Source of the DNA: Escherichia coli
GTDB taxonomy: Bacteria; Pseudomonadota; Gammaproteobacteria; Enterobacterales; Enterobacteriaceae
NCBI RefSeq assembly: GCF_017348835.2
Contig: NZ_CP071375.1
Strand: one strand, 5' to 3'
Length of the DNA: 64,000 nt
In this document: positions 1-64,000 of the stretch, in pieces
How the letters are laid out: each line of letters begins with the position of its first letter
Numbering within the stretch: position 1 is the first letter of the stretch
Made by a program: the position numbers and the translations under genes
The notes under the pieces: model-generated
Databases searched by the model: none
Told to the model about the DNA's origin: nothing
Seen by the model: only the letters and a program-made list of their open reading frames with translations

Positions 1-148
1 AATTTACTTTTCTTTAACAGTTGATTCGTTAGTCGCCGATTACGACGGCATTAATGCGCAAATAAGTCGCTATACTTCGGATTTTTGCCATGCTATTTCT
101 TTACATCTCTAAAACAAAACATAACGAAACGCACTGCCGGACAGACAA

Positions 149-1336
149 ATGAACTTATCCCTACGACACTCTACCAGCGCCCTTCTTGCCTCGTCGTTGT
201 TATTAACCATCGGACGCGGCGCTACGCTGCCATTTATGACCATTTACTTGAGTCGCCAGTACAGCCTGAGTGTCGATCTAATCGGTTATGCGATGACAAT
301 TGCGCTCACTATTGGCGTCGTTTTTAGCCTTGGTTTTGGTATCCTGGCGGATAAGTTCGACAAGAAACGCTATATGTTACTGGCAATTACGGCCTTCGCC
401 AGCGGTTTTATTGCTATTCCCCTGGTGGACAGCGTCACGCTGGTGGTACTTTTTTTCGCACTCATCAACTGCGCCTATTCCGTTTTTGCCACAGTGTTGA
501 AAGCCTGGTTTGCCGACAATCTTTCATCCACCAGCAAAACGAAGATCTTCTCGATCAACTACACCATGCTCAATATTGGCTGGACCGTCGGCCCGCCACT
601 CGGCACGCTGTTGGTCATGCAGAGCATCAATCTGCCCTTTTGGCTGGCCGCTATCTGCTCTGCGTTTCCCATGTTTTTCATTCAAATTTGGGTAAAGCGC
701 AGCGAGAAAATCATCGCCACGGAAACAGGCAGTGTCTGGTCGCCGAAAGTTTTATTACAAGATAAAGCACTGTTGTGGTTTACCTGCTCTGGTTTTCTGG
801 CTTCCTTTGTTAGCGGCGCATTTGCATCATGCATTTCACAATATGTGATGGTGATTGCTGATGGGGATTTTGCCGAAAAGGTGGTCGCGGTTGTTCTTCC
901 GGTGAATGCTGCCATGGTGGTTACGTTGCAATATTCCGTGGGCCGCCGACTTAACCCGGCTAACATCCGCGCGCTGATGACAGCAGGCACCCTCTGTTTC
1001 GTCATCGGTCTGGTCGGTTTTATTTTTTCCGGCAACAGCCTGCTATTGTGGGGTATGTCAGCTGCGGTATTTACTGTCGGTGAAATCATTTATGCGCCGG
1101 GCGAGTATATGTTGATTGACCATATTGCGCCGCCAGGAATGAAAGCCAGCTATTTTTCCGCCCAGTCTTTAGGCTGGCTTGGTGCCGCGATTAACCCATT
1201 AGTGAGTGGCGTAGTGCTAACCAGCCTGCCGCCTTCCTCGCTGTTTATCATCTTAGCATTGGTGATCATTGCTGCGTGGGTGCTGATGTTAAAAGGTATT
1301 AACGCCAGACCCCAGAGGCAACCAGCACTCTGTTGA
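149..1336 (+). CDS. ydeE: MFS family transporter (12-TM-like hydrophobic profile)
   Basis: 395 aa ORF; MFS-like sequence; position upstream of mgtS/dgcZ as in K-12. Confidence 0.7.
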   Translation: MNLSLRHSTSALLASSLLLTIGRGATLPFMTIYLSRQYSLSVDLIGYAMTIALTIGVVFSLGFGILADKFDKKRYMLLAITAFASGFIAIPLVDSVTLVVLFFALINCAYSVFATVLKAWFADNLSSTSKTKIFSINYTMLNIGWTVGPPLGTLLVMQSINLPFWLAAICSAFPMFFIQIWVKRSEKIIATETGSVWSPKVLLQDKALLWFTCSGFLASFVSGAFASCISQYVMVIADGDFAEKVVAVVLPVNAAMVVTLQYSVGRRLNPANIRALMTAGTLCFVIGLVGFIFSGNSLLLWGMSAAVFTVGEIIYAPGEYMLIDHIAPPGMKASYFSAQSLGWLGAAINPLVSGVVLTSLPPSSLFIILALVIIAAWVLMLKGINARPQRQPALC

Positions 1337-1376
1337 CGTTCGTGCCGTTCCACTACTGGCACGGCTTCGCTAATCA

Positions 1377-1772
1377 TTATTCTGAGGCAAAGGCATAGCC
1401 TTCATCTTCCCAGCCGGTTATCCCGCCGAGCATGATTTTAACCGGCTTTCCGAGTCGAGCCAGTTTGAGTGCCGCACGGTCTGCACCGTTACAATGTGGC
1501 CCCGCGCAATACACCACAAATAGCGTATCGTCGGGCCATTCGGCCATTCTTTCTGCGGTCATTTGCTTATGGGGTAAATGGAGAGCGCCTGGGATATGCC
1601 GACGCGCGAAGTCCTCTTCACGTCCAACCACATGAAGTAAAACGAAATCATCGCCAATATAAGCCAGAGAGTCATGAACATCGGCGCAATCTGTTTCGAC
1701 ACTCAAGCGCGCGAGAAAATGCGCCTCAGCAACTTCTGGCTTCGCTGTGGTAAATTCAGTGACATAACGCAT
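1377..1772 (-). CDS. Rhodanese-domain sulfurtransferase-like protein
   Basis: 131 aa ORF with rhodanese-like motifs including an active-site Cys context (VVYCAGPHCNGA). Confidence 0.65.
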   Translation of the reverse strand: MRYVTEFTTAKPEVAEAHFLARLSVETDCADVHDSLAYIGDDFVLLHVVGREEDFARRHIPGALHLPHKQMTAERMAEWPDDTLFVVYCAGPHCNGADRAALKLARLGKPVKIMLGGITGWEDEGYAFASE

Positions 1773-1845
1773 ATTGCTTTGTCCTTTTGGTTTGTTGTGT
1801 TAACAATAATGTAACTAATCTACCTTTCACTGACCGCCTCTCGAT

Positions 1846-2838
1846 ATGCCAGAAATGAGCAAAATGATGACAACGTTACAACGTCCGCTGGTCATTGCAC
1901 TGGCATATGACGGGCTATGTACTTTTGAATTTGGCGTTGCCGTTGAAATATTCGGCCTGCCACGACCGGAACTGGGCGATAATTGGTATCGTTTTGCTGT
2001 TGCTGCGGTAGAACCTGGTGCGCTACAAGCCACCGGGGGGATCCACGTGGTTGCAGATGGTGGACTGGAGTTATTGCCCAACGCCGATATGATTATTATT
2101 CCTGGCTGGCGCGGAATAGATGCCAAAGTGCCGGAGATGCTATGCCAGTCATTGCGCGAGGCACACCAGCGCGGTACTCGCCTGGTATCAATATGCTCTG
2201 GCGTGTTTGTCCTTGCTGCTGCGGGCCTTCTTCATCAGCGAAAAGCAACCACCCACTGGCGCTACACTGAACAACTCCAGCACCGTTACCCTTCAATCAG
2301 CGTAAGTGACAATGTGTTATATCAGGATGAAGGACAAGTGATGACCTCCGCCGGAAGCGCCGCGGGGATCGATCTGTGTTTACATATCGTGCGCAAAGAT
2401 TTTGGTCATGAGATTGCTAATAATGTCGCCCGGCGACTGGTCATTCAGCCACATCGCCAGGGGGATCAACCACAAAATCTGACGCGCCCAATGGCCTCAC
2501 CGCGTGAAAGCCAGACGTTAGGTGCCTTATTCGACTTTTTGCAGCAGAATCTGGCACAAACACATACTGTGTCTTCCCTCGCCGAACGGGTAAATATGAG
2601 TCCGCGCACTTTTTTAAGACGTTTTGAGGCGTTAACTGGCATGACGCCCGCCCGCTGGCTGCTCAATGAGCGCTTAATACGAGTACAGGATTATCTGCAA
2701 AATTCGGTTTTTAACATCGAGAAAATTGCCGAGCTGACGGGTTTTGGCAATTCAGCGTTATTGCGTCATCACTTTCACCAACGTTTTTTATTATCTCCTT
2801 CGCAATATCGCAAAAACAGCCGTTCCCCATCACAATAA
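1846..2838 (+). CDS. GlxA-type transcriptional regulator (DJ-1/PfpI N-domain + AraC-type HTH C-domain)
   Basis: 330 aa ORF; N-terminal DJ-1/PfpI-like region (ICSGVFVLAAAGLL) and C-terminal AraC-type HTH. Confidence 0.65.
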   Translation: MPEMSKMMTTLQRPLVIALAYDGLCTFEFGVAVEIFGLPRPELGDNWYRFAVAAVEPGALQATGGIHVVADGGLELLPNADMIIIPGWRGIDAKVPEMLCQSLREAHQRGTRLVSICSGVFVLAAAGLLHQRKATTHWRYTEQLQHRYPSISVSDNVLYQDEGQVMTSAGSAAGIDLCLHIVRKDFGHEIANNVARRLVIQPHRQGDQPQNLTRPMASPRESQTLGALFDFLQQNLAQTHTVSSLAERVNMSPRTFLRRFEALTGMTPARWLLNERLIRVQDYLQNSVFNIEKIAELTGFGNSALLRHHFHQRFLLSPSQYRKNSRSPSQ

Positions 2839-2843
2839 TCGCC

Positions 2844-2879
2844 TGATTCAGCCTTTGTTTAGATAACCTCTGCTAATAT
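2844..2879 (+). promoter_or_regulatory. Candidate PhoP-box-like direct repeat (TGATTCA N4 TTGTTTA) plus -10 TAATAT upstream of mgtS
   Basis: Direct repeat 12 bp upstream of a TAATAT hexamer, about 65 bp before the mgtS ATG. Confidence 0.3.
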
Positions 2880-2945
2880 CTTTCTCATTGAGATGAAAAT
2901 TAAGGTAAGCGAGGAAACACACCACACCATAAACGGAGGCAAATA

Positions 2946-3041
2946 ATGCTGGGTAATATGAATGTTTTTATGGCCGTACTGGGAATAATTTTATTTTCTG
3001 GTTTTCTGGCCGCGTATTTCAGCCACAAATGGGATGACTAA
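2946..3041 (+). CDS. mgtS: Small membrane protein MgtS (31 aa)
   Basis: Translation MLGNMNVFMAVLGIILFSGFLAAYFSHKWDD; below the 60 aa cut-off of the ORF track. Confidence 0.85.
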   Translation: MLGNMNVFMAVLGIILFSGFLAAYFSHKWDD

Positions 3042-3068
3042 TGAACGGAGATAATCCCTCACCTAACC

Positions 3069-3108
3069 GGCCCCTTGTTACAGTTGTGTACAAGGGGCCT
3101 GATTTTTA
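3069..3108 (+). terminator. Rho-independent terminator after mgtS
   Basis: 10 bp perfect stem (ggccccttgt / acaaggggcc) followed by a T-run. Confidence 0.7.
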
Positions 3109-3116
3109 TGACGGCG

Positions 3117-3230
3117 AAAAAAAACCGCCAGTAAACCGGCGGTGAATGCTTGCATGGATAGATTTGTGTTTTGCTTTTACGCTAACAGGCATTTTCCTGC
3201 ACTGATAACGGATCGTTGACACAGTAGCAT
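3117..3230 (-). ncRNA. mgrR: Candidate MgrR-like PhoP-regulated sRNA (ends approximate)
   Basis: Minus-strand hairpin plus U7 terminator at 3117-3143 and PhoP-box-like repeat at 3250-3266; exact MgrR sequence not recalled. Confidence 0.4.
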
Positions 3231-3249
3231 CAGTTTTCTCAATGAATGT

Positions 3250-3266
3250 TAAACGGAGCTTAAACT
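3250..3266 (-). promoter_or_regulatory. PhoP-box-like direct repeat (AGTTTA N5 CGTTTA) on minus strand
   Basis: Two hexamers separated by 5 nt, overlapping the dgcZ stop codon. Confidence 0.4.
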
Positions 3267-4150
3267 CGGTTAATCACATTTTGTTCGTCAATAAACATGC
3301 AGCGATTTCTTCCGGTTTGCTTACCCTCATACATTGCCCGGTCTGCTCTTCCAATGACCACATCCAGAGGCTCTTCAGGAAATGCGCGACTCACACCTGC
3401 TGTCACGGTAATGTTGATATGCCCTTCAGAATGTGTGATGGCATGGTTATCGACTAACTGGCAAATTCTGACACCTGCACGACATGCTTCTTCATCATTA
3501 GCCGCTTTAACAATAATGATAAATTCTTCGCCCCCGTAGCGATAAACCGTTTCGTAATCACGCGTCCAACTGGCTAAGTAAGTTGCCAGGGTGCGTAATA
3601 CTACATCGCCGATTAAATGCCCGTAGGTATCATTAACCAATTTAAATCGGTCAATATCCAACAACATTAAATAAAGATTCAGAGGATCAGTGTTGCGTAA
3701 CTGATGATCAAAGGATTCATCAAGAACCCGACGCCCCGGCAATCCCGTCAAAACATCCATATTGCTACGGATCGTCAGCAAATAAATTTTGTAATCGGTT
3801 AATGCCGCAGTAAAAGAAAGCAACCCCTCCTGAAAGGAGTCGAAATGCGCGTCCTGCCAGTGATTTTCAACAATAGCCAGCATTAATTCCCGACCACAGT
3901 TATGCATATGTTGATGGGCAGAATCCATTAGCCGAACGTAAGGTAATTCATCGTTATCGAGTGGCCCCAGATGATCAATCCACCGACCAAACTGGCACAG
4001 TCCATAAGAATGGTTATCCGTTATTTCTGGCTTACTGGCATCTCTCGCGACCACGCTGTGAAACATACTCACCAGCCACTGGTAGTGGGCATCGATAGCC
4101 TTATTGAGATTTAACAAGATGGCATCAATTTCCGTTGTCTTCTTGATCAT
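3260..4150 (-). CDS. dgcZ: Diguanylate cyclase DgcZ (zinc-sensing domain + GGDEF)
   Basis: ORF with GGEEF motif; start taken at MIKKTTEID. Confidence 0.85.
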   Translation of the reverse strand: MIKKTTEIDAILLNLNKAIDAHYQWLVSMFHSVVARDASKPEITDNHSYGLCQFGRWIDHLGPLDNDELPYVRLMDSAHQHMHNCGRELMLAIVENHWQDAHFDSFQEGLLSFTAALTDYKIYLLTIRSNMDVLTGLPGRRVLDESFDHQLRNTDPLNLYLMLLDIDRFKLVNDTYGHLIGDVVLRTLATYLASWTRDYETVYRYGGEEFIIIVKAANDEEACRAGVRICQLVDNHAITHSEGHINITVTAGVSRAFPEEPLDVVIGRADRAMYEGKQTGRNRCMFIDEQNVINRV

Positions 4151-4404
4151 TGCCACTCCTTTTTCACAGTTCCTTGTGCGCGCTATTCTAACGAGAGAAA
4201 AGCAAAATTACGTCAATATTTTCATAGAAATCCGAAGTTATGAGTCATCTCTGAGATAACATTGTGATTTAAAACAAAATCAGCGGATAAAAAAGTGTTT
4301 AATTCTGTAAATTACCTCTGCATTATCGTAAATAAAAGGATGACAAATAGCATAACCCAATACCCTAATGGCCCAGTAGTTCAGGCCATCAGGCTAATTT
4401 ATTT

Positions 4405-4797
4405 TTATTTCTGCAAATGAGTGACCCGAACGACGGCCGGCGCGCTTTTCTTATCGAGACTGCCGCTAATGTTGATCATCTGGTCCGGCTGAACTTCTCG
4501 TCCATCAAAGACGGCCGCAGGAATCACGACATTAATTTCACCGCTCTTATCGCGAAAAACGTAACGGTCCTCTCCTTTGTGAGAAATCAAATTACCGCGT
4601 AGTGAAACCGAAGCGCCATCGTGCATGGTTTTTGCGAAATCAACGGTCATTTTTTTTGCATCATCGGTTCCGCGATAGCCATCTTCTATTGCATGAGGCG
4701 GCGGTGGCGCTGCATCCTGTTTTAAACCGCCCTGGTCATCTGCCAACGCATAAGGCATGACAAGAAAACTTGCTAATACAATGGCCTGAAATTTCAT
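4405..4797 (-). CDS. ydeI: Periplasmic OB-fold (YgiW/BOF family) protein
   Basis: 130 aa with signal peptide; position between dgcZ and ydeJ. Confidence 0.75.
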
Positions 4798-5072
4798 ACT
4801 GACTCCTTAATTGCGTTTGGTTTGACTTATTAAGTCTGGTTGCTATTTTTATAATTGCCAAATAAGAATACTGCCAATTGTTATAAGGCATTTAAAATCA
4901 GCCAACTAGCTGTCAAATATACAGAGAATTTAACTCACTAAAGTTAAGAAGATTGAAGAGTCTTAAACATATTTTCAGAATAATCGGATTTATAAATTTG
5001 AATATTATTATAATGGAAGAGCATACAGAAAAAGCAAATCACCTTTACATATAATAGCGTGGACAAAAAACA

Positions 5073-5591
5073 GTGAACATTAATAAAGATAAAATTGTAC
5101 AACTCGCAGATACCGACACTATTGAAAACCTGACATCCGCGTTGAGTCAAAGACTTATCGCGGATCAATTACGCTTAACTACCGCCGAATCATGCACCGG
5201 CGGTAAGTTGGCTAGCGCCCTGTGTGCAGCTGAAGATACACCCAAATTTTACGGTGCAGGCTTTGTTACTTTCACCGATCAGGCAAAGATGAAAATCCTC
5301 AGCATAAGCCAGCAATCTCTTGAACGATATTCTGCGGTGAGTGAGAAAGTGGCAGCAGAAATGGCAACCGGTGCCATAGAGCGTGCGGATGCTGATGTCA
5401 GTATTGCCATTACCGGCTACGGCGGACCGGAGGGCGGTGAAGATGGTACGCCAGCGGGCACCGTCTGGTTCGCGTGGCATATTAAAGGCCAGAACTACAC
5501 TGCGGTTATGCATTTTGCTGGCGACTGCGAAACGGTATTAGCTTTAGCGGTGAGGTTTTCCCTCGCCCAGCTGCTGCAATTACTGCTATAA
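5073..5591 (+). CDS. ydeJ: CinA C-terminal domain (PncC-like) protein
   Basis: 172 aa ORF. Confidence 0.75.
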   Translation: MNINKDKIVQLADTDTIENLTSALSQRLIADQLRLTTAESCTGGKLASALCAAEDTPKFYGAGFVTFTDQAKMKILSISQQSLERYSAVSEKVAAEMATGAIERADADVSIAITGYGGPEGGEDGTPAGTVWFAWHIKGQNYTAVMHFAGDCETVLALAVRFSLAQLLQLLL

Positions 5592-5635
5592 CCAGGCTGG
5601 CCTGGCGATATCTCCAGGACAGCCATTGGTGGTGT

Positions 5636-7681
5636 TTATACGTTCAAGCCACGATGTTGCAGCATCGGCATAATCTGAGGTGCCTTACCGCGCCATTGTC
5701 GATACAGGCGTTCCAGATCTTCGCTGTTACCTCTGGAAAGGATCGCCTCGCGAAAACGCAGCCCATTTTCACGCGTTAGTCCGCCCTGCTCAACAAACCA
5801 CTGATAACCATCATCGGCCAACATTTGCGTCCACAGATAAGCGTAATAACCTGCGGCATATCCGCCACCAAAAATATGGGCGAAATAACTGCTGCGATAG
5901 CGTGGCGGTATAGCAGGAAGATCCATATTTTCCGCCACCAGCGCCCGCAATTCGAAATCATCGACATCCTGCATTGCTTCGTTTTCTTCCAGGCAATGCC
6001 AGCGCATATCGAGAAGTGCGGCGCTAAGCAGTTCGCTCATCTCATACCCTTTGTTGAACAGGCTGGCATTACGCATTTTCTGTTGCAGTTCGTCAGGCAT
6101 TGCTGCCCCGCTCTGATAATGCCGGGCGTAGCGAGCGAATACCTGCGGATGCGTTGCCCAGTGTTCGTTGATTTGCGAAGGAAATTCGACAAAATCACGC
6201 GGCGTGTTGGTGCCGGAAAGCGTGGCATAACGCTGGCGGGCAAAAAGGCCGTGCAGCGTATGACCAAATTCATGGAATAAGGTTATGACATCATCCCAGA
6301 GTAACAACGTAGGCTCACCGGCAGCAGGTTTCTGATAATTGCAGACGTTATAAATTACCGGATGCGTTTCATTAAGCGTTGATTGCTCAACAAAATTGCC
6401 CATCCATGCACCGCCGCTTTTTGAATCACGGGCGAAGAAATCACCGTAAAATAACGCCAGCCCCACGCCATTATGATCAAAAATTTCCCACACCCGAACG
6501 TCAGGATGGTAGACAGGAATATCAAAACGTTCGACAAACTTAATACCGAAGAGCTGATTCGCGGTCCAGAATACACCTTCATTCAACACCGTGTTTAATT
6601 CAAAATATGGCTTGAGCTGCGCCTCATCAAGATCAAATTTCTCCCGCCGTACCTGTTCGGCATAAAATGCCCAGTCCCACGGCTGCGCGCTAAACCCGCC
6701 TTGCTGCTTATCGATAACCGCCTGTATGGAGGCTAATTCATCGCTCGCACGTTGACGCGCCGCTGGAACAATTTCCCGCATAAAGTTAAGTGCTGCTTCA
6801 GGTGTTTTTGCCATCTGATCGGCGATTTTCCATGCGGCATAATGAGGAAAACCAAGTAATGTCGCCTGTTGTGCACGGATCTCCACCAGACGTTGAATGA
6901 TAGCGCGGGTATCATTGGCATCATTTTTTTCCGCTCGCGTCCAGCCCGCAATAAACAGTTTTTCACGCGTCGCACGATCGCGCATTTCGGCAAGCGCCGG
7001 TTGTTGGGTGGTATTCAGCAGCGGAATCAGCCATTTGTTATCCAGACCTTTCTCGCGAGCCGCCTCTGCCGCCAGCGCAATCTCTTGCTCACTCATTCCT
7101 GCCAGCTGCGCGATATCGTTCACAACCAGACCGCCGGATTTATTTGCTGCCAGTAATCGCTGGTTAAACTGGCTGGTCAGGGTCGCAGCTTCTGTATTCA
7201 GTACTTTTAATTTTGCTTTATCAGCTTGAGCAAGTTTGGCTCCGGCAAGGACAAAACGTTGATGAATCACCTCCACCAGGCGGATGGATTCACTATCAAG
7301 CCCCAGGGATTCACGGCGCTGCCAGACAGCATCTACCCGCGCGAATAATTCACCGTTCAGATAGATATCATTAGCAAGTTCCGCCAGTTCAGCGGAAAAC
7401 TGTTCATCAAGACGCTGTAATTCATCATTGGTATGCGCCGCAGTCATCGCAAAAAAGACGCTGGTAACGCGGGTAAGTAATTCTCCGCTTTGTTCCAGTG
7501 CCAGAATAGTATTGTTGAAATCAGGCGTTTGCGGGTTAAGCGCGATGGCAGCAATTTCTGCCCGCTTTTGCTGCATTCCCTCATCGAATGCCGGGCGATA
7601 GTGATGATTGGCAATTTGATCAAAATGAGGAGCCAGATACGGCAATGTGCTTTGCACAAGGAAAGGATTCATTGTTGTCAT
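5636..7681 (-). CDS. dcp: Peptidyl-dipeptidase Dcp (M3 zinc metallopeptidase)
   Basis: HEFGH zinc motif; start taken at MTTMNPF (681 aa). Confidence 0.9.
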   Translation of the reverse strand: MTTMNPFLVQSTLPYLAPHFDQIANHHYRPAFDEGMQQKRAEIAAIALNPQTPDFNNTILALEQSGELLTRVTSVFFAMTAAHTNDELQRLDEQFSAELAELANDIYLNGELFARVDAVWQRRESLGLDSESIRLVEVIHQRFVLAGAKLAQADKAKLKVLNTEAATLTSQFNQRLLAANKSGGLVVNDIAQLAGMSEQEIALAAEAAREKGLDNKWLIPLLNTTQQPALAEMRDRATREKLFIAGWTRAEKNDANDTRAIIQRLVEIRAQQATLLGFPHYAAWKIADQMAKTPEAALNFMREIVPAARQRASDELASIQAVIDKQQGGFSAQPWDWAFYAEQVRREKFDLDEAQLKPYFELNTVLNEGVFWTANQLFGIKFVERFDIPVYHPDVRVWEIFDHNGVGLALFYGDFFARDSKSGGAWMGNFVEQSTLNETHPVIYNVCNYQKPAAGEPTLLLWDDVITLFHEFGHTLHGLFARQRYATLSGTNTPRDFVEFPSQINEHWATHPQVFARYARHYQSGAAMPDELQQKMRNASLFNKGYEMSELLSAALLDMRWHCLEENEAMQDVDDFELRALVAENMDLPAIPPRYRSSYFAHIFGGGYAAGYYAYLWTQMLADDGYQWFVEQGGLTRENGLRFREAILSRGNSEDLERLYRQWRGKAPQIMPMLQHRGLNV

Positions 7682-7817
7682 TTTCTTCTCCTGAACGCGA
7701 GGTGTTCCATAGCGTAGGCTTACTGATAACGGAGTGCAATCTTGCAAACCAGTATTACCCGCTCTTAAGCATCACGTGCTATGTTATTGACACACAAAAG
7801 CGTTGAGGAACAGTGAG

Positions 7818-8564
7818 ATGATCGTTTTAGTAACTGGAGCAACGGCAGGTTTTGGTGAATGCATTACTCGTCGTTTTATTCAACAAGGGCATAAAGTTAT
7901 CGCCACTGGCCGTCGCCAGGAACGGTTGCAGGAGTTAAAAGACGAACTGGGAGATAATCTGTATATCGCCCAACTGGACGTTCGCAACCGCGCCGCTATT
8001 GAAGAGATGCTGGCATCGCTCCCTGCCGAGTGGAGCAATATTGATATCCTGGTAAATAATGCTGGCCTGGCGTTGGGCATGGAGCCTGCGCATAAAGCCA
8101 GCGTTGAAGACTGGGAAACGATGATTGATACCAACAATAAAGGCCTGGTATATATGACGCGCGCCGTCTTACCGGGTATGGTTGAACGTAATCATGGTCA
8201 TATTATTAACATTGGCTCAACGGCAGGTAGCTGGCCGTATGCCGGTGGTAACGTTTACGGTGCGACGAAAGCGTTTGTTCGTCAGTTTAGCCTGAATCTG
8301 CGTACGGATCTGCATGGTACGGCGGTGCGCGTCACCGACATCGAACCGGGTCTGGTGGGTGGCACCGAGTTTTCCAATGTCCGCTTTAAAGGCGATGACG
8401 GTAAAGCGGAAAAAACCTATCAAAATACCGTTGCATTGACGCCGGAAGATGTCAGCGAAGCCGTCTGGTGGGTGTCAACGCTGCCTGCTCACGTCAATAT
8501 CAATACCCTGGAAATGATGCCAGTTACCCAAAGCTATGCCGGGCTGAATGTCCACCGTCAGTAA
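7818..8564 (+). CDS. ydfG: NADP-dependent 3-hydroxy acid dehydrogenase (SDR family)
   Basis: TGATAGFG Rossmann motif; 248 aa from MIVLVTG. Confidence 0.85.
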   Translation: MIVLVTGATAGFGECITRRFIQQGHKVIATGRRQERLQELKDELGDNLYIAQLDVRNRAAIEEMLASLPAEWSNIDILVNNAGLALGMEPAHKASVEDWETMIDTNNKGLVYMTRAVLPGMVERNHGHIINIGSTAGSWPYAGGNVYGATKAFVRQFSLNLRTDLHGTAVRVTDIEPGLVGGTEFSNVRFKGDDGKAEKTYQNTVALTPEDVSEAVWWVSTLPAHVNINTLEMMPVTQSYAGLNVHRQ

Positions 8565-8652
8565 TTTTTATACCCGGCGTAACTGCCGGGTTATTGCTTG
8601 TCATAAAAAAGTGGTAGACTCATGCAGTTAACTCACTCACAAGCAAGAACGA

Positions 8653-9339
8653 ATGACCGTCGAAACGCAACTTAATCCCACACAGCCTGTCAATCAGCAG
8701 ATTTATCGTATCCTTCGTCGCGACATTGTCCATTGCCTGATTGCTCCAGGCACACCGTTGTCGGAAAAAGAAGTTTCTGTTCGTTTCAATGTGTCACGCC
8801 AGCCGGTTCGTGAAGCCTTTATTAAACTGGCGGAAAATGGTCTGATTCAAATTCGTCCGCAGCGTGGCAGCTACGTCAACAAAATTTCCATGGCCCAGGT
8901 GCGCAACGGCAGTTTTATCCGTCAGGCCATTGAGTGCGCGGTGGCGCGTCGGGCGGCGAGCATGATTACCGAAAGCCAGTGCTACCAACTGGAACAAAAT
9001 CTTCACCAGCAACGCATTGCCATTGAGCGCAAGCAACTGGATGATTTTTTTGAACTTGATGACAACTTCCATCAACTCCTGACGCAGATTGCCGACTGTC
9101 AACTGGCGTGGGATACCATTGAGAACCTGAAAGCGACCGTTGATCGCGTGCGCTATATGAGTTTCGACCATGTTTCTCCACCAGAAATGCTGTTACGCCA
9201 GCATCTTGATATTTTCTCTGCCCTGCAAAAACGTGATGGCGATGCGGTAGAACGTGCAATGACGCAACATTTGCAGGAAATCAGCGAATCCGTGCGCCAG
9301 ATCCGCCAGGAAAACAGCGACTGGTTTAGCGAAGAGTAA
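8653..9339 (+). CDS. ydfH: GntR-family transcriptional regulator
   Basis: 228 aa; N-terminal wHTH and FCD-like C-domain. Confidence 0.8.
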
Positions 9340-9515
9340 TTCATTTCCTCTCATCCCATCCGGGGTGAGAGTCTTTTCCCCCACCTTATGGCTCATGCAT
9401 GCATCAAAAAAGATGTGAGCTTGATCAAAAACAAAAAATATTTCACTCGACAGGAGTATTTATATTGCGCCCGTTACGTGGGCTTCGACTGTAAATCAGA
9501 AAGGAGAAAACACCT

Positions 9516-9719
9516 ATGACGACCTACGATCGTAACCGTAACGCAATCACCACTGGCAGCCGTGTTATGGTTAGCGGCACCGGTCACACTGGCAAGATCC
9601 TGTCGATTGATACTGAAGGTCTGACCGCTGAGCAAATCCGCCGCGGAAAAACCGTAGTTGTTGAAGGTTGTGAAGAGAAACTGGCACCTCTGGACCTGAT
9701 TCGTCTCGGCATGAACTAA
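9516..9719 (+). CDS. ydfZ: Small protein YdfZ (67 aa)
   Basis: ORF with RBS, followed by a strong terminator. Confidence 0.7.
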
Positions 9720-9726
9720 GCGTGTG

Positions 9727-9757
9727 AATGCCGCCGATGGCGGCATTGCTTTTTTTA
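9727..9757 (+). terminator. Rho-independent terminator after ydfZ
   Basis: aatgccgcc gatg ggcggcatt stem followed by T7. Confidence 0.7.
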
Positions 9758-11215
9758 CTTCACGGAATATTTCGCCGCGGTCGCTTTCGCGCCATGCGCT
9801 AATAAAGACAAGTACGCTTCCGTCACTTTTGCAGTAAACAAGCTATTGTCTGGCAAATCATCACCAAAGATTGCCTTAATCGCCAGCAATGACTGGACGC
9901 GCGCTTTACCTTCGGCACTACTTTGTACAGCCTTCTGAATAACAGGTAACAGTGGGTCACTGATTTCAATCGGATTTCCCTGTTCATCAACACCACCGAC
10001 ATAACGCATCCAACCCGCGACGCCCAGCGCCAGCAGATCGAACTTGCTGTCATGCGCCAGATGCCAGCGAACAGAATCCAACATCCGCTGTGGCAATTTC
10101 TGGCTGCCATCCATCGCAATCTGCCAGGTTCGATGGCGTAACGCCGGGTTGCTATAGCGTGCAATTAATCGGTTAGCGTAATCTTGCAAATCAACGCCCT
10201 TCACTTTCAGCGTCGGCGCTTGTTCCTGCAACATCAAGCCATACGCCGCATGACGATAATGTTCATCTTCCATACAGTCATTAATGTGCTGATATCCGCT
10301 AAGATAACCCAGATACGCCAGGAATGAATGACTGCCGTTGAGCATGCGCAACTTCATCTCTTCATAAGGCAGTACATCGCTAACCAGTTCTGCTCCCGCT
10401 TTTTCCCATTCCGGACGTCCGGCAACAAAATTATCTTCTATTACCCACTGGCGGAAAGGTTCACAGGCAACGCCAGCAGGATCGCGCACACCGGTAAGTT
10501 GTTCGATTTTCGCCAGCGTATCCTCTGTCACTGCGGGCACAATACGGTCCACCATTGTTGATGGGAAAGTCACGTTATCTTCGATCCATTGTGCCAGTTT
10601 TACATCAACGGCTTGTGCGTAAGAAGTGACAACGTCACGCGCAACATGACCGTTTTCTGGCATGTTGTCACATGACATGACGGTAAATGCGGGAAGTCCT
10701 GCCGCTTTACGGCGAGCCAGCGCCTCAACAATCACCCCTGTTGCTGTTTTCGGCTGGTGGGGATTTTGCACGTCGGCAGCGACCATCGGGTGATCGAGCA
10801 TTAACTGTCCGGTCGCCGGAGAGTGGAAATACCCTTTTTCGGTGATTGTCAGAGAGACAATCGCGATTTGTGGTTCACACATCGCAGCCAACACGGTTTC
10901 TAAGCCATCTATCTGTACGTGCAAGGCTTTTTTAACGACGCCAACGACGCGAGCCGTCCACGCATCGGCCGACATTTCCGCAACGGTATAAAGATTATCT
11001 TGCTGTTGTAAATCGGCAATTTGCTGTTCGCCACCGATTATGTTGACCTCATAATATCCCCAGTCACTGAAATGTTCTGTAGCAAGAATATCGGCATACA
11101 CGCCCTGATGCGCACGGTGAAATGCACCAAAGCCTAAATGAACAATTCTTGGGGCCAGGTTATTACGATCATAAACAGGGAGCGTCGCTTTTGCTGATAA
11201 CAAATTATTTCCCAT
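9755..11215 (-). CDS. ydfI: Mannitol/mannonate-dehydrogenase-family oxidoreductase
   Basis: 486 aa; long-chain mannitol dehydrogenase-like sequence. Confidence 0.8.
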
Positions 11216-11304
11216 AACTATTCCTTAAATATAAATATGGCAAGCTACATGTTTTGTTATATGAATAAAAAATCCCCTCTCCGGTAAGAGAAGGGATTGA
11301 GGAT

Positions 11305-12588
11305 TTACAGACTTCTGGAAGGTTGCGCAGCTCTTACAACACGCGGTTGATCTTCCGCGGCGTCTTCCAGCGCACTTAAATCACGGTCTTTCACTTCTGG
11401 CATTTTCAGCGCAGAGATTAAACCAATCACTGAATATGCCATGATCATAATGGCGATCGGATACCAGGATTCCGTCATGGTGCAGAAAATACCCGCCAGG
11501 ATAGGACCAAAACCGGAAGCGATAAGACCACCAATTTCTTTAGAAATAGCCATCCGGGTAAAGCGGTTTTTACAGCCGAACATTTCTGCCATGGTAATGT
11601 TTTCCAGAGCAAATAATCCCAGCACCGCACAGTTATGAATCACAATCAGTGCAACCATAATGGTGCTCGGGGCATAGCTTTTATCTACGATGATAGAAAG
11701 CATTGGCCATGCCAGCACAATCGCAGAGGTATTCATAATAATATACGGGATCCGGCGACCAATTTTATCGGATAACCAACCAAGGAACGGAATGGTCATA
11801 AAGCCGAGAATCGAACTGATCATCAATGCATCTGTTGGAATTGCTTTGTTAAACAATAACGTCTGTACTAAATAGCCTGCAAGGAAAGTCTGAATTAAAC
11901 CGGAGTTACCCGCCTGACCAAAACGCAGCCCTGTTGCCAGCCAGAAGGATTTGCTCTGGAACATGCTACCAGCAGGTGCAGGTTTTGCTGTCGGTTGGTT
12001 GCTGTCGTTAACCTTCTCAAAGACCGGGCTTTCTTTCAGATTCATACGCAACCAGATAGCAAAGACCATCACGACAACGCTCGCCAGGAACGGTATACGC
12101 CATCCCCACGCCAGCAGTTCCTCTTTACTGAGAATGAAGAACATAAAGGCCCAGATTGCCGTTGCGCTTAAGGTTCCGCAGTTAGTTCCCATAGCCACAA
12201 ATGAGGAGATAATTCCGCGCTTACCTTTTGGCGCATATTCCGCCAGCATCGTACCGGCACCGGAAATTTCCGCACCCGCACCCAACCCCTGAATAATACG
12301 CAGCGTCACCAGCAAGATGGGGGCAAAAACACCAATCTGTGCATAGGTCGGTAACACTCCAATTAAGGTGGTACAGATCCCCATCATGGTGATGGTAATA
12401 AAGAGCACTTTTTTACGCCCTATTCTGTCGCCCATTTTGCCGAAAATAAATGCTCCGACAATACGCGCCACATAACCTGCACCGCAGGTTCCCATTGCCA
12501 AAATTAACGCCATTGCCGTTGATGATTCAGGAAAAAATATTTCATGAAACACTAACGCAGCGCCGAGCGAATATAACTGGAAATCCAT
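11305..12588 (-). pseudogene. ydfJ: MFS metabolite transporter YdfJ, 5'-truncated by prophage insertion
   Basis: 427 aa ORF starts exactly at the prophage junction; the missing N-terminal 28 codons are at 33292-33374 on the other side of the prophage. Confidence 0.75.
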
Positions 12589-12594
12589 AATTCA
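12580..12594. repeat. Prophage att core copy (gaaatccataattca)
   Basis: Near-identical to 33292-33306; lies at the ydfJ junction. Confidence 0.55.
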
Positions 12595-13374
12595 CAGGTG
12601 TTTTTTCCCATCCTGTGGTTTCCTTGGCGTTTTCTAGGTTTTTTCAGATAGTTGCATTTTTTAAAAAGCATCCTAAGTTCGATCTCAGTGTCTATCTGGG
12701 GCCTATTTCTGTCCCATATATGCCCCAAAAAAAACTCCCCAACAGATAAGTAGTTTTTTCATGGATTTATGCGTAAAATCAAGAACGGCTGGAAATCATT
12801 CAATACTCACACTATCGAAAAATTTACCAGCCAACCGCAGCACGTTCTTGCATAAGGCGTGTCTGCGGTTTTTCAACTATTCAGATACATCACTCCCATC
12901 ACATTCATTCCTCCGCATCAAAGGCATATAGGCTATATCACCTTGATATTTTTATTTTTCAGATAAAAACTGTTATCTATGTATACTTTTAAACCCAATC
13001 CGTGTAGAGTCTCTGCATAAGATAGTTTGCAGTTGCCGCTTCAGCTTGCGCCATAAATCGCCTGATTTTTGCTGCCACCTGTTAGCATTCCTGTATACCT
13101 GAAACGACAATGTTTATCTACGAACTTTAAGAACACCCAAGATAAAAATTGTCAACTATATCATATATAACACATTACTAATTCGAGGCTATATGAACAG
13201 CATACTGATAATCACATCTCTCCTTATCATATTCAGCATTTTTAGTCATGCCCTAATAAAATTAGGGATTGGCATATCCAATAACCCAGACAAAACCGAT
13301 GTATAAGTCAACATATCCTGAATCAGACATACAATATCGCAATGAAAATCAATAATATTTTAAGGAATATCTTC

Positions 13375-13608
13375 ATGAAATCAAAAGACACCCTAAAGTG
13401 GTTCCCTGCGCAGCTTCCTGAAGTAAGAATTATCCTAGGGGATGCTGTAGTGGAAGTAGCAAAACAGGGAAGACCTATCAATACCAGAACATTGCTTGAT
13501 TACATTGAAGGAAACATAAAGAAAAAATCATGGCTGGATAACAAAGAATTATTACAAACAGCGATATCAGTTCTTAAAGACAACCAAAATTTAAATGGTA
13601 AAATGTAA
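13375..13608 (+). CDS. ydfK: Small prophage protein YdfK (77 aa)
   Basis: MKSKDTLKWFPAQLPEVRIILGD...; AT-rich upstream leader. Confidence 0.7.
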   Translation: MKSKDTLKWFPAQLPEVRIILGDAVVEVAKQGRPINTRTLLDYIEGNIKKKSWLDNKELLQTAISVLKDNQNLNGKM

Positions 13609-13924
13609 TATAATAAACTTACTTTTTTATCATTTTTCCACTTTAACAACATTTTGCTCCACTTTTCCACGACCAAACAACTTGAAATCTGGTTAAAATA
13701 ACACGCAACACTATTCTTCTTCCTTGAGTCCGCCCGGAACTCGAAAAACAAACCGAGTTAAAGCCATTTTTCACAAAATCGATTTTGGGTCTCACCAAAA
13801 TTACGGGGTTGCATACGCATTCGTTTATTTTCGAACGTGTACATACAAATATGCACAAAAATAATCAAAATTATTTTCTGAGATGCATTATGATATGAAC
13901 ACCAATTTCGTATAGAGTCTCACT

Positions 13925-14515
13925 ATGTCTCGAATTTTTGCTTACTGTCGGATATCAACGCTGGATCAGACCACCGAAAATCAACGCCGGGAAATCGAAA
14001 GTGCAGGTTTTAAAATCAAACCTCAGCAAATAATCGAAGAACACATTAGCGGCTCAGCAGCAACCAGTGAGCGTCCTGGTTTTAACCGGTTGCTTGCTCG
14101 CCTGAAATGTGGTGATCAATTGATTGTGACAAAACTGGATCGCCTTGGTTGTAATGCAATGGATATCAGGAAAACAGTGGAACAACTGACCGAAACAGGT
14201 ATCAGAGTGCATTGCTTAGCATTGGGGGGCATTGACCTGACCAGTCCAACAGGAAAAATGACGATGCAAGTAATTTCAGCAGTCGCTGAATTTGAACGAG
14301 ACCTTTTACTTGAACGCACTCATTCCGGGATAGTAAGAGCCCGGGGCGCAGGGAAACGTTTTGGTCGACCACCTGTGTTAAATGAAGAACAGAAACAGGT
14401 GGTATTCGAACGAATTAAGTCAGGTGTAAGTATAAGTGCCATTGCCCGGGAATTCAAAACCTCGCGGCAAACCATTTTAAGAGCCAAAGCAAAACTTCAG
14501 ACACCTGACATATAA
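13925..14515 (+). CDS. pinQ: Serine recombinase / DNA invertase Pin
   Basis: 196 aa; resolvase catalytic N-domain and C-terminal HTH. Confidence 0.85.
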
Positions 14516-14612
14516 AAAATAATCTCGGTGTGAGATGCTTTACGTCTTCCAAGCCACCTTCCTTGCCGTAAATGGAAAGATACATCTAATTATAGAATTT
14601 ATATGTTTTACC

Positions 14613-15188
14613 CTACGGCAGTGCTGGCCATTCAATATCCTGTGCAGTTGACGTATCAACACGGTTCAGCAATACCCGATACTTTTTCCATGCTTCCAGC
14701 AACGAGATTTCTTCCTCCGTTGCAATTTCCAGATCTGCAGCATCCTGAAGCGGCGCAATATGCTCACTGGCTACCTGCATCAGGCTGTTTTTTGTTTCTT
14801 CCGCCTCCCGGATCCGGAACAGTTTTTCTGCTTCCGTATCCTTCACCCAGGCTGTGCCGTTCCACTTCTGATATTCCCCTCCCGGCGATAACCAGGTAAC
14901 ATTTTCCGGTAACGGACCGAGTTCAGAAATAAATAACGCGTCGCCGGAAGCCACGTCATAAACCGTTTTACCCCGATGATCTTCAACGAGATGCCACGAT
15001 GCCTCATCACTGTTGAAAACAGCCACGAAGCCTGCCGGAATATCTGGCGGTGCAATATCGATACTGTTTGCTGGCAGACCTGTATGAGGCGGAATATATG
15101 CGTCACCTTCACCAATAAATTCATTAGTTCCGGCCAGCAGATTATAAATTTTTATGGTCCGTGGTTGTTCACTCATTCTGAATGCCAT
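14613..15188 (-). CDS. tfaQ: Tail fibre assembly protein
   Basis: 191 aa; adjacent to tail-fibre C-terminal module. Confidence 0.75.
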
Positions 15189-16741
15189 TATGCAAGCCTC
15201 ACAATATAGTTAAATGCGATGTTTTTGACGGTGTTTTCCGCGTTACCAGCAGCGTTAACGGTGATGGTATGTCCATGTGAACCAATCGCAACGGAGTGCG
15301 TATGAGCACCAATACCGACAGTATGTGCGTGTGCACCTGCGCTTGCAGCAGTACCCGATACAGAGTGCGTATGAGCGCCTGCAGAAGAAGTGTTAACACT
15401 GTATTTAGAGTAATCAGGTGATCCACTTCCCGGAGCACCACTGGAACCACCTGAAACAAATGTCATCGAATGGGTATGTGCACCGGCTGAAGCAGCCGTA
15501 CCGCTAACACTATGGGTATGCGCACCAGTGTTATTCGTGGATTTAGTGCCGTAATCAAACGACGATGTGGTTTTCGTCCCCAAATCCGTACTGGATACGC
15601 TGGCGCTGTGGGTGTGTGATTTAATGCCGTCCTGTTCCTGAGACAATACGGCTCGATCACTGGCGGGCTTGCCCTTAATCGTCCAGCCACGCATATCCCC
15701 TTTCGTTTTCATCCAGTCTTTGACAATCTGCACCCAGGTGGTGAACGGGCTGTACGCTGTCCAGATGTGAAAGGTCACACTGTCAGGTGGCTCAATCTCT
15801 TCACCGGATGACGAAAACCAGAGAATGCCATCACGGGTCCAGATCCCGGTCTTTTCGCAGATATAACGGGCATCAGTAAAGTCCAGCTCCTGCTGGCGGA
15901 TGACGCAGGCATTATGCTCGCAGAGATAAAACACGCTGGAGGGGTCATCCGGCGTCCATTTGAGGCCAAACGGCGTCTCTTTGTCGCCAAATTTAAGATA
16001 CTGCTCCTCCCCGCAGTGCGGGCAGGCAACATGAAAACGCATAAAATGCGGGGATTCACTGGCTGCACGCTCAATCTGGCAGGTGCCTCTCACTTTGGGC
16101 GTGGAGCCACGGATGGACTTTGGCCAGACCGAGCCTTCAATACGTTTGTCGCCAAGGAACGTCGGAGAGCCTTCCTGTTCAATATCCTCATCAAAGGCAG
16201 CAAGTTCATCATAACCCGCCACATCCACCGACTTTTCACGGTAGTTTTTTGCCGCTTTACCGCCCAGGCACCAGAAGCCACGACCATTGGAAAAACGCTT
16301 CATAGTGAGCGTGTTATCCCGGTGCTTTTTGCCATACCACGGAGCCAGCGCCAGCAGCGACGGAATATCGCGGATGGTCGGCTCAACGTGGGTTTTCATA
16401 AAGTTCTCGGCATCACCATCCGTCGGCAACCAGATAAGTGTGTTGCGCTGCTTATGCTCTATAAAGTAGACATAAACACCCAGCAGCATTTTGGAATAAC
16501 CGACACGGGCAGACTTCACCACATTCACCTCACGGATGTAGTCGCTGCCCATCGCATTCATGATGGCCCGCTGAAAGGGCAGTGTTTCCCAGCGCCCTTC
16601 CTGGTATGCGGATTCTTTCGGGAGATAGTAATTAGCATCCGCCCATTCAACGGCGGTCTGTGGCTCCGGCCTGAACAGTGAGCGAAGCCCGGCGCGGACA
16701 AAATGCCGCAGCCTGTTAACCTGACTGTTCGATATATTCAC
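15188..16741 (-). pseudogene. stfQ: Chimeric ORF: lambda gpA-like large terminase N-terminal region fused in frame to side-tail-fibre C-terminus
   Basis: N-terminal ~345 aa match lambda gpA from memory; C-terminus has GAHTHS repeats typical of lambda Stf; morphogenesis genes in between are absent. Confidence 0.75.
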
Positions 16742-17261
16742 TCAGCAACCCCGGTATCAGTTCATCCAGCGCGGCTGCTTTGTTCATGGCTTTGATGATA
16801 TCCCGTTTCAGGAAATCAACATGTCGGTTTTCCAGTTCCGGAAAACGCCGCTGCACCGACAGGGGGATCCCGTCGAGAATACTGGCAATTTCACCTGCGA
16901 TCCGCGACAGCACGAAAGTACAGAATGCGGTTTCCACCACTTCAGCGGAGTCTCTGGCATTTTTCAGTTCCTGTGCGTCGGCCTGCGCACGCGTAAGTCG
17001 ATGGCGTTCGTACTCAATAGTCCCTGGCTGGAGATCTGTCTCGCTGGCCTGCCGCAGTTCTTCAACTTCCCGGCGCAGCTTTTCGTTCTCAATTTCAGCA
17101 TCCCTTTCGGCATACCATCTTATAACGGCGGCAGAGTCATAAAGCACCTCATTACCCTTGCCACCGCCTCGCAGAACGGGCATTCCCTGTTCCTGCCAGT
17201 TCTGAATGGTACGGATACTCGCACCGAAAATGTCAGCCAGCTGCTTTTTGTTGACTTCCAT
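16716..17261 (-). CDS. nohA: Small terminase subunit, Nu1 homologue
   Basis: 181 aa, [29 protein letters not shown]...; lambda-type cos immediately upstream. Confidence 0.85.
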
Positions 17262-17438
17262 TGTTCATTCCACGGACAAAAACAGAGAAAGGAAACGACA
17301 GAGGCCAAAAAGCCCGTTTTCAGCACCTGTCGTTTCCTTTCTTTTCAGAGGGTATTTTAAATAAAAACATTAAGTTATGACGAAGAAGAACGGAAACGCC
17401 TTAAACCGGAAAATTTTCATAAATAGCGAAAACCCGCG

Positions 17439-17450
17439 AGGTCGCCGCCC
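17439..17450 (-). other. Lambda-type cosN cohesive-end sequence (GGGCGGCGACCT on minus strand) with lambda right-end-like flank
   Basis: Exact 12-mer; flanks resemble lambda left and right ends as recalled. Confidence 0.75.
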
Positions 17451-17649
17451 CGTAACCTGTCGGATCACCGGAAAGGACCCGTAAAGTGATAATGATTATC
17501 ATCTACATATCACAACGTGCGTGGAGGCCATCAAACCACGTCAAATAATCAATTATGACGCAGGTATCGTATTAATTGATCTGCATCAACTTAACGTAAA
17601 AACAACTTCAGACAATACAAATCAGCGACACTGAATACAGGGCAACCTC

Positions 17650-17844
17650 ATGTCAACGAAGAACAGAACCCGCAGAACAACAACCCGCAACATCCGCTTT
17701 CCTAACCAAATGATTGAACAAATTAACATCGCTCTTGATCAAAAAGGGTCCGGGAATTTCTCAGCCTGGGTCATTGAAGCCTGCCGCCGGAGACTAACGT
17801 CAGAAAAGAGAGCATATACATCAATCCAGAGTGATGATGGATGA
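17650..17844 (+). CDS. Small prophage protein (YnfO-like position)
   Basis: 64 aa ORF; function unknown. Confidence 0.4.
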   Translation: MSTKNRTRRTTTRNIRFPNQMIEQINIALDQKGSGNFSAWVIEACRRRLTSEKRAYTSIQSDDG

Positions 17845-18094
17845 ACATCCCGGTTTCTTTACCTTCCCTCCCTCCCCGCACAGAACTGGCGAGCGTGAGG
17901 GACCAATATGTGAGCCATAAATGCCTTATCTTCAGAAATGCAGTTGGTATCCGAACAGGACGATATTGTAAATTCACCTAAATACGAGGCATTGCTGTAG
18001 TTGAATTGCAGTACTGTATTAGCCTGACAGTGACAGAATACGATATTGACTCTGTCACTTGTGAAATGGTCAGAATGGTTAGCAGTTATGGTGA

Positions 18095-18301
18095 TCAGTC
18101 AACCAACAGGGAATAATCCTTCGTATTCTTATCGTGCTTTACTAACGCGGCCTCAATTGCCCTGAATGCTTCCAGAGATACTTGATGTTCTATACATGCA
18201 ATTACAACATCCGGGTAACCCATCGAAATGGTGCTATTAAGCATAGTTTTTACACGAACCTGCTCCTGGGAGGGGGCATCAATGTATTGATCTTTATGCA
18301 T
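18095..18301 (-). CDS. Hypothetical prophage protein
   Basis: 68 aa ORF only. Confidence 0.3.
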
Positions 18302-18596
18302 TTTGTCGCTCCATTCGTTTGCTCTTCACTTGCGGCTAAAAATATAACGTCAAATCACTCAGCATGAAAGAGTGAAAGTTTCAGCGCGTTTCCCTTACAT
18401 AATCTGTCGTTTGTATTCTCTTCAGGCATACCGGAAAGACTAGGTATTGTCACACAACCAATACCATCGACAATCGAGATTTATATCTATTCGGTAATGT
18501 TTAAATATAACAAAACCCCGTAAAAACGAGGTTTATGGGTAATTTGTATTGTTGAATAGCATCTGATGAGAAATTGATGCTAATACTATAAACATG

Positions 18597-18770
18597 CTAG
18601 ATTAAATCAATCTTGATATCATAGCTTTCAAGACCAGTCATTTTTTCCCGTGCAGTAAACTGGATACTGGTAACTTCTTTCCCGGTCTTTTTCTTAAGCT
18701 CAATGATTTTTTTTGTTATATATTCAGAAATATCTGCTTCTGTTTTTGTTTTTAACTCTTCAATGTTCAT
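18597..18770 (-). CDS. gnsB: GnsA/GnsB-family small protein (57 aa)
   Basis: MNIEELKTKTEADISEYITKKIIELKKKTGKEV...; start at the internal Met of the 88 aa ORF. Confidence 0.7.
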   Translation of the reverse strand: MNIEELKTKTEADISEYITKKIIELKKKTGKEVTSIQFTAREKMTGLESYDIKIDLI

Positions 18771-18942
18771 CATTTCCTCTTTTAGTCTGTTATGACTGTC
18801 CTGGTACACAGTAGTGTCAATTATATGGAGCAAACGTATAAAAGATAAGATGAAACATCGCAATAATCAACATACGACGGTCTAAATTTCACACAAACAG
18901 ATAAAAATGATTATCATTTATTATCAATGCATTAGAATCAAA

Positions 18943-19212
18943 TCAATTCAAGAGTCTCATTGCTGCTTCCAGAATTTCTTCTGAAGTTACATGTCGATCC
19001 GCTGCTACATAAATGACTTTATGATCTCCGGTCAGAGATGGAAACCCTGCAGCCATTACAGTGAGGTGTGTTGTTTCGCCATTTGGATATTCACGCATGA
19101 TGGTGTTAACTCCGGTCATCACTGGCACTACCATTGCTGGTTCAGAGTTAAAAAAAACTATTATTTTTTTCATAATGTTACCGTAATATGTGAGTATCCA
19201 TCGACTAGACAC
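18943..19212 (-). CDS. Small prophage protein (YnfN-like position)
   Basis: ORF only; true start may be an internal Met. Confidence 0.4.
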   Translation of the reverse strand: MSSRWILTYYGNIMKKIIVFFNSEPAMVVPVMTGVNTIMREYPNGETTHLTVMAAGFPSLTGDHKVIYVAADRHVTSEEILEAAMRLLN

Positions 19213-19444
19213 TAAGCAAAAAAGCTCCCGAAGGAGCCTTCATTTTCACTTTCTTAAATCTAACGACAGATGGCTAACATTTAAGTATTGTGAAATATTA
19301 TCAAATGTAATCATCATTGATTTACAAAAGATACATTTTGCCCCGAAAGGATTTCTGTCAGAAACATCAAAAGATGATGTTCTATACTGAGAACCATGGC
19401 AACACGGGCATCTAAAGTGAATATGGTTTGTAATATTTTCTACC

Positions 19445-19657
19445 TCAAAGTGCCACTACATGAACAGCTGCAGGGCCTTTAGGTCCGTTCTCAATACCAA
19501 ATTCGACTTCCTGATTCTCAGTTAACGTTTTGAAATCGTTGCTCTGAATAGCTGAGAAATGCACAAACACATCTTTGCTACCATCTTTCGGCGTGATGAA
19601 ACCAAAACCTTTTTCAGGGTTAAACCATTTCACTAAACCAGTCATTTTGTTAGACAT
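19445..19657 (-). CDS. cspI: Cold-shock protein CspI
   Basis: 70 aa CSD protein ([21 protein letters not shown]...); long AT-rich leader. Confidence 0.85.
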
Positions 19658-20020
19658 CATTATTACCTTTTGAAGAAGTTAGCCCTTGGGCAGAATGGTC
19701 CGAAAAAAAATATCAGAGAGAAAAACCAACAAGGAAATCTCAAGAGGTACAAATAATAAAATTATAACAATGACTGCTTCAGATAATTTTGTAACAAACC
19801 AGAACACCATTAACGCATGATTAACCAACCATAGCAAGGATTACTTTTGTAAAGAAAAACACACGAATGAAACAATAGCTTTATTTATTAATAAAACGTG
19901 TCATTCTGTCTAATGACCTTTTATCTTACCCTTAAGATTTCAAGGATTTTGACTCATGGAAGAGTCCTTTTTATTTAAATTTCACATTCAGCGCTAAAAA
20001 TAATCCGATTTAATATTAAT

Positions 20021-21050
<1,030 letters not shown>

Positions 21051-21371
21051 GGATATTTATCAGGATTTATCGGCTTCAAATCCCCGGATATGTTAAATCT
21101 TACCTCACCAGTGATGGGCACTGGCGGGAGGAGGATGTCAATCTGATAAACACAGAGGTGACTATGGATTACACAAATCTACCAAAACAAACTTTTGCTG
21201 ATTTAATCGCACTCAGGCAAGCAGTCGTAGCTCTAATCAACTTGTTGCCGGAGAAGGAAAAGGAATTAGTTAAAGCGCTTCTTAACAGAACTGCCGCCGA
21301 TTTTTCATCATATCCACTGACAGATGACCTTGCGGACCTTCCTGAATTAATTGCAGCGTCCGCCATTAAGC

Positions 21372-21923
21372 TTACTGAAGAGATTTACCCTCCTCAAAAA
21401 TCTTCACAAAATTCCTGCGAGTAACTTCAATGCAATAATCGTAAAACGCCGCAAACTGCTCATCGCGGCGTTTTTTTTCATCTTCAGAAGGAATCAGCAC
21501 CGACAATTTTTTATTCAGATCAGCGACGCTGCCCTCCAGTTTTTCAATGGGCGATTCAATATCATCTTTTTCTGACCGCAATGCCGTCGGTGGCGTCTTC
21601 AGAGAACCAGTAATTCTTCCCGGTAGCTTTCCTTTGTAGGTTATCCACACATTCTGCGCCTCTAAAATTATGGGGCGCTTTTCCGGCGACTGCTCATCCC
21701 CTTCACATAACCCGGCAGCAACATCCAGGAAGACCTGTCTGATGCTCATTCTGGCTGCTGCCTCATAAAACTCCAGCGCGGCACCTTCAACACGGTCCAG
21801 CGAGATGTCCAGGTCAAAAATTTCACCGTCAAAGCGTTCTTTGTCCTGTAATGCTAAAGTTACCGTAACTTTATTCTCAAAATTGCGGATCCCTTTCACA
21901 ATCAGTTCATAGTTTTGAGTCAT
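21372..21923 (-). CDS. Prophage protein between holin and lysozyme (YdfR position; possibly DUF1327-like)
   Basis: 183 aa ORF; family assignment from memory only. Confidence 0.45.
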   Translation of the reverse strand: MTQNYELIVKGIRNFENKVTVTLALQDKERFDGEIFDLDISLDRVEGAALEFYEAAARMSIRQVFLDVAAGLCEGDEQSPEKRPIILEAQNVWITYKGKLPGRITGSLKTPPTALRSEKDDIESPIEKLEGSVADLNKKLSVLIPSEDEKKRRDEQFAAFYDYCIEVTRRNFVKIFEEGKSLQ

Positions 21924-21927
21924 TGAA

Positions 21928-22143
21928 TTACTCTCCTCTCGCAGCCTTACGCCTGTCTTCTTTAATCTTGAAATAAAGATTTGTCAGATACGTCAGCAGG
22001 CCAAAAACCAGGCTACCCAGCACACCGATTGCAGCCCACTGTGACGGAGTTACTTTATCGAGTAACTGCAATGCCCAGAAACCAGCATTACCCGCCGATG
22101 TGCCATAGGCAACACCTGTTGTTAACTTATCCATTGATTTCAT
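21928..22143 (-). CDS. essQ: Holin
   Basis: 71 aa from MKSMDKL with TM segments; upstream of the lysozyme gene. Confidence 0.7.
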
Positions 22144-22363
22144 ATCCTCACCCCGATGTACACGGATGGTGCAATATGTTTGAAAAGATCGGAGTCTACG
22201 GGGTAGTTTTGACAGCACACGTTGTTCTCAACGGCGCTAAAGAAACATACACATTAAAAATGTGAGTAATTATTTTTTAAAGAAAGTCATATATAAAATA
22301 ATAATACGAGAAATGTTTTCATATTTAGTGTACTGTATACGGCCATTTATACAGGAAAAGCCT

Positions 22364-22534
22364 ATGTCAGAACGTAAAGACTCAAAATCACGCCGTAATT
22401 ATCTCGTTAAATGTTCCTGCCCAAACTGCACCCAAGAGTCAGAACACAGTTTTTCAAGAGTACAAAAAGGTGCCCTTTTGATCTGCCCTCATTGCAACAA
22501 AGTATTCCAGACAAATCTTAAAGCTGTAGCCTGA
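22364..22534 (+). CDS. Small zinc-ribbon protein (CxxC...CxxC)
   Basis: CPNCTQ...CPHCNK motifs; start uncertain. Confidence 0.35.
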   Translation: MSERKDSKSRRNYLVKCSCPNCTQESEHSFSRVQKGALLICPHCNKVFQTNLKAVA

Positions 22535-22597
22535 TTGATTTTATTAGTAACAAGTATTTTTTATATTTTAATAATATATTTAAAGCAGATAATAAAA

Positions 22598-22615
22598 AAC
22601 CCGCCTGAGCGGGTT
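22598..22615. terminator. Bidirectional hairpin terminator (aacccgc ctga gcgggtt)
   Basis: Flanked by an A-run on plus and therefore a U-run on minus; downstream of cspB. Confidence 0.55.
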
Positions 22616-22897
22616 TGAGATTGTGGTGCTTTTTGTGGGAGTCATCCACTTACGCACTTTGTTTTGCCATGCCAGCAGTTAGCTTCTGCTGTAAAACTAT
22701 TCATGCAGCAAACCTGCACTTCACCACAATGGTTAGCATACTTTTCCTGATTAAGATTTTGCCAAATATGCTGGCCATTGTTTCATGTATTGGACCTCCT
22801 TAATTTTCATTAAAGAGATCCAATATTCACTACTCTGTCCGTATCTCTACTCAGGCATCAGCCTTCTTCGTTATCGTATACAGACGAGCGATGAATT

Positions 22898-23110
22898 TTA
22901 ATCAGTAATGATGACATTTGCTGCTGCAGGACCTTTAGCACCACTCTCTATAGAGAAGGTAACCTTTTGACCTTCAAATAAGGTTCGATAATTATCATTC
23001 TGAATCGCAGAAAAATGCACAAACACATCTTTACTACCATCAACAGGAGAAATAAAGCCGAAACCTTTATCAGCGTTAAACCATTTTACTAAACCAGTCA
23101 TTTTATTTGA
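22898..23110 (-). CDS. cspB: Cold-shock protein CspB
   Basis: [23 protein letters not shown]... CSD protein. Confidence 0.85.
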
Positions 23111-23433
23111 CATTCTACATTCCTTAACTTGAGCCTTTCGGCATAAATGGTTTGCATAACAGAAACGACTTCGTACTTAATTGGAGAGACTCAAAGAAGG
23201 AATAAGTGAATAACACCTGAAATGAGAACTGCTTTAGTAAACTACTTCGTATATCGTCTGTTCTTCAAACCGACGCAGTCATTAACTCATAGTTGAACAT
23301 ATGAAGCAATGTTTATTTTAGACATCCAGCCACCTTCAACCCTATCAAAAAAGTAGTTTTCTCCAGGAACGTGTGTATGGTGCACCAGGTTATCAGTATT
23401 AAGGAGTTTTTCTGTCCCCTAAAATGACAGGAA

Positions 23434-23650
23434 TTGTCAAAAACTTTGACTACAAAAGCAGCAAAGGTCTTATATTCCCATCCGATGGCGTATCGATGCC
23501 CAGCTTCACGTTTCAGCTCTCAATCTTCGAGATGCAGAAGAAATTACCACAGGATTACGCGTGGAATTTTGCCGGATAAATGGTTCGCGTGGACCTTCAA
23601 CTGCCAATGTTTATCCCGGGATGAGATTCAATATCTCTATTGCCCCATTT
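23434..23650 (+). pseudogene. cspF: CspF/CspH-like cold-shock gene remnant (frameshifted)
   Basis: N-terminus [22 protein letters not shown], then CSD C-terminus ([19 protein letters not shown]) in another frame. Confidence 0.6.
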
Positions 23651-23656
23651 AAAGCA

Positions 23657-23692
23657 CAAAAACCCGCTTATAAGCGGGTTTTCTACTTTTTT
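23657..23692. terminator. Bidirectional terminator (aaacccgcttataagcgggttt)
   Basis: Palindromic hairpin with T-runs on both strands, between the cspF remnant and quuQ. Confidence 0.6.
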
Positions 23693-23788
23693 CTAAACGT
23701 CGGATACACAAAGCCCATCGTTGAGAAAATCTTATCCATGTTTTTTGAAAAATGCAAACATCATGTCGCCATCTTCAGCAAAAATCAT

Positions 23789-24493
23789 TTATCTCGTCAC
23801 CTTCCTCAATTGCGCTTCCGCGTATGCTTCTTCCTGCCAGCACTTTGTTACCAGTTTACCAATGACGTCAGCATACCCCTTATACCACTGATAATCGGTC
23901 AGGTCTGGTACCAGCTTCTGGACATGACGTCGTGCCAGCGTGGTCGGTAAACGACTAAACCGGTTTCCATTACAACGCCCACAAATCTTATATACCGGTA
24001 CGCCATGAAACCGGGTTCTTTTTTCATCCAGAACAATCCCTTTACCCTTACACCCTCTGCACGCTGTGCTGACTTCGCCCTTACCATGGCAATGCTGACA
24101 TAGTTCCTTTACCCATTCTTCCTTGATTACAGATTCCCCGCGTCTGTAGTGTTTCACCACTTCGCGCAATACATTATAAAATCCCGTACCTGAACAATGC
24201 TCACAGCGAGCCTTACTTGCCGCAGACCTAGAGTAATCAGCAAAGGCAAAATTCACGAGGTAAGGAATAATCTGTAACCGGATTTCTTCACTCAATTTGT
24301 TCAATGTCGGGTTATCCAGTGCCATCGCGTAATTTAGCAGGCCTTCAATCGCAAACTGAGGGTCCTGAACACCAACTTTTGCCAGAAATAAGGCCAACCC
24401 AAGTGGTGCTTTCGACTGCACCATCCCCTGCGCTGCCATTACATCCGTAATTGTTAAACAACCGGTGCCTGTCGCTGGAGCGTCATCGCTCAA
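23789..24493 (-). CDS. quuQ: Q-like late-gene antiterminator
   Basis: 234 aa with Cys-rich zinc-finger region (CEHCSGTG...CQHCHGKG...CRGCKGKG). Confidence 0.75.
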
Positions 24494-24555
24494 TTTTGGA
24501 GATTTTGGGGAGTTGAACCGCCCCGGGTTTCCTGGAGAGTGTTTTATCTGTGAAC

Positions 24556-25443
24556 TCAGGCTGCCAGATCATTATTTCCGATGGAAGCATAATAAGCTTT
24601 TTCTGCTTCTGCCGGAGGAATATGGCCCAGCCTTTCCAGCAATCGTCGATTGTTATACCAGTCCACCCACGTTAGTGTGGCCAGTTCCACTTCTGTCCGG
24701 TTTTTCCAGCTCTTACGGTGTATTACCTCCGCTTTGTAAAGACCATTGATGCTCTCAGCCATCGCGTTGTCATACGAGTCGCCAGTACTCCCTGTTGATG
24801 CCAGTAATCCGGCTTCCTTAAGCCGCTGCGTGTAGGCCAGCGATACATACTGAGAACCTTTATCACTGTGATGGATTGTGCCGGACGGCCGACGGGCCCA
24901 CAACGCCTGCTCCAGTGCATCCAGCACGAATGTTGTTTCCATGGATGATGAGACCTGCCATCCCACGATGTATCCGGCGAACACATCAATGATGAACGCC
25001 ACATAAACGAAGCCCTGCCATGTGCTTACCCAGGTAAAATCAGCCACCCACAACTGGTCTGGACGTTCTGCCACGAACTGACGGTTTACGCGGTCGCATG
25101 CGGCAACGGCTTTCCGGCTGACGGTAGTGCGGACCTTTTTACCCCGGAGAACACCGGCAAGTCCCATAACTGCCATGAGACGTGCCACAGTGCATCTGGC
25201 CACTCTGATACCTTCCCGTAACAACTGACGCCAGACTTTACGCACACCGTATACCTGGTGATTTTCATCGTATACGCGCTGTATCTCTTTCTTCAGCCAG
25301 TCATCGTGCTGCGCACGGGCACTGCGTTTATCCGGATGATGTCGCTGTTGCTGACAATGGTAATACGTTGACGGGGCAATATGCAGTTCGCTGCATACCG
25401 GTCCGACCCCGTACTGCTCACGCAGCTTATCCAGCAGTGGCAT
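24556..25443 (-). CDS. IS3-family transposase OrfB (DDE catalytic domain)
   Basis: 295 aa integrase-core ORF. Confidence 0.85.
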   Translation of the reverse strand: MPLLDKLREQYGVGPVCSELHIAPSTYYHCQQQRHHPDKRSARAQHDDWLKKEIQRVYDENHQVYGVRKVWRQLLREGIRVARCTVARLMAVMGLAGVLRGKKVRTTVSRKAVAACDRVNRQFVAERPDQLWVADFTWVSTWQGFVYVAFIIDVFAGYIVGWQVSSSMETTFVLDALEQALWARRPSGTIHHSDKGSQYVSLAYTQRLKEAGLLASTGSTGDSYDNAMAESINGLYKAEVIHRKSWKNRTEVELATLTWVDWYNNRRLLERLGHIPPAEAEKAYYASIGNNDLAA

Positions 25444-25769
25444 TATTTTTTCCAGAGGCGGTCGAACTCCGCCTTCGCAAAATAAGCGGAAGCCTGGCGA
25501 AGGATATCGTTACTGCGGCGCAGTTCACGATTTTCACGTTCCAGCTCTTTCAGACGCTGACGTTCAGCGGTGGTGAGTCCACCATCACCACTCCCGGTAT
25601 CCCGCTCATGCTGGCGAACCCAGACACGCAGAGTCTCCGGCGTACAGCCAATCTTTGGGGCAATGGAACAAATTGCCGCCCACTGTGAGTCATATTCATC
25701 CTGACTTTCCAGAACCATACGAATCGCCCGCTGACGGACTTCGGGGGAAAAACGAGTATTTTTAGTCAT
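25443..25769 (-). CDS. IS3-family transposase OrfA (HTH + leucine zipper)
   Basis: 108 aa, [33 protein letters not shown]... Confidence 0.85.
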
Positions 25770-25874
25770 CCTGTTTACCTCTTTCTCAGGGAGTTTAGTC
25801 TCCAGGATTTCCGGGGCGGTTCATTAAAGATTTTTTTGTGCATGCCGATAGTGCTTTTTTAAAAGGAGAAATCT

Positions 25875-26207
25875 ATGTCTGTCACAATTCAGGGAAATAC
25901 CTCAACCGTTATTTCAAACAACTCCGCCCCGGAAGGAACATCAGAAATAGCCAAAATCACAAGACAAATTCAGGTGCTGACTGAAAAGCTTGGGAAAATC
26001 TCATCGGAAGAGGGGATGACGACACAGCAGAAAAAAGAAATGGCTGCATTGGTACAGAAGCAAATTGAAAGCCTCAGGGCTCAACTGGAGCAGTTGTTAA
26101 GGCAGCAGGCAGAGAAAAAGAATGAAGACGCGACAGTTCAGCCTGATAAAAAAGAAGAGAAAAAAGACGATACAAATACCGCTGGCACCATTGATATTTA
26201 CGTCTAA
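25875..26207 (+). CDS. flxA: FlxA-like protein (110 aa)
   Basis: Length and coiled-coil-like sequence; Qin context. Confidence 0.6.
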   Translation: MSVTIQGNTSTVISNNSAPEGTSEIAKITRQIQVLTEKLGKISSEEGMTTQQKKEMAALVQKQIESLRAQLEQLLRQQAEKKNEDATVQPDKKEEKKDDTNTAGTIDIYV

Positions 26208-26221
26208 GTGACAGCCGTATT

Positions 26222-26244
26222 GTGGCCCTCATCGGGCCACTTTT
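26222..26244 (+). terminator. Rho-independent terminator after flxA
   Basis: gtggccc tcatc gggccac followed by TTTT. Confidence 0.65.
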
Positions 26245-26643
26245 CGCCATCAGCCTTTTCTTTAAAGACATATTATCTTTGTATCATTTCTGATAGTTAA
26301 CATTACAAGATATAAGTAATGGACGCACTCCCAATTAGTCTATTTAAATCGCCACGAGTTTAACTGACAACCCATGATCAATTATGAATTGCAACTATTT
26401 CTGTAGTCACTTTTGTGGGGACAGTCCACAAAACTGCCAACTTCCGCTTCTTGCTCTTAGCGGACATTAGCATAGGCTATTTACCATAACGCCTCATTAC
26501 GCGCACCGCCCAGACTGACTCAGCGCGTTTCTGGCATATCCCCGGTAAAACAAGTAACAAACCACCCGAAAATGAACACCAGAAACGCGACTTAAGAATC
26601 TACCCTATGAATGGATATGCACTCAACCGAATCGATCTTGGTT

Positions 26644-27985
26644 TCAATCTTTTTTATCGGGATCAGGCTTCTTTTTAGGTAACTTCGGGGGCTTAACTTG
26701 CTGATGACTTTGCGTTCGGCGCGTAAGCCAGGGATGGTCAGCTTTAGGTTTAACATAGTATTTTGAGCGTAAATCAATACGGGCATTATCCACTCGTTCA
26801 TGGACACTCTTTTCATCATCCAGTGGTATAGGCTCCGGGCCATCAACATACTTTTCCCAGCCCAGCGCTTTCCCGTCATACAGAACGTTAATTTCACCGT
26901 CAAAGTTCTCGCATACAGTAACAACCGAATGCCTAAGTCGATATCCCCGGCCCTCACTGCGTACCTGAAACGCACTGCTTTTGTACTGGAAAGTGAGATT
27001 TTTAGACAGAACGCGCTTCGCCTGTAGGCTGAAGATATAACCCAGTTCCTCTTCAGAATGGTGCACATCAAGATGAGCATTATCAGTAGTACGAGGCGAC
27101 GTAGCGAACCGGTTGTTATAGGCTTCAATAAAGGTCGGCAACCATGCATTTGCTGTTTCAATATCACTGATATTCTGAAGCCGCATTTCTTTGACCAGCC
27201 TGTCCTGTAGTGTCTGATTGGCGCGCTCTACCCGCCCTTTTGCCTGCGGGCTGTTGGCATGGATTGGCTCGATGCCCAGTGTCTTTATCGCACGAGTGAA
27301 CTGGGTCAGCTCACCTTCCCGCTCTGGGTTATTTACCCTGAATATACTGTGTCTATCAGAGTAGAGAGCGAGCGGTACGCCATGATCATTAAGGTAACCC
27401 CGGAGGGTTTCCATGTAAGCCCGGGTTGTTTCAGCAGGCACAAAACGCAACGCCATCAACGCACTGGTGGCATCATCAATGAAAACGATCAGTGTACATC
27501 TGGGGCCTCGATTTTCAAACCAGTCATGAGGTGAGCCATCAATCTGGATCAGTTCACCGTAAGATGGTCGTCGCATGCGGCGTTGATATATACGGGCAAT
27601 TTTACGACGGCGTTCACGCCATACCCCCCTCTTCTATCATCCACTTTCTGAGAGTTTCAACGGATAAAGATAAACCGTGTATCTCGCGCAATTTTTCGCA
27701 CGCAAACGTAGGTCCAAAATCAGCGTAACGGCCTTTGAGGAGTGAAATTACTGTTGCTCTGAATTCAGTAGAAAAGGAATTATTAGGACGCTTTCCACGT
27801 CGGTGGGAAACCAGACCAGAAGGCCCTTCATTTCTATACCGTTGCACCAGACGTTTAACCTGCCGAATAGAAATGCCAATGCGTGCCGCAGCTTGTTCCT
27901 GAGTAATATGTCGATTAATTGACTCCTGAATAATCTGAAGTCGGTGGAGTTCCTTATGACTCATCGTAACAGTTTCTTTGGTCAT
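26644..27985 (-). pseudogene. DDE transposase (integrase-core; IS481/ISNCY-like) split by a frameshift
   Basis: N-terminal HTH part 27614-27985 and catalytic part 26644-27576 are in different frames; junction at a C6/G6 run around 27624-27629. Confidence 0.65.
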
Positions 27986-29651
27986 GAAAAATCCCCCAGA
28001 GAATTGTCTGGGGACATTTTAGAATGGTTCAAAGGGGACATTACAGCTTGGTGTTAACAATAGCCTGCTTCTCCTTGCCTTTCGGCACGTAAGAGGCTAA
28101 CCTACATGTGTCTGGCATGAAATTGGCCTCAGATTAATGTTAAGCGTCTTGCAGGACGCGTAATGTTAACTGGGGCTTTTCTCTACCTGCCGTTGGTGTT
28201 CGTGCCCGAGGCAGATAGCCTCAAGCACCCGCAGTCATTCTACTTAACTAAGATTTCCCCGCAAACCGTTTTTGTCCAGCACAGTAAATATCCAACTAAA
28301 CCAATGGAGTTCGCTGTATTTACCGCCAGTATTCAATGCACATGACCGCCATGAACACCCCTAAAAAAAGGGCATTTATATATCCAAATATTAATATCAA
28401 AACATCAACTTTTTCCATATACCTTGCTGTGAAGATGATGGGCATACATGATGCGAACAACCAGAACGCAACAAACAAAAACTGCAATGCGTTTTTCATT
28501 ATTCCTCCTACAATCAATGTGCAATTACATTTAAACACACCTCAATTTGGCCGGACATATAAATATCTAAACCAGAAAAAATCACTTACATAGCGTTACA
28601 AACTCTTTAGTCTAAAGGTTCATCGTAAAACATTCCCCATACTTATCAGTCCGTTCCGCGCCAGGTAGCTCATTGCCTTATCTGGCAACCTGTAATCAGG
28701 TTTCCGCTTTTTCAGTTGGCTGGTCGTTTAACCGACATAGTTAACCCATTAATCTAGTTGCCGGATGTTGGTGGATTTTCGCGTTTTAGTTGTTCATAAA
28801 AGTGCACAGCTTTAACCAATTCTTCTGATGTAACCGGGACTGGTGAGGCAGTGAATAAGGCCTGAATTTGATAGTTCGGCCTGTCGTTACAATCCTCTTT
28901 TTTCGGTACATATTTCCAGTCACCAGACCACTACTTCCCCTGAAAGTCCGTAACGCCTTTTTTCACGTAGCGATATCGCCATGTCACTGGTTTTGCTTGC
29001 CCCGCCGTTTCATGCCCTTCCTGATAATTAATCTCGCTCATTCATCGCCCCACTCATCACAATATGCTTCGACCGGAGTTTTTCCCGCTTCATAGTCATC
29101 ACGCTAGGATTCGACATCAGCAGCACTTCCACCGCGTAACTCACCATAGTCCATTAATAGTTCATCCCGCTCTTCAAAACTGATGTTATATTTAGCTGAA
29201 CAAAAATCAGCCACTTTGTTCTTCCTCATCGTCTTTTATTTCGTGGTATGAGTAATTGCAGTAGTTAAAGAAAATTTCTTATGCTCCGTCATGAATTTCA
29301 TCAGGTGTTGCGTCATCGTCCACTTCGAATACATCCTCAAAATCTCCACCAGCTATTCCCGTTTCAATAATAATTTTGAACTTTCGCATTTCACTACCGC
29401 CCTTTCGGGCGGCCTCCTGATGTTCTGAGGGTGCAGAAATCCATCCGGTTAAGGATTAAGTTTTATTTACAGAACTGAATTTAATTATTCAGATATACGT
29501 ATCTGTAACCTTACGAATCTACTCACTGGATGCCTCTTTCATAAAAATAATCCAGTGGGTTTTATCGTTTTTTCCCTGTTCGTTGACAGATAACAGGCTT
29601 TCTATCTGTCAGTGCCAGAATCTGGCTTACCGGTATTTGCGTTTCATTCCA

Positions 29652-30008
29652 TTAAAAAATCAGAACGCCGTGCGGCCTCAACACCCGAAAAGCTTCTTTA
29701 AATCTCTGTCGCAAATCATCACGCCAGGCATCTTTATTCAGCCGTCCATATTTCTTTCCCATCCAGGCGTTATCACCAACACGCTCAAGATGCGGAGGGT
29801 CTAATACAACCATCGAAAAAGATGCGTCTGCAAATGATAATGCACGAAAATCTGCGATAATGTCAGGGCTGATAATCAAGCGTCTCCCATTGCGTAATGT
29901 GTATCCTTCTTTTCTGATATCGCTAAATATCGCCCGTTCGTCAGACTTATCGAACCAGAACATGCGGCTGCCACAGCACATATCAAGAATGGTTGCCGGT
30001 GCACTCAC
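29652..30008 (-). CDS. DNA methyltransferase fragment (DPPH-type motif)
   Basis: 118 aa with VVLDPPHL motif; short for a complete MTase. Confidence 0.45.
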   Translation of the reverse strand: MSAPATILDMCCGSRMFWFDKSDERAIFSDIRKEGYTLRNGRRLIISPDIIADFRALSFADASFSMVVLDPPHLERVGDNAWMGKKYGRLNKDAWRDDLRQRFKEAFRVLRPHGVLIF

Positions 30009-30535
30009 TGCGCCACGTCCTGAAAATTACCCTGATAGAAAGCCAGTATGCGCTGCATAACTTCGCTCTTCCGGCACTCGCGACAGATTATGTTTAGGCG
30101 ACTGTCGTAGCGACGTATTTCTCCGTCAGGTGATGACCAGATAAGGTCCGGATCAACCACAGCAGGTTTCTTCACCTTTGCCCTCGAGAGTTTTTTGCGG
30201 GCGTTTTGCCAGTCCTTACGCGCCTGTTCAGAGGGGAATAACCCGTATCTGATATCCCAAAAAATGAAACCGCACCGGAAGCTGAACCATCTGTAGAGCG
30301 TGAGGGGCCGTTCTATTTCCTCTTCGCAGATAAGGACGGAGAAAAATACGGTCGCGCAAACAAACTTTCTGGTCTGGATAAGGCACTGGCTGCTGGCGCC
30401 ACTGAAATCACAAAAGAAGAATATTTTGCCCGAAAAAATGGCACATACACGGGCTTACCGCAAAATGTAGATACCGCTGAAGATTCAGAACAACCAGAGC
30501 CGATAAAAGTTACCGCTGACGAAGTAAACAAAATT

Positions 30536-31615
30536 ATGCAGGCAGCCAATATCAGCCAGCCTGACGCCGATAAGTTGCTTGCTGCATCACGTGGTGAATT
30601 TGTTGAAGGGATTAGTGACCCGAATGATCCGAAATGGGTTAAGGGGATCCAGACCCGCGATTCTGTGAACCAGAACCAGCATGAATCGGAACGGAACTAC
30701 CAAAAAGCGGAACAAAACAGCCCAAATGCGTTACAAAACGAGCCAGAAACGAAACAGCCTGAATCAGTGGCGCAACAGGAAGTGGAAAAAGTCTGCACCG
30801 CCTGCGGTCAGACCGGCGGCGGCAACTGCCCTGATTGTGGCGCGGTGATGGGCGACGCAACATACCAAGAAACATTCGATGAAGAGTATCAGGTTGAAGT
30901 TCAGGAAGATGATCCGGAGGAAATGGAAGGCGCTGAACATCCACACAAGGAGAACGCTGGCGGCAATCAGCATCACGATAGCGATAATGAAACTGGCGAG
31001 ACGGCAGATCACTCAATTAAGGTGAACGGTCATCACGAAATCACATCCACCAGCAGGACGTGTGACCATCTAATGATCGACCTTGAAACCATGGGAAAAA
31101 ATCCTGATGCCCCGATCATCTCAATAGGTGCAATATTTTTCGATCCGCAAACCGGAGATATGGGACCGGAATTTAGTAAGACTATCGATCTGGAAACTGC
31201 TGGCGGAGTCATTGATCGGGACACCATTAAATGGTGGCTTAAGCAATCACGCGAAGCGCAATCGGCCATTATGACCGATGAAATCCCGTTAGATGATGCA
31301 CTGTTACAATTGCGGGAATTTATCGACGAAAACTCCGGTGAATTTTTTGTTCAGGTTTGGGGAAATGGAGCCAACTTCGACAACACGATTTTGCGCCGTT
31401 CATACGAACGGCAGGGGATCCCCTGCCCGTGGCGTTACTACAACGATCGCGATGTACGCACAATCGTTGAGCTGGGGAAAGCCATAGACTTCGATGCCAG
31501 AACGGCTATTCCATTCGAAGGTGAGCGCCATAATGCACTTGATGACGCCCGTTACCAGGCAAAATACGTTTCAGTTATCTGGCAAAAACTGATCCCGAGT
31601 CAGGCTGATTCTTAA
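30536..31615 (+). CDS. Prophage protein with C-terminal DEDDh-type 3'-5' exonuclease domain
   Basis: MIDLETMG... and HNALDDARY motifs; acidic low-complexity N-region; the frame is open upstream without an ATG. Confidence 0.6.
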
Positions 31616-31687
31616 TGTTCAACTGTCGCCGGTTGTGACTGGTATTCTGCAACCGGCGCTCGTCTGATGTAAGAGATAAAGAAATCG

Positions 31688-31939
31688 ATGAGCGAAGTAA
31701 TCATGATTGTCTCTCCCGGCAAATGGGTATCCGAAGAGCAGTTAATTGCGCTGAAAGGAATAAAAAAAGGTACGTTAAAAAAGGCCCGGGAAAAATCGTT
31801 TATGGAAGGAAGGGAATATAAGCATGTCGCTCATGACGGTATGCCATGGGATAACAGTCCATGCTTTTACAACCTGGAAGAAATTGATCGCTGGATTGAG
31901 CGCCAGGCATCAGCAAGACCAAGACGTCATCTTACTTGA
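31688..31939 (+). CDS. Excisionase-like protein
   Basis: 83 aa basic ORF immediately upstream of the integrase. Confidence 0.55.
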   Translation: MSEVIMIVSPGKWVSEEQLIALKGIKKGTLKKAREKSFMEGREYKHVAHDGMPWDNSPCFYNLEEIDRWIERQASARPRRHLT

Positions 31940-31958
31940 CTAAAAGCCACACTAACTA

Positions 31959-33254
31959 ATGAGAGAAGTTGAAATGAAATATCCGACAGGCGTGGAAAAC
32001 CATGGAGGGAAATTACGTATCTGGTTTGTTTATAAAGGCGTAAGAGTCAGGGAAAACCTGGGGGTTCCTGACACAGCAAAAAACAGGCGCGTTGCAGGTG
32101 AGCTACGCGCCTCTGTTTGTTACGCAATAAAAACTGGTGTTTTCGACTATGCAAAACAGTTTCCCTCCTCACGCAATCTGGAAAAATTTGGTGAGACTCG
32201 ACAAGATTTAACCATAAAAGAACTGGCTGAAAAATTTCTGGCACTGAAAGAAACTGAAGTCGCAAAAACATCACTCAACACATACCGTGCCGTCATCAAA
32301 AATATCCTGAGCATAATCGGTGAAAAAAATCTTGCCTCATCGATTAATAAAGAAAAATTACTGGAGGTTCGTAAAGAGCTACTGACTGGATACCAGATCC
32401 CCAAAAGTAACTATATTGTTACACAACCAGGGAGATCGGCTGTAACTGTAAATAATTACATGACAAATCTTAACGCCGTGTTCCAGTTTGGTGTTGATAA
32501 CGGTTACCTGGCAGATAACCCGTTTAAGGGGATCTCGCCATTAAAGGAATCAAGAACCATTCCGGATCCTCTTTCGCGGGAGGAATTCATCCGTCTTATC
32601 GATGCGTGCAGAAATCAGCAAGCCAAAAATTTATGGTGTGTTTCTGTTTATACTGGCGTTCGCCCTGGTGAGCTGTGTGCACTTGGATGGGAGGACATAG
32701 ATCTGAAAAATGGAACAATGATGATCAGGAGAAATTTAGCAAAAGACCGTTTCACGGTACCAAAAACACAGGCGGGAACCAATCGGGTCATTCATCTTAT
32801 TAAGCCAGCAATCGACGCTCTCCGGAGTCAGATGACATTAACGAGACTGAGCAAAGAGCATATCATTGATGTTCACCTCAGAGAGTATGGCAGAACAGAA
32901 AAACATAAATGCACCTTTGTTTTTCAACCTGAAGTGTCAGCGAGAGTAAAAAATTATGGTGACCATTTTACCGTTGACTCAATAAGGCAGATGTGGGACG
33001 CAGCGATAAAACGTGCCGGACTCCGCCATCGAAAATCATATCAGTCGAGACATACTTATGCCTGCTGGTCGCTGACAGCTGGTGCTAATCCGGCATTTAT
33101 AGCAAACCAGATGGGCCATGCAGATGCGCAAATGGTATTTCAGGTATACGGAAAATGGATGTCTGAAAACAATAATGCACAGGTAGCTTTGTTAAATACA
33201 CAGTTAAGCGAGTTTGCCCCAACCATGCCCCATAACGAAGCAATGAAAAATTAA
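31959..33254 (+). CDS. Tyrosine-type site-specific integrase (apparently intact)
   Basis: 431 aa; C-terminal catalytic region with R...HxxR...Y context; ~40 bp from the att repeat. Confidence 0.85.
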   Translation: MREVEMKYPTGVENHGGKLRIWFVYKGVRVRENLGVPDTAKNRRVAGELRASVCYAIKTGVFDYAKQFPSSRNLEKFGETRQDLTIKELAEKFLALKETEVAKTSLNTYRAVIKNILSIIGEKNLASSINKEKLLEVRKELLTGYQIPKSNYIVTQPGRSAVTVNNYMTNLNAVFQFGVDNGYLADNPFKGISPLKESRTIPDPLSREEFIRLIDACRNQQAKNLWCVSVYTGVRPGELCALGWEDIDLKNGTMMIRRNLAKDRFTVPKTQAGTNRVIHLIKPAIDALRSQMTLTRLSKEHIIDVHLREYGRTEKHKCTFVFQPEVSARVKNYGDHFTVDSIRQMWDAAIKRAGLRHRKSYQSRHTYACWSLTAGANPAFIANQMGHADAQMVFQVYGKWMSENNNAQVALLNTQLSEFAPTMPHNEAMKN

Positions 33255-33291
33255 TTTAATATTTATCAAATAGTTGACACGTATGACTCTT

Positions 33292-33306
33292 GAAATCCAT
33301 AAATTC
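33292..33306. repeat. Prophage att core copy (gaaatccataaattc)
   Basis: Direct repeat of 12580-12594. Confidence 0.55.
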
Positions 33307-33374
33307 AAGCGCAGTGCCCAGCCATCCCGATACTGCTGCTTTCACCAAATCCTTAGTGCTTCTTTCGTGTTTTT
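33292..33374 (-). pseudogene. 5' fragment of ydfJ (N-terminal 28 codons) separated from the gene body by the prophage
   Basis: Minus-strand MTIEKHERSTKDLVKAAVSGWLGTALEFMDF runs into the att repeat; continues logically into MDFQLYSLG at 12588. Confidence 0.55.
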
Positions 33375-33441
33375 CTATTGTCATAATGGTTATCTCTAAA
33401 AAAGAGGTAAGATGCGTACTACTTACTCGCAGTTATTGGTA

Positions 33442-34461
33442 TTATTCAGAAAAAGTGAGTAAGACTTTGCAGCAATGTTTTTGATCCTGTTCAAATAAAC
33501 TAATGGCATCAGCAACATGCTGGAAATCAAACGTATGGGTAATTAATTTTTCTGGTTTAATTAACCCTTTACTTAACCAGTCGATAACGACCGGAAATTT
33601 ATTTGCATTTAAGCGTGAAGAGAAAATAGAGAGTTCTTTTCCGGTAATTCCTTGCTGAATCACTTCAGACGGTTCACTGGAGAACCCCATCAATACAATA
33701 CGTGCCGCTGGAGAAGCCAGCGTTACGGCCTCTTTCAGGATAGAAGGATGACAAGCCGCATCGATAATTAATGTCGGCTTGATGCCTTTTTCAGTGAAAA
33801 TCTCGCCAAGCGGTGTCTGGCTGTTATTAATCGCCCAGTCAGCCCCGCTCTCTTTCGCTTTTTCCAGTCGTTCATCAATGCGATCGGCAACAATCACATT
33901 TTTAACGTTATAGACGCCTTTTAATACCTGAACGATCGTCAGGCCGATTGGACCGGCACCGTAAACCAGAACGGTATCATTTTCAGTCGGTTGACCATGA
34001 CCGGTTACGTTAGCCGCAATGGTAAAAGGTTCGATCATCACCGCATATTGATCGGCCACTGCTTCAGGAATTTTCCACGCATTTTTTGCCGGAACCACAG
34101 CATATTCACTGAAACCACCGTCAACGTGCACACCTAATACAGCGAGTGTCGTACAAACGTTCGGCTTACCTATAGAGCACGGATAGCAATGACCACAGCT
34201 GACCACCGGATCGACAGCAACACGTTCACCGACTCTGGTGCTTTCCACACCTTCACCCACCGCATCAATGACGCCAAAGAATTCATGTCCAATGACGCGC
34301 GGATATTTCGCAAAAGGATTATGCCCACGATAAATATGGCTATCTGAACCACAAATTCCGGCAAGTTTTACTTTTACTCGTACTTCACCCGCTGACGGGG
34401 TGGGTATTTCACGTTCGACAATCGCCAGTTGATTCGGTTTTTCAATTAATATGCTTTTCAT
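33442..34461 (-). CDS. rspB: Zn-dependent alcohol-dehydrogenase-like starvation-sensing protein RspB
   Basis: GHE...C zinc-ADH signature; 339 aa from MKSIL. Confidence 0.85.
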   Translation of the reverse strand: MKSILIEKPNQLAIVEREIPTPSAGEVRVKVKLAGICGSDSHIYRGHNPFAKYPRVIGHEFFGVIDAVGEGVESTRVGERVAVDPVVSCGHCYPCSIGKPNVCTTLAVLGVHVDGGFSEYAVVPAKNAWKIPEAVADQYAVMIEPFTIAANVTGHGQPTENDTVLVYGAGPIGLTIVQVLKGVYNVKNVIVADRIDERLEKAKESGADWAINNSQTPLGEIFTEKGIKPTLIIDAACHPSILKEAVTLASPAARIVLMGFSSEPSEVIQQGITGKELSIFSSRLNANKFPVVIDWLSKGLIKPEKLITHTFDFQHVADAISLFEQDQKHCCKVLLTFSE

Positions 34462-34472
34462 TATCTTACTCC

Positions 34473-35687
34473 TTACCAGTTCCACAGCGTGCCATCTTCC
34501 AGACGTGCGACTGGCAGATAAGCAGGTTCATAGGGATATTTCGCCGCCAGCTTTTCATCGAATTCGATGCCAAGACCCGGTTTGTCTCCCGGATGCATAT
34601 AGCCGTTATCGAAAGTCCAGTTGTGCGGGAAGACTTCGAGCATTTGTTCGGAATAACCCATGTATTCCTGGACACCGAAATTGGGGACCCACAGATCAAA
34701 GTGCAGCGCCGCAGCCATGCAGACTGGTGACAAATCGGAAGGACCGTGTGAGCCAGTACGTACCTGATACAGCGAAGCAAAATCGGCAATCCGGCGCATA
34801 CCGGTAATTCCGCCTGCATGGGTCAGCGTGGTGCGGATATAATCGATAAGTTGCTCTTCAATCAGTTGCTTGCAGTCCCAGATGCTGTTGAAGACTTCAC
34901 CCACTGCGATGGGTGTGACGGTATGTTGGCGAATGAGACGGAAGCATTCCTGGTTTTCCGCAGGCGTCGGGTCTTCCATCCAGAACATGCGATAATCTTC
35001 AATGCTTTTACCAAAGCGCGCCGCTTCAATAGGCGTTAAGCGATGGTGCATGTCATGCAGCAAATGTTCATTAAAACCAAACTTGTTACGTACCGCGTCA
35101 AACAATTTCGGCATGAAATCGAGGTATTTCTCCGTCGACCACAGCTGCTCTTCCGGCCACTGTCCTTTGGTTGCGGGTTCATAAGCCAGACCTTTACCTT
35201 TCGACATGCCGTAGGTGGTTTTCATACCAGGGATTCCGCACTGCACGCGGATGGCTTTGAATCCAAGCTCCTGATGACGGGCATAATCATCCAGAGCTTC
35301 ATCAATACTGTGACCGGTGGTATGGCAATAAACCATCCCCCCTTCACGAGACGCGCCGCCGAGTAACTGGTAAAGCGGCATGTTGGCAGCTTTGGCTTTA
35401 ATATCCCACAGCGCCATATCAACCGCTGAAATGGCCGACATCGTAACCGGACCGCGACGCCAGTAAGCACCTTTATAGAAAAACTGCCAGATATCTTCGA
35501 TACGGTGCGCATCGCGACCAATAAGCTGCGGACAAAGGTGATCCTGCAAATAAGAGGCCACGGAAAGCTCACGTCCATTGAGGGTGGCATCCCCAAGGCC
35601 CGTAATACCGTCCTCAGTGGTGATTTTTAATGTGACGAAATTACGTCCCGGACAGGTAACAAAAACTTCAGCCTTTACGATCTTCAT
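34473..35687 (-). CDS. rspA: Enolase-superfamily mannonate dehydratase RspA
   Basis: 404 aa from [10 protein letters not shown]. Confidence 0.85.
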
Positions 35688-35892
35688 GTTCGATTCCTTG
35701 CATCGCTTGTCGTGATGCATGAAATCTACGCAACTGAGCTACTACCATACAAGTATGAAGATCGAAAAAAGCCGGAGTGATCGCAAAAAAAGGCGTATAT
35801 TTGCGCTGTGAATGGTTGACAAAAGATGAAATAGAATACCTTTTGTCAGCTGACACTTCCTCGTATCTTATTGATAAAATGGATTTATGTTC

Positions 35893-36219
35893 CTACGTGC
35901 GCCCCCAGCCCGCAACAATGATCAACATGCCGCAAAGCGCAATCAACGCCCCCGTCCAGTCATAAAGAGTCAGTTTCACGCCATCCACAACGCGCAGCCA
36001 AATCAACGCAGTGCAGACATAAACGCCACCATAAGCCGCGTAAACACGCCCACTCGCCGCAGGATGCAACGTTAACAACCAGACAAACAGCGCCAGTGAA
36101 ATTCCCGCCGGAAGCAACAGCCAGATACTGGCGTTTCGTTTTAACCACAACCAGGGCAGAAAGCATCCAATAATTTCACACAGCGCAGTAGCAAAAAATA
36201 GTAACGTTGTTTTAATCAT
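35893..36219 (-). CDS. ynfA: UPF0060 small membrane protein
   Basis: 108 aa, 4-TM-like profile. Confidence 0.8.
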
Positions 36220-36353
36220 CTTTGTCTCTTATTGACATCATGTATAGTTATAGGGCGACATAATATCATCAATATAAACACCCTCCTGGTACGTTTTGCG
36301 TTCGCAGTGGATGGTGTAGAATCACCTTTAATCATTCATACAGGGAATGAATT

Positions 36354-36695
36354 ATGAAAATCACTCTCAGCAAACGAATCGGCCTGCTCGCTTTTCTGCT
36401 GCCTTGCGCACTGGCATTGAGCACAACTGTTCATGCCGAAACTAACAAACTGGTGATTGAGTCTGGCGACAGTGCACAAAGCCGCCAGCACGCCGCTATG
36501 GAAAAAGAGCAATGGAATGACACGCGCAATCTGCGCCAGAAAGTGAATAAACGCACTGAAAAAGAGTGGGATAAAGCCGACGCCGCTTTTGATAACCGCG
36601 ATAAATGTGAGCAAAGCGCCAACATCAATGCCTACTGGGAGCCCAATACTTTGCGCTGCCTGGACCGTCGAACTGGCCGCGTTATTACCCCCTAA
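36354..36695 (+). CDS. ynfB: Secreted protein YnfB
   Basis: 113 aa with signal peptide. Confidence 0.75.
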
Positions 36696-36729
36696 CCTGT
36701 TATTGATTTAAGGAATGTAAGGACACGTT

Positions 36730-37290
36730 ATGCCAAGCGCCCACAGTGTTAAGCTACGCCCGCTGGAGCGTGAAGATTTACGCTATGTACATCAACTCGA
36801 CAATAACGCCAGTGTGATGCGTTACTGGTTTGAGGAACCCTACGAAGCCTTTGTTGAACTCTCTGATCTGTATGATAAGCATATTCACGATCAGAGCGAA
36901 CGGCGCTTTGTGGTGGAATGTGACGGCGAAAAAGCCGGTCTGGTGGAGCTGGTGGAAATTAACCATGTTCATCGCCGCGCAGAATTTCAGATAATTATCT
37001 CCCCGGAGTATCAGGGGAAAGGTCTGGCAACCCGTGCCGCCAAATTAGCAATGGACTATGGCTTCACCGTTCTCAATCTCTATAAGCTGTATCTGATCGT
37101 TGATAAAGAGAATGAAAAAGCGATTCACATTTACCGCAAGCTTGGCTTTTCGGTTGAAGGTGAATTGATGCACGAGTTCTTTATTAATGGTCAATATCGT
37201 AATGCCATTCGCATGTGTATATTCCAGCATCAGTATCTGGCAGAGCACAAAACACCGGGTCAGACTCTCCTGAAGCCGACCGCACAATAG
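36730..37290 (+). CDS. speG: Spermidine N1-acetyltransferase
   Basis: 186 aa GNAT-family sequence. Confidence 0.9.
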
Positions 37291-37292
37291 CA

Positions 37293-38039
37293 TTAATAAT
37301 AATCGATTGTATTTTTGATGGTGTAAACCCGTTCAACGGCGGGTTTTACTCCTTCATCAACAATGATCAGCTGACAGTCCACCGGATTGGCGTGACTGTC
37401 ATATTCACAGCTCTGTTTTACATTACCAACTCGTTGATTATTCAGTAAAGTAACCGCTGTGTAATCTAATTTTTTGATCGGGTCCGTTGATGGCGTGGCG
37501 CTGACAGATAATGTTTTGTCGTTACTTTTCGTGGTTTTACCCAGTGGATAACCCTGATCATCATAGCGATATTCCATCTGCATTTGTTTGCTGCTGGCTT
37601 TAATCACGAAGCCATTATCATCGGTTTCCCAACTCACCCCGGCAGAAGGTAATTCTGCTAGCTGGCATTTTCCCTGTAAACGTACTCTCTTCTCCAGCGT
37701 CTCGGCATCACGGTAATAATTGGCGTCCAGTACCAGAGCGACCACGGTATTATTTTCCAGATCCAGTAATTCGAGTGAATCAAAACAGCCTTCTTCCGAC
37801 AAAGTCCCCGAAACACGTTTCGTCACTTCACCTTGCTCATCCATTAATGTCTGAGTGAAATCTTTTACCGGACCACGCAGCGGATCAAAATCGAATTCAT
37901 TAGAGAAACTGGCCATCTCAGGAGTAAATGAAAGTGTTACCTCTGTGCGGTCACATCCTGTGAGGAATATCGCGAGTAAGCATGGTAGTAATTTGTATTT
38001 CACAACAGTCACCAGAGAGTAGAGATGATTCTCAATCAT
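37293..38039 (-). CDS. ynfC: Lipoprotein YnfC
   Basis: Lipobox LTGC; the true start may be a GTG downstream of the ORF-track Met. Confidence 0.7.
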   Translation of the reverse strand: MIENHLYSLVTVVKYKLLPCLLAIFLTGCDRTEVTLSFTPEMASFSNEFDFDPLRGPVKDFTQTLMDEQGEVTKRVSGTLSEEGCFDSLELLDLENNTVVALVLDANYYRDAETLEKRVRLQGKCQLAELPSAGVSWETDDNGFVIKASSKQMQMEYRYDDQGYPLGKTTKSNDKTLSVSATPSTDPIKKLDYTAVTLLNNQRVGNVKQSCEYDSHANPVDCQLIIVDEGVKPAVERVYTIKNTIDYY

Positions 38040-38107
38040 AGTAGCAAATACAGTACTTTACACGTTAAATGCTATGCTTAAAGAAGTTATCTTCGCGTAA
38101 GGAGCTT

Positions 38108-38416
38108 ATGATGAAACTCTCAACCTGCTGTGCCGCGCTTCTGCTCGCCCTCGCCTCACCCGCGGTACTTGCCGCGCCGGGATCCTGTGAGCGCATACAG
38201 AGCGATATATCACAGCGCATTATCAATAATGGCGTACCCGAAAGCAGCTTCACGTTAAGTATTGTACCCAATGACCAGGTTGATCAGCCTGATTCCCAGG
38301 TCGTCGGGCATTGTGCTAATGATACGCATAAAATTCTCTACACCCGCACCACCAGCGGTAACGTCTCTGCTCCCGCGCAGTCTACCCAGGATGGCGCGCC
38401 TGCCGAACCGCAGTAA
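38108..38416 (+). CDS. ynfD: Secreted small protein YnfD
   Basis: Signal peptide; start at MMKLST. Confidence 0.7.
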   Translation: MMKLSTCCAALLLALASPAVLAAPGSCERIQSDISQRIINNGVPESSFTLSIVPNDQVDQPDSQVVGHCANDTHKILYTRTTSGNVSAPAQSTQDGAPAEPQ

Positions 38417-38614
38417 CACATTATCGACTGAACGCCGGATATGACACATCCGGCGATTTGAACATACAACATAATCCCACCATATTACTCATACCCTTCT
38501 ATTGATGTGGATTAATAATTCTTAACCCAAAATGGGTAGACTCCCTCTATTGTTAGCGCGCTAAATATTCAATATATAAACATTTATATAACGATAAAGA
38601 ACAGGGAGTGAGTT

Positions 38615-41041
38615 ATGTCCAAAAATGAACGAATGGTGGGCATCAGCCGCAGAACACTCGTTAAATCTACCGCGATAGGTTCTCTGGCGCTGGCTGCAGG
38701 CGGTTTTTCTTTGCCGTTTACCCTGCGCAGTGCAGCAGCAGCGGTACAACAGGCCCGCGAAAAAGTGGTCTGGGGTGCCTGTTCCGTCAACTGTGGTAGC
38801 CGCTGTGCACTTCGTCTACATGTTAAAGATAATGAAGTGACCTGGGTGGAAACTGACAATACCGGCAGCGATGAGTACGGCAACCATCAGGTACGCGCCT
38901 GTTTGCGCGGTCGCTCCATCCGCCGGCGTATTAATCATCCCGATCGCTTGAATTACCCAATGAAACGCGTGGGTAAACGCGGTGAAGGCAAATTCGAACG
39001 GATTAGCTGGGATGAAGCCCTGGATACTATCGCCAGTAGCCTGAAGAAAACCGTCGAACAATATGGCAATGAGGCTGTATATATTCAGTACTCTTCGGGG
39101 ATCGTTGGCGGCAATATGACCCGCTCTTCGCCATCAGCCTCGGCGGTCAAACGCCTGATGAACTGCTACGGCGGTTCACTCAATCAGTATGGTTCCTACA
39201 GCACCGCACAAATTTCCTGTGCCATGCCCTACACCTACGGCAGTAATGATGGCAACAGCACCACGGATATTGAAAACAGCAAGCTGGTCGTGATGTTTGG
39301 TAACAACCCGGCAGAAACCCGCATGAGCGGCGGTGGCATCACTTATCTTCTTGAAAAAGCGCGCGAGAAATCGAACGCCAAAATGATTGTTATCGATCCG
39401 CGATATACCGATACGGCTGCTGGTCGTGAAGATGAATGGCTTCCTATTCGCCCGGGCACCGATGCCGCGCTGGTTGCGGGGATTGCCTGGGTATTGATTA
39501 ACGAAAATCTCGTTGATCAACCTTTTCTCGATAAATACTGCGTCGGCTATGACGAAAAAACCTTACCCGCAGATGCACCCAAAAATGGTCACTATAAAGC
39601 CTATATTCTTGGTGAAGGTGACGATAAAACAGCGAAAACGCCGCAGTGGGCTTCGCAAATTACCGGTATCCCGGTGGACCGTATCATCAAACTGGCGCGT
39701 GAAATTGGCACAGCAAAACCCGCTTATATCTGCCAGGGCTGGGGGCCGCAACGCCAGGCAAACGGCGAGCTGACTGCACGCGCTATTGCTATGTTGCCTA
39801 TTTTGACGGGCAATGTCGGCATCAGCGGCGGAAATAGTGGCGCGCGTGAGTCGACCTATACCATTACCATAGAGCGACTGCCGGTGCTGGATAATCCGGT
39901 CAAAACGTCAATTTCCTGCTTCAGCTGGACAGATGCTATCGATCATGGTCCGCAAATGACGGCAATCCGCGACGGCGTCCGCGGCAAAGATAAACTGGAT
40001 GTACCCATTAAGTTCATCTGGAACTACGCGGGAAATACCCTGGTTAATCAGCATTCTGACATCAACAAAACGCATGAAATTCTGCAAGACGAATCGAAAT
40101 GCGAAATGATTGTGGTCATCGAAAACTTTATGACCTCATCGGCAAAATATGCCGACATTCTGCTGCCAGACCTGATGACCGTTGAGCAGGAAGATATTAT
40201 TCCTAACGACTACGCCGGTAACATGGGATATCTCATTTTCCTCCAGCCAGTCACCAGCGAAAAATTCGAACGTAAACCGATTTACTGGATCCTGAGTGAA
40301 GTCGCGAAACGTCTTGGACCTGACGTCTATCAAAAGTTCACTGAAGGTCGCACGCAGGAACAATGGTTACAACATCTGTACGCCAAAATGCTTGCCAAAG
40401 ATCCGGCGTTACCATCTTACGACGAACTGAAAAAAATGGGTATCTATAAGCGTAAAGATCCCAATGGTCATTTTGTCGCCTACAAAGCATTTCGTGACGA
40501 CCCCGAGGCAAATCCACTTAAAACACCTTCCGGTAAGATTGAAATTTATTCCAGCAGGCTGGCGGAAATTGCCCGTACCTGGGAACTGGAAAAAGATGAA
40601 GTGATAAGCCCACTGCCAGTTTATGCCTCTACCTTTGAAGGCTGGGACTCACCTGAACGTAGAACCTTCCCACTGCAACTGTTTGGTTTCCATTACAAAT
40701 CCCGTACTCACTCGACCTACGGCAACATTGATGTCCTGAAAGCAGCCTGCCGTCAGGAGGTGTGGATCAACCCTATAGATGCACAGAAACGTGGGATTGC
40801 CAACGGCGATATGGTGCGGGTGTTTAACCATCGTGGCGAAGTTCGGCTACCAGCCAAAGTGACACCACGTATTCTCCCTGGAGTTAGCGCTATGGGCCAG
40901 GGAGCCTGGCACGAGGCCAATATGTCTGGCGATAAAATCGACCATGGAGGCTGTGTGAATACGCTAACCACTCTGCGCCCTTCACCACTGGCGAAGGGAA
41001 ACCCGCAGCACACGAATCTGGTCGAGATCGAAAAAATATAA
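38615..41041 (+). CDS. ynfE: Molybdopterin oxidoreductase catalytic subunit (DMSO/selenate-reductase paralogue)
   Basis: 808 aa; twin-arginine signal (SRRTLVKS); N-terminal Cys cluster. Confidence 0.85.
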   Translation: MSKNERMVGISRRTLVKSTAIGSLALAAGGFSLPFTLRSAAAAVQQAREKVVWGACSVNCGSRCALRLHVKDNEVTWVETDNTGSDEYGNHQVRACLRGRSIRRRINHPDRLNYPMKRVGKRGEGKFERISWDEALDTIASSLKKTVEQYGNEAVYIQYSSGIVGGNMTRSSPSASAVKRLMNCYGGSLNQYGSYSTAQISCAMPYTYGSNDGNSTTDIENSKLVVMFGNNPAETRMSGGGITYLLEKAREKSNAKMIVIDPRYTDTAAGREDEWLPIRPGTDAALVAGIAWVLINENLVDQPFLDKYCVGYDEKTLPADAPKNGHYKAYILGEGDDKTAKTPQWASQITGIPVDRIIKLAREIGTAKPAYICQGWGPQRQANGELTARAIAMLPILTGNVGISGGNSGARESTYTITIERLPVLDNPVKTSISCFSWTDAIDHGPQMTAIRDGVRGKDKLDVPIKFIWNYAGNTLVNQHSDINKTHEILQDESKCEMIVVIENFMTSSAKYADILLPDLMTVEQEDIIPNDYAGNMGYLIFLQPVTSEKFERKPIYWILSEVAKRLGPDVYQKFTEGRTQEQWLQHLYAKMLAKDPALPSYDELKKMGIYKRKDPNGHFVAYKAFRDDPEANPLKTPSGKIEIYSSRLAEIARTWELEKDEVISPLPVYASTFEGWDSPERRTFPLQLFGFHYKSRTHSTYGNIDVLKAACRQEVWINPIDAQKRGIANGDMVRVFNHRGEVRLPAKVTPRILPGVSAMGQGAWHEANMSGDKIDHGGCVNTLTTLRPSPLAKGNPQHTNLVEIEKI

Positions 41042-41098
41042 CCCACGACAACCATAAATTCTGGCATGACATTTTGTTTGAAAAGCAATAAGTGAGTA

Positions 41099-43524
41099 AT
41101 GATGAAAATCCATACCACAGAGGCGCTCATGAAGGCTGAAATCAGCCGTAGAAGTCTGATGAAAACCTCCGCACTTGGCAGTCTTGCGCTGGCAAGCAGT
41201 GCTTTCACTCTGCCATTTTCCCAAATGGTCCGGGCGGCAGAGGCTCCGGTAGAAGAGAAAGCGGTCTGGAGTTCCTGCACCGTTAACTGCGGGAGCCGCT
41301 GTCTGTTACGTTTGCATGTGAAAGATGACACCGTGTACTGGGTGGAGTCTGATACGACAGGTGACGACGTCTACGGTAATCATCAGGTTCGAGCGTGTTT
41401 ACGCGGTCGCTCTATCCGCCGACGGATGAATCATCCTGATAGGTTGAAATATCCCATGAAGCGCGTCGGCAAGCGCGGTGAAGGTAAATTTGAACGGATA
41501 AGTTGGAACGAAGCCCTGGATACCATCAGTGATAATCTTCGGCGGATCCTAAAAGATTACGGCAATGAGGCTGTACATGTCCTGTACGGAACAGGTGTAG
41601 ATGGCGGAAACATCACCAACTCAAACGTCCCGTACCGTCTGATGAACTCTTGCGGTGGTTTTCTCAGTCGCTATGGCAGCTACAGTACCGCACAGATCAG
41701 TGCCGCATGAGTTATATGTTCGGTGCCAATGATGGCAACAGCCCGGATGATATCGCCAATACGAAACTGGTCGTTATGTTCGGAAATAACCCGGCAGAAA
41801 CACGGATGAGCGGCGGTGGTGTCACTTACTACGTCGAGCAAGCCCGCGAACGTTCAAACGCACGCATGATCGTCATCGATCCACGTTATAACGACACAGC
41901 TGCCGGGCGTGAAGATGAATGGCTGCCCATTCGCCCTGGCACCGATGGCGCACTGGCCTGTGCGATTGCCTGGGTACTGATTACTGAAAACATGGTCGAA
42001 CAGCCATTTCTCGACAAATATTGTGTTGGTTATGATGAAAAAACGCTGCCCGCCAACGCACCACGTAACGCGCATTATAAAGCCTATATTCTGGGCGAAG
42101 GGCCTGACGGCATAGCTAAAACGCCGGAATGGGCAGCAAAAATCACCAGCATCCCGGCAGAAAAAATTATCCAGTTGGCGCGAGAGATCGGTTCAGCAAA
42201 ACCTGCTTATATTTGTCAGGGTTGGGGGCCACAACGACACTCCAACGGCGAACAAACATCCCGCGCTATTGCCATGCTTTCCGTTCTCACCGGTAACGTC
42301 GGCATAAACGGCGGCAACTCAGGCGTACGCGAAGGTAGCTGGGATCTGGGGGTAGAATGGTTTCCGATGCTCGAGAATCCTGTTAAAACGCAGATTTCCG
42401 TCTTTACATGGACAGATGCCATCGACCATGGTAAGGAAATGACCGCGACCCGTGATGGTGTTCGTGGAAAAGAAAAACTGGATGTCCCCATCAAGTTTTT
42501 ATGGTGCTACGCCAGTAACACATTGATCAATCAACATGGTGACATCAATCACACCCATGAGGTGCTTCAGGATGACAGCAAGTGCGAGATGATTGTTGGC
42601 ATTGACCACTTCATGACTGCCTCGGCTAAGTATTGCGATATCCTGTTGCCCGACCTGATGCCAACAGAGCAAGAAGACCTTATCTCTCATGAATCTGCCG
42701 GGAATATGGGCTATGTGATCCTCGCCCAACCCGCAACCTCAGCAAAATTTGAACGCAAACCCATCTACTGGATGCTGAGTGAAGTCGCCAAACGCTTAGG
42801 ACCGGACGTTTATCAAACCTTTACTGAAGGTCGCAGTCAGCATGAATGGATCAAATATCTCCATGCGAAAACGAAGGAACGTAACCCTGAGATGCCCGAC
42901 TACGAGGAGATGAAAACAACCGGGATCTTTAAGAAAAAATGCCCGGAAGAACACTACGTCGCTTTCCGCGCATTCCGTGAAGATCCACAGGCAAACCCGT
43001 TGAAAACACCTTCGGGGAAAATCGAAATTTATTCTGAACGACTGGCGAAGATTGCAGATACCTGGGAATTGAACAAAGATGAAATTATTCATCCCCTTCC
43101 TGCGTATACCCCAGGTTTTGATGGCTGGGACGATCCCCTGCGGAAAACCTATCCACTGCAGTTAACGGGCTTCCACTACAAAGCGCGTACCCACTCCAGC
43201 TACGGCAATATTGATGTGTTACAGCAGGCCTGCCCACAAGAGGTGTGGATCAACCCCATTGATGCTCAGGCTCGCGGTATCCGTCATGGCGATACCGTAC
43301 GGGTATTTAACAATAATGGAGAAATGCTGATTGCCGCAAAAGTGACTCCGCGTATTCTGCCTGGCGTTACCGCCATCGGGCAAGGTGCGTGGCTTAAAGC
43401 AGATATGTTTGGTGACCGGGTCGATCACGGCGGCAGTATCAATATTCTGACCTCTCACCGCCCTTCACCGCTGGCAAAGGGAAACCCGTCGCACAGCAAT
43501 CTTGTCCAGATCGAAAAGGTTTAA
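41099..43524 (+). pseudogene. ynfF: Second DMSO-reductase-family catalytic subunit, split by a frameshift near 41706
   Basis: ORFs 41099-41710 and 41650-43524 are N- and C-parts of one ynfE paralogue; stop TGA at 41708-41710. Confidence 0.75.
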
Positions 43525-43534
43525 GGAGTAGCCC

Positions 43535-44152
43535 ATGACCACACAATATGGATTTTTTATCGATTCCAGCCGCTGTACTGGCTGTAAAACCTGCGAACTG
43601 GCGTGCAAAGATTTTAAAGATCTTGGCCCGGAAGTCAGTTTCCGCCGTATTTATGAATATGCTGGCGGCGACTGGCAGGAAGATAATGGCGTCTGGCACC
43701 AGAACGTGTTCGCTTATTATCTCTCCATCTCCTGTAACCATTGCGATGACCCCGCATGTACAAAAGTCTGCCCCAGCGGCGCAATGCATAAGCGTGAAGA
43801 TGGCTTTGTGGTGGTTGATGAAGATGTTTGTATCGGCTGCCGCTACTGCCACATGGCTTGTCCGTACGGCGCACCACAGTACAATGCTGAAAAAGGGCAC
43901 ATGACGAAGTGCGATGGTTGTTATTCGCGCGTCGCCGAGGGGAAACAACCCATATGTGTCGAATCCTGCCCGCTGCGTGCACTTGAGTTCGGTCCAATTG
44001 AAGAGCTGCGCCAGAAGCACGGCACTCTTGCTGCCGTCGCGCCACTGCCGCGCGCGCATTTCACAAAACCCAATATCGTTATCAAACCTAACGCCAACAG
44101 CCGCCCGACCGGCGATACCACTGGTTATCTGGCTAATCCGGAGGAAGTGTAA
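43535..44152 (+). CDS. ynfG: Fe-S subunit (4x[4Fe-4S] ferredoxin-like)
   Basis: 205 aa with four Cys clusters. Confidence 0.85.
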   Translation: MTTQYGFFIDSSRCTGCKTCELACKDFKDLGPEVSFRRIYEYAGGDWQEDNGVWHQNVFAYYLSISCNHCDDPACTKVCPSGAMHKREDGFVVVDEDVCIGCRYCHMACPYGAPQYNAEKGHMTKCDGCYSRVAEGKQPICVESCPLRALEFGPIEELRQKHGTLAAVAPLPRAHFTKPNIVIKPNANSRPTGDTTGYLANPEEV

Positions 44153-44153
44153 A

Positions 44154-45008
44154 ATGGGAAATGGATGGCATGAATGGCCACTGGTTATCTTTACCGTATT
44201 GGGTCAATGCGTAGTAGGCGCGCTGATTGTTAGCGGAATTGGCTGGTTCGCCGCCAAAAATGACGCAGACCGTCAGCACATTGTTCGTGGCATGTTTTTC
44301 CTCTGGCTGTTGATGGGCATCGGGTTTATTGCCTCTGTCATGCACCTGGGATCGCCACTGCGGGCGTTTAACTCGCTGAATCGAATCGGAGCTTCTGGTC
44401 TGAGTAACGAGATTGCTGCCGGTTCCATATTTTTTGCCGTTGGCGGACTATGGTGGCTGGTGGCGGTCATCGGTAAAATGCCGCAAGCGTTGGGGAAACT
44501 CTGGTTACTTGTCAGCATGGCGCTCGGCGTCATTTTCGTCTGGATGATGACCTGCGTTTATCAAATCGACACTGTGCCAACCTGGCATAACGGTTACACT
44601 ACGCTGGCTTTCTTCCTGACGGTATTGTTGAGTGGTCCAATACTTGCTGCCGCAATTCTGCGGGCAGCCCGCGTTACATTTAATACCACACCATTTGCCA
44701 TCATTAGCGTTCTGGCGCTGATCGCTTGTGCCGGGGTGATTGTGCTGCAAGGTTTGTCTCTGTCGTCTATTCACTCATCCGTGCAACAAGCCAGCGCACT
44801 GGTACCAGATTACGCCTCCTTACAGGTCTGGCGTGTGGTATTGTTATGCGCAGGTCTAGGATGCTGGCTTTGTCCGCTCATACGTCGCCGTGAACCTCAC
44901 GTTGCCGGACTTATTCTGGGGTTAATCCTCATTCTTGGCGGTGAGATGATCGGGCGTGTGCTCTTTTATGGCCTGCACATGACGGTAGGAATGGCTATTG
45001 CAGGTTAA
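44154..45008 (+). CDS. ynfH: DmsC-like membrane anchor subunit
   Basis: 284 aa from MGNGWHEW; the ORF-track entry is over-extended upstream. Confidence 0.8.
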   Translation: MGNGWHEWPLVIFTVLGQCVVGALIVSGIGWFAAKNDADRQHIVRGMFFLWLLMGIGFIASVMHLGSPLRAFNSLNRIGASGLSNEIAAGSIFFAVGGLWWLVAVIGKMPQALGKLWLLVSMALGVIFVWMMTCVYQIDTVPTWHNGYTTLAFFLTVLLSGPILAAAILRAARVTFNTTPFAIISVLALIACAGVIVLQGLSLSSIHSSVQQASALVPDYASLQVWRVVLLCAGLGCWLCPLIRRREPHVAGLILGLILILGGEMIGRVLFYGLHMTVGMAIAG

Positions 45009-45050
45009 CAAATTGGTGCGGGGCAACCCGCACATTTCAGGATGTTAGGA

Positions 45051-45665
45051 ATGACCCATTTTTCACAGCAAGATAATTTTTCTGTCGCGGCGCGCGTGTT
45101 GGGCGCGCTGTTTTATTACGCTCCAGAGAGTGCTGAAGCCGCACCTCTGGTTGCGGTACTCACCAGTGACGGCTGGGAAACTCAGTGGCCTCTACCAGAA
45201 GCGTCATTAGCGCCGCTGGTGACGGCTTTTCAGACACAGTGTGAAGAGACTCACGCCCAGGCCTGGCAGCGTTTGTTTGTCGGCCCGTGGGCACTGCCGT
45301 CTCCGCCGTGGGGGTCGGTCTGGCTGGATCGCGAATCTGTGCTGTTTGGCGATTCAACATTGGCACTTCGTCAGTGGATGCGCGAGAAAGGCATTCAGTT
45401 TGAAATGAAGCAAAACGAACCGGAAGATCATTTTGGTTCACTGCTGTTGATGGCTGCGTGGTTGGCGGAGAATGGTCGCCAGACAGAATGCGAAGAATTG
45501 CTGGCATGGCACCTTTTTCCGTGGTCAACACGTTTTCTTGATGTTTTTATCGAAAAAGCAGAACACCCTTTCTACCGTGCACTGGGTGAACTGGCTCGCT
45601 TAACGCTGGCGCAATGGCAATCACAACTGTTAATTCCTGTCGCGGTTAAACCGCTGTTTCGATAG
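45051..45665 (+). CDS. dmsD: Tat proofreading chaperone DmsD
   Basis: 204 aa from MTHFSQQDNF. Confidence 0.85.
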   Translation: MTHFSQQDNFSVAARVLGALFYYAPESAEAAPLVAVLTSDGWETQWPLPEASLAPLVTAFQTQCEETHAQAWQRLFVGPWALPSPPWGSVWLDRESVLFGDSTLALRQWMREKGIQFEMKQNEPEDHFGSLLLMAAWLAENGRQTECEELLAWHLFPWSTRFLDVFIEKAEHPFYRALGELARLTLAQWQSQLLIPVAVKPLFR

Positions 45666-45859
45666 GATCACCGTAATATTGCCGGATGGTGACGATTACG
45701 CGCAATCCGGCAATAATAGGTTACAGTGTCACGTTTTTTTATCTCTTAAAGCACGCACTGCTTTTGCGGCTGGCCTCTTTTGCCGCAAAATAGTCGCCCG
45801 TGTTTCATTGCCCATTTCTGCTCATGCATCATCTACACATCTATCCGGATCTGCGCACT

Positions 45860-47116
45860 ATGTTCCGCCGTCTGCTTATCGCAACAGTCGTCGGTATTCT
45901 CGCGGCCTTTGCCGTTGCCGGGTTTCGTCATGCGATGCTGCTACTGGAGTGGTTATTCCTCAATAATGACTCCGGCAGTCTGGTCAATGCAGCGACAAAC
46001 CTTTCCCCCTGGCGACGGCTGCTAACTCCGGCGCTCGGCGGACTGGCGGCGGGTTTGTTGCTGATGGGCTGGCAGAAATTTACCCAGCAACGCCCTCATG
46101 CGCCGACCGATTATATGGAAGCGTTGCAAACCGAGGGTCAGTTTGATTACGCAGCAAGCCTGGTTAAATCGCTTGCCTCTCTGCTGGTAGTAACCAGCGG
46201 CAGTGCAATTGGTCGCGAAGGTGCGATGATTCTTTTAGCTGCCCTTGCCGCCTCCTGTTTTGCCCAACGTTTTACGCCACGCCAGGAGTGGAAATTATGG
46301 ATCGCCTGTGGGGCCGCGGCGGGAATGGCTGCGGCCTATCGTGCCCCGCTTGCTGGCAGTTTATTTATAGCCGAAGTGCTGTTTGGCACTATGATGTTGG
46401 CCTCTCTCGGCCCGGTGATTATTTCCGCCGTCGTGGCATTGCTGGTTAGCAATCTGATTAATCATAGCGACGCGTTACTCTACAGCGTACAACTCTCAGT
46501 GACGGTTCAGGCTCGTGACTATGCGCTGATTATCAGTACAGGTGTGCTGGCAGGTCTGTGCGGACCACTGTTGTTAACGTTAATGAACGCCTGTCATCGT
46601 GGATTTGTGAGTCTCAAACTTGCGCCGCCCTGGCAACTGGCACTAGGCGGGTTGATCGTGGGTCTGCTTTCCCTGTTCACACCTGCAGTGTGGGGCAACG
46701 GCTATAGCACCGTACAATCCTTTTTAACCGCCCCGCCACTGTTAATGATCATTGCCGGGATCTTCCTTTGTAAACTGTGTGCCGTGCTGGCGAGTAGCGG
46801 TTCCGGCGCACCCGGTGGTGTCTTTACACCGACGCTATTTATCGGTCTTGCCATTGGCATGTTGTATGGTCGTAGCCTGGGATTATGGTTCCCTGATGGC
46901 GAAGAAATTACGCTTTTACTCGGATTGACCGGGATGGCGACACTGTTGGCGGCAACCACGCACGCGCCGATTATGTCGACGTTGATGATATGTGAAATGA
47001 CCGGGGAGTATCAGCTACTCCCCGGTTTATTGATTGCCTGCGTAATTGCGTCGGTAATCTCGCGGACGTTACACCGTGACTCTATCTACCGCCAGCACAC
47101 TGCGCAGCATAGCTAA
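45860..47116 (+). CDS. clcB: ClC-family voltage-gated chloride channel
   Basis: GREG-type selectivity motif ([11 protein letters not shown]); start taken at MFRRLL. Confidence 0.8.
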
Positions 47117-47764
47117 GCGGATGTATTGCCCCAGTTCACGCTGTTCGGCGCGCGGCAGATAAGGCAGTTCACCAATGAGCGGTGCCGGAAGTTTTTTACC
47201 GAGCACATCAATGATTTCCGCATAATGCGCAAGTCCTGGGTTGATTCGGTTAGCCACCCAGCCAATGAGCGGCAGCCCGTCGTTGGCGATCGCCTGAGCT
47301 GTTAGCAGTGCATGGTTAATGCAACCTTCCTGAATACCGACAACCATCAACACCGGCAGTTGTTCCTGCACCACCCATTCAGAGAGTGGACGCAAATCAT
47401 TCATCAGACTGCGCCAGCCGCCAGTCCCTTCTACCACGACATGATCGACTTTTTCGGTCAGGTTTGCCAGGCCGTTTGAAATGAGGGTGTAATTGATTGG
47501 GCAACTGTGCGCCACGCTACTTTCTTCTTCGCTTAACGCGATAGGATTAACTGCTTCATAAGGCAGTTCGATGGTTGAAACACTCTGCAACACCAGGGCA
47601 TCTTTATTACGCAGCCCTTCGGGTGTCTCTTTGCTCCCCTTCGCTACGGGTTTATATCCCGCAACCGTTTTTCCCTGGGAGGCTAACGCTTGTAGCAATG
47701 CGCGGGAAACCACCGTTTTCCCTACAGAAGTGTCTGTACCGGTAATAAAGAAACGCTTCAGCAT
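47069..47764 (-). CDS. bioD2: Dethiobiotin-synthetase paralogue
   Basis: P-loop GTDTSVGKT; 231 aa from MLKRFF. Confidence 0.8.
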
Positions 47765-47888
47765 CACTAACTCCACCGTTATGCTTCACAAATATAAACC
47801 AGGAAAATAATTAACCTTGAAAGTCTAAGTTATGCTTTCCTGGCCCAAATTGAGATAGCGCAAATTTTGGTAGAACAGTTAAAAAATG

Positions 47889-49109
47889 TTAACCCTGCAA
47901 CAGACGAATCAACAAAGAACCGTTATACATCGCGTCTTTTACCAGCGCAGCCCCTGCCATCGTGCCCTGGTTAGAAAACTGAGTACTCTCAACGCTAATG
48001 TGCTGACTATACGCAGGAAGGGCCTGCTGACGGATGCTGTCCGAGATGACCGGGAAGAGGATATCTGCCGCTTTACTTAACGGTGAGCCAATCAGTATTT
48101 TTTGTGGGTTAAATAAATTCACCATGATGGCAAGAATGCGCCCTACATGCGCGCCCACCCCGGTAATGATGTCTTTTGCCAGCAGATCGCCGCGCAATGC
48201 CGCCTGACACAATGAGTCCACGGTTAACGGTTGCCCATGTAACATTGAGCTCATGGATTGATTAAGACGCAGCTGTGCCAGCTCAAGAATACTGTCCACA
48301 CTGGCGATGGTTTCGAGGCAGCCGTGGTTCCCGCAATAACAGCGTTTACCATATGGGTCTACCTGTGTGTGACCTATTTCCACGAGGCTACTGCTGCCTG
48401 CGTGTAGCAGATGACCATCGGTAATGACGCCCGCCCCCACGTTGTGATCGATAACCACCTGAATCACATCGCGCGCCCCGCGTGAGGCACCAAACAAGGC
48501 CTCTGCCATCGTCCATGCGCTGATATCATGCTGAATATAAACCGGAACGCCGGTATGCTGCTCCAGAGCCTCGCCGAGCGGCATCTCTTTTACATCCTCG
48601 TAGAACGGCATGCGATGTACAATGCCATTTTCCGTATCAATAATTCCCGGCAGGGTTATGGCAATCGAAGTTAGACGCTCAAGTTTTTTCTGGTGGCGGA
48701 TAAAAAACTGATCGATATGGGAAATGATACGATCCAGCAATGGCGAGTCATCTTTTAACGCCAGTTCCTGCGACTCTTCCACCACCAGTTTGCTGCTCAG
48801 ATCGCGCAGAGCAAGGAAAATCTCCCCGCGACTAATGCGCAGAGAAAGATAGTGCCAGGCTTCAGTTTCAACCACCAGCCCCACCGCCGGACGGCCACGG
48901 TTCCCCGCTTCTTTGATTTCCAGCTCTTGCACCAGGTGTGCTTCGAGCATCTCACGGACAATTTTAGTGATACTGGCAGGAGCCAGCTGCGCCAGACGGG
49001 AAAGATCGATACGCGAGACTGGACCAAGCTGATCAATCAGGCGATAAACCGCGCCCGCGTTGGTCTGCTTTATTTGATCAATGTGCCCAGGCTGGTTTTC
49101 AGCAACCAC
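47889..49109 (-). CDS. mlc: ROK-family repressor Mlc (DgsA)
   Basis: 406 aa; N-terminal HTH and ROK motifs. Confidence 0.9.
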   Translation of the reverse strand: MVAENQPGHIDQIKQTNAGAVYRLIDQLGPVSRIDLSRLAQLAPASITKIVREMLEAHLVQELEIKEAGNRGRPAVGLVVETEAWHYLSLRISRGEIFLALRDLSSKLVVEESQELALKDDSPLLDRIISHIDQFFIRHQKKLERLTSIAITLPGIIDTENGIVHRMPFYEDVKEMPLGEALEQHTGVPVYIQHDISAWTMAEALFGASRGARDVIQVVIDHNVGAGVITDGHLLHAGSSSLVEIGHTQVDPYGKRCYCGNHGCLETIASVDSILELAQLRLNQSMSSMLHGQPLTVDSLCQAALRGDLLAKDIITGVGAHVGRILAIMVNLFNPQKILIGSPLSKAADILFPVISDSIRQQALPAYSQHISVESTQFSNQGTMAGAALVKDAMYNGSLLIRLLQG

Positions 49110-49243
49110 CGCATACTCCCTATATTTTCGCGCTCCGAAATAATCTGTAGGCTATGGTGAAGCACTTCAATACGTGTCGTCAAATTTTTACTTAGGCATG
49201 TGATTAACAGCACATTTTTCGGGCTTTTTCGCTGAAATTTCCC

Positions 49244-50137
49244 TCACCTGAGAGCATTCAGCAGATGAATACGAAAGTTACGCGCAGCTGGACTTTGTTC
49301 ATGATGTTTCGGCCAGACCAACCACATTTCAGAAACCGCATCCTCTTCAGCAATCGGCACCCAGCGCATTTCGTTGAGCTGAACACGTTTAAATGACGCA
49401 GGCAAAATTGAAACACCCAGACCGGCGGAAACCAGACCGATGATGGTCATTGCCTCGCCCACCTCCTGAGTGATGACGGGCGTCAAATGGTAACGTCGCA
49501 TCAGCCCGAGAATATCGTCATACAGCCCTGTCCCGACGTGCGGATCAAAAAAGACAAAGGGTTCTTTCGCCAGTTCAGCCAGCGTTACATTCGGGTTATT
49601 TGCCAGGGGATGATCGTGCGGGATCATCGCCATAAGCGGTTCATGGACGATGACTGCGTGTTCAAGCGTCTCCGGTAACGCTGTGTTACGCAGCAATCCC
49701 ATATCCAGCGTTCCTTCAATGAGCGGAACGATTTGCTCGCGAGTGTTCATTTCGCGGGTTTGTAAATGGACATCAGGATAATCACGGCGAAACAGCGATA
49801 ACGTATCGGACACCGCCCGAATAAAAGGAGCCGACGAAGTAAAACCAATGCGCAACTCCCCCGCTTCACCCTGATGCAGTCTTTCAGCGCGAGCGGCAGC
49901 GTCATCCACCATAGACAGGATTTGCCGACTATCTGCAAGAAACTGTTTTCCTGCTGCCGTCAGCAATACACTGCGATTGGTTCGTGCCAGCAGTCGGGCA
50001 CCAATTTGTTGCTCCAGCGCCTGAATCTGCTGACTTAGCGGCGGTTGCGAAATATTCAGGCGGGCAGCGGCGCGCCCGAAATGCAGCTCTTCCGCAACAG
50101 CAACAAAGTAACGCAGATGACGAAGTTCAATATTCAT
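49244..50137 (-). CDS. ynfL: LysR-family transcriptional regulator
   Basis: 297 aa; N-terminal LysR HTH. Confidence 0.8.
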   Translation of the reverse strand: MNIELRHLRYFVAVAEELHFGRAAARLNISQPPLSQQIQALEQQIGARLLARTNRSVLLTAAGKQFLADSRQILSMVDDAAARAERLHQGEAGELRIGFTSSAPFIRAVSDTLSLFRRDYPDVHLQTREMNTREQIVPLIEGTLDMGLLRNTALPETLEHAVIVHEPLMAMIPHDHPLANNPNVTLAELAKEPFVFFDPHVGTGLYDDILGLMRRYHLTPVITQEVGEAMTIIGLVSAGLGVSILPASFKRVQLNEMRWVPIAEEDAVSEMWLVWPKHHEQSPAARNFRIHLLNALR

Positions 50138-50243
50138 ATTTAAAACATCTTATTTGAGATTATTAATATATTAGACAGAACAATTCGATTTTCCTAACCT
50201 ATGTATAAGCCTGATCCACAGGCATATTTAGCAAGGATTTCAA

Positions 50244-51496
50244 GTGAGCCGTACTACAACTGTTGATGGCGCTCCGGCAAGCGACACTGACAAGCAAAGC
50301 ATTTCTCAGCCAAATCAATTTATTAAACGCGGTACGCCGCAATTTATGCGCGTTACCCTGGCGCTGTTCTCTGCCGGACTGGCAACATTTGCACTTCTCT
50401 ATTGTGTACAGCCTATCCTTCCGGTGCTTTCGCAGGAGTTTGGCTTAACGCCCGCGAACAGTAGTATTTCACTGTCCATTTCCACGGCGATGTTGGCTAT
50501 TGGTTTGCTGTTTACTGGCCCCCTATCCGATGCCATTGGTCGCAAACCAGTGATGGTCACGGCGCTACTGTTGGCCTCCATTTGTACGTTACTTTCGACA
50601 ATGATGACCAGCTGGCACGGCATTTTGATTATGCGCGCCTTGATTGGGCTTTCGTTAAGTGGCGTGGCAGCTGTTGGCATGACTTATCTTAGCGAGGAAA
50701 TCCACCCCAGTTTCGTGGCCTTTTCGATGGGGTTGTATATCAGCGGCAACTCAATTGGCGGCATGAGCGGACGCTTAATTAGCGGTGTCTTCACGGACTT
50801 TTTCAACTGGCGAATTGCTCTGGCGGCAATCGGTTGTTTCGCGCTGGCCTCGGCGTTGATGTTCTGGAAAATCCTCCCGGAATCACGCCATTTTCGCCCG
50901 ACTTCGCTGCGCCCTAAGACGTTATTTATCAACTTTCGTCTGCACTGGCGTGACCGGGGATTACCGTTATTGTTCGCAGAAGGCTTTTTGCTGATGGGGT
51001 CGTTCGTCACGCTGTTTAATTACATCGGCTATCGGTTGATGCTCTCCCCCTGGCATGTCAGTCAGGCCGTGGTTGGCTTATTATCGCTGGCTTATTTGAC
51101 CGGTACATGGAGCTCACCCAAAGCCGGAACCATGACCACCCGCTATGGGCGTGGTCCAGTGATGTTGTTTTCGACGGGGTTATGCTGTTTGGTTTACTGA
51201 TGACCTTATTCAGCTCGCTGTGGCTGATCTTTGCCGGAATGTTACTCTTCTCAGCAGGATTCTTCGCAGCCCACTCAGTTGCCAGCAGCTGGATCGGCCC
51301 CCGCGCAAAACGCGCTAAAGGCCAGGCCTCCTCGCTGTATCTGTTCAGTTACTATCTGGGGTCGAGTATTGCCGGGACGCTGGGTGGTGTTTTCTGGCAT
51401 AACTATGGCTGGAACGGCGTCGGCGCATTTATTGCTCTGATGCTGGTCATTGCTCTGCTGGTCGGGACGCGTTTGCATCGTCGTCTGCACGCCTGA
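50244..51496 (+). pseudogene. ynfM: MFS transporter YnfM split by a frameshift near 51176-51179
   Basis: ORFs 50244-51200 and 51107-51496 are contiguous parts of one MFS protein in different frames; junction at a G4 run. Confidence 0.7.
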
Positions 51497-51919
51497 AAAA
51501 TAAGTCCGGACTGCGGTAAATACCCGTCCGGACTTATTGCCTACTCAAACCAACGTTAATAGCCATCCTAAAATAGACGAAGCGCCAGCCAATTCCCGCA
51601 GCGCGTCTAGCGTCATCAGGATTATAAGTACCCAAATAAACGGATTCATTTTGCTGTGTGTCATTTATTACTGATGCGCAGTTATTCTACCGCTTTGTAA
51701 GTAGTAAAATAGTTAACCCGATCAAGACTACTATTATTGGTAGCTAAATTTCCCTTAAGTCACAATACGTTATTATCAACGCTGTAATTTATTCAGCGTT
51801 TGTACATATCGTTACACGCTGAAACCAACCACTCACGGAAGTCTGCCATTCCCAGGGATATAGTTATTTCAACGGCCCCGCAGTGGGGTTAAATGAAAAA
51901 ACAAATTGAGGGTATGACA

Positions 51920-52228
51920 ATGAAAAAAGTATTAGCTCTGGTTGTTGCCTCTGCTATGGGTCTGTCTTCTGCCGCCTTTGCTGCAGAGACTGCGACCACA
52001 CCTGCTCCGACTGCGACGACCACCAAAGCAGCGCCGGCGAAAACTACACATCATAAAAAACAGCATAAAGCAGCACCTGCCCAGAAAGCGCAGGCGGCTA
52101 AAAAGCATCATAAAAAAACGAAAGCTGAACAGAAAGCCCCTGAACAAAAAGCGCAGGCAGCGAAGAAACACGCCAAGAAACACAGCCATCAGCAACCGGC
52201 AAAACCTGCTGCACAACCCGCAGCGTAA
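51920..52228 (+). CDS. asr: Acid shock protein Asr (low-complexity K/H/A-rich)
   Basis: Signal peptide plus repetitive KKHHKK / [10 protein letters not shown] units. Confidence 0.85.
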
Positions 52229-52320
52229 GTTTTCAACAGTAATGCTGGCGCGCCCCCTCGCGCCTGAAAATTACGGTGCTAAGCGGGTAACGTTTAGCAC
52301 CGCCTTTAGCGGAGGGTAGT

Positions 52321-52404
52321 ATGGTGGGCCGTTATCGCTTTGAGTTCATTCTTATCATTCTTATTTTATGCGCACTGATTGCCGCCCGTTTTTATCTTTC
52401 CTGA
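52321..52404 (+). CDS. ydgU: Small membrane protein YdgU (27 aa)
   Basis: MVGRYRFEFILIILILCALIAARFYLS; below the ORF-track cut-off. Confidence 0.7.
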   Translation: MVGRYRFEFILIILILCALIAARFYLS

Positions 52405-52503
52405 CTGTAGTTATCTGATTTTACTCCCACTTTCATCCCGTCCCGTCTATAGTATTTATGAGGGTTTGCTTTTAATAATCATAATTACCCACCAGAGTGT
52501 GAT

Positions 52504-53325
52504 ATGCGTACAACCATTGCTGTAGTGTTGGGTGCAATTAGTTTGACGTCTGCTTTTGTGTTTGCAGATAAACCAGACGTTGCCAAATCGGCAAACGATG
52601 AGGTCAGCCCCCTGTTTTTTGGTCATGATGATCGTGTGCCAGTGAATGACACGACCCAATCACCGTGGGATGCGGTTGGGCAACTGGAAACGGCCAGCGG
52701 CAATTTATGTACGGCGACGCTGATTGCACCCAATCTGGCATTAACGGCAGGACACTGTTTATTGACGCCGCCTAAGGGTAAAGCGGATAAGGCGGTAGCA
52801 CTGCGTTTTGTGTCAAATAAAGGTCTTTGGCGCTATGAGATCCACGACATAGAAGGCCGCGTTGATCCGACACTGGGAAAGCGGTTAAAAGCAGATGGGG
52901 ATGGTTGGATTGTTCCTCCCGCAGCTGCACCGTGGGACTTCGGATTGATTGTGCTACGTAATCCCCCTTCTGGCATTACACCGTTGCCGTTATTTGAGGG
53001 AGATAAAGCCGCGCTTACTGCCGCATTAAAATCGGCTGGTCGTAAAGTGACTCAGGCGGGATACCCTGAAGATCATCTCGATACGTTATACAGTCATCAA
53101 AACTGTGAAGTGACTGGCTGGGCGCAAACGTCGGTGATGTCACATCAGTGCGATACCTTGCCGGGTGACAGCGGTTCGCCTCTGATGTTGCATACCAATG
53201 ACGGCTGGCAATTAATTGGGGTGCAAAGTTCGGCTCCTGCCGCGAAAGATCGCTGGCGCGCCGATAACCGGGCCATTTCTGTTACCGGTTTTCGCGACAA
53301 GTTGGATCAACTGTCGCAAAAATAA
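52504..53325 (+). CDS. ydgD: Secreted trypsin-like serine protease family protein
   Basis: 273 aa; signal peptide; TAGHC and GDSGSP motifs. Confidence 0.8.
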
Positions 53326-53363
53326 TGTTCAAACGCTGCCCGACAGCGCGGGCAGCGTCTTCA

Positions 53364-53693
53364 TCAGGCAAGTTTCACCATGATCATTCCAGCCAACAGC
53401 AAGACCAGGCCAATCCAGCCTTTACGATTTAACCGTTGACCAAACAAGATCCAACCTGCGGCTAACGTGGCGGCAATACCAAACCCGCCCCACAATGCAT
53501 AAGCGACAGACAAGTCGATCCCTTTAACGGCCTGAGAAAGCGCACTAAAGGCAGCCAGCACCGCCGCCAGGGAGAGCAAGCCAAATATTTTGCGACGAAA
53601 GCCGTCAGAAAATTTCAAAAAGACGTTAGCAACGATTTCCAGCACGATTGCCAATGCCAGCCAGGCGGCGTGAACCCATTCAAACTGCGCCAT
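53364..53693 (-). CDS. mdtI: SMR-family spermidine exporter subunit MdtI
   Basis: 109 aa, 4-TM. Confidence 0.85.
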
Positions 53694-54045
53694 GGTTCAC
53701 CTCCAGTTCAGGTTTACGCGCTTTACGGGTACCTGATTTTATCAACACAATCCCGGCGACCAGGGTGGTTAACCCGGCAATTTTCATCAGCGATAAACTT
53801 TCGTCGAATAACAAAACGCTAAACAAGGTAATAAATAAAATACCGATACCTTCCCACAGCGCATAAGCCACACCTAAGGCTATTTTTTTAACAGCGAAAG
53901 AGAGAAATATATACGACAGAGAAATCATCACCAGCATTAAAATAAAGCCGCCATTTCCCTCACTGACGCTCGCCCATTTCATAGACAGCGTACCGGTAAT
54001 TTCTGTAGCAATAGCCAGACCTAATAAAATCCAATAAATATACAT
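53680..54045 (-). CDS. mdtJ: SMR-family spermidine exporter subunit MdtJ
   Basis: 121 aa, 4-TM; overlaps the mdtI start. Confidence 0.85.
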
Positions 54046-54456
54046 TGTCCTTCTCCTGCAAGAGAATTATTTTAATTTTCGCTTAATTCAGCGAAACCAA
54101 AGTAAAGTGGTCAAGCCCCGCGCTTAGCGCAAGCTTTGGCAGAAGAAAGGACTAAAGCGCGTTGCGCCAGTGCTGCTCACCTACGAGCAAGATAGTGGAT
54201 GAGGTACGAAGATGGGTAAATGTAGAAAATAACGTCCTGAACAAATTGTCCATAATATTACAATTATCCGCAGTGTTGCTTCTCGTCATCGCGGATGATA
54301 ATTGTCCTCGGTAGTTGAACACGCCTGATTTGTATCATAGCTTAAGAATTAACTCAAAATATTTTCACTTCTTTACCTGAGCGGTTTGATTTTCGTTATG
54401 ATGACGGAGCGAAAAAGACATTATTATTAGCAAAGGAAGAAAAAACGGGGACAAGC

Positions 54457-54621
54457 ATGGCAAAGCCGATCATCACGCTCAATGGCCTAAAAATCGTCAT
54501 TATGTTGGGAATGCTGGTCATTATTCTCTGCGGTATCCGTTTTGCCGCCGAGATCATCGTGCCGTTTATTCTCGCATTATTTATTGCTGTTATATATAAC
54601 TTATTTCACTTAACGCATTGA
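54457..54621 (+). pseudogene. tqsA: tqsA (AI-2 exporter) 5' fragment, truncated after codon 46 by an inserted element
   Basis: [46 protein letters not shown], then 8 unrelated codons and a stop; phage-like DNA follows. Confidence 0.8.
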
Positions 54622-55045
54622 TTTAATTAAATAATTTGCACCACAAAAAGTGCCAAAAATCGCAAAATGACTACACCAGTGACTACACCGTTCGGTGCAC
54701 CGTATGAAACAACGTGGAACAAATAGACACAAGAAATATACAGGCGGATCATCTTTCCAGGGGGAAGCGCACCAATTCATGAGGGGCGTTAATGTCGATA
54801 TGGGGATCCCCACCTACCGGAATTTTTTTCCGGTTAAACGTTAATCAGGCTGGTGGGCTTTACCTGTTCGGTAGGTGTTATGATTATCGTAATACCTTTC
54901 CCCCAATGGGGTAAAAGCATCAACCGTAACGAAAGTCGTTATGGTTGCCACCGATACCCCAAATTTGGGTATCACGAGTAAGCCCCAAAATCTGGGTGTT
55001 ACTCTTACTACCCAAACTACGGGTAGTTTCCGTAGTTTCATGGTC

Positions 55046-55065
55046 GAGTTGCAGATCTGCAACTC
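55046..55065. repeat. 20 bp perfect palindrome (gagttgcagatctgcaactc) within a repeat-rich stretch
   Basis: Read directly; neighbouring CCCAAA(N)GGGT-type repeats at 54957-55030. Confidence 0.6.
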
Positions 55066-55319
55066 CCCCATTAACCACAGGCGAATTTCCGCCTTCGGTC
55101 ATTCCTTAATCATCTGCGTAATCATAATGATTATTCAGCAAGCGCAATTTTGCGCTTTGCTTAAAGTTCAGCGAGTTACCGCGCCGACTTCCTCAAATTG
55201 AGGTTTCCGAAAATATCAGCGGGTTAGCGATTAAGCTGACCATTAATTAAACTGCGAAAATGTCGTAGTTGTGAGGGGTGTAGCCAACCCATTTTTGGGC
55301 CGTCGGGAATATCAACCAG

Positions 55320-55601
55320 TTACCGCCGCAACCGCTCCGGCTTCTTCCAGTGGTACGTTATTTTCTCCTTCTCCCGATACATCTCCACGCGGCGACGGTA
55401 GGCCAGCAACTCAAGAACTCTGGTTCGTATGTTGCGCATATCCACGGCATTAAGTTCTATACCATCACGGCGCATCACCTCCGCAACAACACGCGCATAA
55501 TTTTCAGCGGTCACGCTGTCCGGCTGCATGGCCTGTTCGTCAACCTGCTGGCTGATTCCGGCAACGCGGCGGATTAATCCCAGTATTTCGGCTTCTATCA
55601 T
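55320..55601 (-). CDS. Hypothetical protein (93 aa)
   Basis: ORF only. Confidence 0.3.
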   Translation of the reverse strand: MIEAEILGLIRRVAGISQQVDEQAMQPDSVTAENYARVVAEVMRRDGIELNAVDMRNIRTRVLELLAYRRRVEMYREKEKITYHWKKPERLRR

Positions 55602-55665
55602 TGTGCCCCCATCGTTCTGAAAGTCTGGTGTCGTCGGGTCCTTCCTGGAATTATGGCCCGTTACG

Positions 55666-55677
55666 GGGCGGCGACCT
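55666..55677 (+). other. Lambda-type cosN sequence GGGCGGCGACCT (plus orientation) with lambda-like cosB-type flank
   Basis: Exact 12-mer; downstream flank resembles the lambda left end as recalled (TTTATGAAAATTTT..., AAAAGAAACGACA). Confidence 0.7.
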
Positions 55678-55856
55678 CGCGGTTTTTATCTGTTTATGAA
55701 AATTTTTCTGGAAAAAGCATGTCGGTACTTCTCGAACATAACTATTTGTTTTTAAATAGATACACAATAAAAAGAAACGACACGGTAATCATCTAAAATG
55801 GCGATTTATGACGCTTTCATGTCGTTTCTCAGTTTTGTTCAATAATTGCGCGTCTG

Positions 55857-56369
55857 TTACTCGCCTTTCTTCTGTAGCAACTTTTCCGGTACGTTTCCGG
55901 TTGTTTCTTTCAAGTAATCAGCCAGTATCTGTGGGAGGTTGTCGGCAACTCTGGCACTGGCATTACAGGCTTTAACCACTTCCCTTTTAAGCCTATCCAG
56001 CATGGCGTGGGTAATCTGTGGGAAGCTCCTTTGCATAGTAAGCGGGAGGCTGTCCATGATTGATGAAATCTGACTCGCCAGCTTTGAAAGCGCGTACAGG
56101 CAAAACTCAGTATCAATCACGTCACCGCGATCGCGCTCGTTTTTAAGTTCCTGCGCCTCCGCCTGTGCTGTCAGTAATCTGATCCTGACTCGTAAGAGTT
56201 CATCATCATCAATATCGCCTTTGTCGTTTGTAAGCTGGCTAATTGCATTGTTAACCCTATTGTCTATCACGCTGGCAACATCGTAAAACGCCTCACGGCC
56301 TTTACGTTCAACGGGAGTCACTCCCCACTTGTCGAACGCTGTCGCACTTACACGGCAGCTTTTCGCCAT
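55857..56369 (-). CDS. Small-terminase (Nu1)-like protein with diverged N-terminal DNA-recognition region
   Basis: 170 aa; central/C-terminal region closely resembles NohA at 16716-17261 (LTAQAEAQELKNERD...); N-terminal ~45 aa diverged and shortened. Confidence 0.7.
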   Translation of the reverse strand: MAKSCRVSATAFDKWGVTPVERKGREAFYDVASVIDNRVNNAISQLTNDKGDIDDDELLRVRIRLLTAQAEAQELKNERDRGDVIDTEFCLYALSKLASQISSIMDSLPLTMQRSFPQITHAMLDRLKREVVKACNASARVADNLPQILADYLKETTGNVPEKLLQKKGE

Positions 56370-56399
56370 GTTTTTTTGTTCATCAGGTGCGATTTCATT

Positions 56400-56437
56400 A
56401 ATACACCAACTTAATTACTGCTTCAGGTTGGTGTATT
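56400..56437. repeat. 11 bp inverted repeat (AATACACCAAC N16 GTTGGTGTATT) between cos and the terS-like start
   Basis: Read directly; lies in the terS-like leader. Confidence 0.55.
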
Positions 56438-56531
56438 GTTTGCATCTTTCCCTTTTCATTCATAAAGATAGAGCAAACAACAAAACCACCACCACCCCCC
56501 TGAAAAGGCTCATAAATAGCGAAAAACCGCG

Positions 56532-56543
56532 AGGTCGCCGCCC
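56532..56543 (-). other. Second lambda-type cosN sequence (minus orientation), about 165 bp upstream of the terS-like gene
   Basis: Exact 12-mer AGGTCGCCGCCC on the plus strand; inverted relative to 55666-55677. Confidence 0.7.
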
Positions 56544-56604
56544 CGTAACGGGTCCATATGCCGGAAAGGTCCCGTAAAAAAAGCCGGATTTCTCCGGCCT
56601 TGTC

Positions 56605-57018
56605 TCAGATGGTTTTCAGTATGCGATCGATGTCGCCGTCATCGCCCTGGTTTCTGCCATCGTATGCCATGCCAGCTGATACGGCTTGCGGGCTGTGCAT
56701 GTCCATAAAGTTTTCAAAGGCTGCGGTAAGCTCTGGTGCAACCTTTGGGCGCTCCTGCTCTATGGTCATGTTCAGGATTTCACGAGCATTATCGACGCTA
56801 ATACATGGCACGTTTGCCATTGCACGTAACAGCGGCTGATAGTCTTTATGCTCATGAAGCGCCATAATCGCATCAGCGCGCGGCTTGTCCTGCTCTTCCA
56901 GTTTGTTTAGTTGATATACGGCCTCATAGGTTGATAAACCTCTGTCAGCCATTGCCCGCGCTTCGGCTTTAAATTTACTCGCCAGCGGTAGCGTCATGAT
57001 GCTTTCATTCGTTGCCAT
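56605..57018 (-). CDS. Hypothetical head-module protein (137 aa)
   Basis: ORF between the gpD-like and terS-like genes; no recognisable motif. Confidence 0.3.
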   Translation of the reverse strand: MATNESIMTLPLASKFKAEARAMADRGLSTYEAVYQLNKLEEQDKPRADAIMALHEHKDYQPLLRAMANVPCISVDNAREILNMTIEQERPKVAPELTAAFENFMDMHSPQAVSAGMAYDGRNQGDDGDIDRILKTI

Positions 57019-57030
57019 CGTTCCCCCTGC

Positions 57031-57430
57031 TTATCGGGCCAGCGGCTGAACGGATACGCCGGAACCCGCAAAGGCGGCGCATTTTTTCGCATCGGTGTCG
57101 ACGCTCTCAGGCCAGTTAACGGCGGCAATATTGAATATCCCCGTCTTGTAACACTGTGCTGATTTCTGCTTTGACGTGTCCACAGGATACGAAGTCAGAT
57201 AAACAGCCTTGCCAGATTCCTGACCATCCCACGGCTTAAACTCGCCATTGTCCGCCAGCATCAGCGGGGTAAATTCCTGAATAACGCCAGCATCAGCGGG
57301 GTAAATTCCTGAATAACGCCAGCATCAGCGGGGTAAATTCCTGAATAACGCCAGCATCAGCGGCAAAATGTACCAGCGTCGTGGCGACCTGCTGACTGCC
57401 TGCAAATAACTCAATGTATGGAGTGTCCAT
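57031..57430 (-). pseudogene. Lambda gpD-like head decoration gene disrupted by a 64 bp tandem duplication
   Basis: 5' part (MDTPYIELFAG...TPLML) and 3' part (ADNGEFKPWDG...YKTGIF...AFAG) resemble lambda gpD; frame is restored by removing two 32 bp repeat copies. Confidence 0.65.
57254..57363. repeat. Tandem repeat: 32 bp unit (gccagcatcagcggggtaaattcctgaataac) x3 plus a 14 bp partial copy
   Basis: Perfect copies at 57254-57285, 57286-57317, 57318-57349; partial at 57350-57363. Confidence 0.9.
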
Positions 57431-57441
57431 AGAATCCCCCG

Positions 57442-58497
57442 TTAAGCAATTTTGACAGTAACAAATTTGCGAATATCTGCCGGAACCGGCTGCGGTGCGC
57501 TGTGCGTCTGCACGTACTCAATCGCCGGATCTCCGTCCTCAATCCAGTTTTTCGGGTAGTACATGTTTTGCGTTGCCCCCGTTCTTACTGCGTCCTGATC
57601 CATAATCGCACCATAGGCCACCAGCCCTTTATTGTTGGTGTTGCCCAGGACAAGCAAATCAGGCTCAAGGAAATATTTTTCTGTGCCGTCGCTGTCAGTG
57701 TATTTGCCGGAATAGACGATAAGGGCCAGATCACCAAGATAGCCTTTAAAGCTCACCACTTCGCCCAGGTTTTTACATGCCAGCTCTGCGGCGGATTCTG
57801 AACCACGGGAGAGATCGTACAGTTCACGGAATTTTTTAAAGCTGCGTAACATGCGCCATACATCAACGCCCATAATCATGACGTTGGCGGGGCAACCTGC
57901 CTGATCTGCGTATAGTTCAATGTCATATATTGGGTCGTGTATGTCTTTATCCTGCTCAGACCATTTTTTACCGTCGGCCTGCTCTATGATGTTTTTTTCC
58001 GGTATCTTCCAGTCGATTTCATAGCGTTCTATGCCTTCGCCCTCAATGATGTTTTTTCCGGTCGTTACCGCATTCACCGCCAGCCATTCAACGTGTGCCT
58101 TAATGGCGTTTATCTGGCGGCGCATGTTGCCAGTAATCAGGCGCATACGGCGGTAGGTAGGATCGTTAAGCTGTGCCGGATCTTCTCCAGCCATGCGCAT
58201 TATTGTTTTTAATGGATCGATTTCGTGTTTTGGCTTCATGTAGCCAGGGCGGATAATGCTGGTTTCGTACCCTTTATCGCGCTGAACCTGGCTGCCAACC
58301 ATAGGCGAACAAAACGCCGACATAGTGACTTCTTCAATATCCAGGTTATCTAACATGATGTCCTGCGTGTTGAATGTCGCCACGTTCGGGAAAAACAGCG
58401 CGGTAAACAGCGGACTAAATTTAAATTCCGCAATATCCTCGCGATTCAGGTACGCGAAAAGCTGGTGTGTGTTAAGTGCTATTGCTTTGACTGCCAT
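57442..58497 (-). CDS. Major capsid protein, lambda gpE homologue
   Basis: 351 aa; shared blocks KFxPLF..LFF, PGYxKPKHE, DPxYRR, SxKGxxGDxAIVVYSG, YPKNW..GDPA, SAP with lambda gpE as recalled. Confidence 0.8.
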   Translation of the reverse strand: MAVKAIALNTHQLFAYLNREDIAEFKFSPLFTALFFPNVATFNTQDIMLDNLDIEEVTMSAFCSPMVGSQVQRDKGYETSIIRPGYMKPKHEIDPLKTIMRMAGEDPAQLNDPTYRRMRLITGNMRRQINAIKAHVEWLAVNAVTTGKNIIEGEGIERYEIDWKIPEKNIIEQADGKKWSEQDKDIHDPIYDIELYADQAGCPANVMIMGVDVWRMLRSFKKFRELYDLSRGSESAAELACKNLGEVVSFKGYLGDLALIVYSGKYTDSDGTEKYFLEPDLLVLGNTNNKGLVAYGAIMDQDAVRTGATQNMYYPKNWIEDGDPAIEYVQTHSAPQPVPADIRKFVTVKIA

Positions 58498-58736
58498 TAT
58501 TCGCCCCCATAATTTTTGTGCATCCCAAGCGCCGCAAGTAAATAAGATCGCACAAGTGAACCTATCGACGGCTCCGGCGTCATCAGCGGATCCAGTCCAG
58601 CCGCAACGCCAGCTTCATAGTTTTTTTTGTGGCGCTGCTTGAGCACCTCCACGATTTCGGGGCTTATGTACACCGAAACACCGCCTTTTTTCTCTTCAGC
58701 CATAGTAAGAAATTCCTCTTCGACTAAAAAAATCAT
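58497..58736 (-). CDS. Hypothetical protein
   Basis: ORF only; start may be an internal Met (MAEEKK). Confidence 0.3.
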   Translation of the reverse strand: MIFLVEEEFLTMAEEKKGGVSVYISPEIVEVLKQRHKKNYEAGVAAGLDPLMTPEPSIGSLVRSYLLAALGMHKNYGGE

Positions 58737-58954
58737 AACTGGATGTTTATCCAGTCCTGATTATAATCAGAATTGCATTTTATGCAATGATATTGAGTTA
58801 TGTTGCAAATTATGAAATGATTATCCCGATCACGAACGCCAGTGCATCCAAAAACCTCATATGCAAAAGCCCGATAAGAACCCTCTGACCTTATCGGGCT
58901 TTTTTTGGGCGCAAAAAAGCCGGATTGCTCCGGCTATGTGTGCTGTGTGCTGGC

Positions 58955-59179
58955 TCAGTCTCTGATCTCTTTCAGAAATTCTATCAATGCATCTATCTGT
59001 TCAGGATTTACCGCCAGCATTTCACCGGATAGAGCACATCTCACAAAACCATGCTGATCCTTTTCAATCAGTGCGCCCGTCTCCAGGAATGCGCGGTAAT
59101 CATTGATGCTCATCGTCTCCATGTTGTCAGCATGGTATTTATCACGCTGTTTTAATATCTCATCAAATTTCATCGGCAT
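58955..59179 (-). CDS. Hypothetical protein (74 aa)
   Basis: ORF only. Confidence 0.3.
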   Translation of the reverse strand: MPMKFDEILKQRDKYHADNMETMSINDYRAFLETGALIEKDQHGFVRCALSGEMLAVNPEQIDALIEFLKEIRD

Positions 59180-59305
59180 TGTTTTTTTCCTCTGTTGTGT
59201 CTGTTTGTTTCAGATAGTAACTATGCCTGACCGTGACGAAAACCCGGTAATGCGCCATACCGTTTCAACTGGTGCAAAAAAAGCCGTATTTCTCCGGCTG
59301 TTTGA

Positions 59306-59578
59306 TTAGCTGTCCTGGTAATTGCGCCATATTTCATCACCAGCACCATCTATACCCATTTCGGCATAAGTGCGATCGACTGCCTTTTTCAGGTCTCCGA
59401 AATTATCCGGCGGCTCCGGTGCCCTCTGTGCCTTCCTTGAACATTCCAGCCGTCGCATCGTGATGTGATGCCGTTCCTTGTCTGTCTCCACCAGCTGCAT
59501 GACTTCACCCCATCGCGCCGCCGCCCTCCGGTAAAAGCCTTTCGCCTCCAGTTCCTCCGCTATGCGGTCATGTACCAT
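59306..59578 (-). CDS. PerC-family transcriptional activator-like protein (Pch-like)
   Basis: MVHDRIAEELEAKGFYRRAAARWGEVM... resembles the PerC/Pch N-terminal signature from memory; start at the internal Met of the ORF. Confidence 0.6.
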   Translation of the reverse strand: MVHDRIAEELEAKGFYRRAAARWGEVMQLVETDKERHHITMRRLECSRKAQRAPEPPDNFGDLKKAVDRTYAEMGIDGAGDEIWRNYQDS

Positions 59579-59588
59579 CGTCACCCCC

Positions 59589-59999
59589 TCAGAACGAAAT
59601 ATCATCACCGTAAGGGTCATCGCCTCCCGCTGGTGGCTGATTACCCTGTGTGCCTGTGGTTTTGCGTCTGTTCCCGCCAGGAAGTGCCGCACGGGCACTG
59701 ATTACGCTGTCTGCAATAACCTGATAACCCTGCCGCGTTTCCCCATTCTGTCCGGTCCACTGGCTGACCTGCATCGTGCCGGATACGCTGGCAACGTCGC
59801 CTTTTTGATGTTTAGCCAGGAAGTCGGCCTGCTTACCAAATGCGATGACCGATAGCCATAACGTCGCCTGCCCATCCTGCGCCTGACTACATGGCAGCGA
59901 TACCGCCATACGCGCCAGCGTCATCGGTGTACCCTTGCTGGTCTGTTTTACCTGCTGGTCGTCCACCAGCCGCCCGTAAGCCGCTATCTGTGCTGTCAT
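59589..59999 (-). CDS. SSB-like single-stranded DNA-binding protein
   Basis: 136 aa with Gly/Pro-rich tail ending in the acidic DDISF (compare SSB DDIPF). Confidence 0.55.
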   Translation of the reverse strand: MTAQIAAYGRLVDDQQVKQTSKGTPMTLARMAVSLPCSQAQDGQATLWLSVIAFGKQADFLAKHQKGDVASVSGTMQVSQWTGQNGETRQGYQVIADSVISARAALPGGNRRKTTGTQGNQPPAGGDDPYGDDISF

Positions 60000-60304
60000 G
60001 CCGTCTGCTCTCCGGTTTTAACGTTGATGGTTGTTACCTGTTCCGCTTCGGCAATCTCCCGTTCTGTCAACGTGGCAAAGTTTGCCGCTGCTGTGGTCAT
60101 GAATGCGCTTATCAGTTCGGGATGCTCCTTCGCGTATCCTTCCCCCGCGTGGCGGTCTATCGTTCTGATTGCCACCTTTAAAGCCAGTTCAGCCATATCT
60201 AACGCCTTATATTTCGGCTCTGTTCTGTCTCTGCGTTTTTGGGTCATTTCTCGCAACCTCTCACTTTTTCGCCTCACTTTTTCAAGCGTCTCACTTCGTC
60301 GCAA
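59996..60304 (-). CDS. Hypothetical protein
   Basis: ORF overlaps the SSB-like start by 4 bp. Confidence 0.3.
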   Translation of the reverse strand: MRRSETLEKVRRKSERLREMTQKRRDRTEPKYKALDMAELALKVAIRTIDRHAGEGYAKEHPELISAFMTTAAANFATLTEREIAEAEQVTTINVKTGEQTA

Positions 60305-60447
60305 TTGGGATTTTTGGTTTTTCTATGTGTGTGTTTCATAAGTATTTTTTTACCCCTCACTTTTGAGGATGTATACAGGTAAAAAAGTGAGGGAGAGCAG
60401 GCTAATTTTGGCCCTCTTTCTATCCACCTCGCTTTTGCTCCTCACTT

Positions 60448-61854
60448 TTATAGCGGCGCTACATCATCCCCATCGATACGAATAACCCCATCTTTTTCCA
60501 GCTTGTACAGCCAGCGCCGGAAGTTTTTCATTTCATACCCCAGTTTTTTCATGTCATCACGTAACAGCGGGATCGTGCACTTGTCGCCGTTCTGTGTGCG
60601 TGAACGGATGCACCCCCATAGCGCGGTATGGTTTTCCGTCTTGTTCCCTGCCTCCTCGATGCGCTCCAGTTCTGCCGGTTCGCGTGGGATGTCAATCACC
60701 ACCATGGACACGATTTCTTCACCCTCAGGATCCGTAAATACCTCCACGCTCTTAAGGTCGTAGGCACTTTCTTTTGGCTCCTCCGCGTCCTTCATCTTCG
60801 TACATGCTGCAACCAGCGCCGTAGCCTCTGAATGTTCCCGACTGATTCGGAACTCAGCATCAAGCGCCGCACGGAATGCACTGGAACCCCGCGCCCCTTT
60901 CGTCTCATCCTTGCCGGAATGATGCACAACCAGAACCGTGGCCCCCGTGGCCTGCTTTATCGCGTCACACCCCTGGATAAACGCCCCCATGTCGCGGGAG
61001 TCATTTTCATCATGACCACCAAAGCAACGGGCCAGCGTGTCAATGACAATCATCCGCACCCTTTCGCCCGTTCTGTCCTGCACTAATCCGGCGGTCCTGA
61101 TAACCTGTTCCACATAGTCCGGCGATGCGGGGAATACTGGCGAATTGACGATACACAAATCAGTAACCGCCTTACCGTGGGTTATTTCCCATGCCTTAAC
61201 GCGGCGCTTTACGCCCATACTTCCTTCACCAGCAACATAGATAACCGCGCCTTTACACACCCTGCGGCCTCCCCATTTCATTCCAGTGGCAACATGACAC
61301 GCCCACGAAATGGCAAGGAACGACTTATAGGAACCGCTCGCCCCGTAGGTGCTGCATAATGCTTCCGCCGGAATAAGCCCCTTAATCACGTAGCTTTGCT
61401 GCGCGTCGAACCCTTCCGATCCCCATGAAATCGGTAGCGTGATTTTTTGTTTTCCTCCGTTCATGATCAGGCTTTCCCCTCTCTCCCATGTCTCCCGTAG
61501 CCGTGGAAGCTGGTCGGTCCATTTCTCCAGTAATTCGAAGTTTTCAGAAAGCAGCCGCGCTTCATGGACTCCGGCGATCGCCAGTTTTGTCGCTATGGTT
61601 AACAGCTGCGCTTCGTCAATATTTCCGGCGCGTATCACCGTTACCCTGTATCGCCCCTCATCAACAATCTGCAGGTTGTCCAGTTCGCTTAACTGATAAC
61701 GCCCCAGGTAAACGGGAGGCGTGGAGTCTCCCGCCTTTTTGGCCTGTGCAATGATGTAGTGCTCTGCAAATGAGTGCGCATCATTCCCCGCGAAAATAAT
61801 TGCTTCGGTGTGTTTGTCTTTCGGTAATAGTTTTACGTTCGGTGCCAGTTTCAT
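60448..61854 (-). CDS. RecA-fold AAA ATPase (RepA/DnaB-like replication protein)
   Basis: 468 aa; Walker A GASGSYKS; Walker-B-like MIVIDTL; C-terminal wHTH-like region. Confidence 0.7.
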   Translation of the reverse strand: MKLAPNVKLLPKDKHTEAIIFAGNDAHSFAEHYIIAQAKKAGDSTPPVYLGRYQLSELDNLQIVDEGRYRVTVIRAGNIDEAQLLTIATKLAIAGVHEARLLSENFELLEKWTDQLPRLRETWERGESLIMNGGKQKITLPISWGSEGFDAQQSYVIKGLIPAEALCSTYGASGSYKSFLAISWACHVATGMKWGGRRVCKGAVIYVAGEGSMGVKRRVKAWEITHGKAVTDLCIVNSPVFPASPDYVEQVIRTAGLVQDRTGERVRMIVIDTLARCFGGHDENDSRDMGAFIQGCDAIKQATGATVLVVHHSGKDETKGARGSSAFRAALDAEFRISREHSEATALVAACTKMKDAEEPKESAYDLKSVEVFTDPEGEEIVSMVVIDIPREPAELERIEEAGNKTENHTALWGCIRSRTQNGDKCTIPLLRDDMKKLGYEMKNFRRWLYKLEKDGVIRIDGDDVAPL

Positions 61855-62150
61855 TTTTTACCCCTGAATACGTTAAGCATCTTTTTTATTTCCTGAATAT
61901 TGGCGCGTGCTTTCTCCCTGCTGGTTGGAACGTTACGCGGTACAGCCTGCACCAGAGAAAAATCACGGTCGAACTGATAAACAGGCATCACGCAATCATA
62001 TTCGTAGCCTTCACGACGGTAGGTTACGCGCCGTTCCTCCACGCCCTTAATCATTACCGTGCCGCCGTACTGGTCGCGGTAAATATCACCGCGCATGAAT
62101 TTAGTGCGAGTTTTGCCACTGGCAGTTAAGCCAGAATATTTAAGTTTCAT
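61851..62150 (-). CDS. Hypothetical protein (99 aa), translationally coupled to the ATPase gene
   Basis: Stop overlaps the ATPase start (ATGA). Confidence 0.3.
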   Translation of the reverse strand: MKLKYSGLTASGKTRTKFMRGDIYRDQYGGTVMIKGVEERRVTYRREGYEYDCVMPVYQFDRDFSLVQAVPRNVPTSREKARANIQEIKKMLNVFRGKK

Positions 62151-62155
62151 TATTT

Positions 62156-62389
62156 TTATTCTCCGGTGTGCTGTTCTTTATATCTGTCGTGCAATAGATC
62201 TATTTCTTGCAGTTCCATTATTACATGCTCAAGAATCGTTATTAATGCCGTGGCAATTCTTGATTTTTGTTTGTCGCGTTCATTGTCGCCAAGTGTTTCA
62301 AGCCATATGCGCAATATTTCCAGCATGTTTTCACTGTGAGAAAGTGCAAGAAATGCGCGGTCTATTGTTTCGAGGTAAATATCACGCAT
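62156..62389 (-). CDS. Hypothetical small helical protein (77 aa)
   Basis: ORF; starts MRDI. Confidence 0.3.
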   Translation of the reverse strand: MRDIYLETIDRAFLALSHSENMLEILRIWLETLGDNERDKQKSRIATALITILEHVIMELQEIDLLHDRYKEQHTGE

Positions 62390-62390
62390 A

Positions 62391-62612
62391 TTAATCCCCG
62401 TCCGTTGTTTTTCTTAAAATAACTTCTGTCACGAAATCAGCATAGTTAGCGGCAATATCAAGAATATTTAGCCCTGTATCTCTGTGCTCATCAGTGCAAA
62501 GAAAGAAAAAAGCCACCCGCATAATTTCAGATATTGACGAAAGCGCATCAGCCGCATCATCAGGAACGCCGGAAAATTCTTGTTTCAGGGAATTAAAACG
62601 ATCATCACGCAT
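62391..62612 (-). CDS. Hypothetical small protein (73 aa from MRDD)
   Basis: ORF; possible paralogue of neighbours. Confidence 0.3.
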   Translation of the reverse strand: MRDDRFNSLKQEFSGVPDDAADALSSISEIMRVAFFFLCTDEHRDTGLNILDIAANYADFVTEVILRKTTDGD

Positions 62613-62877
62613 AACCCCCCCCATTTTCATAATCTGCAACAAGAATATTTTTAGCGTCATTCAGCGACCGCGTGGCGGTGTATCGGATACATTCCAGGGC
62701 GAACAATGTGTATTCCTCCCGTTCTTCCTTTTGTGCAAGCTCTGCCGTGCATTCAATATCAATAAGCGCGTGCATCAGCGTAGTGAGTGCGGCTGCGTCC
62801 GGACGGATGTTATTGCACATGGTGTACCCCTCCGCATTTTTTTTCGTTAGAAATAAGCGTTCTTCTTTCCTGTTCAT
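62605..62877 (-). CDS. Hypothetical small protein
   Basis: ORF; start uncertain. Confidence 0.25.
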   Translation of the reverse strand: MNRKEERLFLTKKNAEGYTMCNNIRPDAAALTTLMHALIDIECTAELAQKEEREEYTLFALECIRYTATRSLNDAKNILVADYENGGGYA

Positions 62878-63043
62878 CGCTCAGGAATACGCAGACCTCA
62901 CCGCTAAGGCGTTTAAGTAAGCCGATGATTGCCCCTGATTCGCTGTCGGTCATCATGCCAGGGTAATCCTCTGCCAGTGCGCAAATAACTTCGATTTGGT
63001 GGGCGCGTTCTGCTGCCTGTTGTAGTGTGATTTCCTGGCTCAT
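62810..63043 (-). CDS. Hypothetical small protein (77 aa from MSQEIT), first gene of the leftward operon
   Basis: ORF. Confidence 0.3.
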   Translation of the reverse strand: MSQEITLQQAAERAHQIEVICALAEDYPGMMTDSESGAIIGLLKRLSGEVCVFLSDEQERRTLISNEKKCGGVHHVQ

Positions 63044-63327
63044 AAGCCTACCCCCTGGCGAATACGGGCGGCGAATACAGCAACACAACCTGACGGGCAA
63101 CGGTTACGCGCTTCGCGTTCCGTCCAGGCGGTTACGTGGATTATTTGAGATTCTCCGGCACTCAGTGCCAGAAAACGCCACACAAAGGCCGTTTGTGTGT
63201 GTACAAGGTGTGGTATATGATTTACAGCAACCATAACGGCTCCTAGTTTACGTTGTTGGTTAGAAGCCCTGCGAGTGGTAACGACACTTGCGGGGCTTTG
63301 TCTTTTCATCGATTACCTTGATAAAGG

Positions 63328-63407
63328 TGTCAGCCACTATATTAGTAACGGGTGTCAGCCACGTCAATAGTGTTTTTCCGTTTTCTTGTGTGTATACTGT
63401 CAGCCAC
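63328..63407 (+). promoter_or_regulatory. Three direct repeats of TGTCAGCCAC with a TATACT -10-like hexamer: candidate operator/promoter
   Basis: Repeats at 63328-63337, 63353-63362 and 63398-63407; TATACT at 63392-63397. Confidence 0.55.
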
Positions 63408-63428
63408 CTAATAACGAGGAAATCAGAT

Positions 63429-63608
63429 ATGGCAACAAAAGCAGTTAATGCAAAATCCAAAAAGCTTGAGGCTCGAGTACCACACGCAATAGCTGATGCT
63501 GTAGAAAATTTAAAGGAAGATGGCGAAAGTACAGGGCAATTTATCGTTTCGGCACTTGAAGGCGAGATCAAACGCCGCCAGCGCCGCAAGGCCAAAGAAT
63601 CAGAATAA
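63429..63608 (+). CDS. Small basic DNA-binding-like protein (possible ribbon-helix-helix regulator)
   Basis: 59 aa from MATKAVNAKSKKLEARVPHAIADAVENLKEDGE... Confidence 0.45.
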   Translation: MATKAVNAKSKKLEARVPHAIADAVENLKEDGESTGQFIVSALEGEIKRRQRRKAKESE

Positions 63609-63650
63609 TCACTATCAGCGCCGTGGTGTGAGGTATTACGGCGCATTGCT

Positions 63651-63839
63651 ATGCAGGACAACACAATGACCGATAAAGAATTGACCAAAACATTATCACC
63701 GGCACGGAAAAGACGGCGCAGAAAGATAGAACATGAATCAGAAAGATTCGCGCCATGTGCTTTTGCCCTTGAGCAATTCCTTAAAGAGTACAGGGAAAAG
63801 CGCTCATTGCAGGTATGGCAACGAACTGAACCAGACTGA
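63651..63839 (+). CDS. Hypothetical small basic protein
   Basis: ORF with RRRRK stretch. Confidence 0.3.
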   Translation: MQDNTMTDKELTKTLSPARKRRRRKIEHESERFAPCAFALEQFLKEYREKRSLQVWQRTEPD

Positions 63840-63935
63840 TTGCATTGCCCACCAGCCTGATAGCGGCTATCATCCCCGTGCTTATGTTTGGGATCACACA
63901 CACAAACGGCGCAGCGGGTTATCTGTTCAGAAAGG

Positions 63936-63962
63936 CGGCTCCATTTCGGGGCCGCTTTTTTT
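63936..63962 (+). terminator. Rho-independent terminator
   Basis: cggctcc atttc ggggccg stem followed by T7. Confidence 0.55.
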
Positions 63963-64000
63963 ATGCCTGAAAAACCCCAATTTTGTGGTTTTCCAGTCTC

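Follow-up and report, generated by a model that had tools for sequence, protein, structure and literature searches.

An 11.5-kb element in tqsA of Escherichia coli PE164 is very probably a classical cos-type PICI of the EcCICFT073/EcCI042 family

In the 64,000-nucleotide stretch of E. coli DNA analysed in this study (the window; contig NZ_CP071375.1), tqsA is interrupted by phage-like DNA encoding homologues of lambda head proteins and of a small terminase. The locus raises the question of whether such DNA is a compact lambdoid phage, what is left of one, or a helper-dependent satellite, and whether its architecture is new. The analyses below indicate, with little doubt, a classical Gram-negative cos-type phage-inducible chromosomal island (PICI) of the EcCICFT073/EcCI042 family, located at a published tqsA site; E. 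coli PICIs of this type are ordinary and have been catalogued before.

Results

In the pairwise alignment, K-12 tqsA matched the window exactly up to ATTGCTGTTAT, which ends at 54593, and diverged thereafter. The gene is broken after codon 46, and the transition to foreign DNA, placed at about 54592 in a preliminary description of this DNA, was refined to 54593/54594. The truncated gene is labelled by PGAP as "pheromone autoinducer 2 transporter, missing C-terminus". The window shows 9.4 kb of the element, and the remainder was taken from the annotation of E. coli PE164, in which an identical copy (locus L001) revealed a complete element of 11.5 kb; PE164 was the only strain with the exact sequence of this copy. 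The far end, where the preliminary description had proposed to look for the second att copy, contained alpA, an integrase gene, the right att core and the 3' part of tqsA, without portal, terminase or tail genes. The island is flanked by the 9-bp core TGCTGTTAT in two copies (the right one at L001 24078-24086), and the insertion is precise. Moreover, the in-frame stops TGA TAA lie directly upstream of the 3' fragment of tqsA, and the supposed inactivation of this gene is real at the sequence level. A direct-repeat family (D2; 76 nt, 76% identity) occurs at L001 12665-12740 and 23924-23999, and its repeat blocks are probably integrase arm-binding sites.

The complete element comprises int, alpA, rep, SSB, perC, capsid, decoration and 137-aa genes and a cos-terS-cos segment (Table 1). 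Portal, protease, large terminase (TerL) and tail genes were found neither in the visible 9.4 kb, as had been noted before, nor in the complete 11.5 kb, which also contains no lysis gene. The element is common: among 5,426 complete E. coli genomes, the tqsA junction was present in 245, terS in 756 and the major capsid protein (MCP) gene in 597. The Qin-like prophage nearby is a remnant, and no intact lambdoid helper phage was identified within the window.

Table 1. Features of the element and its junctions, in window coordinates; positions above 64,000 are window equivalents derived from PE164.
Feature	Position	Strand	Basis or remark
Truncated tqsA	54457..54621	+	46 native codons, 8 foreign, stop; ORF list and K-12 tqsA alignment
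Left att core TGCTGTTAT	54585..54593		Three-way junction alignment
Arm-type repeat block, GTGACTACACC twice	54664..54739		Second copy adjoins int at the other end
Conserved PICI ORF, 93 aa	55320..55601	-	Last gene before att; phrog_1561, E 1e-54
Second cos site (cosN core)	55659..55682	+	Downstream of terS, inverted relative to the first; 24-nt core CGTTACGGGGCGGCGACCTCGCGG
Nu1-family small terminase gene (terS)	55857..56398	-	phrog_57, E 3e-48; Pfam Phage_Nu1, E 3e-22
cos site (cosN core)	56527..56550	-	Directly upstream of terS; lambda cos-to-Nu1 arrangement
Nu3-like scaffold-domain homologue, 137 aa	56605..57018	-	phrog_1999, E 4e-65
gpD-like head decoration gene	57031..57430	-	Pseudogene in this copy
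gpE-family major capsid homologue, 351 aa	57442..58497	-	Orthologue of EcCICFT073 c1499
Conserved ORF, 68 aa	58497..58703	-	Abuts capsid gene start; phrog_3255, E 2e-54; PGAP CDS
Conserved PICI ORF, 74 aa	58955..59179	-	phrog_1957, E 2e-42
PerC-family regulator	59306..59578	-	phrog_994 and phrog_10396; PGAP
Single-stranded DNA-binding protein (SSB)	59589..59999	-	phrog_44, E 1e-36; PGAP
Replication origin, two AAGTGAG(R) iteron sets around AT-rich stretch	60259..60447		Immediately 3' of rep
Replication initiator/helicase, RepA family, 468 aa	60448..61854	-	AAA_25, E 2e-42; phrog_2850, E 2e-190
Early small ORFs: DUF4222, four small hypotheticals, Icd-like	61851..63234	-	PGAP; PHROGs
YlcI/YnfO-family small gene	63429..63608	+	PGAP; phrog_949
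Partial pseudogene, runs off the window	63604..64000	-	PE164 annotation, L001
alpA	64109-64297		PE164 annotation
Tyrosine integrase gene (int)	64672-65901		PE164 annotation
Right att core TGCTGTTAT	66077-66085		Beyond the window

The RecA-fold replication ATPase proposed from the sequence was identified as an AAA_25/RepA helicase by Pfam, PHROGs and PGAP, the last of which names it "helicase RepA family". The rep allele is of the EcCI042/CB9615 type and differs from the EcCICFT073 primase. Six of the eight iteron matches in the whole window (repeat family D4) fall within the 190 bp of the origin, whose layout is that published for PICI origins (PMC6092414). The expected SSB-like protein and PerC-like regulator were both confirmed by PHROG profiles, and perC appears among the accessory genes given for this PICI family (Fillol-Salom 2018 Table S1, PMC6092414). 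In addition, the early small ORFs are collinear with EcCICFT073, and the 93-aa ORF holds the same position in EcCICFT073, EcCI042 and CB9615 with dN/dS of 0.08-0.55. A single minus-strand operon had been assumed, but three terminator-like hairpins lie inside the supposed unit and the gene at 63429-63608 is on the plus strand.

Profile searches of the ORFs upheld the assignment of gpE, gpD and TerS homologues. The 351-aa ORF matched major head protein phrog_29 (E 1e-106), shared 44% identity with lambda gpE (E 3e-94) and matched PDB 3BQW (E 2e-227); its identity to the CFT073 copy was 94% at the amino acid level, with dN/dS of about 0.1. For the decoration gene, the C-terminal ORF of 76 aa matched phrog_49 (E 3e-21), and the intact orthologue and lambda gpD share 36% identity. 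The 68-aa ORF showed 100% amino acid identity to CB9615 and HY220605 despite dS of 0.09-0.19.

The earlier statement that a scaffold gene is missing was not quite right. The 137-aa protein matched positions 495-567 of the 583 of phrog_53 (head maturation protease; E 2e-10) and was 39% identical to residues 416-493 of the S49 peptidase of a CFT073 prophage (E 3e-11), and a phage ORF related to it links to lambda gpC 364-403, within Nu3. Neither Pfam nor PDB gave a match to the protein, and phage records gave one weak match. Judged from these alignments, it shares homology with the Nu3-like domain at the C-terminus of lambdoid S49 prohead protease/scaffold proteins. The capsid, decoration and Nu3-like genes constitute a conserved cassette that is particular to these PICIs and under purifying selection. 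Since no phage MCP (50,697 phage records) exceeds 48% identity to the MCP and no phage record exceeds 44% identity to TerS, the head/terS cassette was not recently borrowed from phage.

The Nu1-like small terminase next to cos was likewise borne out. The intact TerS orthologue shared 36% identity with lambda Nu1 (E 1e-33) over the full length, including the C-terminal half, and had no similarity to RppA. The exact lambda cosN 12-mer GGGCGGCGACCT flanks terS at 56532-56543 (minus) and, inverted, at 55666-55677 (plus). The 24-nt core is common to both cos sites and gave 0 chance matches in 100 shuffles, and a 65-nt inverted repeat joins the downstream cos region with 56510-56574.

Discussion

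The preliminary description had proposed a helper-dependent PICI-like satellite and not a compact lambdoid phage, and the flank and the profile searches support this proposal. Its suggestion that the architecture might be undescribed did not hold: the capsid, decoration and small-terminase set has been described since 2018 (PMC6092414). In EcCICFT073, c1499 is homologous to capsid and c1500 to head decoration proteins, and cos is present twice (Fillol-Salom et al. 2018, PMC6092414); of the 29 reference Gram-negative PICIs, 21 have a major capsid gene, which transfer does not require (PMC10111431).

The gene-order comparison that had been called for showed the element to be collinear with EcCICFT073 (84-93% nucleotide identity) outside the rep and rpp/terS cassettes, and Int and AlpA are 91% and 95% identical to those of EcCICFT073. 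Both islands have the same decoration, 137-aa, 68-aa and 93-aa genes, unidirectional transcription and two inverted lambda-type cos sites around a packaging-specificity gene, the second cos paralleling by position one of cos1/cos2 of EcCICFT073; in the capsid comparison with c1499, the PDB 3BQW sequence gives an almost identical alignment. However, EcCICFT073 integrates at ycfD(roxA)-phoQ with the core GGACATATTT and encodes a primase-type Pri-Rep (584 aa) and RppA (144 aa), whereas the element in tqsA encodes a RepA/AAA_25 helicase and a full-length Nu1-type TerS.

The closest match in location is to EcCI042 and EcCIK1516, which lie in tqsA with the att core ATAACAGCA (Fillol-Salom 2018 ISME J Table S1, PMC6092414), the reverse complement of TGCTGTTAT. 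They share with the present element the att site, a junction 97.5% identical, the 11 kb size class, the order of genes between int and the 93-aa ORF, the RepA-type allele and the PerC, SSB, capsid, decoration and 137-aa genes. In EcCI042, however, the decoration gene is intact and a 435-nt rpp-type gene lies between the cos sites, instead of the 543-nt Nu1-family terS found here. This type of terS cassette occurs in EcCIRM12579 and the O55:H7/O157:H7 island (also in Table S1, PMC6092414), with 97-98% nucleotide identity over 170 codons; these islands have the same RepA allele and head-gene cassette and about 90% identity over 6.3 kb, but are located at ycfD-phoQ with intact terS and decoration genes. 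The capsid-forming PICIs (cf-PICIs; prototype EcCIEDL933) resemble the present element in their int-alpA-rep backbone, which is of the same family, and in encoding a capsid protein themselves. They also encode portal, head maturation protease, head-tail connectors, HNH, TerS and TerL and assemble small capsids of their own (Alqurainy et al., bioRxiv 10.1101/2022.09.08.507074), whereas portal, protease, connectors, HNH and TerL are all absent from the present element.

By analogy with the prototype, a lambdoid helper entering lytic growth would turn on alpA, and AlpA would then activate the unidirectional gene set. The island would excise and replicate from the iteron origin through the RepA-type helicase and SSB, and the concatemers would be cut at the lambda-type cosN and packaged by the helper large terminase into helper-built particles. 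AlpA activation and cos packaging by lambda and phi80 have been described for PICI (PMC6092414), as has the Rpp mechanism (PMC6739421). The Nu1-family TerS would bind the island's own cosB beside the upstream cos and recruit a helper gpA-like TerL via its conserved C-terminal half, so that packaging is redirected to the island; no paper testing such a Nu1-type mechanism was found. A satellite TerS acting with the helper large terminase, as suggested here, is known from the pac-type Gram-positive PICIs (SaPI type), in which packaging is headful and the protein family unrelated, whereas the present element is cos-type with a Nu1-family protein. That this copy depends on a helper, excises and transfers is a prediction from its relatives.

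The present copy is partly decayed, as judged from two lesions. Alignment against the intact CB9615 and CFT073 (c1500) genes showed the decoration gene to be frameshifted by two extra 32-nt units (+64 nt; repeats 57253-57363, tandem family D1), and a 1-nt homopolymer deletion (A8 to A7) removes the annotated start of terS; PGAP flags both genes as "frameshifted". With these lesions the copy may be poorly or not mobilisable. That it is a PICI member but dead, unpackageable and decaying in tqsA is a tentative and rather unlikely reading, to which the two lesions and the restriction of the exact sequence to one strain lend weight. On the other side, EcCICFT073 still transfers when its capsid gene is disrupted, and a lost decoration gene may therefore be of no consequence; an in-frame ATG after the A-run (codon 11 of the 180-aa orthologue) leaves an ORF at 55857-56369 that keeps 170 of the 180 TerS codons. 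The homopolymer change may also be a sequencing error, because several PE164 core genes (ynfF, ynfM and yneK) are annotated as frameshifted. Moreover, int, alpA, rep, the origin and both cos sites look intact.

The preliminary description had also supposed that the element brings its own capsid shell. On this reading it would be a semi-autonomous head-former between classical and capsid-forming PICIs, whose island-specific shells, perhaps small, would be built from its own capsid protein, decoration protein and Nu3-like scaffold and completed with the portal, protease, TerL and tail of the right natural helper. The capsid, decoration and scaffold-domain genes and the 68-aa ORF do form one terminator-bounded module, which is under purifying selection and belongs to an old lineage particular to these PICIs, and PmCI172, which has a capsid homologue, makes small capsids (PMC6092414). 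This supposition conflicts with the prototype data: lambda-induced EcCICFT073 packages only phage-sized DNA, in full-size capsids, and deletion of c1499 or c1500 leaves interference unrelieved (PMC6092414). Furthermore, the strains used in the EcCICFT073 transfer experiments were themselves c1499::cat, and islands with this disruption still transfer (PMC6092414, PMC10111431). In the prototype, transfer by lambda or phi80 does not require the head cassette, and in the present copy the decoration gene is broken. Formation of its own shells by this element is considered improbable.

A classical PICI is the reading preferred here, and descent from a lambdoid prophage by deletion of portal, TerL, tail and lysis genes is extremely improbable: the lambda-type cosN and the capsid, decoration and Nu1 homologues of the lambda family would fit such an origin, but the element is cleanly bounded by a 9-bp att duplication, the order E-D-Nu3-like-cos-terS differs from that of lambda, the head proteins share at most 48% identity with those of any phage, AlpA, RepA and an iteron replicon are encoded by the element itself, and this 11-kb architecture is seen again at two different att sites and in hundreds of genomes.

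Results

Window positions 54000-64000 were 100% identical to E. coli PE164 (NZ_CP114128.1), so that the part of the element beyond the window edge could be read from that record (locus L001). In an alignment with K-12 tqsA, identity ran to ...ATTGCTGTTAT and was lost thereafter, leaving a truncated ORF of 46 native and 8 foreign codons. In PE164, the 3' part of tqsA resumed 11.5 kb further on, with the 9-bp sequence TGCTGTTAT just before it and TGA TAA stops in frame directly upstream; the insertion thus splits tqsA, and the gene is not rebuilt by any fusion ORF. These data bore out the interruption of tqsA proposed in the preliminary description. Moreover, TGCTGTTAT stood at both junctions, as expected of the PICI-specific att site and short flanking direct repeat specified by Fillol-Salom 2018, and the core listed in Table S1 of that study for the tqsA islands EcCI042 and EcCIK1516, ATAACAGCA, is its reverse complement (PMC6092414). 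From att to the first conserved ORF, a stretch of roughly 700 bp held no convincing gene, contained several palindromes and short inverted repeats, and differed in part among related islands. Rfam returned no family reaching its gathering score in 54000-64000, and the att-proximal stretch may represent attP arm sequence or encode a small RNA.

Features of the tqsA element and of neighbouring sequence (window positions in nt unless a stretch is named; L001 and L008, stretches of the PE164 record; L006, EcCICFT073 locus with its integrase; modules listed from the right end towards att)
Feature	Position	Strand	Remark
tqsA start	54457		
End of identity with K-12 tqsA	54593		
Tyrosine integrase, AlpA-type HTH protein			outside window
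int of the element	L001 22673-23902		
int of EcCICFT073	L006 3931-5160		
Icd-like ORF, small ORFs, DUF4222 protein			after alpA
RepA/AAA_25 helicase			468 aa; then iteron region
SSB, PerC-family protein			then 74-aa ORF, 68-aa ORF
Capsid protein			351 aa; then decoration gene, 137-aa ORF
cos, Nu1-like terS, inverted cos, 93-aa ORF			att-proximal end
Terminator-like hairpin	59277-59303		after perC
Terminator-like hairpin	58913-58939		after 74-aa ORF
Terminator-like hairpin	56577-56603		after 137-aa gene
32-nt units in decoration gene	57253-57363		
cosN core upstream of terS	56527-56550	minus	
cosN core downstream of terS	55659-55682	inverted	
Stretch between att and first conserved ORF	54594-55320		
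Segment differing among related islands	54950-55183		
Core genes annotated as frameshifted in PE164	L001 1-1525, 8245-9497; L008 915-2029; window ~42000-43500, ~50200-51500		ynfF, ynfM, yneK, rrrQ
Qin-like prophage remnant	~12600-33300		
cos of Qin-like remnant	17380-17500	minus	
Departure from PE164 at IS3-family copy	24513-27106		
Unmatched sequence	25824-27106		

The element measured 11.5 kb between its att copies, carried int and alpA at its right end and had all genes except one small one on the minus strand, in keeping with the small size (about 10-15 kb), the int-alpA pair at one end and the unidirectional transcription of PICIs. Within this gene set, a terminator-like hairpin, AAAAAAGCCGGA...TCCGGC, recurred at module boundaries in three copies that were 85-100% alike, and the supposed single operon is thus probably several units. 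The three copies suggest a shared device for regulated termination or, alternatively, a mobile hairpin present in repeated copies. No gene for portal, protease, TerL, tail or lysis functions was revealed in the element by its complete PGAP annotation, by PHROG scans of ORFs of at least 74 aa or by Pfam scans of the TerS-like, 137-aa and helicase proteins, and no full lambdoid prophage colinear with it appeared in the downstream flank. Capsid-related homologues are allowed in PICIs that lack the other phage genes, and capsid and decoration homologues were present as in EcCICFT073, the prototype Gram-negative PICI. With NCBIfam, nine of ten element proteins gave no match, and Int gave only weak, below-cutoff matches to integrase families. 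Furthermore, six of the eight AAGTGAG(R) iterons found window-wide lay in a 190-bp region adjoining the 3' end of the helicase gene, where two sets of them flank an AT-rich stretch; this is the arrangement of initiator and adjoining origin described for PICIs.

The terS product matched phrog_57 (E 3e-48) and Pfam Phage_Nu1 (E 3e-22), and its intact 180-aa orthologue aligned with lambda Nu1 over the full length (36% identity, E 1e-33), the C-terminal half being best conserved. The closest phage TerS was that of N15, and identity to any phage TerS was at most 44%. In this copy, an A8 run has become A7 at 56370-56376 and the annotated start is gone; 170 codons remain open from an ATG in frame that immediately follows the run. 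The PE164 annotation also marks several core genes around the island as frameshifted, so that this one-nucleotide deletion may be a sequencing error, a homopolymer indel in the assembly. Exact lambda cosN cores (CGTTACGGGGCGGCGACCTCGCGG) flanked terS on both sides, with zero chance matches in shuffles, and they are putative cos sites of the helper type, suited to packaging by helper machinery. Among the papers searched, there was no functional study of Nu1-type TerS in E. coli PICIs and no later work on c1499, the capsid homologue of EcCICFT073.

The capsid protein was 44% identical to lambda gpE (E 3e-94) and 94% identical to its EcCICFT073 orthologue, and it matched PDB 3BQW, a 'putative capsid protein of prophage' (E 2e-227). 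The decoration gene matched phrog_49, and its intact orthologue was 36% identical to gpD; in this copy, two additional copies of a 32-nt unit (+64 nt) shift the frame. The identities given beforehand to terS, the gpE homologue and the gpD homologue all withstood these searches. The adjoining 137-aa ORF matched PHROG 53 (head maturation protease) at its C-terminal end, over positions 495-567 of 583 (E 2e-10), and was 39% identical to residues 416-493 of an S49 prohead protease/scaffold from a CFT073 lambdoid prophage (E 3e-11), while in a related phage protein the corresponding segment aligned with lambda gpC 364-403, inside Nu3. These matches indicate that a homologue of the Nu3-like scaffold domain adjoins the capsid and decoration genes of the island, which corrects the preliminary description, where no scaffold had been recognized. 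The homology surfaced only through the PHROG profile and the intermediate lambdoid protease/scaffold; Pfam, PDB and NCBIfam searches with the 137-aa protein gave no match, direct BLASTP against lambda gpC and gpFI gave no significant similarity, and a single-sequence AlphaFold2 model (pLDDT 43.8) was discarded. Purifying selection acts on the strongly conserved head-gene cassette, the dN/dS of its major capsid protein (MCP) being about 0.1, and the cassette forms an old lineage confined to these PICIs.

The element was collinear with EcCICFT073 at 84-93% nucleotide identity, except for two cassettes, that of the replication protein and that of the gene flanked by the cos sites, and its AlpA and Int were 95% and 91% identical to those of the prototype. 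Despite the similarity of the integrases, their sites differ, being TGCTGTTAT in tqsA and GGACATATTT at ycfD-phoQ for EcCICFT073; most differences fall in the N-terminal 60 residues of Int, and the pair is suited to mapping site specificity. With EcCI042 of E. coli 042, the element shared the junction (97.5% identity) and the gene order, whereas EcCI042 has an rpp-type gene in the place of terS. The terS cassette, in turn, was held in common with the O55:H7/O157:H7 island at ycfD-phoQ (EcCIRM12579, Table S1). The present copy combines known cassettes in a routine mosaic and is partly decayed. Among 5,426 complete E. coli genomes, the tqsA junction occurred in 245 (about 4.5%), Nu1-type terS in 756 (about 14%) and the PICI capsid gene in 597 (about 11%).

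Discussion

Judged by all the features of the Fillol-Salom 2018 definition that sequence can test, the element is a classical Gram-negative PICI. In packaging redirection of the Rpp type (Fillol-Salom 2019), the Rpp proteins are 144-153 aa long, with a wHTH and a dimerisation helix and without a TerL-binding region. The gene product in the rpp position showed no similarity to RppA in BLASTP, a PDB sequence search with the TerS-like protein returned noise only and no match to RppC or to the Nu1 DNA-binding domain, and the alignment with lambda Nu1 was full-length, so that membership fails. A capsid-forming PICI (cf-PICI) would bring portal, protease, head-tail connectors, HNH, TerS and TerL; only the MCP, a decoration pseudogene, the Nu3-like domain protein and TerS were present here. 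For a P4-like satellite, no ORF matched sid, psu, delta or the alpha primase-helicase in PHROGs or PGAP, and the cos is of the lambda rather than the P2 type; PICIs and P4 have in common only distant Int, AlpA and Pri-Rep homology (PMC6092414). A lambdoid prophage would span about 40-60 kb and have its morphogenesis, lysis and immunity modules complete and in lambda order; it does not agree with 11.5 kb lacking portal, TerL, tail, lysis and CI/Cro genes, and a degraded one does not agree with a gene order unlike that of lambda. The cf-PICI, P4-like satellite and lambdoid prophage memberships fail on their defining genes. The satellite identification in the preliminary description was upheld. 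The suggestion that such an architecture might be undescribed was not, as it was published in 2018 with the tqsA att site included. The element is already known, and nothing in this copy alters the picture of a widespread family.

Helper-dependent induction, packaging and high-frequency transfer, and interference with the helper, have been established for EcCICFT073 alone, with lambda, phi80 and the CFT073 prophage as helpers (PMC6092414). In that prototype, alpA is induced by a lambdoid helper, and AlpA then switches the island on. After excision and replication from its own origin, the island is packaged from its cos by helper terminase, as phage-sized DNA, into full-size helper capsids (PMC6092414, PMC6739421). 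By analogy, the tqsA element would likely follow the same steps, from helper induction of alpA through excision and replication to cos packaging in helper capsids. In EcCICFT073, Rpp forms a heterodimer with helper TerS that is retargeted to the island cosB (PMC6739421). The Nu1 homologue occupying the Rpp slot here would instead be a true satellite TerS that binds the island cosB itself, in a 130-bp region at 56398-56531, and recruits a helper TerL of the gpA type through its conserved C-terminal half.

The preliminary description also held that the element brings its own capsid shell, a reading that the prototype does not support. Deletion of c1499 or of c1500, the decoration homologue, left interference unrelieved, and c1499::cat islands were those used in the transfer experiments (PMC6092414). 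Moreover, 21 of 29 reference PICIs have capsid genes of this kind, and transfer does not require them (PMC10111431). A weaker form of the idea is that the conserved cassette (68-aa ORF, gpE-like protein, gpD-like protein and Nu3-like domain), together with the full-length Nu1-type TerS, could turn these islands into partial head-builders when the helper is one of certain natural lambdoid phages. Island proteins would then co-assemble with the helper shell or replace it, giving chimeric or size-altered capsids, and the island would supply its own cos-specificity subunit. The published negatives against head-building come from one island, of the Rpp type, and two laboratory helpers; even so, we regard this role as quite improbable. 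If true, partial head-builders would be intermediate, in evolutionary terms, between classical PICIs and cf-PICIs.

In enterobacteria, PICIs are drivers of horizontal gene transfer and of phage interference. In the genomes with the tqsA junction, a PICI splits tqsA, which encodes the AI-2 exporter, and this could affect the AI-2 signalling phenotypes of those strains.

A Qin-like cryptic lambdoid prophage remnant lies in the same window, 37 kb upstream of the island. It contains nohA (a Nu1 homologue), a truncated large-terminase gene abutting tfaQ, pinQ, cold-shock genes, IS elements and an integrase, and its lambda-like cos has an exact cosN 12-mer and a 24-nt core with one mismatch. The cosN core is common to the remnant and the PICI, and the remnant looks too degraded to serve as helper. 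BLAST comparison with PE164 further located an IS-associated rearrangement upstream of the island, in which an IS3-family copy has the opposite orientation to that in PE164; about 1.3 kb there had no match in the PE164 stretch compared, and the remainder was 99.97-99.99% identical.

What the first reader, a model, noticed from the sequence alone, without database searches (positions are those of the whole stretch)
54940..55075. Cluster of palindromes and degenerate repeats near the element end
A perfect 12 bp palindrome CCCAAATTTGGG (54957-54968), related units (ccccaaaatctgggt, acccaaactacgggtagtttccgtagtttc) and a perfect 20 bp palindrome (55046-55065) lie between the tqsA junction and the cos region. 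The density is beyond chance and could mark an att arm, a replication origin or a structured RNA.
Basis: seen in the sequence. Interest (0 to 1): 0.4.

Follow-up and report, generated by a model that had tools for sequence, protein, structure and literature searches.

The report
Conserved hairpin cassette in satellite tail
The palindromes are real and form a roughly 123-base non-coding cassette, undescribed so far as I could find, that many E. coli phage satellites (PICIs) carry after their last gene; it is not the attachment arm or the replication origin, is probably a structured RNA at the end of the satellite's transcript, and its function is untested.

Summary
The 20-bp perfect palindrome is at 55046-55065. 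The 12-bp palindrome is at 54958-54969, one base off. The related ACCC-N7-GGGT units are present, and the region folds far better than shuffles (z about -7 on either strand).

The cluster is a discrete unit, window 54948-55070. It occurs in 705 of 5,426 complete E. coli genomes. It always lies in the non-coding tail of PICI satellites, downstream of the last operon gene (a 93-aa ORF) and in one orientation. It is found with any capsid, replicase or integration module. It is more conserved (95%) than the neighbouring ORF (87%; third codon positions 79%). It is optional: related islands at the same attachment site lack it.

The att arm lies within about 110 bp of the tqsA junction (core, IHF consensus, arm repeats). 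Probable origin iterons sit beside the rep gene. Rfam, the phage records and the literature searches returned nothing.

Best reading (confidence about 0.35): a stack of stem-loops in the operon's 3' UTR that insulates or stabilises the transcript. No covariation supports this within the unit itself. A DNA protein-binding array and a functionless recombination cassette remain live rivals.

The parts
54948..55070 (.). The conserved unit (about 123 bp): four palindromes or stem-loops H1-H4. This is the block shared by E. coli PICI tails.
   Evidence: The blast boundaries are sharp: query positions 359-481 and 9-131. It is found in 705 of 5,426 genomes.
54953..54973 (.). H1: GATACCC-loop7-GGGTATC.
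   Evidence: The arms are kept while the centre varies (CAAATTT, TTTATTT, AAAATAT, TGTATTT, TAATATT). H1 is missing in the L025 and L094 variants.
54976..55004 (.). H2: GAGTAA/TTACTC outer stem around CCCA-AAATC-TGGG.
   Evidence: Fold. Pair counts show only one-sided changes (G-C to A.C in 12 of 34 variants; T-A to T.G in 10 of 34).
55009..55038 (.). H3 region: overlapping, mutually exclusive pairings TACCC/GGGTA, AAACTAC/GTAGTTT and AAACTACGG/CCGTAGTTT. It includes the 9-nt direct repeat GTAGTTTCC GTAGTTTC.
   Evidence: Variants that lack one 9-nt copy still keep AAACTAC-NN-GTAGTTT.
55046..55065 (.). H4: the perfect 20-bp palindrome (8-bp arms, centre GATC).
   Evidence: In a sample not selected on this palindrome, the centre varies (GATC, AATC, AATT) and the arms are kept.
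55079..55105 (.). Companion hairpin AGGCGAATTTCCGCCT plus TCGGTCATTCC. Together with the unit it makes the 156-bp segment (54950-55105) that is absent from unit-less tails.
   Evidence: Alignment of the window against L073 and L077 and sequence of L072. In the commonest layout the homologous hairpin lies on the other side of the unit and scores as a - strand terminator.
54900..54946 (.). Flanking module with two hairpins: CCCCCAATGGGG and AACCGTAACGA-AAG-TCGTTATGGTT.
   Evidence: I2. It is shared with tails that lack the unit.
55137..55325 (.). Three copies of a repeat of about 48 bp: a small hairpin NNNNN-AATTTT-NNNNN followed by AATATCAGCGGGTTAGCG-like sequence. The last copy overlaps the ORF stop codon and matches the IHF consensus (55310-55322).
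   Evidence: (D1, D3).
55286..55301 (-). Small post-stop hairpin (hpS class): GGCCCA-AAAA-UGGGUU on the - strand.
   Evidence: In the commonest layout the homologous hairpin has compensatory changes at 4 of its 7 pairs (alignment).
55320..55601 (-). The 93-aa ORF, the last gene of the PICI operon. Function unknown (PHROG 1561; no Pfam match).
   Evidence: It lies upstream of the unit in 67 of 68 unit-bearing loci.
54585..54593 (.). att core TGCTGTTAT at the tqsA junction. The second copy would be at about window coordinate 66077, outside the window.
54611..54623 (-). IHF consensus AATCAATGCGTTA in the att arm.
54668..54691 (+). Probable arm-type integrase sites, TGACTACACC x2.
   Evidence: The same 22-mer lies next to int at the other end of the element. 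A related pair sits at the clpS-site islands.
54638..54653 (-). Terminator-like hairpin plus T-rich tail on the operon strand, downstream of the unit and just inside the att arm.
55666..55677 (+). Lambda-type cosN. It is not part of the unit and is given for orientation.

Best explanation
Shown: the cluster is a discrete, optional, strongly conserved non-coding cassette. It spans window 54948-55070, or 54950-55105 with its companion hairpin. It sits in the hairpin-dense 3' tail of E. coli phage-inducible chromosomal islands (PICIs). It lies after the last gene of an operon that is transcribed almost entirely in one direction.

Inferred: the cassette is transcribed on the - strand as part of the operon's 3' untranslated region. 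The reasons are that it always follows the last ORF in one orientation, and that the only terminator-like sites on that strand lie beyond it.

Proposed mechanism, inferred and not tested: its four very stable stem-loops, with the other hairpins of the tail, act at the RNA level. They would block 3'-to-5' exonucleases and help stop or insulate transcription leaving the island. That transcription would otherwise run into host genes when the island is integrated. When the island is excised and circular, it would run across attP into int. Because the hairpins are palindromic, they could work against transcription from either side.

The unit's sequence is conserved, not only its pairing, and this includes the unpaired linker GTGTTACTCTTACTA. 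A sequence-specific partner is therefore likely in addition, either a protein or a base-pairing RNA. One possibility is that the unit is released as a 3'-UTR-derived small RNA.
For: Context. The element is a PICI inserted in tqsA. It carries a Nu1-like Rpp gene, lambda D- and E-like capsid genes and an AAA_25 RepA-type helicase (PGAP: helicase RepA family), and has cos sites. All of its genes but one small ORF are on the - strand.

Distribution. The unit is in 705 of 5,426 E. coli genomes, at 1-6 copies each.

Position. In 67 of 68 unit-bearing loci the 93-aa ORF lies upstream on the opposite strand. In the commonest layout its stop codon is 39-47 bp from the unit. In that layout a terminator-like site on the - strand (11 pairs followed by TACTTATTGT) follows the unit 27 nt later. 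In the window a - strand terminator-like site lies further on, at 54653-54638.

Stability. z is -7.4 for the unit and -8.4 for the whole tail on the - strand.

A neighbouring hairpin is structurally selected. The post-stop hairpin has compensatory changes at 4 of 7 pairs, and 2 of the 11 sequences have a G.U pair at one of them on the - strand.

Sequence conservation. The unit is 95% identical on average, against 86.6% for the adjacent ORF and 78.7% for its third codon positions. The same ordering holds for the most divergent lineage (82-86% against 74-78%) and, in most pairs compared, against the adjacent non-coding flank.

Independence from other modules. The unit occurs with cf-PICI HK97-type, lambda E-type and ClpP-capsid-fusion modules, and with four replicase types.

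Host-gene geometry. Host genes lie co-oriented just beyond the tail at the clpS, thiM and hpt sites. This makes insulation a plausible need.
Against: None of the 39 pairs in the four stems shows a compensatory change. All variation is one-sided.

Strand inference from wobble pairs is ambiguous. In the common lineages, 4 of 5 frequent transitions favour the - strand. In the divergent lineage H4 carries G.T pairs that favour the + strand.

None of the unit's hairpins is followed by a T or U run, so none is a canonical intrinsic terminator.

The order of the unit and its companion hairpin differs between layouts. No single RNA architecture is therefore conserved.

The unit is dispensable: 14 of 20 tails found through the ORF lack it.

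No transcript data were available. No Rfam family matches.
Confidence: 0.35

Rival explanations
1. DNA-level array of protein-binding sites. Three operator-like palindromes (TACCC-N7-GGGTA, its degenerate middle copy, TACCC-N7-GGGTA) start 27 bp apart. They are followed by GTAGTTT repeats and the 20-bp palindrome. Dimeric DNA-binding proteins of the island, the helper phage or the host would bind them, for example as a roadblock, an architectural element or a decoy.
For: Arms are conserved and centres are variable in H1, H3 and H4, as expected for half-sites with spacers. There is no compensatory change anywhere, and sequence is conserved even in unpaired linkers. TACCC-N7-GGGTA occurs only here in 64 kb. 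The GTTGCA half-sites of the 20-bp palindrome resemble CytR-type octamers; this is from memory and was not tested.
Against: No promoter-like site lies in or beside the unit. The motifs occur nowhere else in the island, so no regulon is visible. No island gene co-occurs with the unit, since it is present or absent at the same att site and is found with different capsid, replicase and packaging modules. The surrounding 700 bp holds a dozen unrelated palindromes. That fits generic hairpins better than many different binding proteins.
Confidence: 0.2
2. A cassette with no function of its own. On this view it is a MITE-like or recombination-shuffled module that spread recently among PICI tails. Its uniformity would reflect recent spread or gene conversion rather than selection.
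For: The boundaries are discrete and the cassette is present or absent between otherwise homologous tails. There are up to 6 copies per genome. Two copies in one tail flank other material. It is an imperfect 72-nt self-complement of about ERIC size. The tails are visibly mosaics of reshuffled modules. It was found only in E. coli, with no exact 18-mer in 100,044 species-representative genomes. The short inverted ends ACCGA...TCGGT are seen only in the window's layout.
Against: It is never seen outside PICI tails and always has the same orientation relative to the last gene, unlike a transposing MITE. No convincing target-site duplication was found. It remains better conserved than the ORF even in the oldest split, the L069 lineage. 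It is also usually better conserved than its own non-coding flanks.
Confidence: 0.2
3. Part of the attachment-site arm (integrase, Xis or IHF binding).
For: It is near the element end. Palindromes and repeats are typical of att arms.
Against: The core, an IHF consensus and arm-type repeats all lie within about 110 bp of the junction, and the arm repeats recur at the int end. The unit is 350-480 bp from the core. It has no copy at the int end. It is found at five or more different att sites: tqsA, clpS, thiM, hpt, phoQ and prophage late genes. Islands at the same site lack it.
Confidence: 0.03
4. Replication origin of the element.
For: It has repeats and palindromes. In one relative (L034) two units flank iteron-like AACCCGCAA repeats and an AT-rich stretch.
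Against: [quoted passage not shown] Three spaced direct repeats sit there in this element, at 60265-60449. The unit has no AT-rich core. It is shared by islands with unrelated replicases and is optional.
Confidence: 0.02

Closest known systems
ERIC / IRU elements of enterobacteria (imperfect palindromes of about 127 bp in transcribed intergenic regions)
   Same: Similar size. The unit is an imperfect self-complementary sequence (positions 16-87 match their own reverse complement). It lies in non-coding regions that are probably transcribed, after genes. It shows presence/absence polymorphism and several copies per genome.
   Different: From memory, there is no sequence resemblance to ERIC. The unit is confined to PICI tails in one fixed orientation rather than scattered through the chromosome. 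It was found only in E. coli.
REP/BIME elements, including the IHF-binding RIP type
   Same: Hairpins at the ends of operons combined with an IHF consensus. The tail's ~48-bp repeats pair a small hairpin with WATCAANNNNTTR-like sequence. The proposed roles are also the same: mRNA 3' protection and termination.
   Different: The sequences are unrelated. The unit is far longer and far more sequence-constrained than a REP hairpin.
Lambda sib/tI retroregulation hairpin next to att
   Same: A structured RNA encoded beside the attachment site. Its relation to int changes between the integrated and the excised form.
   Different: sib lies 3' of int and destabilises int mRNA. Here the tail lies at the far end of the operon and comes to lie 5' of int only after circularisation. 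No RNase III evidence exists.
3'-UTR-derived small RNAs of enterobacteria (CpxQ and SroC type)
   Same: A conserved block between a stop codon and the operon's terminator, preceded by a structurally selected hairpin.
   Different: No transcript or processing data exist. The terminator does not directly follow the unit in the window's layout.
PICI cos sites (cosQ-cosN-cosB recognised by Rpp-TerS; Fillol-Salom 2018/2019, Murialdo and Feiss 2022)
   Same: Both are cis-acting non-coding sites near the same end of the same elements.
   Different: cosN is separate, at 55666-55677 and 56532-56543. The unit contains no cosN-like sequence. It is shared with cf-PICIs that use an HK97/HNH-type packaging module.

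Membership tests
att arm of a tyrosine-integrase element | Arm-type sites repeated in both arms, close to the core, with IHF sites | tested here: not met
   These features exist but elsewhere: the core at 54585-54593, IHF at 54611-54623, and TGACTACACC x2 at 54668-54691 and again beside int. No unit motif occurs at the int end.
att arm of a tyrosine-integrase element | Co-occurrence with one integrase/att type and necessity at that site | tested here: not met
   The unit is found at tqsA, clpS, thiM, hpt, phoQ and prophage-embedded sites. It is absent from islands at the same tqsA and clpS sites.
PICI replication origin | [quoted passage not shown] | tested here: not met
   The unit is 5.2 kb from rep and has no AT-rich core. 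Three spaced direct repeats lie at 60265-60449, next to rep.
PICI replication origin | Specificity for the cognate initiator | tested here: not met
   The same unit occurs with AAA_25/RepA, DUF927, DNA-primase-family and primase-like proteins.
Any curated RNA family (Rfam 15) | Covariance-model match | tested here: not met
   No match at E<=1 over 54300-56000, nor in the tails of L003, L034, L072 and L069. No tRNA or tmRNA was found.
Structured RNA (generic) | Thermodynamic stability beyond composition | tested here: met
   z is -6.8 and -7.4 for the unit, and -8.1 and -8.4 for the tail.
Structured RNA (generic) | Compensatory base-pair changes | tested here: not met
   None of the 39 pairs in the unit shows a change on both sides among 34 distinct variants. 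The adjacent post-stop hairpin does meet this feature, at 4 of its 7 pairs.
Structured RNA (generic) | Evidence of transcription and a defined strand | not testable with these tools
   Only position and orientation relative to the operon and to predicted terminators are available. Wobble-pair asymmetry is ambiguous.
Intrinsic (Rho-independent) terminator | G+C-rich hairpin followed by a U run | tested here: not met
   No hairpin of the unit has a T-rich tail on either strand, and the scan finds none inside it. The companion hairpin qualifies only in the other layout.
MITE / ERIC-like mobile repeat | Terminal inverted repeats, target-site duplication and dispersed insertion sites | tested here: inconclusive
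   There is a clean 156-bp presence/absence difference. However, the only inverted ends are 5 bp (ACCGA/TCGGT), there is no clear duplication, and every copy examined is in a PICI tail in the same orientation.
Small protein-coding gene | Conserved start, open frame and substitutions concentrated at third codon positions | tested here: not met
   ORFs cross the unit on both strands, and PGAP calls one in a few genomes. The starts differ between layouts. By my reading of the variant positions against both frames, the common substitutions are not concentrated at third positions.
cos site | cosN core GGGCGGCGACCT with flanking cosQ and cosB | tested here: not met
   The exact cosN copies are at 55666-55677 and 56532-56543, not in the unit.

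The most novel reading that the evidence does not exclude
The unit is a previously unrecognised RNA gene carried as optional cargo in satellite tails. One possibility is a small RNA or protein-sponge RNA of about 120-200 nt, cut from the 3' UTR of the PICI late operon. Its invariant unpaired stretch (GUGUUACUCUUACUA or its complement) would act in trans on helper-phage or host transcripts or proteins. That would give the satellites that carry it an edge in the satellite-helper-host conflict.
Probability: 0.15. Interest if true: 0.7.

Novelty: new member of a known kind. Interest (0 to 1): 0.42.

Why it matters
PICIs and capsid-forming PICIs are among the most abundant phage satellites of E. 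coli. Their genes have been dissected in detail, but in the PICI papers I searched their non-coding tails are not discussed.

This unit is present in about one in eight complete E. coli genomes, including O157:H7, O26, O111, O103, O121 and ST131. It is better conserved than the protein-coding gene beside it, yet it is unannotated.

If it controls where island transcription ends, it would bear on two things. One is how induced satellites avoid disturbing host genes such as clpSA or thiMD. The other is how int expression is coupled to excision.

If it is a trans-acting RNA or a protein-binding site, it would be a new player in satellite-helper interplay. Either way it is a convenient sequence marker for this class of islands.

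Tried and rejected
Known RNA families. Rfam scans of the window tail and of four related tails found nothing relevant. ARAGORN found no tRNA-like gene.

Phage homology. blastn of the unit against 50,697 phage records gave no match.

Other species. A peptide-pattern scan for the 93-aa ORF in 100,044 species-representative genomes found no relative. An exact 18-mer of the palindrome found one match, in an uncultured Porphyromonadaceae MAG, which I did not examine and take to be chance. No deep comparative data could therefore be obtained.

Literature. The full-text library was searched for six sequence strings from the unit, in DNA and RNA spelling and on both strands, with no paper found. The PICI papers I searched for cos, origin, terminator and non-coding terms do not mention the element.

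Promoters. Neither the tool scan nor my looser scan found a convincing sigma-70 promoter in the unit. An extended -10-like TGTTATGAT at 54876-54884, left of the unit, exists only in the window's layout. I did not build on it.

Base-pairing targets. No complementarity of 10 nt or more exists between the unit and the rest of the island.

Other sites considered by eye and dropped as unconvincing: an Xer/dif-like site, an integron attC, a Tus ter site and a PurR box.

The 93-aa protein. It has no Pfam match, belongs to a PHROG of unknown function, and has no PDB relative. The AlphaFold model is of low confidence (pLDDT 66, three helices), so no fold search was run.

Chi sites. They are enriched in the island (6 in 9.4 kb against 11 in 54.6 kb of host DNA), and one abuts the unit in the commonest layout. 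None lies inside the unit, so this was not pursued.

Full report
**1. What is in the sequence**

The perfect 20-bp palindrome GAGTTGCAGATCTGCAACTC is at 55046-55065. CCCAAATTTGGG is at 54958-54969, one base to the right of the stated position. The two related units are at 54983-54997 and 55010-55039.

- Twelve-base perfect palindromes are at chance level in this window (19 observed, 17.5 in simulations).
- A palindrome of 20 bp or more is expected about 0.13 times per 64 kb.
- TACCC-N7-GGGTA occurs only twice in 64 kb, both times here, 54 bp apart, with a degenerate copy midway.
- The 136 nt fold far better than shuffled controls on both strands: z -6.8 and -7.4, with 0 of 200 shuffles as good.
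- The whole 723-nt non-coding stretch from the tqsA junction to the first ORF is just as unusual, z -8.4 and -8.1.

The cluster is thus the densest part of a larger hairpin-rich tail.

**2. Where it sits**

The window is 99.99% identical to E. coli PE164. tqsA is interrupted at the core TGCTGTTAT (54585-54593), and the second core copy would be at about 66077, beyond the window. The inserted 11.5-kb element is a phage-inducible chromosomal island (PICI).

Its genes include:
- a Nu1-like Rpp/TerS gene (55857-56369);
- a lambda D-like gene and a lambda E-like capsid gene;
- SSB and PerC genes;
- an AAA_25 RepA-type helicase gene (60448-61854);
- int at the far end.

All genes but one small ORF are on the - strand. 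Exact lambda cosN lies at 55666-55677 and, inverted, at 56532-56543. This recalls the two cos sites published for EcCICFT073 (PMC6092414, PMC6739421). The last gene of the operon is a 93-aa ORF (55320-55601, - strand; PHROG 1561, function unknown). The finding lies in the tail between that ORF and the attachment site.

**3. The cluster is a discrete, widespread unit**

Megablast of the tail against 5,426 complete E. coli genomes shows that different parts have different distributions. Query positions 359-481 (window 54948-55070) recur on their own at 94-96% identity.

Searched alone, the unit is in 705 genomes, at 1-6 copies each, with the same sharp boundaries. Nothing is annotated there in most records.

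Inspection of hits shows it at the int-distal end of PICIs of quite different make-up:
- the capsid-forming EcCIEDL933-type island of O157:H7, also in tqsA, with an HK97-type head module, HNH, a P27-family TerS and TerL;
- islands beside clpS with lambda-type or ClpP-capsid-fusion modules;
- islands at thiM, hpt and phoQ;
- islands embedded in prophage late genes, the configuration described in PMC10111431.

Replicases differ among them: AAA_25, DUF927, DNA-primase family and primase-like.

The unit has no match in 50,697 phage records and none in Rfam. Its 18-mer core gave one match, not examined and taken as chance, in 100,044 species-representative genomes. None of the six sequence strings from the unit that I searched appears in the paper library.

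**4. Relation to the last gene, and optionality**

Among 68 unit-bearing loci, mostly IMG/VR contigs found through the palindrome, 67 have the 93-aa ORF upstream on the opposite strand. In the commonest layout the stop codon is 39-47 bp from the unit. Elsewhere, inserted repeats stretch the gap to 150-790 bp. In the one exception, the unit follows the Rpp gene directly. Orientation is invariant.

The converse does not hold. Of 20 loci found through the ORF, only 6 carry the unit. Islands at the same tqsA or clpS site exist with and without it.

Alignment shows that, relative to unit-less tails, the window has an extra 156 bp (54950-55105). This is the unit plus the hairpin AGGCGAATTTCCGCCT, lying between GGTTGCC and TTAATCATCTGCG.

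The tails are mosaics of reshuffled short modules. The companion hairpin lies on the other side of the unit in the common layout. Some tails have two units. Partial units also occur.

**5. Conservation**

Across 56 loci, mean pairwise identity is 95.0% for the unit, 86.6% for the adjacent ORF and 78.7% for its third codon positions.

That sample was selected on the palindrome. A second sample, selected on a different 16-mer, shows the same arms with variable centres (GATC, AATC, AATT).

For the most divergent lineage (L069 type, present in 41 genomes at 99% identity or more) the unit is still ahead of the ORF, 82-86% against 74-78%. It is usually also ahead of its own non-coding flank.

The most invariant block is CCCAAAATCTGGGTGTTACTCTTACTACCCAAACTAC...GAGTTGCA, which includes a predicted unpaired linker.

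This argues for constraint on sequence. Gene conversion among tails cannot be excluded.

**6. RNA or DNA?**

Mapping the four-hairpin fold onto 34 distinct variants gives no compensatory change at any of 39 pairs. Variation is one-sided: 52 G.T cells, tolerated on the + strand, against 58 A.C cells, tolerated on the - strand.

In the common lineages 4 of 5 frequent transitions would be G.U on the - strand. In the divergent lineage H4 has G.T pairs on the + strand. The strand is therefore not settled.

In H1, H3 and H4 the arms are kept and the centres vary. This suits either hairpins or dimer-binding palindromes.

By contrast, the small hairpin just after the stop codon shows clear covariation at 4 of its 7 pairs. 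Examples are A-U to G-C, C-G to U-A, and G.U in the - sense. At least part of the tail is therefore under selection for pairing on the operon strand.

In the commonest layout the only terminator-like site on that strand follows the unit 27 nt later. It has 11 pairs, 8 of them G-C, and the tail TACTTATTGT. In the window a - strand terminator-like site lies at 54653-54638.

No promoter-like site lies in or next to the unit. The unit shares no more than 9 nt with the rest of the island. ORFs that cross the unit have inconsistent starts. By my reading of the variant positions against both frames, they also show no third-position bias.

**7.

- **att arm: not supported.** The arm is accounted for by the core, an IHF consensus at 54611-54623 and TGACTACACC x2 at 54668-54691. 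The identical pair lies beside int at the other end. The unit is 350-480 bp away, is absent from the int end, occurs at many att sites, and is optional at a given site.
- **Origin: not supported.** Published Gram-negative PICI origins lie immediately 3' of rep. Three spaced direct repeats sit there, at 60265-60449. The unit is also indifferent to replicase type.
- **Structured RNA: the most likely of the three, but unproven.**

**8. Best explanation and rivals**

I favour, at about 0.35, a cis-acting RNA role. The unit would be transcribed as part of the operon's 3' UTR. With the other tail hairpins, its four stable stem-loops would protect the transcript's 3' end and help confine transcription.

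Such transcription would otherwise enter co-oriented host genes (clpSA, thiMD, hpt). After circularisation, it would cross attP into int.

The strict sequence conservation suggests a specific partner as well, possibly through release as a 3'-derived small RNA.

| Rival | Confidence |
|---|---|
| Double-stranded DNA array of protein-binding palindromes | 0.2 |
| Functionless MITE-like or recombination cassette | 0.2 |
| att arm | 0.03 |
| Replication origin | 0.02 |

None of the first three readings (the RNA model and the two leading rivals) can be excluded without transcript mapping and a deletion.

**9. Verdict**

This is a real, non-random and evolutionarily conserved feature. I found no prior description of it in the databases and papers searched. 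It is a new family-level non-coding element of a familiar general kind: a hairpin cassette at the end of an operon.

It is moderately interesting. It is common and strongly conserved in important E. coli lineages and is easy to test. However, it is optional for the island, narrowly distributed, and has no demonstrated function.

Noticed in passing
window 60265-60449: Three direct repeats of about 17 nt (TTTTNCNCCTCACTTTT) spaced 83-85 bp apart, immediately downstream of the AAA_25 rep gene. This is the position where published PICI origins lie, so they are probably the island's origin iterons.
   Followed up: partly
window 55666-55677 (+) and 56532-56543 (-): Two exact lambda cosN cores in inverted orientation flank the Nu1-like rpp gene. 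This recalls cos1 and cos2 of EcCICFT073.
   Followed up: partly
window 17439-17450 (-): A third exact GGGCGGCGACCT lies far outside the island. It is presumably the cos of a resident lambdoid prophage that could serve as helper.
   Followed up: no
window 54585-54691: Anatomy of the att arm: the core TGCTGTTAT, the IHF consensus AATCAATGCGTTA, and the arm-type repeats TGACTACACC x2. The repeats recur beside int at the other end of the element (L143 11676-11699).
   Followed up: yes
window 55137-55325: Three copies of a repeat of about 48 bp. Each has a small hairpin with an A/T loop plus AATATCAGCGGGTTAGCG-like sequence. The last copy overlaps the ORF stop codon and is a perfect IHF consensus (55310-55322). 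They look like serial duplications of the ORF's 3' end plus its hairpin.
   Followed up: partly
L003 6125-6164 and homologues; window 55286-55301: The small hairpin 17-19 nt after the stop codon of the 93-aa ORF shows compensatory changes at 4 of 7 pairs. In the common layout it is followed at once by a Chi sequence (GCTGGTGG on the - strand).
   Followed up: partly
window 54596-64000: There are six Chi sites in 9.4 kb of island, against 11 in 54.6 kb of host DNA, roughly a threefold enrichment. This may be relevant to protecting linear or rolling-circle island DNA from RecBCD.
   Followed up: no
window 55857-56369 and 57031-57261: The Nu1-like (Rpp) gene and the head-decoration gene of this copy are shorter than in relatives (170 aa against 180; 76 aa against 111). 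PGAP flags them as frameshifted in strain PE164, so this island copy may be defective.
   Followed up: partly
L034 941-1502: A capsid-forming PICI next to hpt has two units 435 bp apart. Between them are iteron-like AACCCGCAA repeats and an AT-rich stretch resembling an origin. L010, L026 and L059 are similar.
   Followed up: no
L004, L069, L093: Here the island tail containing the unit abuts truncated prophage terminase or capsid genes. This is the helper-embedded PICI configuration. In L069 an abortive-infection gene sits in the tail beyond the unit.
   Followed up: partly
L071 4998-5042: Only the last part of the unit (the 3' end of H3 plus H4) occurs downstream of a Q-antiterminator gene in a different integrative element at yicC. 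It is followed by the module that precedes the unit in the window, which shows that the modules are shuffled.
   Followed up: no

What the first reader, a model, noticed from the sequence alone, without database searches (positions are those of the whole stretch)
55666..56543. Two inverted lambda-type cosN sequences flank a terS-like gene with a diverged DNA-recognition N-terminus
GGGCGGCGACCT occurs at 55666-55677 on the plus strand with a lambda-like cosB-type flank, and inverted at 56532-56543 about 165 bp upstream of the terS-like gene. The TerS-like protein keeps the Nu1 central and C-terminal regions but has a shortened, diverged N-terminus where Nu1 binds cosB. An 11 bp inverted repeat (AATACACCAAC N16 GTTGGTGTATT, 56400-56437) sits between that cos and the gene. 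One reading is a packaging module with altered specificity alongside a helper-type cos, as in satellites that redirect helper terminase.
Basis: partly seen in the sequence, partly recalled or inferred. Interest (0 to 1): 0.75.

Follow-up and report, generated by a model that had tools for sequence, protein, structure and literature searches.

The report
Known E. coli phage satellite, two cos sites
This is the packaging end of a well-known kind of E. coli phage satellite (a PICI of the EcCICFT073 family). It carries its own small-terminase gene between a satellite-specific cos site and an inverted cos site that looks like a phage's. The layout is real, but it has already been described.

Summary
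GGGCGGCGACCT lies at 55666-55677 (+) and 56532-56543 (-), inside 72-nt inverted arms, and the 11-bp inverted repeat is at 56400-56437.

The region is the packaging end of an ~11.5-kb PICI satellite inserted in tqsA. It is 84-93% identical to the experimentally studied EcCICFT073, whose published cos1 and cos2 flank rppA in the same inverted layout. Here rppA is replaced by a Nu1-family terS.

The "shortened N-terminus" comes from a 1-nt deletion in a poly-A run (7 A here, a run 1 nt longer in six relatives). The intact protein is 180 aa. Its winged-HTH domain is 62% identical to phage N15 gp1.

- **Proximal cos:** its cosB matches no phage. It is the only cos kept in four divergent terS satellites checked, and also in an Enterobacter one. 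I read it as the satellite TerS's own site.
- **Distal cos:** it has a canonical phage R3-I1-R2-R1 cosB. Its R repeats change in concert between satellite variants while TerS stays ~98% identical. I read it as a site for a helper phage's own terminase.

TerS-encoding E. coli PICIs (IHE3034, 18098) are already published. The terS cassette is in 593 of 5426 complete E. coli genomes.

Verdict: already described, low to moderate interest. The one useful lead concerns the open question of why PICIs carry two cos sites.

The parts
54594..64000 (-). PICI-type phage satellite inserted in tqsA. Only the left ~9.4 kb is in the window. The integrase and attR lie ~0.7-2 kb beyond the window end, for a total of ~11.5 kb.
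   Evidence: The RefSeq annotation of the identical strain PE164 shows int, an HTH regulator, a RepA-type helicase, SSB, PerC, capsid, decoration protein and terS between two halves of tqsA. The att core GCTGTTAT is at 54586-54593. The element is 84-93% identical to EcCICFT073 outside the cassette.
55320..55601 (-). Conserved 93-aa gene of unknown function, the last gene of the satellite. It is homologous to the gene after cos2 in EcCICFT073.
   Evidence: PHROG 1561, E=1e-54. 90% nucleotide identity to L004 38263-38667.
55630..55840 (+). Distal cos, the homologue of EcCICFT073 cos2. It comprises cosQ-like sequence at 55630-55645, cosN at 55666-55677, and a phage-type cosB: R3 CATGTCGG 55718-55725 (+), an I1-like AT-rich spacer, R2 CGTGTCGT 55777-55784 (-), R1 CATGTCGT 55818-55825 (+). 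It points towards higher coordinates, which is antisense to terS.
   Evidence: the R elements lie at bp 53/112/153 from cosN, the same positions as in lambda, phi4 and PhiR5_1. 83% identity to the phage PhiR5_1 cos through R3-I1. The first 76 nt after cosN (through R3 into I1) match, at about 88-89% in the listed hits, sites in roughly 1100 further E. coli genomes, including the phi4 prophage cos of CFT073.
55857..56398 (-). Satellite small-terminase gene (Nu1 family, N15-type DNA-binding domain). It is frameshifted in this copy by loss of one A in the run at 56371-56377. The 170-aa ORF 55857-56369 is the part after the frameshift.
56399..56579 (-). Proximal cos, the homologue of EcCICFT073 cos1. 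It comprises cosQ-like sequence at 56564-56579, cosN at 56532-56543, and a satellite-specific cosB. That cosB has a conserved GGTGGTGGTGGTTTTGTTGTTT block at 56476-56497 (bp 47-68 from cosN, overlapping the position of N15 R3). The two GTTGGTG-containing arms of the 11-bp inverted repeat are at 56400-56410 and 56427-56437. The site is co-oriented with terS, as cosN-cosB-Nu1 is in lambda.
   Evidence: the block is conserved in E. coli satellites and in an Enterobacter satellite whose TerS is 58% identical. There is no phage match beyond about 35 nt past cosN. It is the only cos present in L007-L010 and L013. N15 R3 is at bp 48-60 (PMC9026076).
56605..57018 (-). 137-aa protein resembling the C-terminal (scaffold-like) part of lambda-type head maturation protease. 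It is homologous to the EcCICFT073 gene upstream of cos1.
   Evidence: PHROG 1999, E=4e-65. PHROG 53 'head maturation protease', profile positions 495-567, E=2e-10.
57031..57430 (-). Head-decoration (gpD-like) gene, disrupted by a 32-bp tandem repeat at 57253-57363.
   Evidence: PHROG 49. Repeat family D1. PGAP flags the gene as 'frameshifted'.
57442..58497 (-). Major capsid protein (gpE-like) of the satellite, homologous to c1499 of EcCICFT073.
   Evidence: PHROG 29, E=1e-106.

Best explanation
The region is the DNA-packaging cassette of an integrated PICI satellite of the EcCICFT073 family. It holds two complete cos sites (cosQ-cosN-cosB) in inverted orientation around one specificity gene.

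Shown:
- The cassette between the two cosN sequences is a swappable module. Homology to EcCICFT073 stops just inside each cos. EcCICFT073 has rppA there; this element has a Nu1-family terS.
- The intact TerS is 180 aa and looks like a domain mosaic. The DNA-binding domain is closest to N15 gp1. The oligomerisation and C-terminal (TerL-binding) parts are closest to a lambdoid TerS of the PhiR5_1 type.
- The proximal cos has lambda-like cosQ and cosN but a cosB that is private to the satellites.
- The distal cos has a canonical phage cosB.

Inferred mechanism:
1. After induction by a lambdoid helper, the satellite TerS binds the proximal cosB. The candidate site is the GGT/GTT-repeat block at bp 47-68, at the position of N15 R3.
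2. Through its Nu1-like C-terminus, TerS recruits the helper's large terminase. That enzyme nicks cosN and packages satellite concatemers towards terS.
3. This is the cos-phage counterpart of SaPI TerS redirection. It needs no Rpp bridge, because the protein keeps its own TerL-binding end.
4. The distal cos lets a helper's unmodified TerS-TerL package the satellite in the opposite direction.
5. Because termination needs cosQ-cosN met in the forward order, the inverted orientation should stop each cos from ending packaging runs started at the other one 870 bp away.

In this copy terS is frameshifted and the decoration gene is disrupted. The element as sequenced is therefore probably partly decayed, or the assembly carries homopolymer errors.
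For: Identity as a PICI:
- Gene content and insertion in tqsA.
- 84-93% nucleotide identity to EcCICFT073, with the break points at window 55712 and 56502.
- EcCICFT073 has cosN at L004 37559 (+) and 38298 (-) around rppA. The published cos1 and cos2 sequences correspond to these two sites. Both were shown to be functional.

TerS:
- PHROG, Pfam and BLAST matches.
- Frameshift versus six relatives; intact 180-aa proteins.
- The best phage relative is N15 gp1 at 46%.
- DNA-binding domain: 28/45 identical to N15 against 17/40 to lambda. C-terminal part: 21/40 identical to PhiR5_1 TerS against 13/41 to lambda or N15.
- It has the same two deletions as N15 relative to lambda.
- AlphaFold2 gives a helix-turn-helix, beta-hairpin, helix order in residues 5-56.
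- A profile built from satellite proteins only finds lambda TerS 1-98 (6hn7_B) as its best PDB hit (E=0.006) and does not find RppC.
- P156 and Y162 in the C-terminal tail are nearly invariant across satellite, N15 and lambdoid TerS.

Proximal cos belongs with the satellite TerS:
- It is present next to terS in 8 of 8 loci where a cosN was found. These include four E. coli loci and one Enterobacter locus that have no distal cos.
- The block TGGTGGTGGT(G/T)TTGTTGTT is conserved even where TerS is only 58% identical.
- No phage DNA matches the proximal cosB.

Distal cos is of phage type:
- R elements at bp 53 (+), 112 (-) and 153 (+), as in lambda and phi4.
- 83% identity to the PhiR5_1 cos.
- The O157 variant has TCAGATCC three times at the same positions, while its TerS differs at 4 of 180 residues.
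- EcCICFT073 cos2 is 97% identical over 135 nt to the cosB of phage PhiR12_1, which lies directly upstream of that phage's Nu1 gene.
Against: - No experiment here shows cleavage, binding or packaging.
- In Fillol-Salom 2018 the TerS-encoding islands of IHE3034 and 18098 transferred poorly or not at all after induction of resident prophages. So a working helper and TerS function are unproven.
- The terS in the window is frameshifted.
- The candidate TerS binding site is inferred from conservation and position only. Aligned with gaps, the TTGTTGTT core lies about 9 bp further from cosN than in N15.
- The AlphaFold2 model is of moderate quality (pLDDT 73, pTM 0.34), and the whole-chain fold search gave no significant hit.
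- The strain's own genome shows no second copy of the window-type distal cosB (one place in the PE164 record). No matching resident helper is therefore evident.
- The rule that an inverted cos cannot terminate packaging rests on my knowledge of lambda cosQ genetics. It was not tested here.
Confidence: 0.7

Rival explanations
1. The TerS-like protein works like an Rpp. It mainly heterodimerises with the helper's TerS, which blocks helper packaging, and the mixed dimer reads the proximal cosB. The helper TerS supplies the contact to TerL.
For: The gene sits exactly where rppA sits in EcCICFT073, between the same two cos sites. Its central oligomerisation region is 55-60% identical to lambdoid TerS proteins, so mixed oligomers are plausible. 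The Rpp mechanism is established for the sister elements.
Against: Unlike Rpp proteins (139-154 aa, no TerL-binding tail), this protein keeps the full Nu1 C-terminal region, with nearly invariant P156 and Y162. It has no detectable sequence similarity to RppA or RppC. The two modes are not mutually exclusive.
Confidence: 0.15
2. The distal cos is a non-functional scar of past recombination with a helper phage.
For: It is absent from the four divergent E. coli terS satellites checked and from the Enterobacter one. In EcCICFT073, deleting cos2 raised rather than lowered transfer by lambda and phi80.
Against: cosQ, cosN and all three R elements are intact and internally consistent in each variant. 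A decaying scar would not keep three matching R copies. In EcCICFT073, cos2 alone supported plasmid transfer, and the double deletion was needed to abolish island transfer.
Confidence: 0.1
3. The 72-nt inverted arms make the 0.8-kb cassette an invertible switch.
For: Inverted repeats flank the cassette.
Against: terS has the same orientation relative to the flanking genes in every locus examined: the window, Nissle, O157 and L007-L010, and rppA likewise in CFT073. The related genomes listed align colinearly across the region. No recombinase is associated with the cassette, and the perfect core is only about 30 bp.
Confidence: 0.02
4. The region is simply the remnant of a defective lambdoid prophage, not a satellite.
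For: It carries lambda-family capsid, decoration, terS and cos sequences.
Against: The element is about 11.5 kb. It has its own integrase, regulator and replicase and has no TerL, portal, tail or lysis genes. It is colinear with, and 84-93% identical to, EcCICFT073, a demonstrated helper-dependent satellite.
Confidence: 0.03

Closest known systems
EcCICFT073, the model Gram-negative cos-type PICI (Fillol-Salom et al. 2018, PMC6092414; 2019, PMC6739421)
   Same: - Same gene order: int, regulator, replicase, SSB, PerC, capsid, decoration protein, 137-aa gene, cos, specificity gene, inverted cos, 93-aa gene.
- 84-93% nucleotide identity outside the cassette.
- Two inverted cosN sequences with lambda-like cosQ.
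- The proximal site corresponds to published cos1 and the distal site to cos2.
   Different: - The specificity gene is a 180-aa Nu1-family TerS with a TerL-binding tail, not the 144-aa RppA.
- Both cosB segments differ from those of EcCICFT073.
- The insertion site is tqsA, not the CFT073 site, which lies between roxA and phoQ.
TerS-encoding E. coli PICIs of strains IHE3034 and 18098 (Fillol-Salom et al. 2018)
   Same: The paper describes them as islands that 'encode TerS'. The published IHE3034 marker-insertion primer matches window 55803-55832 exactly over 30 nt, within the distal cosB R1 region. The IHE3034 island therefore carries this cassette.
   Different: In the text I could read, the paper reports neither their cos sites nor the TerS type. 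No helper was identified for them, and transfer was about 0-110 per ml.
Phage N15 gp1 and cosB-N15 (Feiss et al. 2015; Murialdo & Feiss 2022, PMC9026076)
   Same: - N15 gp1 is the closest phage TerS: 46% overall and 62% in the DNA-binding domain, with the same two deletions relative to lambda.
- The conserved cosB block overlaps the position of N15 R3 (bp 48-60) and shares a TTGTTGTT core.
   Different: - The C-terminal half is closer to PhiR5_1-type lambdoid TerS than to N15.
- Here cosN is the lambda sequence.
- The proximal cosB also has two further GTTGGTG copies, at bp 111 (-) and 134 (+), which N15 lacks.
SaPI TerS redirection (pac-type staphylococcal PICIs)
   Same: In concept, a satellite-encoded small terminase pairs with the helper's large terminase and redirects packaging to satellite DNA. 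This rests on my own knowledge and on the summary.
   Different: That system uses pac/headful packaging, an unrelated TerS family and a separate Ppi inhibitor. There are no cos sites.

Membership tests
Gram-negative PICI (EcCICFT073 type) | Small island (~10-15 kb) with its own integrase, at a specific chromosomal attachment site | tested here: met
   About 11.5 kb between the two halves of tqsA. The integrase is at L001 22273-23502, and the 8-bp core GCTGTTAT is present at both junctions.
Gram-negative PICI (EcCICFT073 type) | AlpA/HTH-type regulator plus its own primase/helicase replication module and origin | tested here: met
   HTH regulator and 'helicase RepA family' gene. The 468-aa protein hits PHROG primase/helicase families. 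Three 17-nt iteron-like repeats lie directly 3' of that gene. Origin function was not tested.
Gram-negative PICI (EcCICFT073 type) | Lacks the full set of phage structural, terminase-large and lysis genes | tested here: met
   The only late-type genes annotated are capsid, decoration protein, the 137-aa scaffold-like gene and terS. There is no TerL, portal, tail or lysis gene.
Gram-negative PICI (EcCICFT073 type) | Helper-phage-dependent induction, replication and high-frequency transfer | not testable with these tools
   This needs induction and transduction experiments. It has been shown for the homologous EcCICFT073 but not for the TerS-type islands.
Rpp (redirecting phage packaging) proteins | 139-154-aa protein with sequence similarity to RppA/B/C and no TerL-binding C-terminal tail | tested here: not met
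   The intact protein is 180 aa. PDB sequence searches gave no hit to RppC chains. The local alignment to RppA is only 5/24 identical. It keeps the Nu1 C-terminal region.
Lambda Nu1-family small terminase (Pfam PF07471) | Match to the family profile, an N-terminal winged HTH, a central helical oligomerisation region and a conserved C-terminal tail | tested here: met
   Pfam E=4.8e-22. PHROG 57 E=3e-48. The alignment with lambda, N15, phi4 and PhiR5_1 TerS covers the whole length. The predicted secondary structure fits. DNA binding and TerL binding were not tested.
Lambda-type cos site | cosQ, the 12-nt cosN, and a cosB with R3-I1-R2-R1 at fixed spacing | tested here: met
   Distal cos: cosQ-like sequence, exact cosN, and R elements at bp 53 (+), 112 (-) and 153 (+), as in lambda and phi4. 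Cleavage was not tested.
Lambda-type cos site | The same features, for the proximal cos | tested here: inconclusive
   cosQ-like sequence and exact cosN are present. The cosB is unrelated to phage cosB. G(G/T)TGGTG copies at bp 48-54 (+), 111 (-) and 134 (+) mimic an R3/R2/R1 layout, but the third copy is not conserved in relatives.
Capsid-forming PICI (cf-PICI) | Encodes a complete head and packaging module (capsid, portal, protease, TerS and TerL, connectors) and takes only tails from the helper | tested here: not met
   No portal, TerL, protease or connector genes are annotated in the island.

The most novel reading that the evidence does not exclude
The second, inverted cos of these satellites may be an exchangeable helper-range module. 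Beside its private cos (read by Rpp or by the satellite's own TerS), each PICI lineage would carry a near-exact copy of one particular lambdoid phage's cosN-cosB.

The supporting cases are:
- PhiR12-type in EcCICFT073 (97% identity).
- PhiR5_1/phage 21-type in this window.
- A TCAGATCC type in O157.

Unmodified helper terminase could then also package the satellite. The site would be kept inverted so that the two packaging series cannot terminate at each other.

[quoted passage not shown] It also predicts that the type of the distal cosB tracks the resident or locally common helper phages.
Probability: 0.45. Interest if true: 0.5.

Novelty: already known. Interest (0 to 1): 0.3.

Why it matters
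As a discovery it matters little. PICIs with two cos sites are published, and small terminase is listed as a core PICI component.

Three points may still help people who work on these satellites:

1. **The common form is the unstudied one.** At megablast sensitivity the terS cassette is about ten times more frequent in complete E. coli genomes than the studied rppA cassette: 593 versus 53 of 5426 genomes at ≥80% coverage. It is present in Nissle 1917 and O157:H7.
2. **Its TerS looks like a chimera.** An N15-type DNA-binding domain is joined to a lambdoid TerL-binding half. This suggests direct capture of the helper's large terminase, without the Rpp bridge.
3. **The distal cos sites have phage-type cosB.** EcCICFT073's published cos2 is 97% identical over 135 nt to a phage cosB. 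The window and O157 distal sites have three matching R repeats at the lambda positions. This gives a testable answer to why there are two cos sites. The papers described the PICI cosB sequences as 'completely divergent'.

Tried and rejected
- **Direct PDB sequence search** with the 170-aa ORF found nothing relevant, because the truncated N-terminus was used. A profile of intact satellite proteins then gave lambda TerS as the best, marginal hit.
- **Foldseek of the whole AlphaFold2 model** against the PDB gave no significant match. The best hits were MerR-like or helical proteins at E>0.3. The model is elongated and of moderate confidence, so I rely only on its secondary-structure order.
- **Two CFT073 regions fetched by guessed coordinates** were the phi4 prophage and unrelated chromosome. 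The phi4 cos proved useful later.
- **The 11-bp inverted repeat as a conserved RNA or DNA hairpin** is rejected. Predicted stability is -16 kcal/mol here but -3 to -9 in L007-L009, with non-compensated changes.
- **An invertible cassette** is rejected, because orientation is constant in all loci examined.
- **Programmed slippage at the A-run** is considered unlikely. In L007 and L009 the run is interrupted, yet the frame is kept.
- **An O157-type distal cosB in sequenced phages:** only a weak 72% hit, so its helper type remains unidentified.
- **Citrobacter homologues** (L016-L018) have no lambda-type cosN within one mismatch and were not pursued.
- **One literature search failed** on a term that was too short.
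- **A paper on lateral transduction** contained nothing on cos PICIs.
Full report
**1. Observation**

The 12-nt lambda cohesive-end sequence GGGCGGCGACCT occurs three times in the window: at 17439-17450 (-), 55666-55677 (+) and 56532-56543 (-). Shuffles give 0.21 expected, and none of 100 reached three.

- The first copy belongs to a Qin-type prophage remnant. Its cosB and nu1 closely match the lambda sequences printed in the supplements of the two PICI papers.
- The other two are the core of 72-nt inverted arms, 55635-55706 and 56503-56574 (81% complementary). Upstream of each cosN the arms include a cosQ-like GGGTCCTT(T/C)CC motif.
- The 11-bp inverted repeat reported at 56400-56437 is there.
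- The ORF between the two cos sites, 55857-56369 (-), is a Nu1-family small terminase.

**2. What the element is**

The window is 100% identical to the chromosome of E. coli PE164. In the RefSeq annotation, tqsA is split by an ~11.5-kb insertion. The insertion carries a tyrosine integrase, an HTH regulator, an Icd-like gene, a RepA-type helicase, SSB, PerC, major capsid, head decoration, a 137-aa gene, terS and a 93-aa gene. It has no TerL, portal, tail or lysis genes.

This is the gene order of EcCICFT073, the model Gram-negative PICI, which I located at L004 27931-39000. BLASTN gives 84-93% identity along the two elements. The exception is window 55713-56501, which has no counterpart in CFT073. 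In CFT073 that interval holds rppA (c1503, 144 aa).

EcCICFT073 has the same two exact cosN sequences in inverted orientation around rppA, at 37559 (+) and 38298 (-). They are the published cos1 (rpp-proximal) and cos2 (distal), as the sequences in Fig. S1A of PMC6739421 show. For EcCICFT073 it has been shown that:

- both sites support transfer;
- cos1 is needed and is stimulated by RppA;
- deleting cos2 increases transfer.

**3. The "shortened N-terminus" is a frameshift**

PGAP annotates the gene as "terminase small subunit, frameshifted", 55857-56398. In an alignment with six relatives, the window lacks one base in an A-run: 7 A at 56371-56377, where every relative is 1 nt longer.

Intact copies in Nissle 1917 and O157:H7 encode 180 aa, beginning MKSHLMNKKNMAKSCRVSATAFDKWGVTPVERKGREAFYD. 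The Nu1 gene of the Qin remnant in this window is 181 aa. The 170-aa ORF is therefore the part of the gene after the frameshift.

PGAP flags four frameshifted genes in this 28-kb stretch, including the housekeeping genes ynfF and ynfM. An assembly error at the homopolymer cannot be excluded.

**4. What kind of TerS**

The closest phage protein among 50,697 phage records is N15 gp1, at 46% identity.

| Region (residues) | Closest relative | Comparison |
|---|---|---|
| DNA-binding domain (1-50) | N15 gp1, 28/45 identical | lambda, 17/40 |
| Middle region (51-125) | PhiR5_1 TerS, 41/68 identical | — |
| C-terminal part (126-168) | PhiR5_1 TerS, 21/40 identical | lambda or N15, 13/41 |

- The satellite proteins and N15 gp1 share two deletions relative to lambda, one in the wing and one after helix 3.
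- AlphaFold2 (pLDDT 73) predicts strand, helix, helix, beta-hairpin, helix for residues 5-56. That is the winged-HTH order.
- A profile built only from satellite proteins finds lambda TerS 1-98 as its best PDB hit (E=0.006). It does not find RppC.
- A whole-chain Foldseek search was uninformative.

The protein is therefore a full-length Nu1-family TerS with an N15-type DNA-binding domain. It is not an Rpp. Rpp proteins are 139-154 aa and lack the TerL-binding tail.

**5. Which cos goes with which protein**

Proximal cos (56532, co-oriented with terS as in lambda):

- Phage DNA matches only cosQ-cosN and about 35 nt beyond. No phage matches its cosB.
- It lies next to terS in every locus where a cosN was found. 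That includes four diverged E. coli satellites (L007-L010, two of them embedded in prophage portal genes) and an Enterobacter satellite (L013, TerS 58% identical). None of these has a distal cos.
- Within the cosB, the block TGGTGGTGGT(G/T)TTGTTGTT is conserved even in L013, while the surrounding sequence diverges.
- That block spans bp 47-68 from cosN. It overlaps the position of N15's mapped R3 (bp 48-60, GAGGTTGTTGTTT) and shares its TTGTTGTT core.
Only the first is conserved. The second decays without compensation, and the predicted hairpin falls from -16 to between -3 and -9 kcal/mol in relatives.

Distal cos (55666):

- Its flank has the full lambda architecture, with R elements at bp 53 (+), 112 (-) and 153 (+) and an AT-rich I1-like spacer. 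These are the same positions as in lambda, phi4 and PhiR5_1.
- It is 83% identical to the cos of phage PhiR5_1 through R3-I1.
- Its R3 is of the phi4 (phage 21) type. Similar sequence occurs in about 1100 other E. coli genomes, including the phi4 prophage cos of CFT073.
- The R motif changes in concert between satellite variants: CATGTCG(G/T) here, TCAGATCC three times in O157, and ATGTCCGGTT three times in EcCICFT073 cos2. Meanwhile the satellite TerS of Nissle (window-type) and O157 differ at only 4 of 180 residues.
- EcCICFT073 cos2 is 97% identical over 135 nt to the cosB of phage PhiR12_1, immediately upstream of that phage's Nu1 gene.

The distal sites therefore have phage-type cosB and are matched to phage TerS proteins, not to the satellite's protein.

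**6. Mechanism: shown and inferred**

Shown by sequence: there are two complete cos sites of opposite polarity, a swappable cassette between them, a satellite-specific cosB linked to a satellite TerS, and a phage-type cosB on the other side.

Inferred:

1. The satellite TerS binds the proximal cosB. Through its Nu1-like C-terminus it brings the helper's TerL to cosN, and packaging then proceeds towards lower coordinates.
2. A helper whose own TerS matches the distal R elements can start at the distal cos and package towards higher coordinates.
3. Lambda termination needs cosQ then cosN in the direction of travel (my knowledge of Feiss-laboratory work, not tested here). Each site would therefore be invisible as a terminator to runs started at the other, which would explain the inverted orientation.
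4. An 11.5-kb unit would have to be packaged as a multimer in a lambda-sized head, as proposed for EcCICFT073.

Against over-reading: the published TerS-type islands transferred poorly. PE164 has no second copy of the window-type distal cosB. This copy's terS and decoration genes are disrupted.

**7. Comparison and novelty**

The element passes every sequence-testable criterion for a Gram-negative PICI. It fails the criteria for Rpp and for capsid-forming PICIs (see the membership table).

- TerS-encoding E. coli PICIs (IHE3034, 18098) were reported in 2018.
- The IHE3034 marker-insertion primer matches window 55803-55832 exactly, so that island carries this cassette.
- Small terminase is listed as a core PICI component by SatelliteFinder.
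- The terS cassette is in 593 of 5426 complete E. coli genomes at ≥80% coverage, against 53 for the CFT073 rppA cassette.

The finding is thus a correct rediscovery of a known system. In the papers I could read, I did not see three points described:

- the N15-type/lambdoid chimeric nature of this TerS;
- the conserved R3-like block in the proximal cosB;
- the fact that cos2-type sites are canonical phage cosB sequences with concerted R variation.

The papers call the PICI cosB sequences "completely divergent". These are modest leads on the open two-cos question, not a new kind of system.

**8. Verdict**

Novelty: already known. Interest: 0.3.

Noticed in passing
window 15188-17450 (-): A Qin-type defective prophage remnant. 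It has an exact lambda cosN at 17439-17450, cosB closely matching lambda, a nu1 gene (16716-17261) and a truncated A-like ORF (15188-16741). It is the third cosN in the window and is unrelated to the satellite.
   Followed up: partly
window 57253-57363: A 32-bp unit repeated about 3.4 times, perfectly, inside the satellite's head-decoration gene. It breaks the reading frame (PGAP: frameshifted). It is either a real duplication or a misassembly.
   Followed up: no
window 60265-60449: Three 17-nt repeats, TTTT(T/A/G)C(G/C/T)CCTCACTTTT, spaced 83-85 bp apart, directly 3' of the RepA-type helicase gene (60448-61854, -). This is the position where PICI replication origins with iterons are described.
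   Followed up: no
window 56476-56497 versus L004 37612-37623: The terS-type proximal cos has GGTGGTGGTGG at bp 47-58 from cosN. The rpp-type cos1 of EcCICFT073 has CACCACCACCAC at bp 54-65, the segment Murialdo & Feiss proposed as R3-PICI. It is the same motif on the opposite strand. The significance is unknown.
   Followed up: partly
L004 38130-38297 (EcCICFT073 cos2) versus L019 (phage PhiR12_1): The cosB of the published cos2 site is 97% identical over 135 nt to the cosB of ECOR-derived phages PhiR12_1, _2, _4 and _5, including three ATGTCCGGTT repeats. The papers state that no phage cosB could be identified in EcCICFT073.
   Followed up: yes
window 54668-54690 and L001 23528-23550: A 23-bp direct repeat, TGACTACACCAGTGACTACACCG, lies just inside both ends of the satellite. 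These may be integrase arm-binding sites. The crossover core appears to be GCTGTTAT at 54586-54593.
   Followed up: no
window 56577-56603, 58913-58939, 59277-59303: Three copies (85-100% identical) of an AAAAAAGCCGGATTTCTCCGGC hairpin-containing sequence lie after satellite genes. On the minus strand they look like intrinsic terminators. One sits right next to the proximal cosQ.
   Followed up: no
window ~41650-41710 and ~51107-51200 (ynfF, ynfM): PGAP flags both housekeeping genes as frameshifted in this strain, in addition to the two satellite genes. That is four frameshifted genes in 28 kb, which hints at homopolymer or indel errors in the PE164 assembly.
   Followed up: partly
L008, L010 and L013-L015: Diverged terS-type satellites are inserted inside prophage portal or capsid genes. 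These are the helper-embedded satellites of PMC10111431. They carry only the proximal cos.
   Followed up: partly

What the first reader, a model, noticed from the sequence alone, without database searches (positions are those of the whole stretch)
57031..58497. Lambda gpE and gpD homologues in reversed order relative to lambda and without the rest of the head module
The 351 aa protein shares several conserved blocks with lambda major capsid protein gpE, and the adjacent gene shares TPLML, WDG, YK(S/T)G and AFAG blocks with decoration protein gpD. In lambda D precedes E and both sit between Nu3 and FI; here E precedes D and they are followed by one 137 aa ORF and the terS-like gene. An element carrying only shell and decoration proteins is unusual and may indicate capsid remodelling.
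Basis: partly seen in the sequence, partly recalled or inferred. Interest (0 to 1): 0.7.

Follow-up and report, generated by a model that had tools for sequence, protein, structure and literature searches.

The report
Capsid genes of a known phage satellite
The lambda-like capsid and decoration genes are real, but they are the already described late module of a common E. coli phage satellite (a phage-inducible chromosomal island of the EcCICFT073 type), and their function is still unknown.

Summary
The 351-aa ORF at 57442-58497 (-) is a full-length gpE-family capsid protein, 44% identical to lambda gpE. The next gene is a gpD/SHP-type decoration gene. A 137-aa ORF and a Nu1-type terS follow.

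The locus is not unusual. The window is E. coli PE164, and the genes lie in an 11.5-kb island inserted in tqsA. The island has an integrase, a RepA helicase, ssb, PerC and two inverted lambda-type cosN sites flanking terS. It has no portal, protease, TerL or tail genes.

Gene order and sequence match the late module of EcCICFT073: capsid 94%, decoration 99% and the 137-aa protein 93% identical. PDB 3BQW is the crystal structure of the EcCICFT073 capsid protein. The three-gene block is present in 596 of 5,426 complete E. coli genomes.

Published deletions of the EcCICFT073 capsid and decoration genes changed neither transfer nor lambda interference. Its DNA is packaged at phage length. Capsid remodelling is therefore not supported.

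New details from this work:
- The 137-aa protein is homologous to the Nu3/gp6 scaffold domain at the C-terminus of phage-21/Gifsy-type prohead proteases.
- All three genes are under purifying selection.
- In PE164 the decoration gene is broken by a 32-bp tandem triplication seen in no other genome.
- In PE164 terS carries an A7/A8 frameshift.

The parts
54585..54593 (+). Left attachment-site core TGCTGTTAT, inside codon ~46 of tqsA. The tqsA 5' fragment is 54457-54600. The island runs from here past the end of the window.
   Evidence: The 9-bp core is repeated at L001 9186 and 20678. tqsA is annotated as two fragments flanking the island. The same tqsA-island junction is present in 245 of 5,426 genomes.
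55320..55601 (-). 93-aa ORF of unknown function, the last gene of the late module. It is conserved in every related PICI examined.
   Evidence: phrog_1561, 1e-54. Present in CFT073, O55:H7, L006, L007 and L008. dN/dS 0.10-0.38.
55666..55677 (+). cosN GGGCGGCGACCT downstream of terS, in inverted orientation. It is the counterpart of one of the two EcCICFT073 cosN sites.
   Evidence: Exact match; 3 matches in the window against 0.21 expected. The same pair occurs in CFT073 and O55:H7. Both EcCICFT073 cos sites are functional according to PMC6092414.
55857..56398 (-). Nu1-type small terminase gene. The longest ORF is 170 aa (55857-56369). The true start near 56398 is put out of frame by an A7 run where O55:H7 has A8.
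   Evidence: phrog_57, 3e-48. 37% identical to lambda Nu1. PGAP marks it 'frameshifted'. The homopolymer difference is visible in the alignment. No similarity to RppA, which occupies this slot in CFT073.
56532..56543 (-). cosN about 135 bp upstream of terS, placed as in lambda. The flanking sequence CTCGCGGTTTTTCGCTATTTATGA is nearly identical to lambda's.
56576..56599 (-). Terminator-like hairpin GGCCGGAgaaaTCCGGC followed by a T run, directly after the 137-aa ORF. It closes the capsid-decoration-scaffold transcription unit before the upstream cosN.
   Evidence: Read directly from the sequence. Near-identical hairpins lie at 58935-58918 and 59299-59282.
56605..57018 (-). 137-aa all-helical protein, a stand-alone homologue of the Nu3/gp6 scaffold domain. 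It has two ~35-aa repeats and a C-terminal F-E-x-F-M-x-x-H-S-P motif.
   Evidence: phrog_53 'head maturation protease', profile positions 495-567 of 583, 1.7e-10. BLASTP 3e-11, 2e-12 and 2e-9 to residues ~411-493 of the gpC homologues of a CFT073 lambdoid prophage, PhiR12_2 and Gifsy-1. A profile search of 1.84 billion proteins gave 21 hits, including an S49 peptidase C-terminus and Nu3-like proteins. AlphaFold2 model is helical, pLDDT 77. 93% identical to its CFT073 counterpart.
57031..57430 (-). gpD/SHP-type head decoration gene, inactivated in this strain.
57253..57363 (.). Perfect 32-bp tandem repeat, 3.5 copies, inside the decoration gene. It adds 64 nt relative to the one-copy form and causes the frameshift.
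   Evidence: Tandem Repeats Finder score 222, 100% matches. Among 596 genomes with this gene, only PE164 matches the repeat region in one piece; the others listed span 82 bp, which is one copy.
57442..58497 (-). gpE-family (HK97-fold) major capsid protein, 351 aa, of the PICI-specific clade.
   Evidence: 94% identical to CFT073 c1499. The crystal structure of c1499 is PDB 3BQW. At most 48% identical to any phage capsid protein in 50,697 phage records. dN/dS 0.10-0.15.
58497..58703 (-). 68-aa ORF whose stop overlaps the capsid gene start, so the two are probably translationally coupled. Function unknown.
   Evidence: PGAP CDS WP_000796963.1 is identical in PE164, O55:H7 and 2017C-4173W12. phrog_3255, 1.6e-54.
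59306..61854 (-). Replication and regulation part of the island inside the window: PerC-family regulator (59306-59578), ssb (59589-59999) and RepA-family helicase (60448-61854). The integrase lies outside the window at L001 19273-20502.
   Evidence: PGAP annotation. phrog_44 (ssb) and PerC-type activator PHROGs.

Best explanation
IDENTITY (probability at least 0.95).
The genes are the late or packaging module of an 11.5-kb phage-inducible chromosomal island (PICI) of the EcCICFT073 family, integrated in tqsA of E. coli PE164. The module reads, in the direction of transcription:
- a 68-aa ORF,
- the gpE-type capsid protein,
- the gpD/SHP-type decoration protein,
- a Nu3/gp6-like scaffold protein,
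- a terminator-like hairpin,
- cosN,
- a Nu1-type TerS (RppA occupies this slot in EcCICFT073),
- an inverted cosN,
- a 93-aa ORF.
Capsid, decoration and scaffold genes all trace to a phage-21/Gifsy-like lambdoid head module. They now form a lineage of their own that is inherited within PICIs.

MECHANISM (inferred, probability about 0.35-0.4).
The three proteins form a self-contained shell kit. Capsid-capsid, capsid-decoration and capsid-scaffold contacts would all be internal to the island's own proteins. The kit would assemble, alone or mixed with helper gpE, on the helper's portal. The helper's protease would mature it. The helper's TerL, guided by the island's TerS and cos sites, would fill it. 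The result would be full-size heads carrying island concatemers: 4 x 11.5 kb = 46 kb, which is within lambda's packaging range. The kit would be redundant whenever the helper supplies a compatible shell, which would explain why laboratory deletions show no phenotype.

STATE IN PE164.
The decoration gene is inactivated, and terS may be as well.
For: Identity:
- Island limits, integrase, helicase, ssb and PerC are annotated, and no portal, protease, TerL or tail genes are present.
- The 9-bp att core was found at both junctions.
- Order and sequence match EcCICFT073 and the O55:H7/O157 islands.
- Two inverted cosN sites flank terS, as in EcCICFT073.
- The same module order is kept in PICIs only 65-67% identical at the DNA level. 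One of them is embedded in a lambdoid prophage portal gene.

Shell kit:
- The capsid protein is full length and colinear with lambda gpE. The EcCICFT073 capsid protein it matches at 94% identity has a solved crystal structure, 3BQW.
- Capsid and decoration proteins co-occur and diverge together across PICI lineages: capsid 54-64% and decoration 49-55% identical. They remain at most 46% and 40% identical to phage proteins, including those of their own helper.
- The third gene is homologous to the scaffold domain of the same phage group that supplies the closest capsid and decoration relatives.
- Purifying selection: dN/dS is 0.10-0.15 for capsid, 0.04-0.15 for decoration and 0.2-0.55 for the 137-aa gene.
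- The block is present in 11% of complete E. coli genomes.
Against: - Deleting c1499 or c1500 in EcCICFT073 changed neither transfer nor interference, so the genes are not required with the helpers tested (PMC6092414).
- No island-encoded capsid protein has been shown in particles.
- In one divergent PICI (L007) the third gene is an unrelated helix-turn-helix protein, so the scaffold-like gene is not universal.
- Fold searches with the 137-aa model found nothing.
- The scaffold assignment rests on about 80 aligned residues.
- In PE164 the decoration gene is broken, so selection on it is relaxed in at least this strain.
Confidence: 0.5

Rival explanations
1. Capsid size remodelling. The island capsid homologue, with the 137-aa protein, would redirect helper capsid assembly to small island-sized heads, as Ccm of SaPIbov5 does.
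For: A satellite-encoded capsid homologue (Ccm) makes small capsids in SaPIbov5. PmCI172, which also carries a capsid gene, is packaged in small heads (PMC6092414). A scaffold-like protein sits next to the capsid gene.
Against: For EcCICFT073, whose capsid protein is 94% identical, all DNA packaged with lambda was phage-sized. Deleting c1499 or c1500 did not relieve interference or change transfer. Four island copies add up to 46 kb, a full lambda headful (for the island size).
Confidence: 0.1
2. Spare parts. The island copies would back up helper genes that are interrupted, in helper-embedded PICIs that integrate into E, B, C or A. They could equally complement defective or incompatible lambdoid prophages and so widen the range of usable helpers.
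For: Related PICIs are embedded in prophage late genes: L007 sits in a portal gene. The 11capE family integrates in capsid gene E and carries its own E homologue (PMC10111431). This idea overlaps with the best explanation, since it also requires an assembly-competent shell.
Against: This island and most of its close relatives sit in chromosomal sites, tqsA or the phoQ-roxA interval. The island proteins are at most 46% identical to helper proteins. Direct replacement inside a helper lattice is therefore uncertain.
Confidence: 0.2
3. Non-structural role or relic. The genes would be leftovers of the phage ancestor of PICIs, or would act as decoys, sensors or regulators rather than building blocks.
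For: No phenotype was found for the deletions. Expressing the individual genes does not affect lambda. The decoration gene is a pseudogene in PE164.
Against: Purifying selection is strong (dN/dS about 0.1) and the block is retained across PICI lineages that have diverged to saturation at synonymous sites. The capsid protein keeps its full-length fold. A cognate decoration protein has no obvious use unless an expanded capsid lattice forms. The PE164 repeat expansion occurs in none of the other 595 genomes.
Confidence: 0.15

Closest known systems
EcCICFT073, the prototype Gram-negative PICI of E. coli CFT073 (Fillol-Salom 2018, 2019)
   Same: Same late-module order: 68-aa ORF, capsid (c1499), decoration (c1500), 137-aa ORF, cosN, packaging-specificity gene, inverted cosN, 93-aa ORF. 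Proteins are 94%, 99% and 93% identical. The backbone genes seen at this locus match: a PerC-family regulator in CFT073, and integrase, RepA helicase, ssb and PerC in the O55:H7 island, which lies at the same phoQ-side site.
   Different: The slot that holds RppA (c1503, 144 aa) in EcCICFT073 holds a Nu1-type TerS here, with no detectable similarity between the two. The integration site is tqsA rather than next to phoQ. In PE164 the decoration gene and terS are frameshifted.
PICI between phoQ and roxA in E. coli O55:H7 CB9615 and O157:H7 strains
   Same: Same module including the Nu1-type terS. About 91% DNA identity over 79% of the island. The integrases are 91% identical.
   Different: Different att core and chromosomal site. 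Decoration gene and terS are intact there.
Lambda, phage 21 and Gifsy-1 head modules (Nu1-A-W-B-C/Nu3-D-E-FI)
   Same: The capsid, decoration, scaffold-domain and TerS proteins are homologous to E, D/SHP, the C-terminus of gp5/gp6 (Nu3) and Nu1. The cosN sequence is identical.
   Different: Only four of the head and packaging genes are present. Their order is inverted (E, D, Nu3-like, Nu1) while the direction of transcription is kept. The scaffold domain stands alone without the S49 protease. Identities are only 33-48%.
Capsid-forming PICIs (EcCIEDL933 type)
   Same: A satellite that encodes its own HK97-fold capsid protein and a small terminase.
   Different: cf-PICIs also encode portal, maturation protease, head-tail connectors, HNH and TerL (bioRxiv 10.1101/2022.09.08.507074). 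None of these is present here.
Ccm of SaPIbov5
   Same: A capsid-protein homologue carried by a cos-packaged satellite.
   Different: Ccm makes small capsids and interferes with the helper. The EcCICFT073 homologue does neither with the helpers tested. No decoration or scaffold partner is mentioned for Ccm in the papers read here.

Membership tests
Gram-negative PICI, EcCICFT073 type | Discrete 10-20 kb island bounded by att repeats, with a tyrosine integrase at one end | tested here: met
   About 11.5 kb between TGCTGTTAT cores in tqsA. The integrase is at L001 19273-20502.
Gram-negative PICI, EcCICFT073 type | Its own replication module (primase or helicase with an adjacent ori) and an AlpA-type regulator after int | tested here: inconclusive
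   A RepA-family helicase and ssb are present, and a 62-aa HTH regulator sits next to int by PGAP annotation. AlpA family membership and the ori were not tested.
Gram-negative PICI, EcCICFT073 type | No lysis, tail, portal or large-terminase genes | tested here: met
   Full annotation of the island. PHROG scan of the late-region ORFs.
Gram-negative PICI, EcCICFT073 type | Helper-type cosN site or sites next to the packaging-specificity gene | tested here: met
   Two exact GGGCGGCGACCT sites flank terS, as in CFT073 and O55:H7.
Gram-negative PICI, EcCICFT073 type | Helper-dependent induction, packaging and high-frequency transfer | not testable with these tools
   Shown experimentally only for EcCICFT073 (PMC6092414).
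Lambda gpE family major capsid protein (PF03864) | Full-length match to the family profile and to gpE | tested here: met
   PF03864 at 9.8e-49 over model positions 15-328 of 329. 44% identity to gpE. PDB 7VI9 at 1e-82 and 3BQW at 2e-227.
Lambda gpE family major capsid protein (PF03864) | Assembles into a capsid shell | not testable with these tools
   No particle data are available for any PICI copy.
gpD/SHP head decoration protein | Sequence homology to gpD/SHP | tested here: met
   phrog_49 at 2.6e-27. 1TD0 at 1.5e-13 and 1C5E at 3.5e-9.
gpD/SHP head decoration protein | Intact reading frame | tested here: not met
   The 64-nt tandem duplication shifts the frame in PE164. The gene is intact in CFT073 and O55:H7.
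Nu3/gp6 scaffold domain of lambdoid S49 prohead proteases | Homology to the C-terminal scaffold region | tested here: met
   BLASTP 2e-12 to 2e-9 against residues ~411-493 of three gpC homologues. phrog_53 C-terminal positions. Profile-search hits P0043, P0044 and P0049. No match to lambda's own gpC/Nu3 and no Pfam family.
Nu3/gp6 scaffold domain of lambdoid S49 prohead proteases | Binds the capsid protein and is removed on maturation | not testable with these tools
   Inference only.
Capsid-forming PICI | Encodes portal, protease, head-tail connectors and TerL in addition to the capsid protein | tested here: not met
   None of these genes is in the island.
Rpp-type packaging redirection | Presence of an Rpp homologue | tested here: not met
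   The 170-aa protein has no similarity to RppA. It is a Nu1 homologue.

The most novel reading that the evidence does not exclude
EcCICFT073-type PICIs would be 'shell-forming' satellites, an intermediate between classical PICIs and capsid-forming PICIs. They would supply their own capsid protein, scaffold and decoration protein, plus TerS or Rpp and cos. They would steal only the portal, protease, TerL, head-completion proteins and tail from the helper. The transducing particles would then have a satellite-made shell on a phage-made vertex.
Probability: 0.3. Interest if true: 0.6.

Novelty: already known. Interest (0 to 1): 0.25.

Why it matters
Capsid and decoration genes in E. coli PICIs were reported in 2018, and their role has stayed unexplained. 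That is a small but real open question in satellite biology.

This analysis adds three things:
- The gene that follows them is a stand-alone scaffold-domain homologue.
- The three genes form a co-inherited set under purifying selection.
- All three derive from a phage-21/Gifsy-like head module.

Together these turn 'no phenotype' into a testable hypothesis: a satellite-encoded shell that is redundant with the helper's shell. For the genome scan itself, the locus is an ordinary member of a common, described element.

Tried and rejected
- Pfam and NCBIfam gave nothing for the 137-aa protein.
- A PDB sequence search of the 137-aa protein gave nothing.
- Foldseek of its AlphaFold2 model against BFVD and PDB gave only noise, E > 2.
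- The word-indexed homologue search returned only close E. coli relatives, many named 'phage head-tail connector protein' by NCBI. Nothing found here supports that name.
- BLASTP of the 137-aa protein against lambda gpC/Nu3 was negative, E 0.3. The homology is to the phage-21/Gifsy-type C-terminus only.
- The terS product has no similarity to RppA.
- Rfam found no RNA family in 54000-64000.
- I asked whether the tqsA insertion was a novel site. It is not: 245 genomes share the junction.
- I asked whether the capsid gene was a recent capture from a helper. This was rejected: it is at most 48% identical to any phage record and at most 46% identical to the phage capsid proteins compared directly, including the helper that one related PICI is embedded in.
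- I considered AlphaFold2 on a fused capsid-scaffold chain. I did not run it, because a six-row alignment would make either outcome uninterpretable.
Full report
WHERE THE WINDOW COMES FROM

The last 9.6 kb of the window is 100% identical to the E. coli PE164 chromosome (NZ_CP114128.1, a pig isolate). In that record the AI-2 transporter gene tqsA is split into two fragments by an insert of about 11.5 kb. The two junctions share a 9-bp core, TGCTGTTAT. The left junction is at window 54585-54593. The insert runs past the window end, and its integrase lies outside the window at L001 19273-20502.

Read in the direction of transcription (minus strand), the insert carries:
- a tyrosine integrase,
- a small HTH regulator,
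- an Icd-like gene,
- several small ORFs,
- a DUF4222 protein,
- a RepA-family helicase (60448-61854),
- ssb (59589-59999),
- a PerC-family regulator,
- two small ORFs,
- the genes of the finding.

It has no portal, protease, large terminase, head-completion, tail or lysis genes.

CHECKING THE OBSERVATION

The 351-aa ORF at 57442-58497 (-) is a complete gpE-family capsid protein.
- Pfam PF03864: 9.8e-49 over almost the whole model.
- phrog_29: 1e-106.
- 44% identity to lambda gpE over 328 residues.
- Alignment with phage E proteins is colinear, with only a short N-terminal extension.

The next gene is a gpD/SHP homologue.
- phrog_49: 2.6e-27.
- PDB hits to phage 21 SHP and lambda gpD.

The gene starts near 57430 and is interrupted by a perfect 32-bp tandem repeat of 3.5 copies at 57253-57363. 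The repeat adds 64 nt and shifts the frame. PGAP also calls the gene frameshifted. With one copy of the repeat the product is 111 aa and 99% identical to CFT073 c1500.

Of 596 complete E. coli genomes that carry this gene, only PE164 matches the repeat region in one piece. The other genomes listed span 82 bp, which corresponds to one copy.

The order E before D is real. It is the opposite of lambda and of the closest phage relatives, Gifsy-1 and PhiR12_2.

The 137-aa ORF (56605-57018) follows, and then a Nu1-type small terminase gene. Its product is 37% identical to lambda Nu1 and matches phrog_57 at 3e-48. The N-terminus of terS is out of frame because of an A7 run where the O55:H7 island has A8. 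PE164 also shows frameshifts in the core genes ynfM and ynfF. This homopolymer difference may therefore be an assembly error.

WHAT THE LOCUS IS

The same late module is present in E. coli CFT073 next to phoQ. Its order is 68-aa ORF, capsid, decoration, 137-aa ORF, a 144-aa ORF and a 93-aa ORF. The capsid, decoration and 137-aa proteins are 94%, 99% and 93% identical to those in the window. That element is EcCICFT073, the prototype phage-inducible chromosomal island (PICI) of Gram-negative bacteria.

The 2018 description names c1499 as a putative capsid protein and c1500 as a head decoration protein. It reports that deleting either gene affects neither island transfer nor interference with lambda. 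It also reports that all DNA packaged with lambda is phage-sized (PMC6092414).

[quoted passage not shown] Only c1503 (RppA) blocked lambda (PMC6739421). In the window, the RppA slot is occupied by the Nu1-type terS, and the two proteins are unrelated in sequence. The 2018 paper already noted that some of these islands carry a terS homologue.

PDB 3BQW, 'putative capsid protein of prophage', is 100% identical to c1499. It matches the window protein at 2e-227.

A later survey states that a capsid gene is present in 21 of 29 reference Gram-negative PICIs (PMC10111431).

PACKAGING SIGNALS

The lambda cohesive-end sequence GGGCGGCGACCT occurs twice in the island, in inverted orientation on either side of terS: at 56532-56543 (-) and 55666-55677 (+). 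A third copy at 17439 belongs to the cryptic Qin prophage. CFT073 and O55:H7 have the same inverted pair. Both EcCICFT073 cos sites were shown to be functional. The site upstream of terS lies about 135 bp before the gene, and its flanks are almost identical to lambda cos.

HOW COMMON IT IS

- The capsid-decoration-137-aa block is present at about 89-93% DNA identity in 596 of 5,426 complete E. coli genomes.
- The tqsA junction is shared by 245 genomes.
- More distant PICIs (65-67% DNA identity) keep the order capsid, decoration, one small gene, terS, 93-aa ORF.
- One of these distant PICIs is embedded in the portal gene of a lambdoid prophage (L007). That prophage's own head genes have the canonical D-then-E order on the same strand.
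- Another (L008) sits among myovirus tail genes.

The E-then-D order is therefore a signature of the PICI module, not a peculiarity of this strain.

THE 137-aa ORF

It has no Pfam, NCBIfam or PDB match. It does match the last ~75 profile positions of phrog_53 'head maturation protease' at 1.7e-10.

BLASTP aligns its residues 49-131 with residues ~411-493 of the ~500-aa gpC homologues of three phages:
- a lambdoid prophage of CFT073 that carries the full Nu1-A-W-B-C-D-E head module, 39% identity, 3e-11;
- PhiR12_2, 2e-12;
- Gifsy-1, 2e-9.

That region is the Nu3/gp6 scaffold part of these protease-scaffold proteins, according to the annotations.

A profile search of 1.84 billion representative proteins found only 21 relatives. 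Among them are an S49 peptidase matched at its C-terminus (P0049) and Nu3-like repeat proteins (P0043, P0044). The shared features are ~35-aa repeats and a C-terminal F-E-x-F-M-x-x-H-S-P motif.

The AlphaFold2 model is all-helical. Residues 1-90 are confident and the C-terminus is poorly ordered. Fold searches with the model were uninformative. There is no detectable similarity to lambda's own gpC/Nu3.

The closest phage relatives of the island capsid protein include Gifsy-1 and phage 21 (46-48% identity). The best solved-structure match of the decoration protein is phage 21 SHP, ahead of lambda gpD. The scaffold-like protein points to the same group. A single ancestral head module of the phage-21/Gifsy type is therefore the simplest origin for all three genes.

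EVOLUTIONARY SIGNALS

Among islands with synonymous divergence of 0.15-0.32, dN/dS is:
- 0.10-0.15 for the capsid gene,
- 0.04-0.15 for the decoration gene,
- 0.2-0.55 for the 137-aa gene.

Divergent PICI lineages share 54-64% capsid identity and 49-55% decoration identity. They are at most 46% and 40% identical to lambda, to the CFT073 prophage, or to the helper in which one of them is embedded. No phage record exceeds 48% capsid identity. The genes are therefore old, vertically inherited PICI genes maintained by selection. They are neither recent captures nor decaying relics.

HOW IT MOST LIKELY WORKS

Shown:
- The locus is the late module of a known satellite family.
- Packaging of that family uses helper TerL directed to the island's own cos sites (literature on EcCICFT073).
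- The capsid and decoration genes are dispensable with the helpers tested.

Inferred:
- A capsid protein, its cognate decoration protein and a scaffold form the one subset of head proteins whose main contacts are with each other.
- A decoration protein is useful only on an expanded capsid lattice.
- The most economical reading is that the island can build shells, alone or mixed with helper subunits, on the helper's portal.
- This would be redundant when a compatible helper shell is available.
- Four island copies (46 kb) fill a lambda-size head, which agrees with the phage-length DNA reported.

I put this mechanism at about 0.35-0.4. The rivals are:
- size redirection, 0.1, contradicted by published data;
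- spare parts for interrupted or defective helpers, 0.2, overlapping with the main model;
- a non-structural role or relic, 0.15, disfavoured by the selection data.

VERDICT

The 'unusual' and 'remodelling' interpretation is not supported. The feature is already described in the literature. This particular copy is partly damaged, with a broken decoration gene and possibly a broken terS. The only new element is the scaffold-domain assignment of the third gene and the resulting shell-kit hypothesis.

Noticed in passing
window 57253-57363: In the intact decoration gene, the 13-nt string GCTGATGCTGGCG occurs twice, 32 nt apart, and is read in two different frames (ADAG and LMLA). The PE164 triplication looks like slippage between these two copies. 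None of the other 595 genomes with the gene shows the expansion.
   Followed up: partly
window 59299-59282, 58935-58918 and 56599-56583 (- strand): Three near-identical terminator-like hairpins (AGCCGGAG.AAT.CGGCT followed by a T run) punctuate the late region. They lie before the 74-aa ORF, before the 68-aa/capsid unit and after the 137-aa ORF. Late expression may therefore depend on antitermination.
   Followed up: no
window 54668-54690 and L001 20528-20550; also L002 5536 and 16516: A doubled 10-bp motif (TGACTACACC-AG-TGACTACACCG) sits near both ends of the island. A variant of it sits near both ends of the O55:H7 island. These are probably integrase arm-type binding sites.
   Followed up: partly
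window 58497-58703 (-): A 68-aa ORF overlaps the capsid gene start. Its protein (WP_000796963.1) is identical in three islands whose capsid proteins differ by 5-8%. Its N-terminus resembles a ribbon-helix-helix DNA-binding motif, judged by eye only.
   Followed up: no
window ~14000-33300: Cryptic Qin-type lambdoid prophage with nohA, a truncated terL, an IS3 and an ISEsa1 fragment. It holds the third lambda-type cosN of the window, at 17439-17450.
   Followed up: partly
window 50244-51496 (ynfM); L009 41102-43524 (ynfF) and 21802-22337 (rrrQ): Several core or prophage genes are annotated as frameshifted in this assembly. Some single-base frameshifts, including the A7 run in terS at about 56375, may therefore be assembly errors.
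   Followed up: no
L008 (E. coli PapRG-04-4, NZ_CP049201.1) 5778-16336: A related PICI with a lambda-E-type capsid gene lies between baseplate and other genes of a contractile-tail prophage. It may be a helper-embedded PICI in a non-lambdoid phage.
   Followed up: no
proteins P0001-P0033: NCBI names many homologues of the 137-aa protein 'phage head-tail connector protein'. Nothing found here supports that name. The detectable homology is to the Nu3/gp6 scaffold domain.
   Followed up: yes
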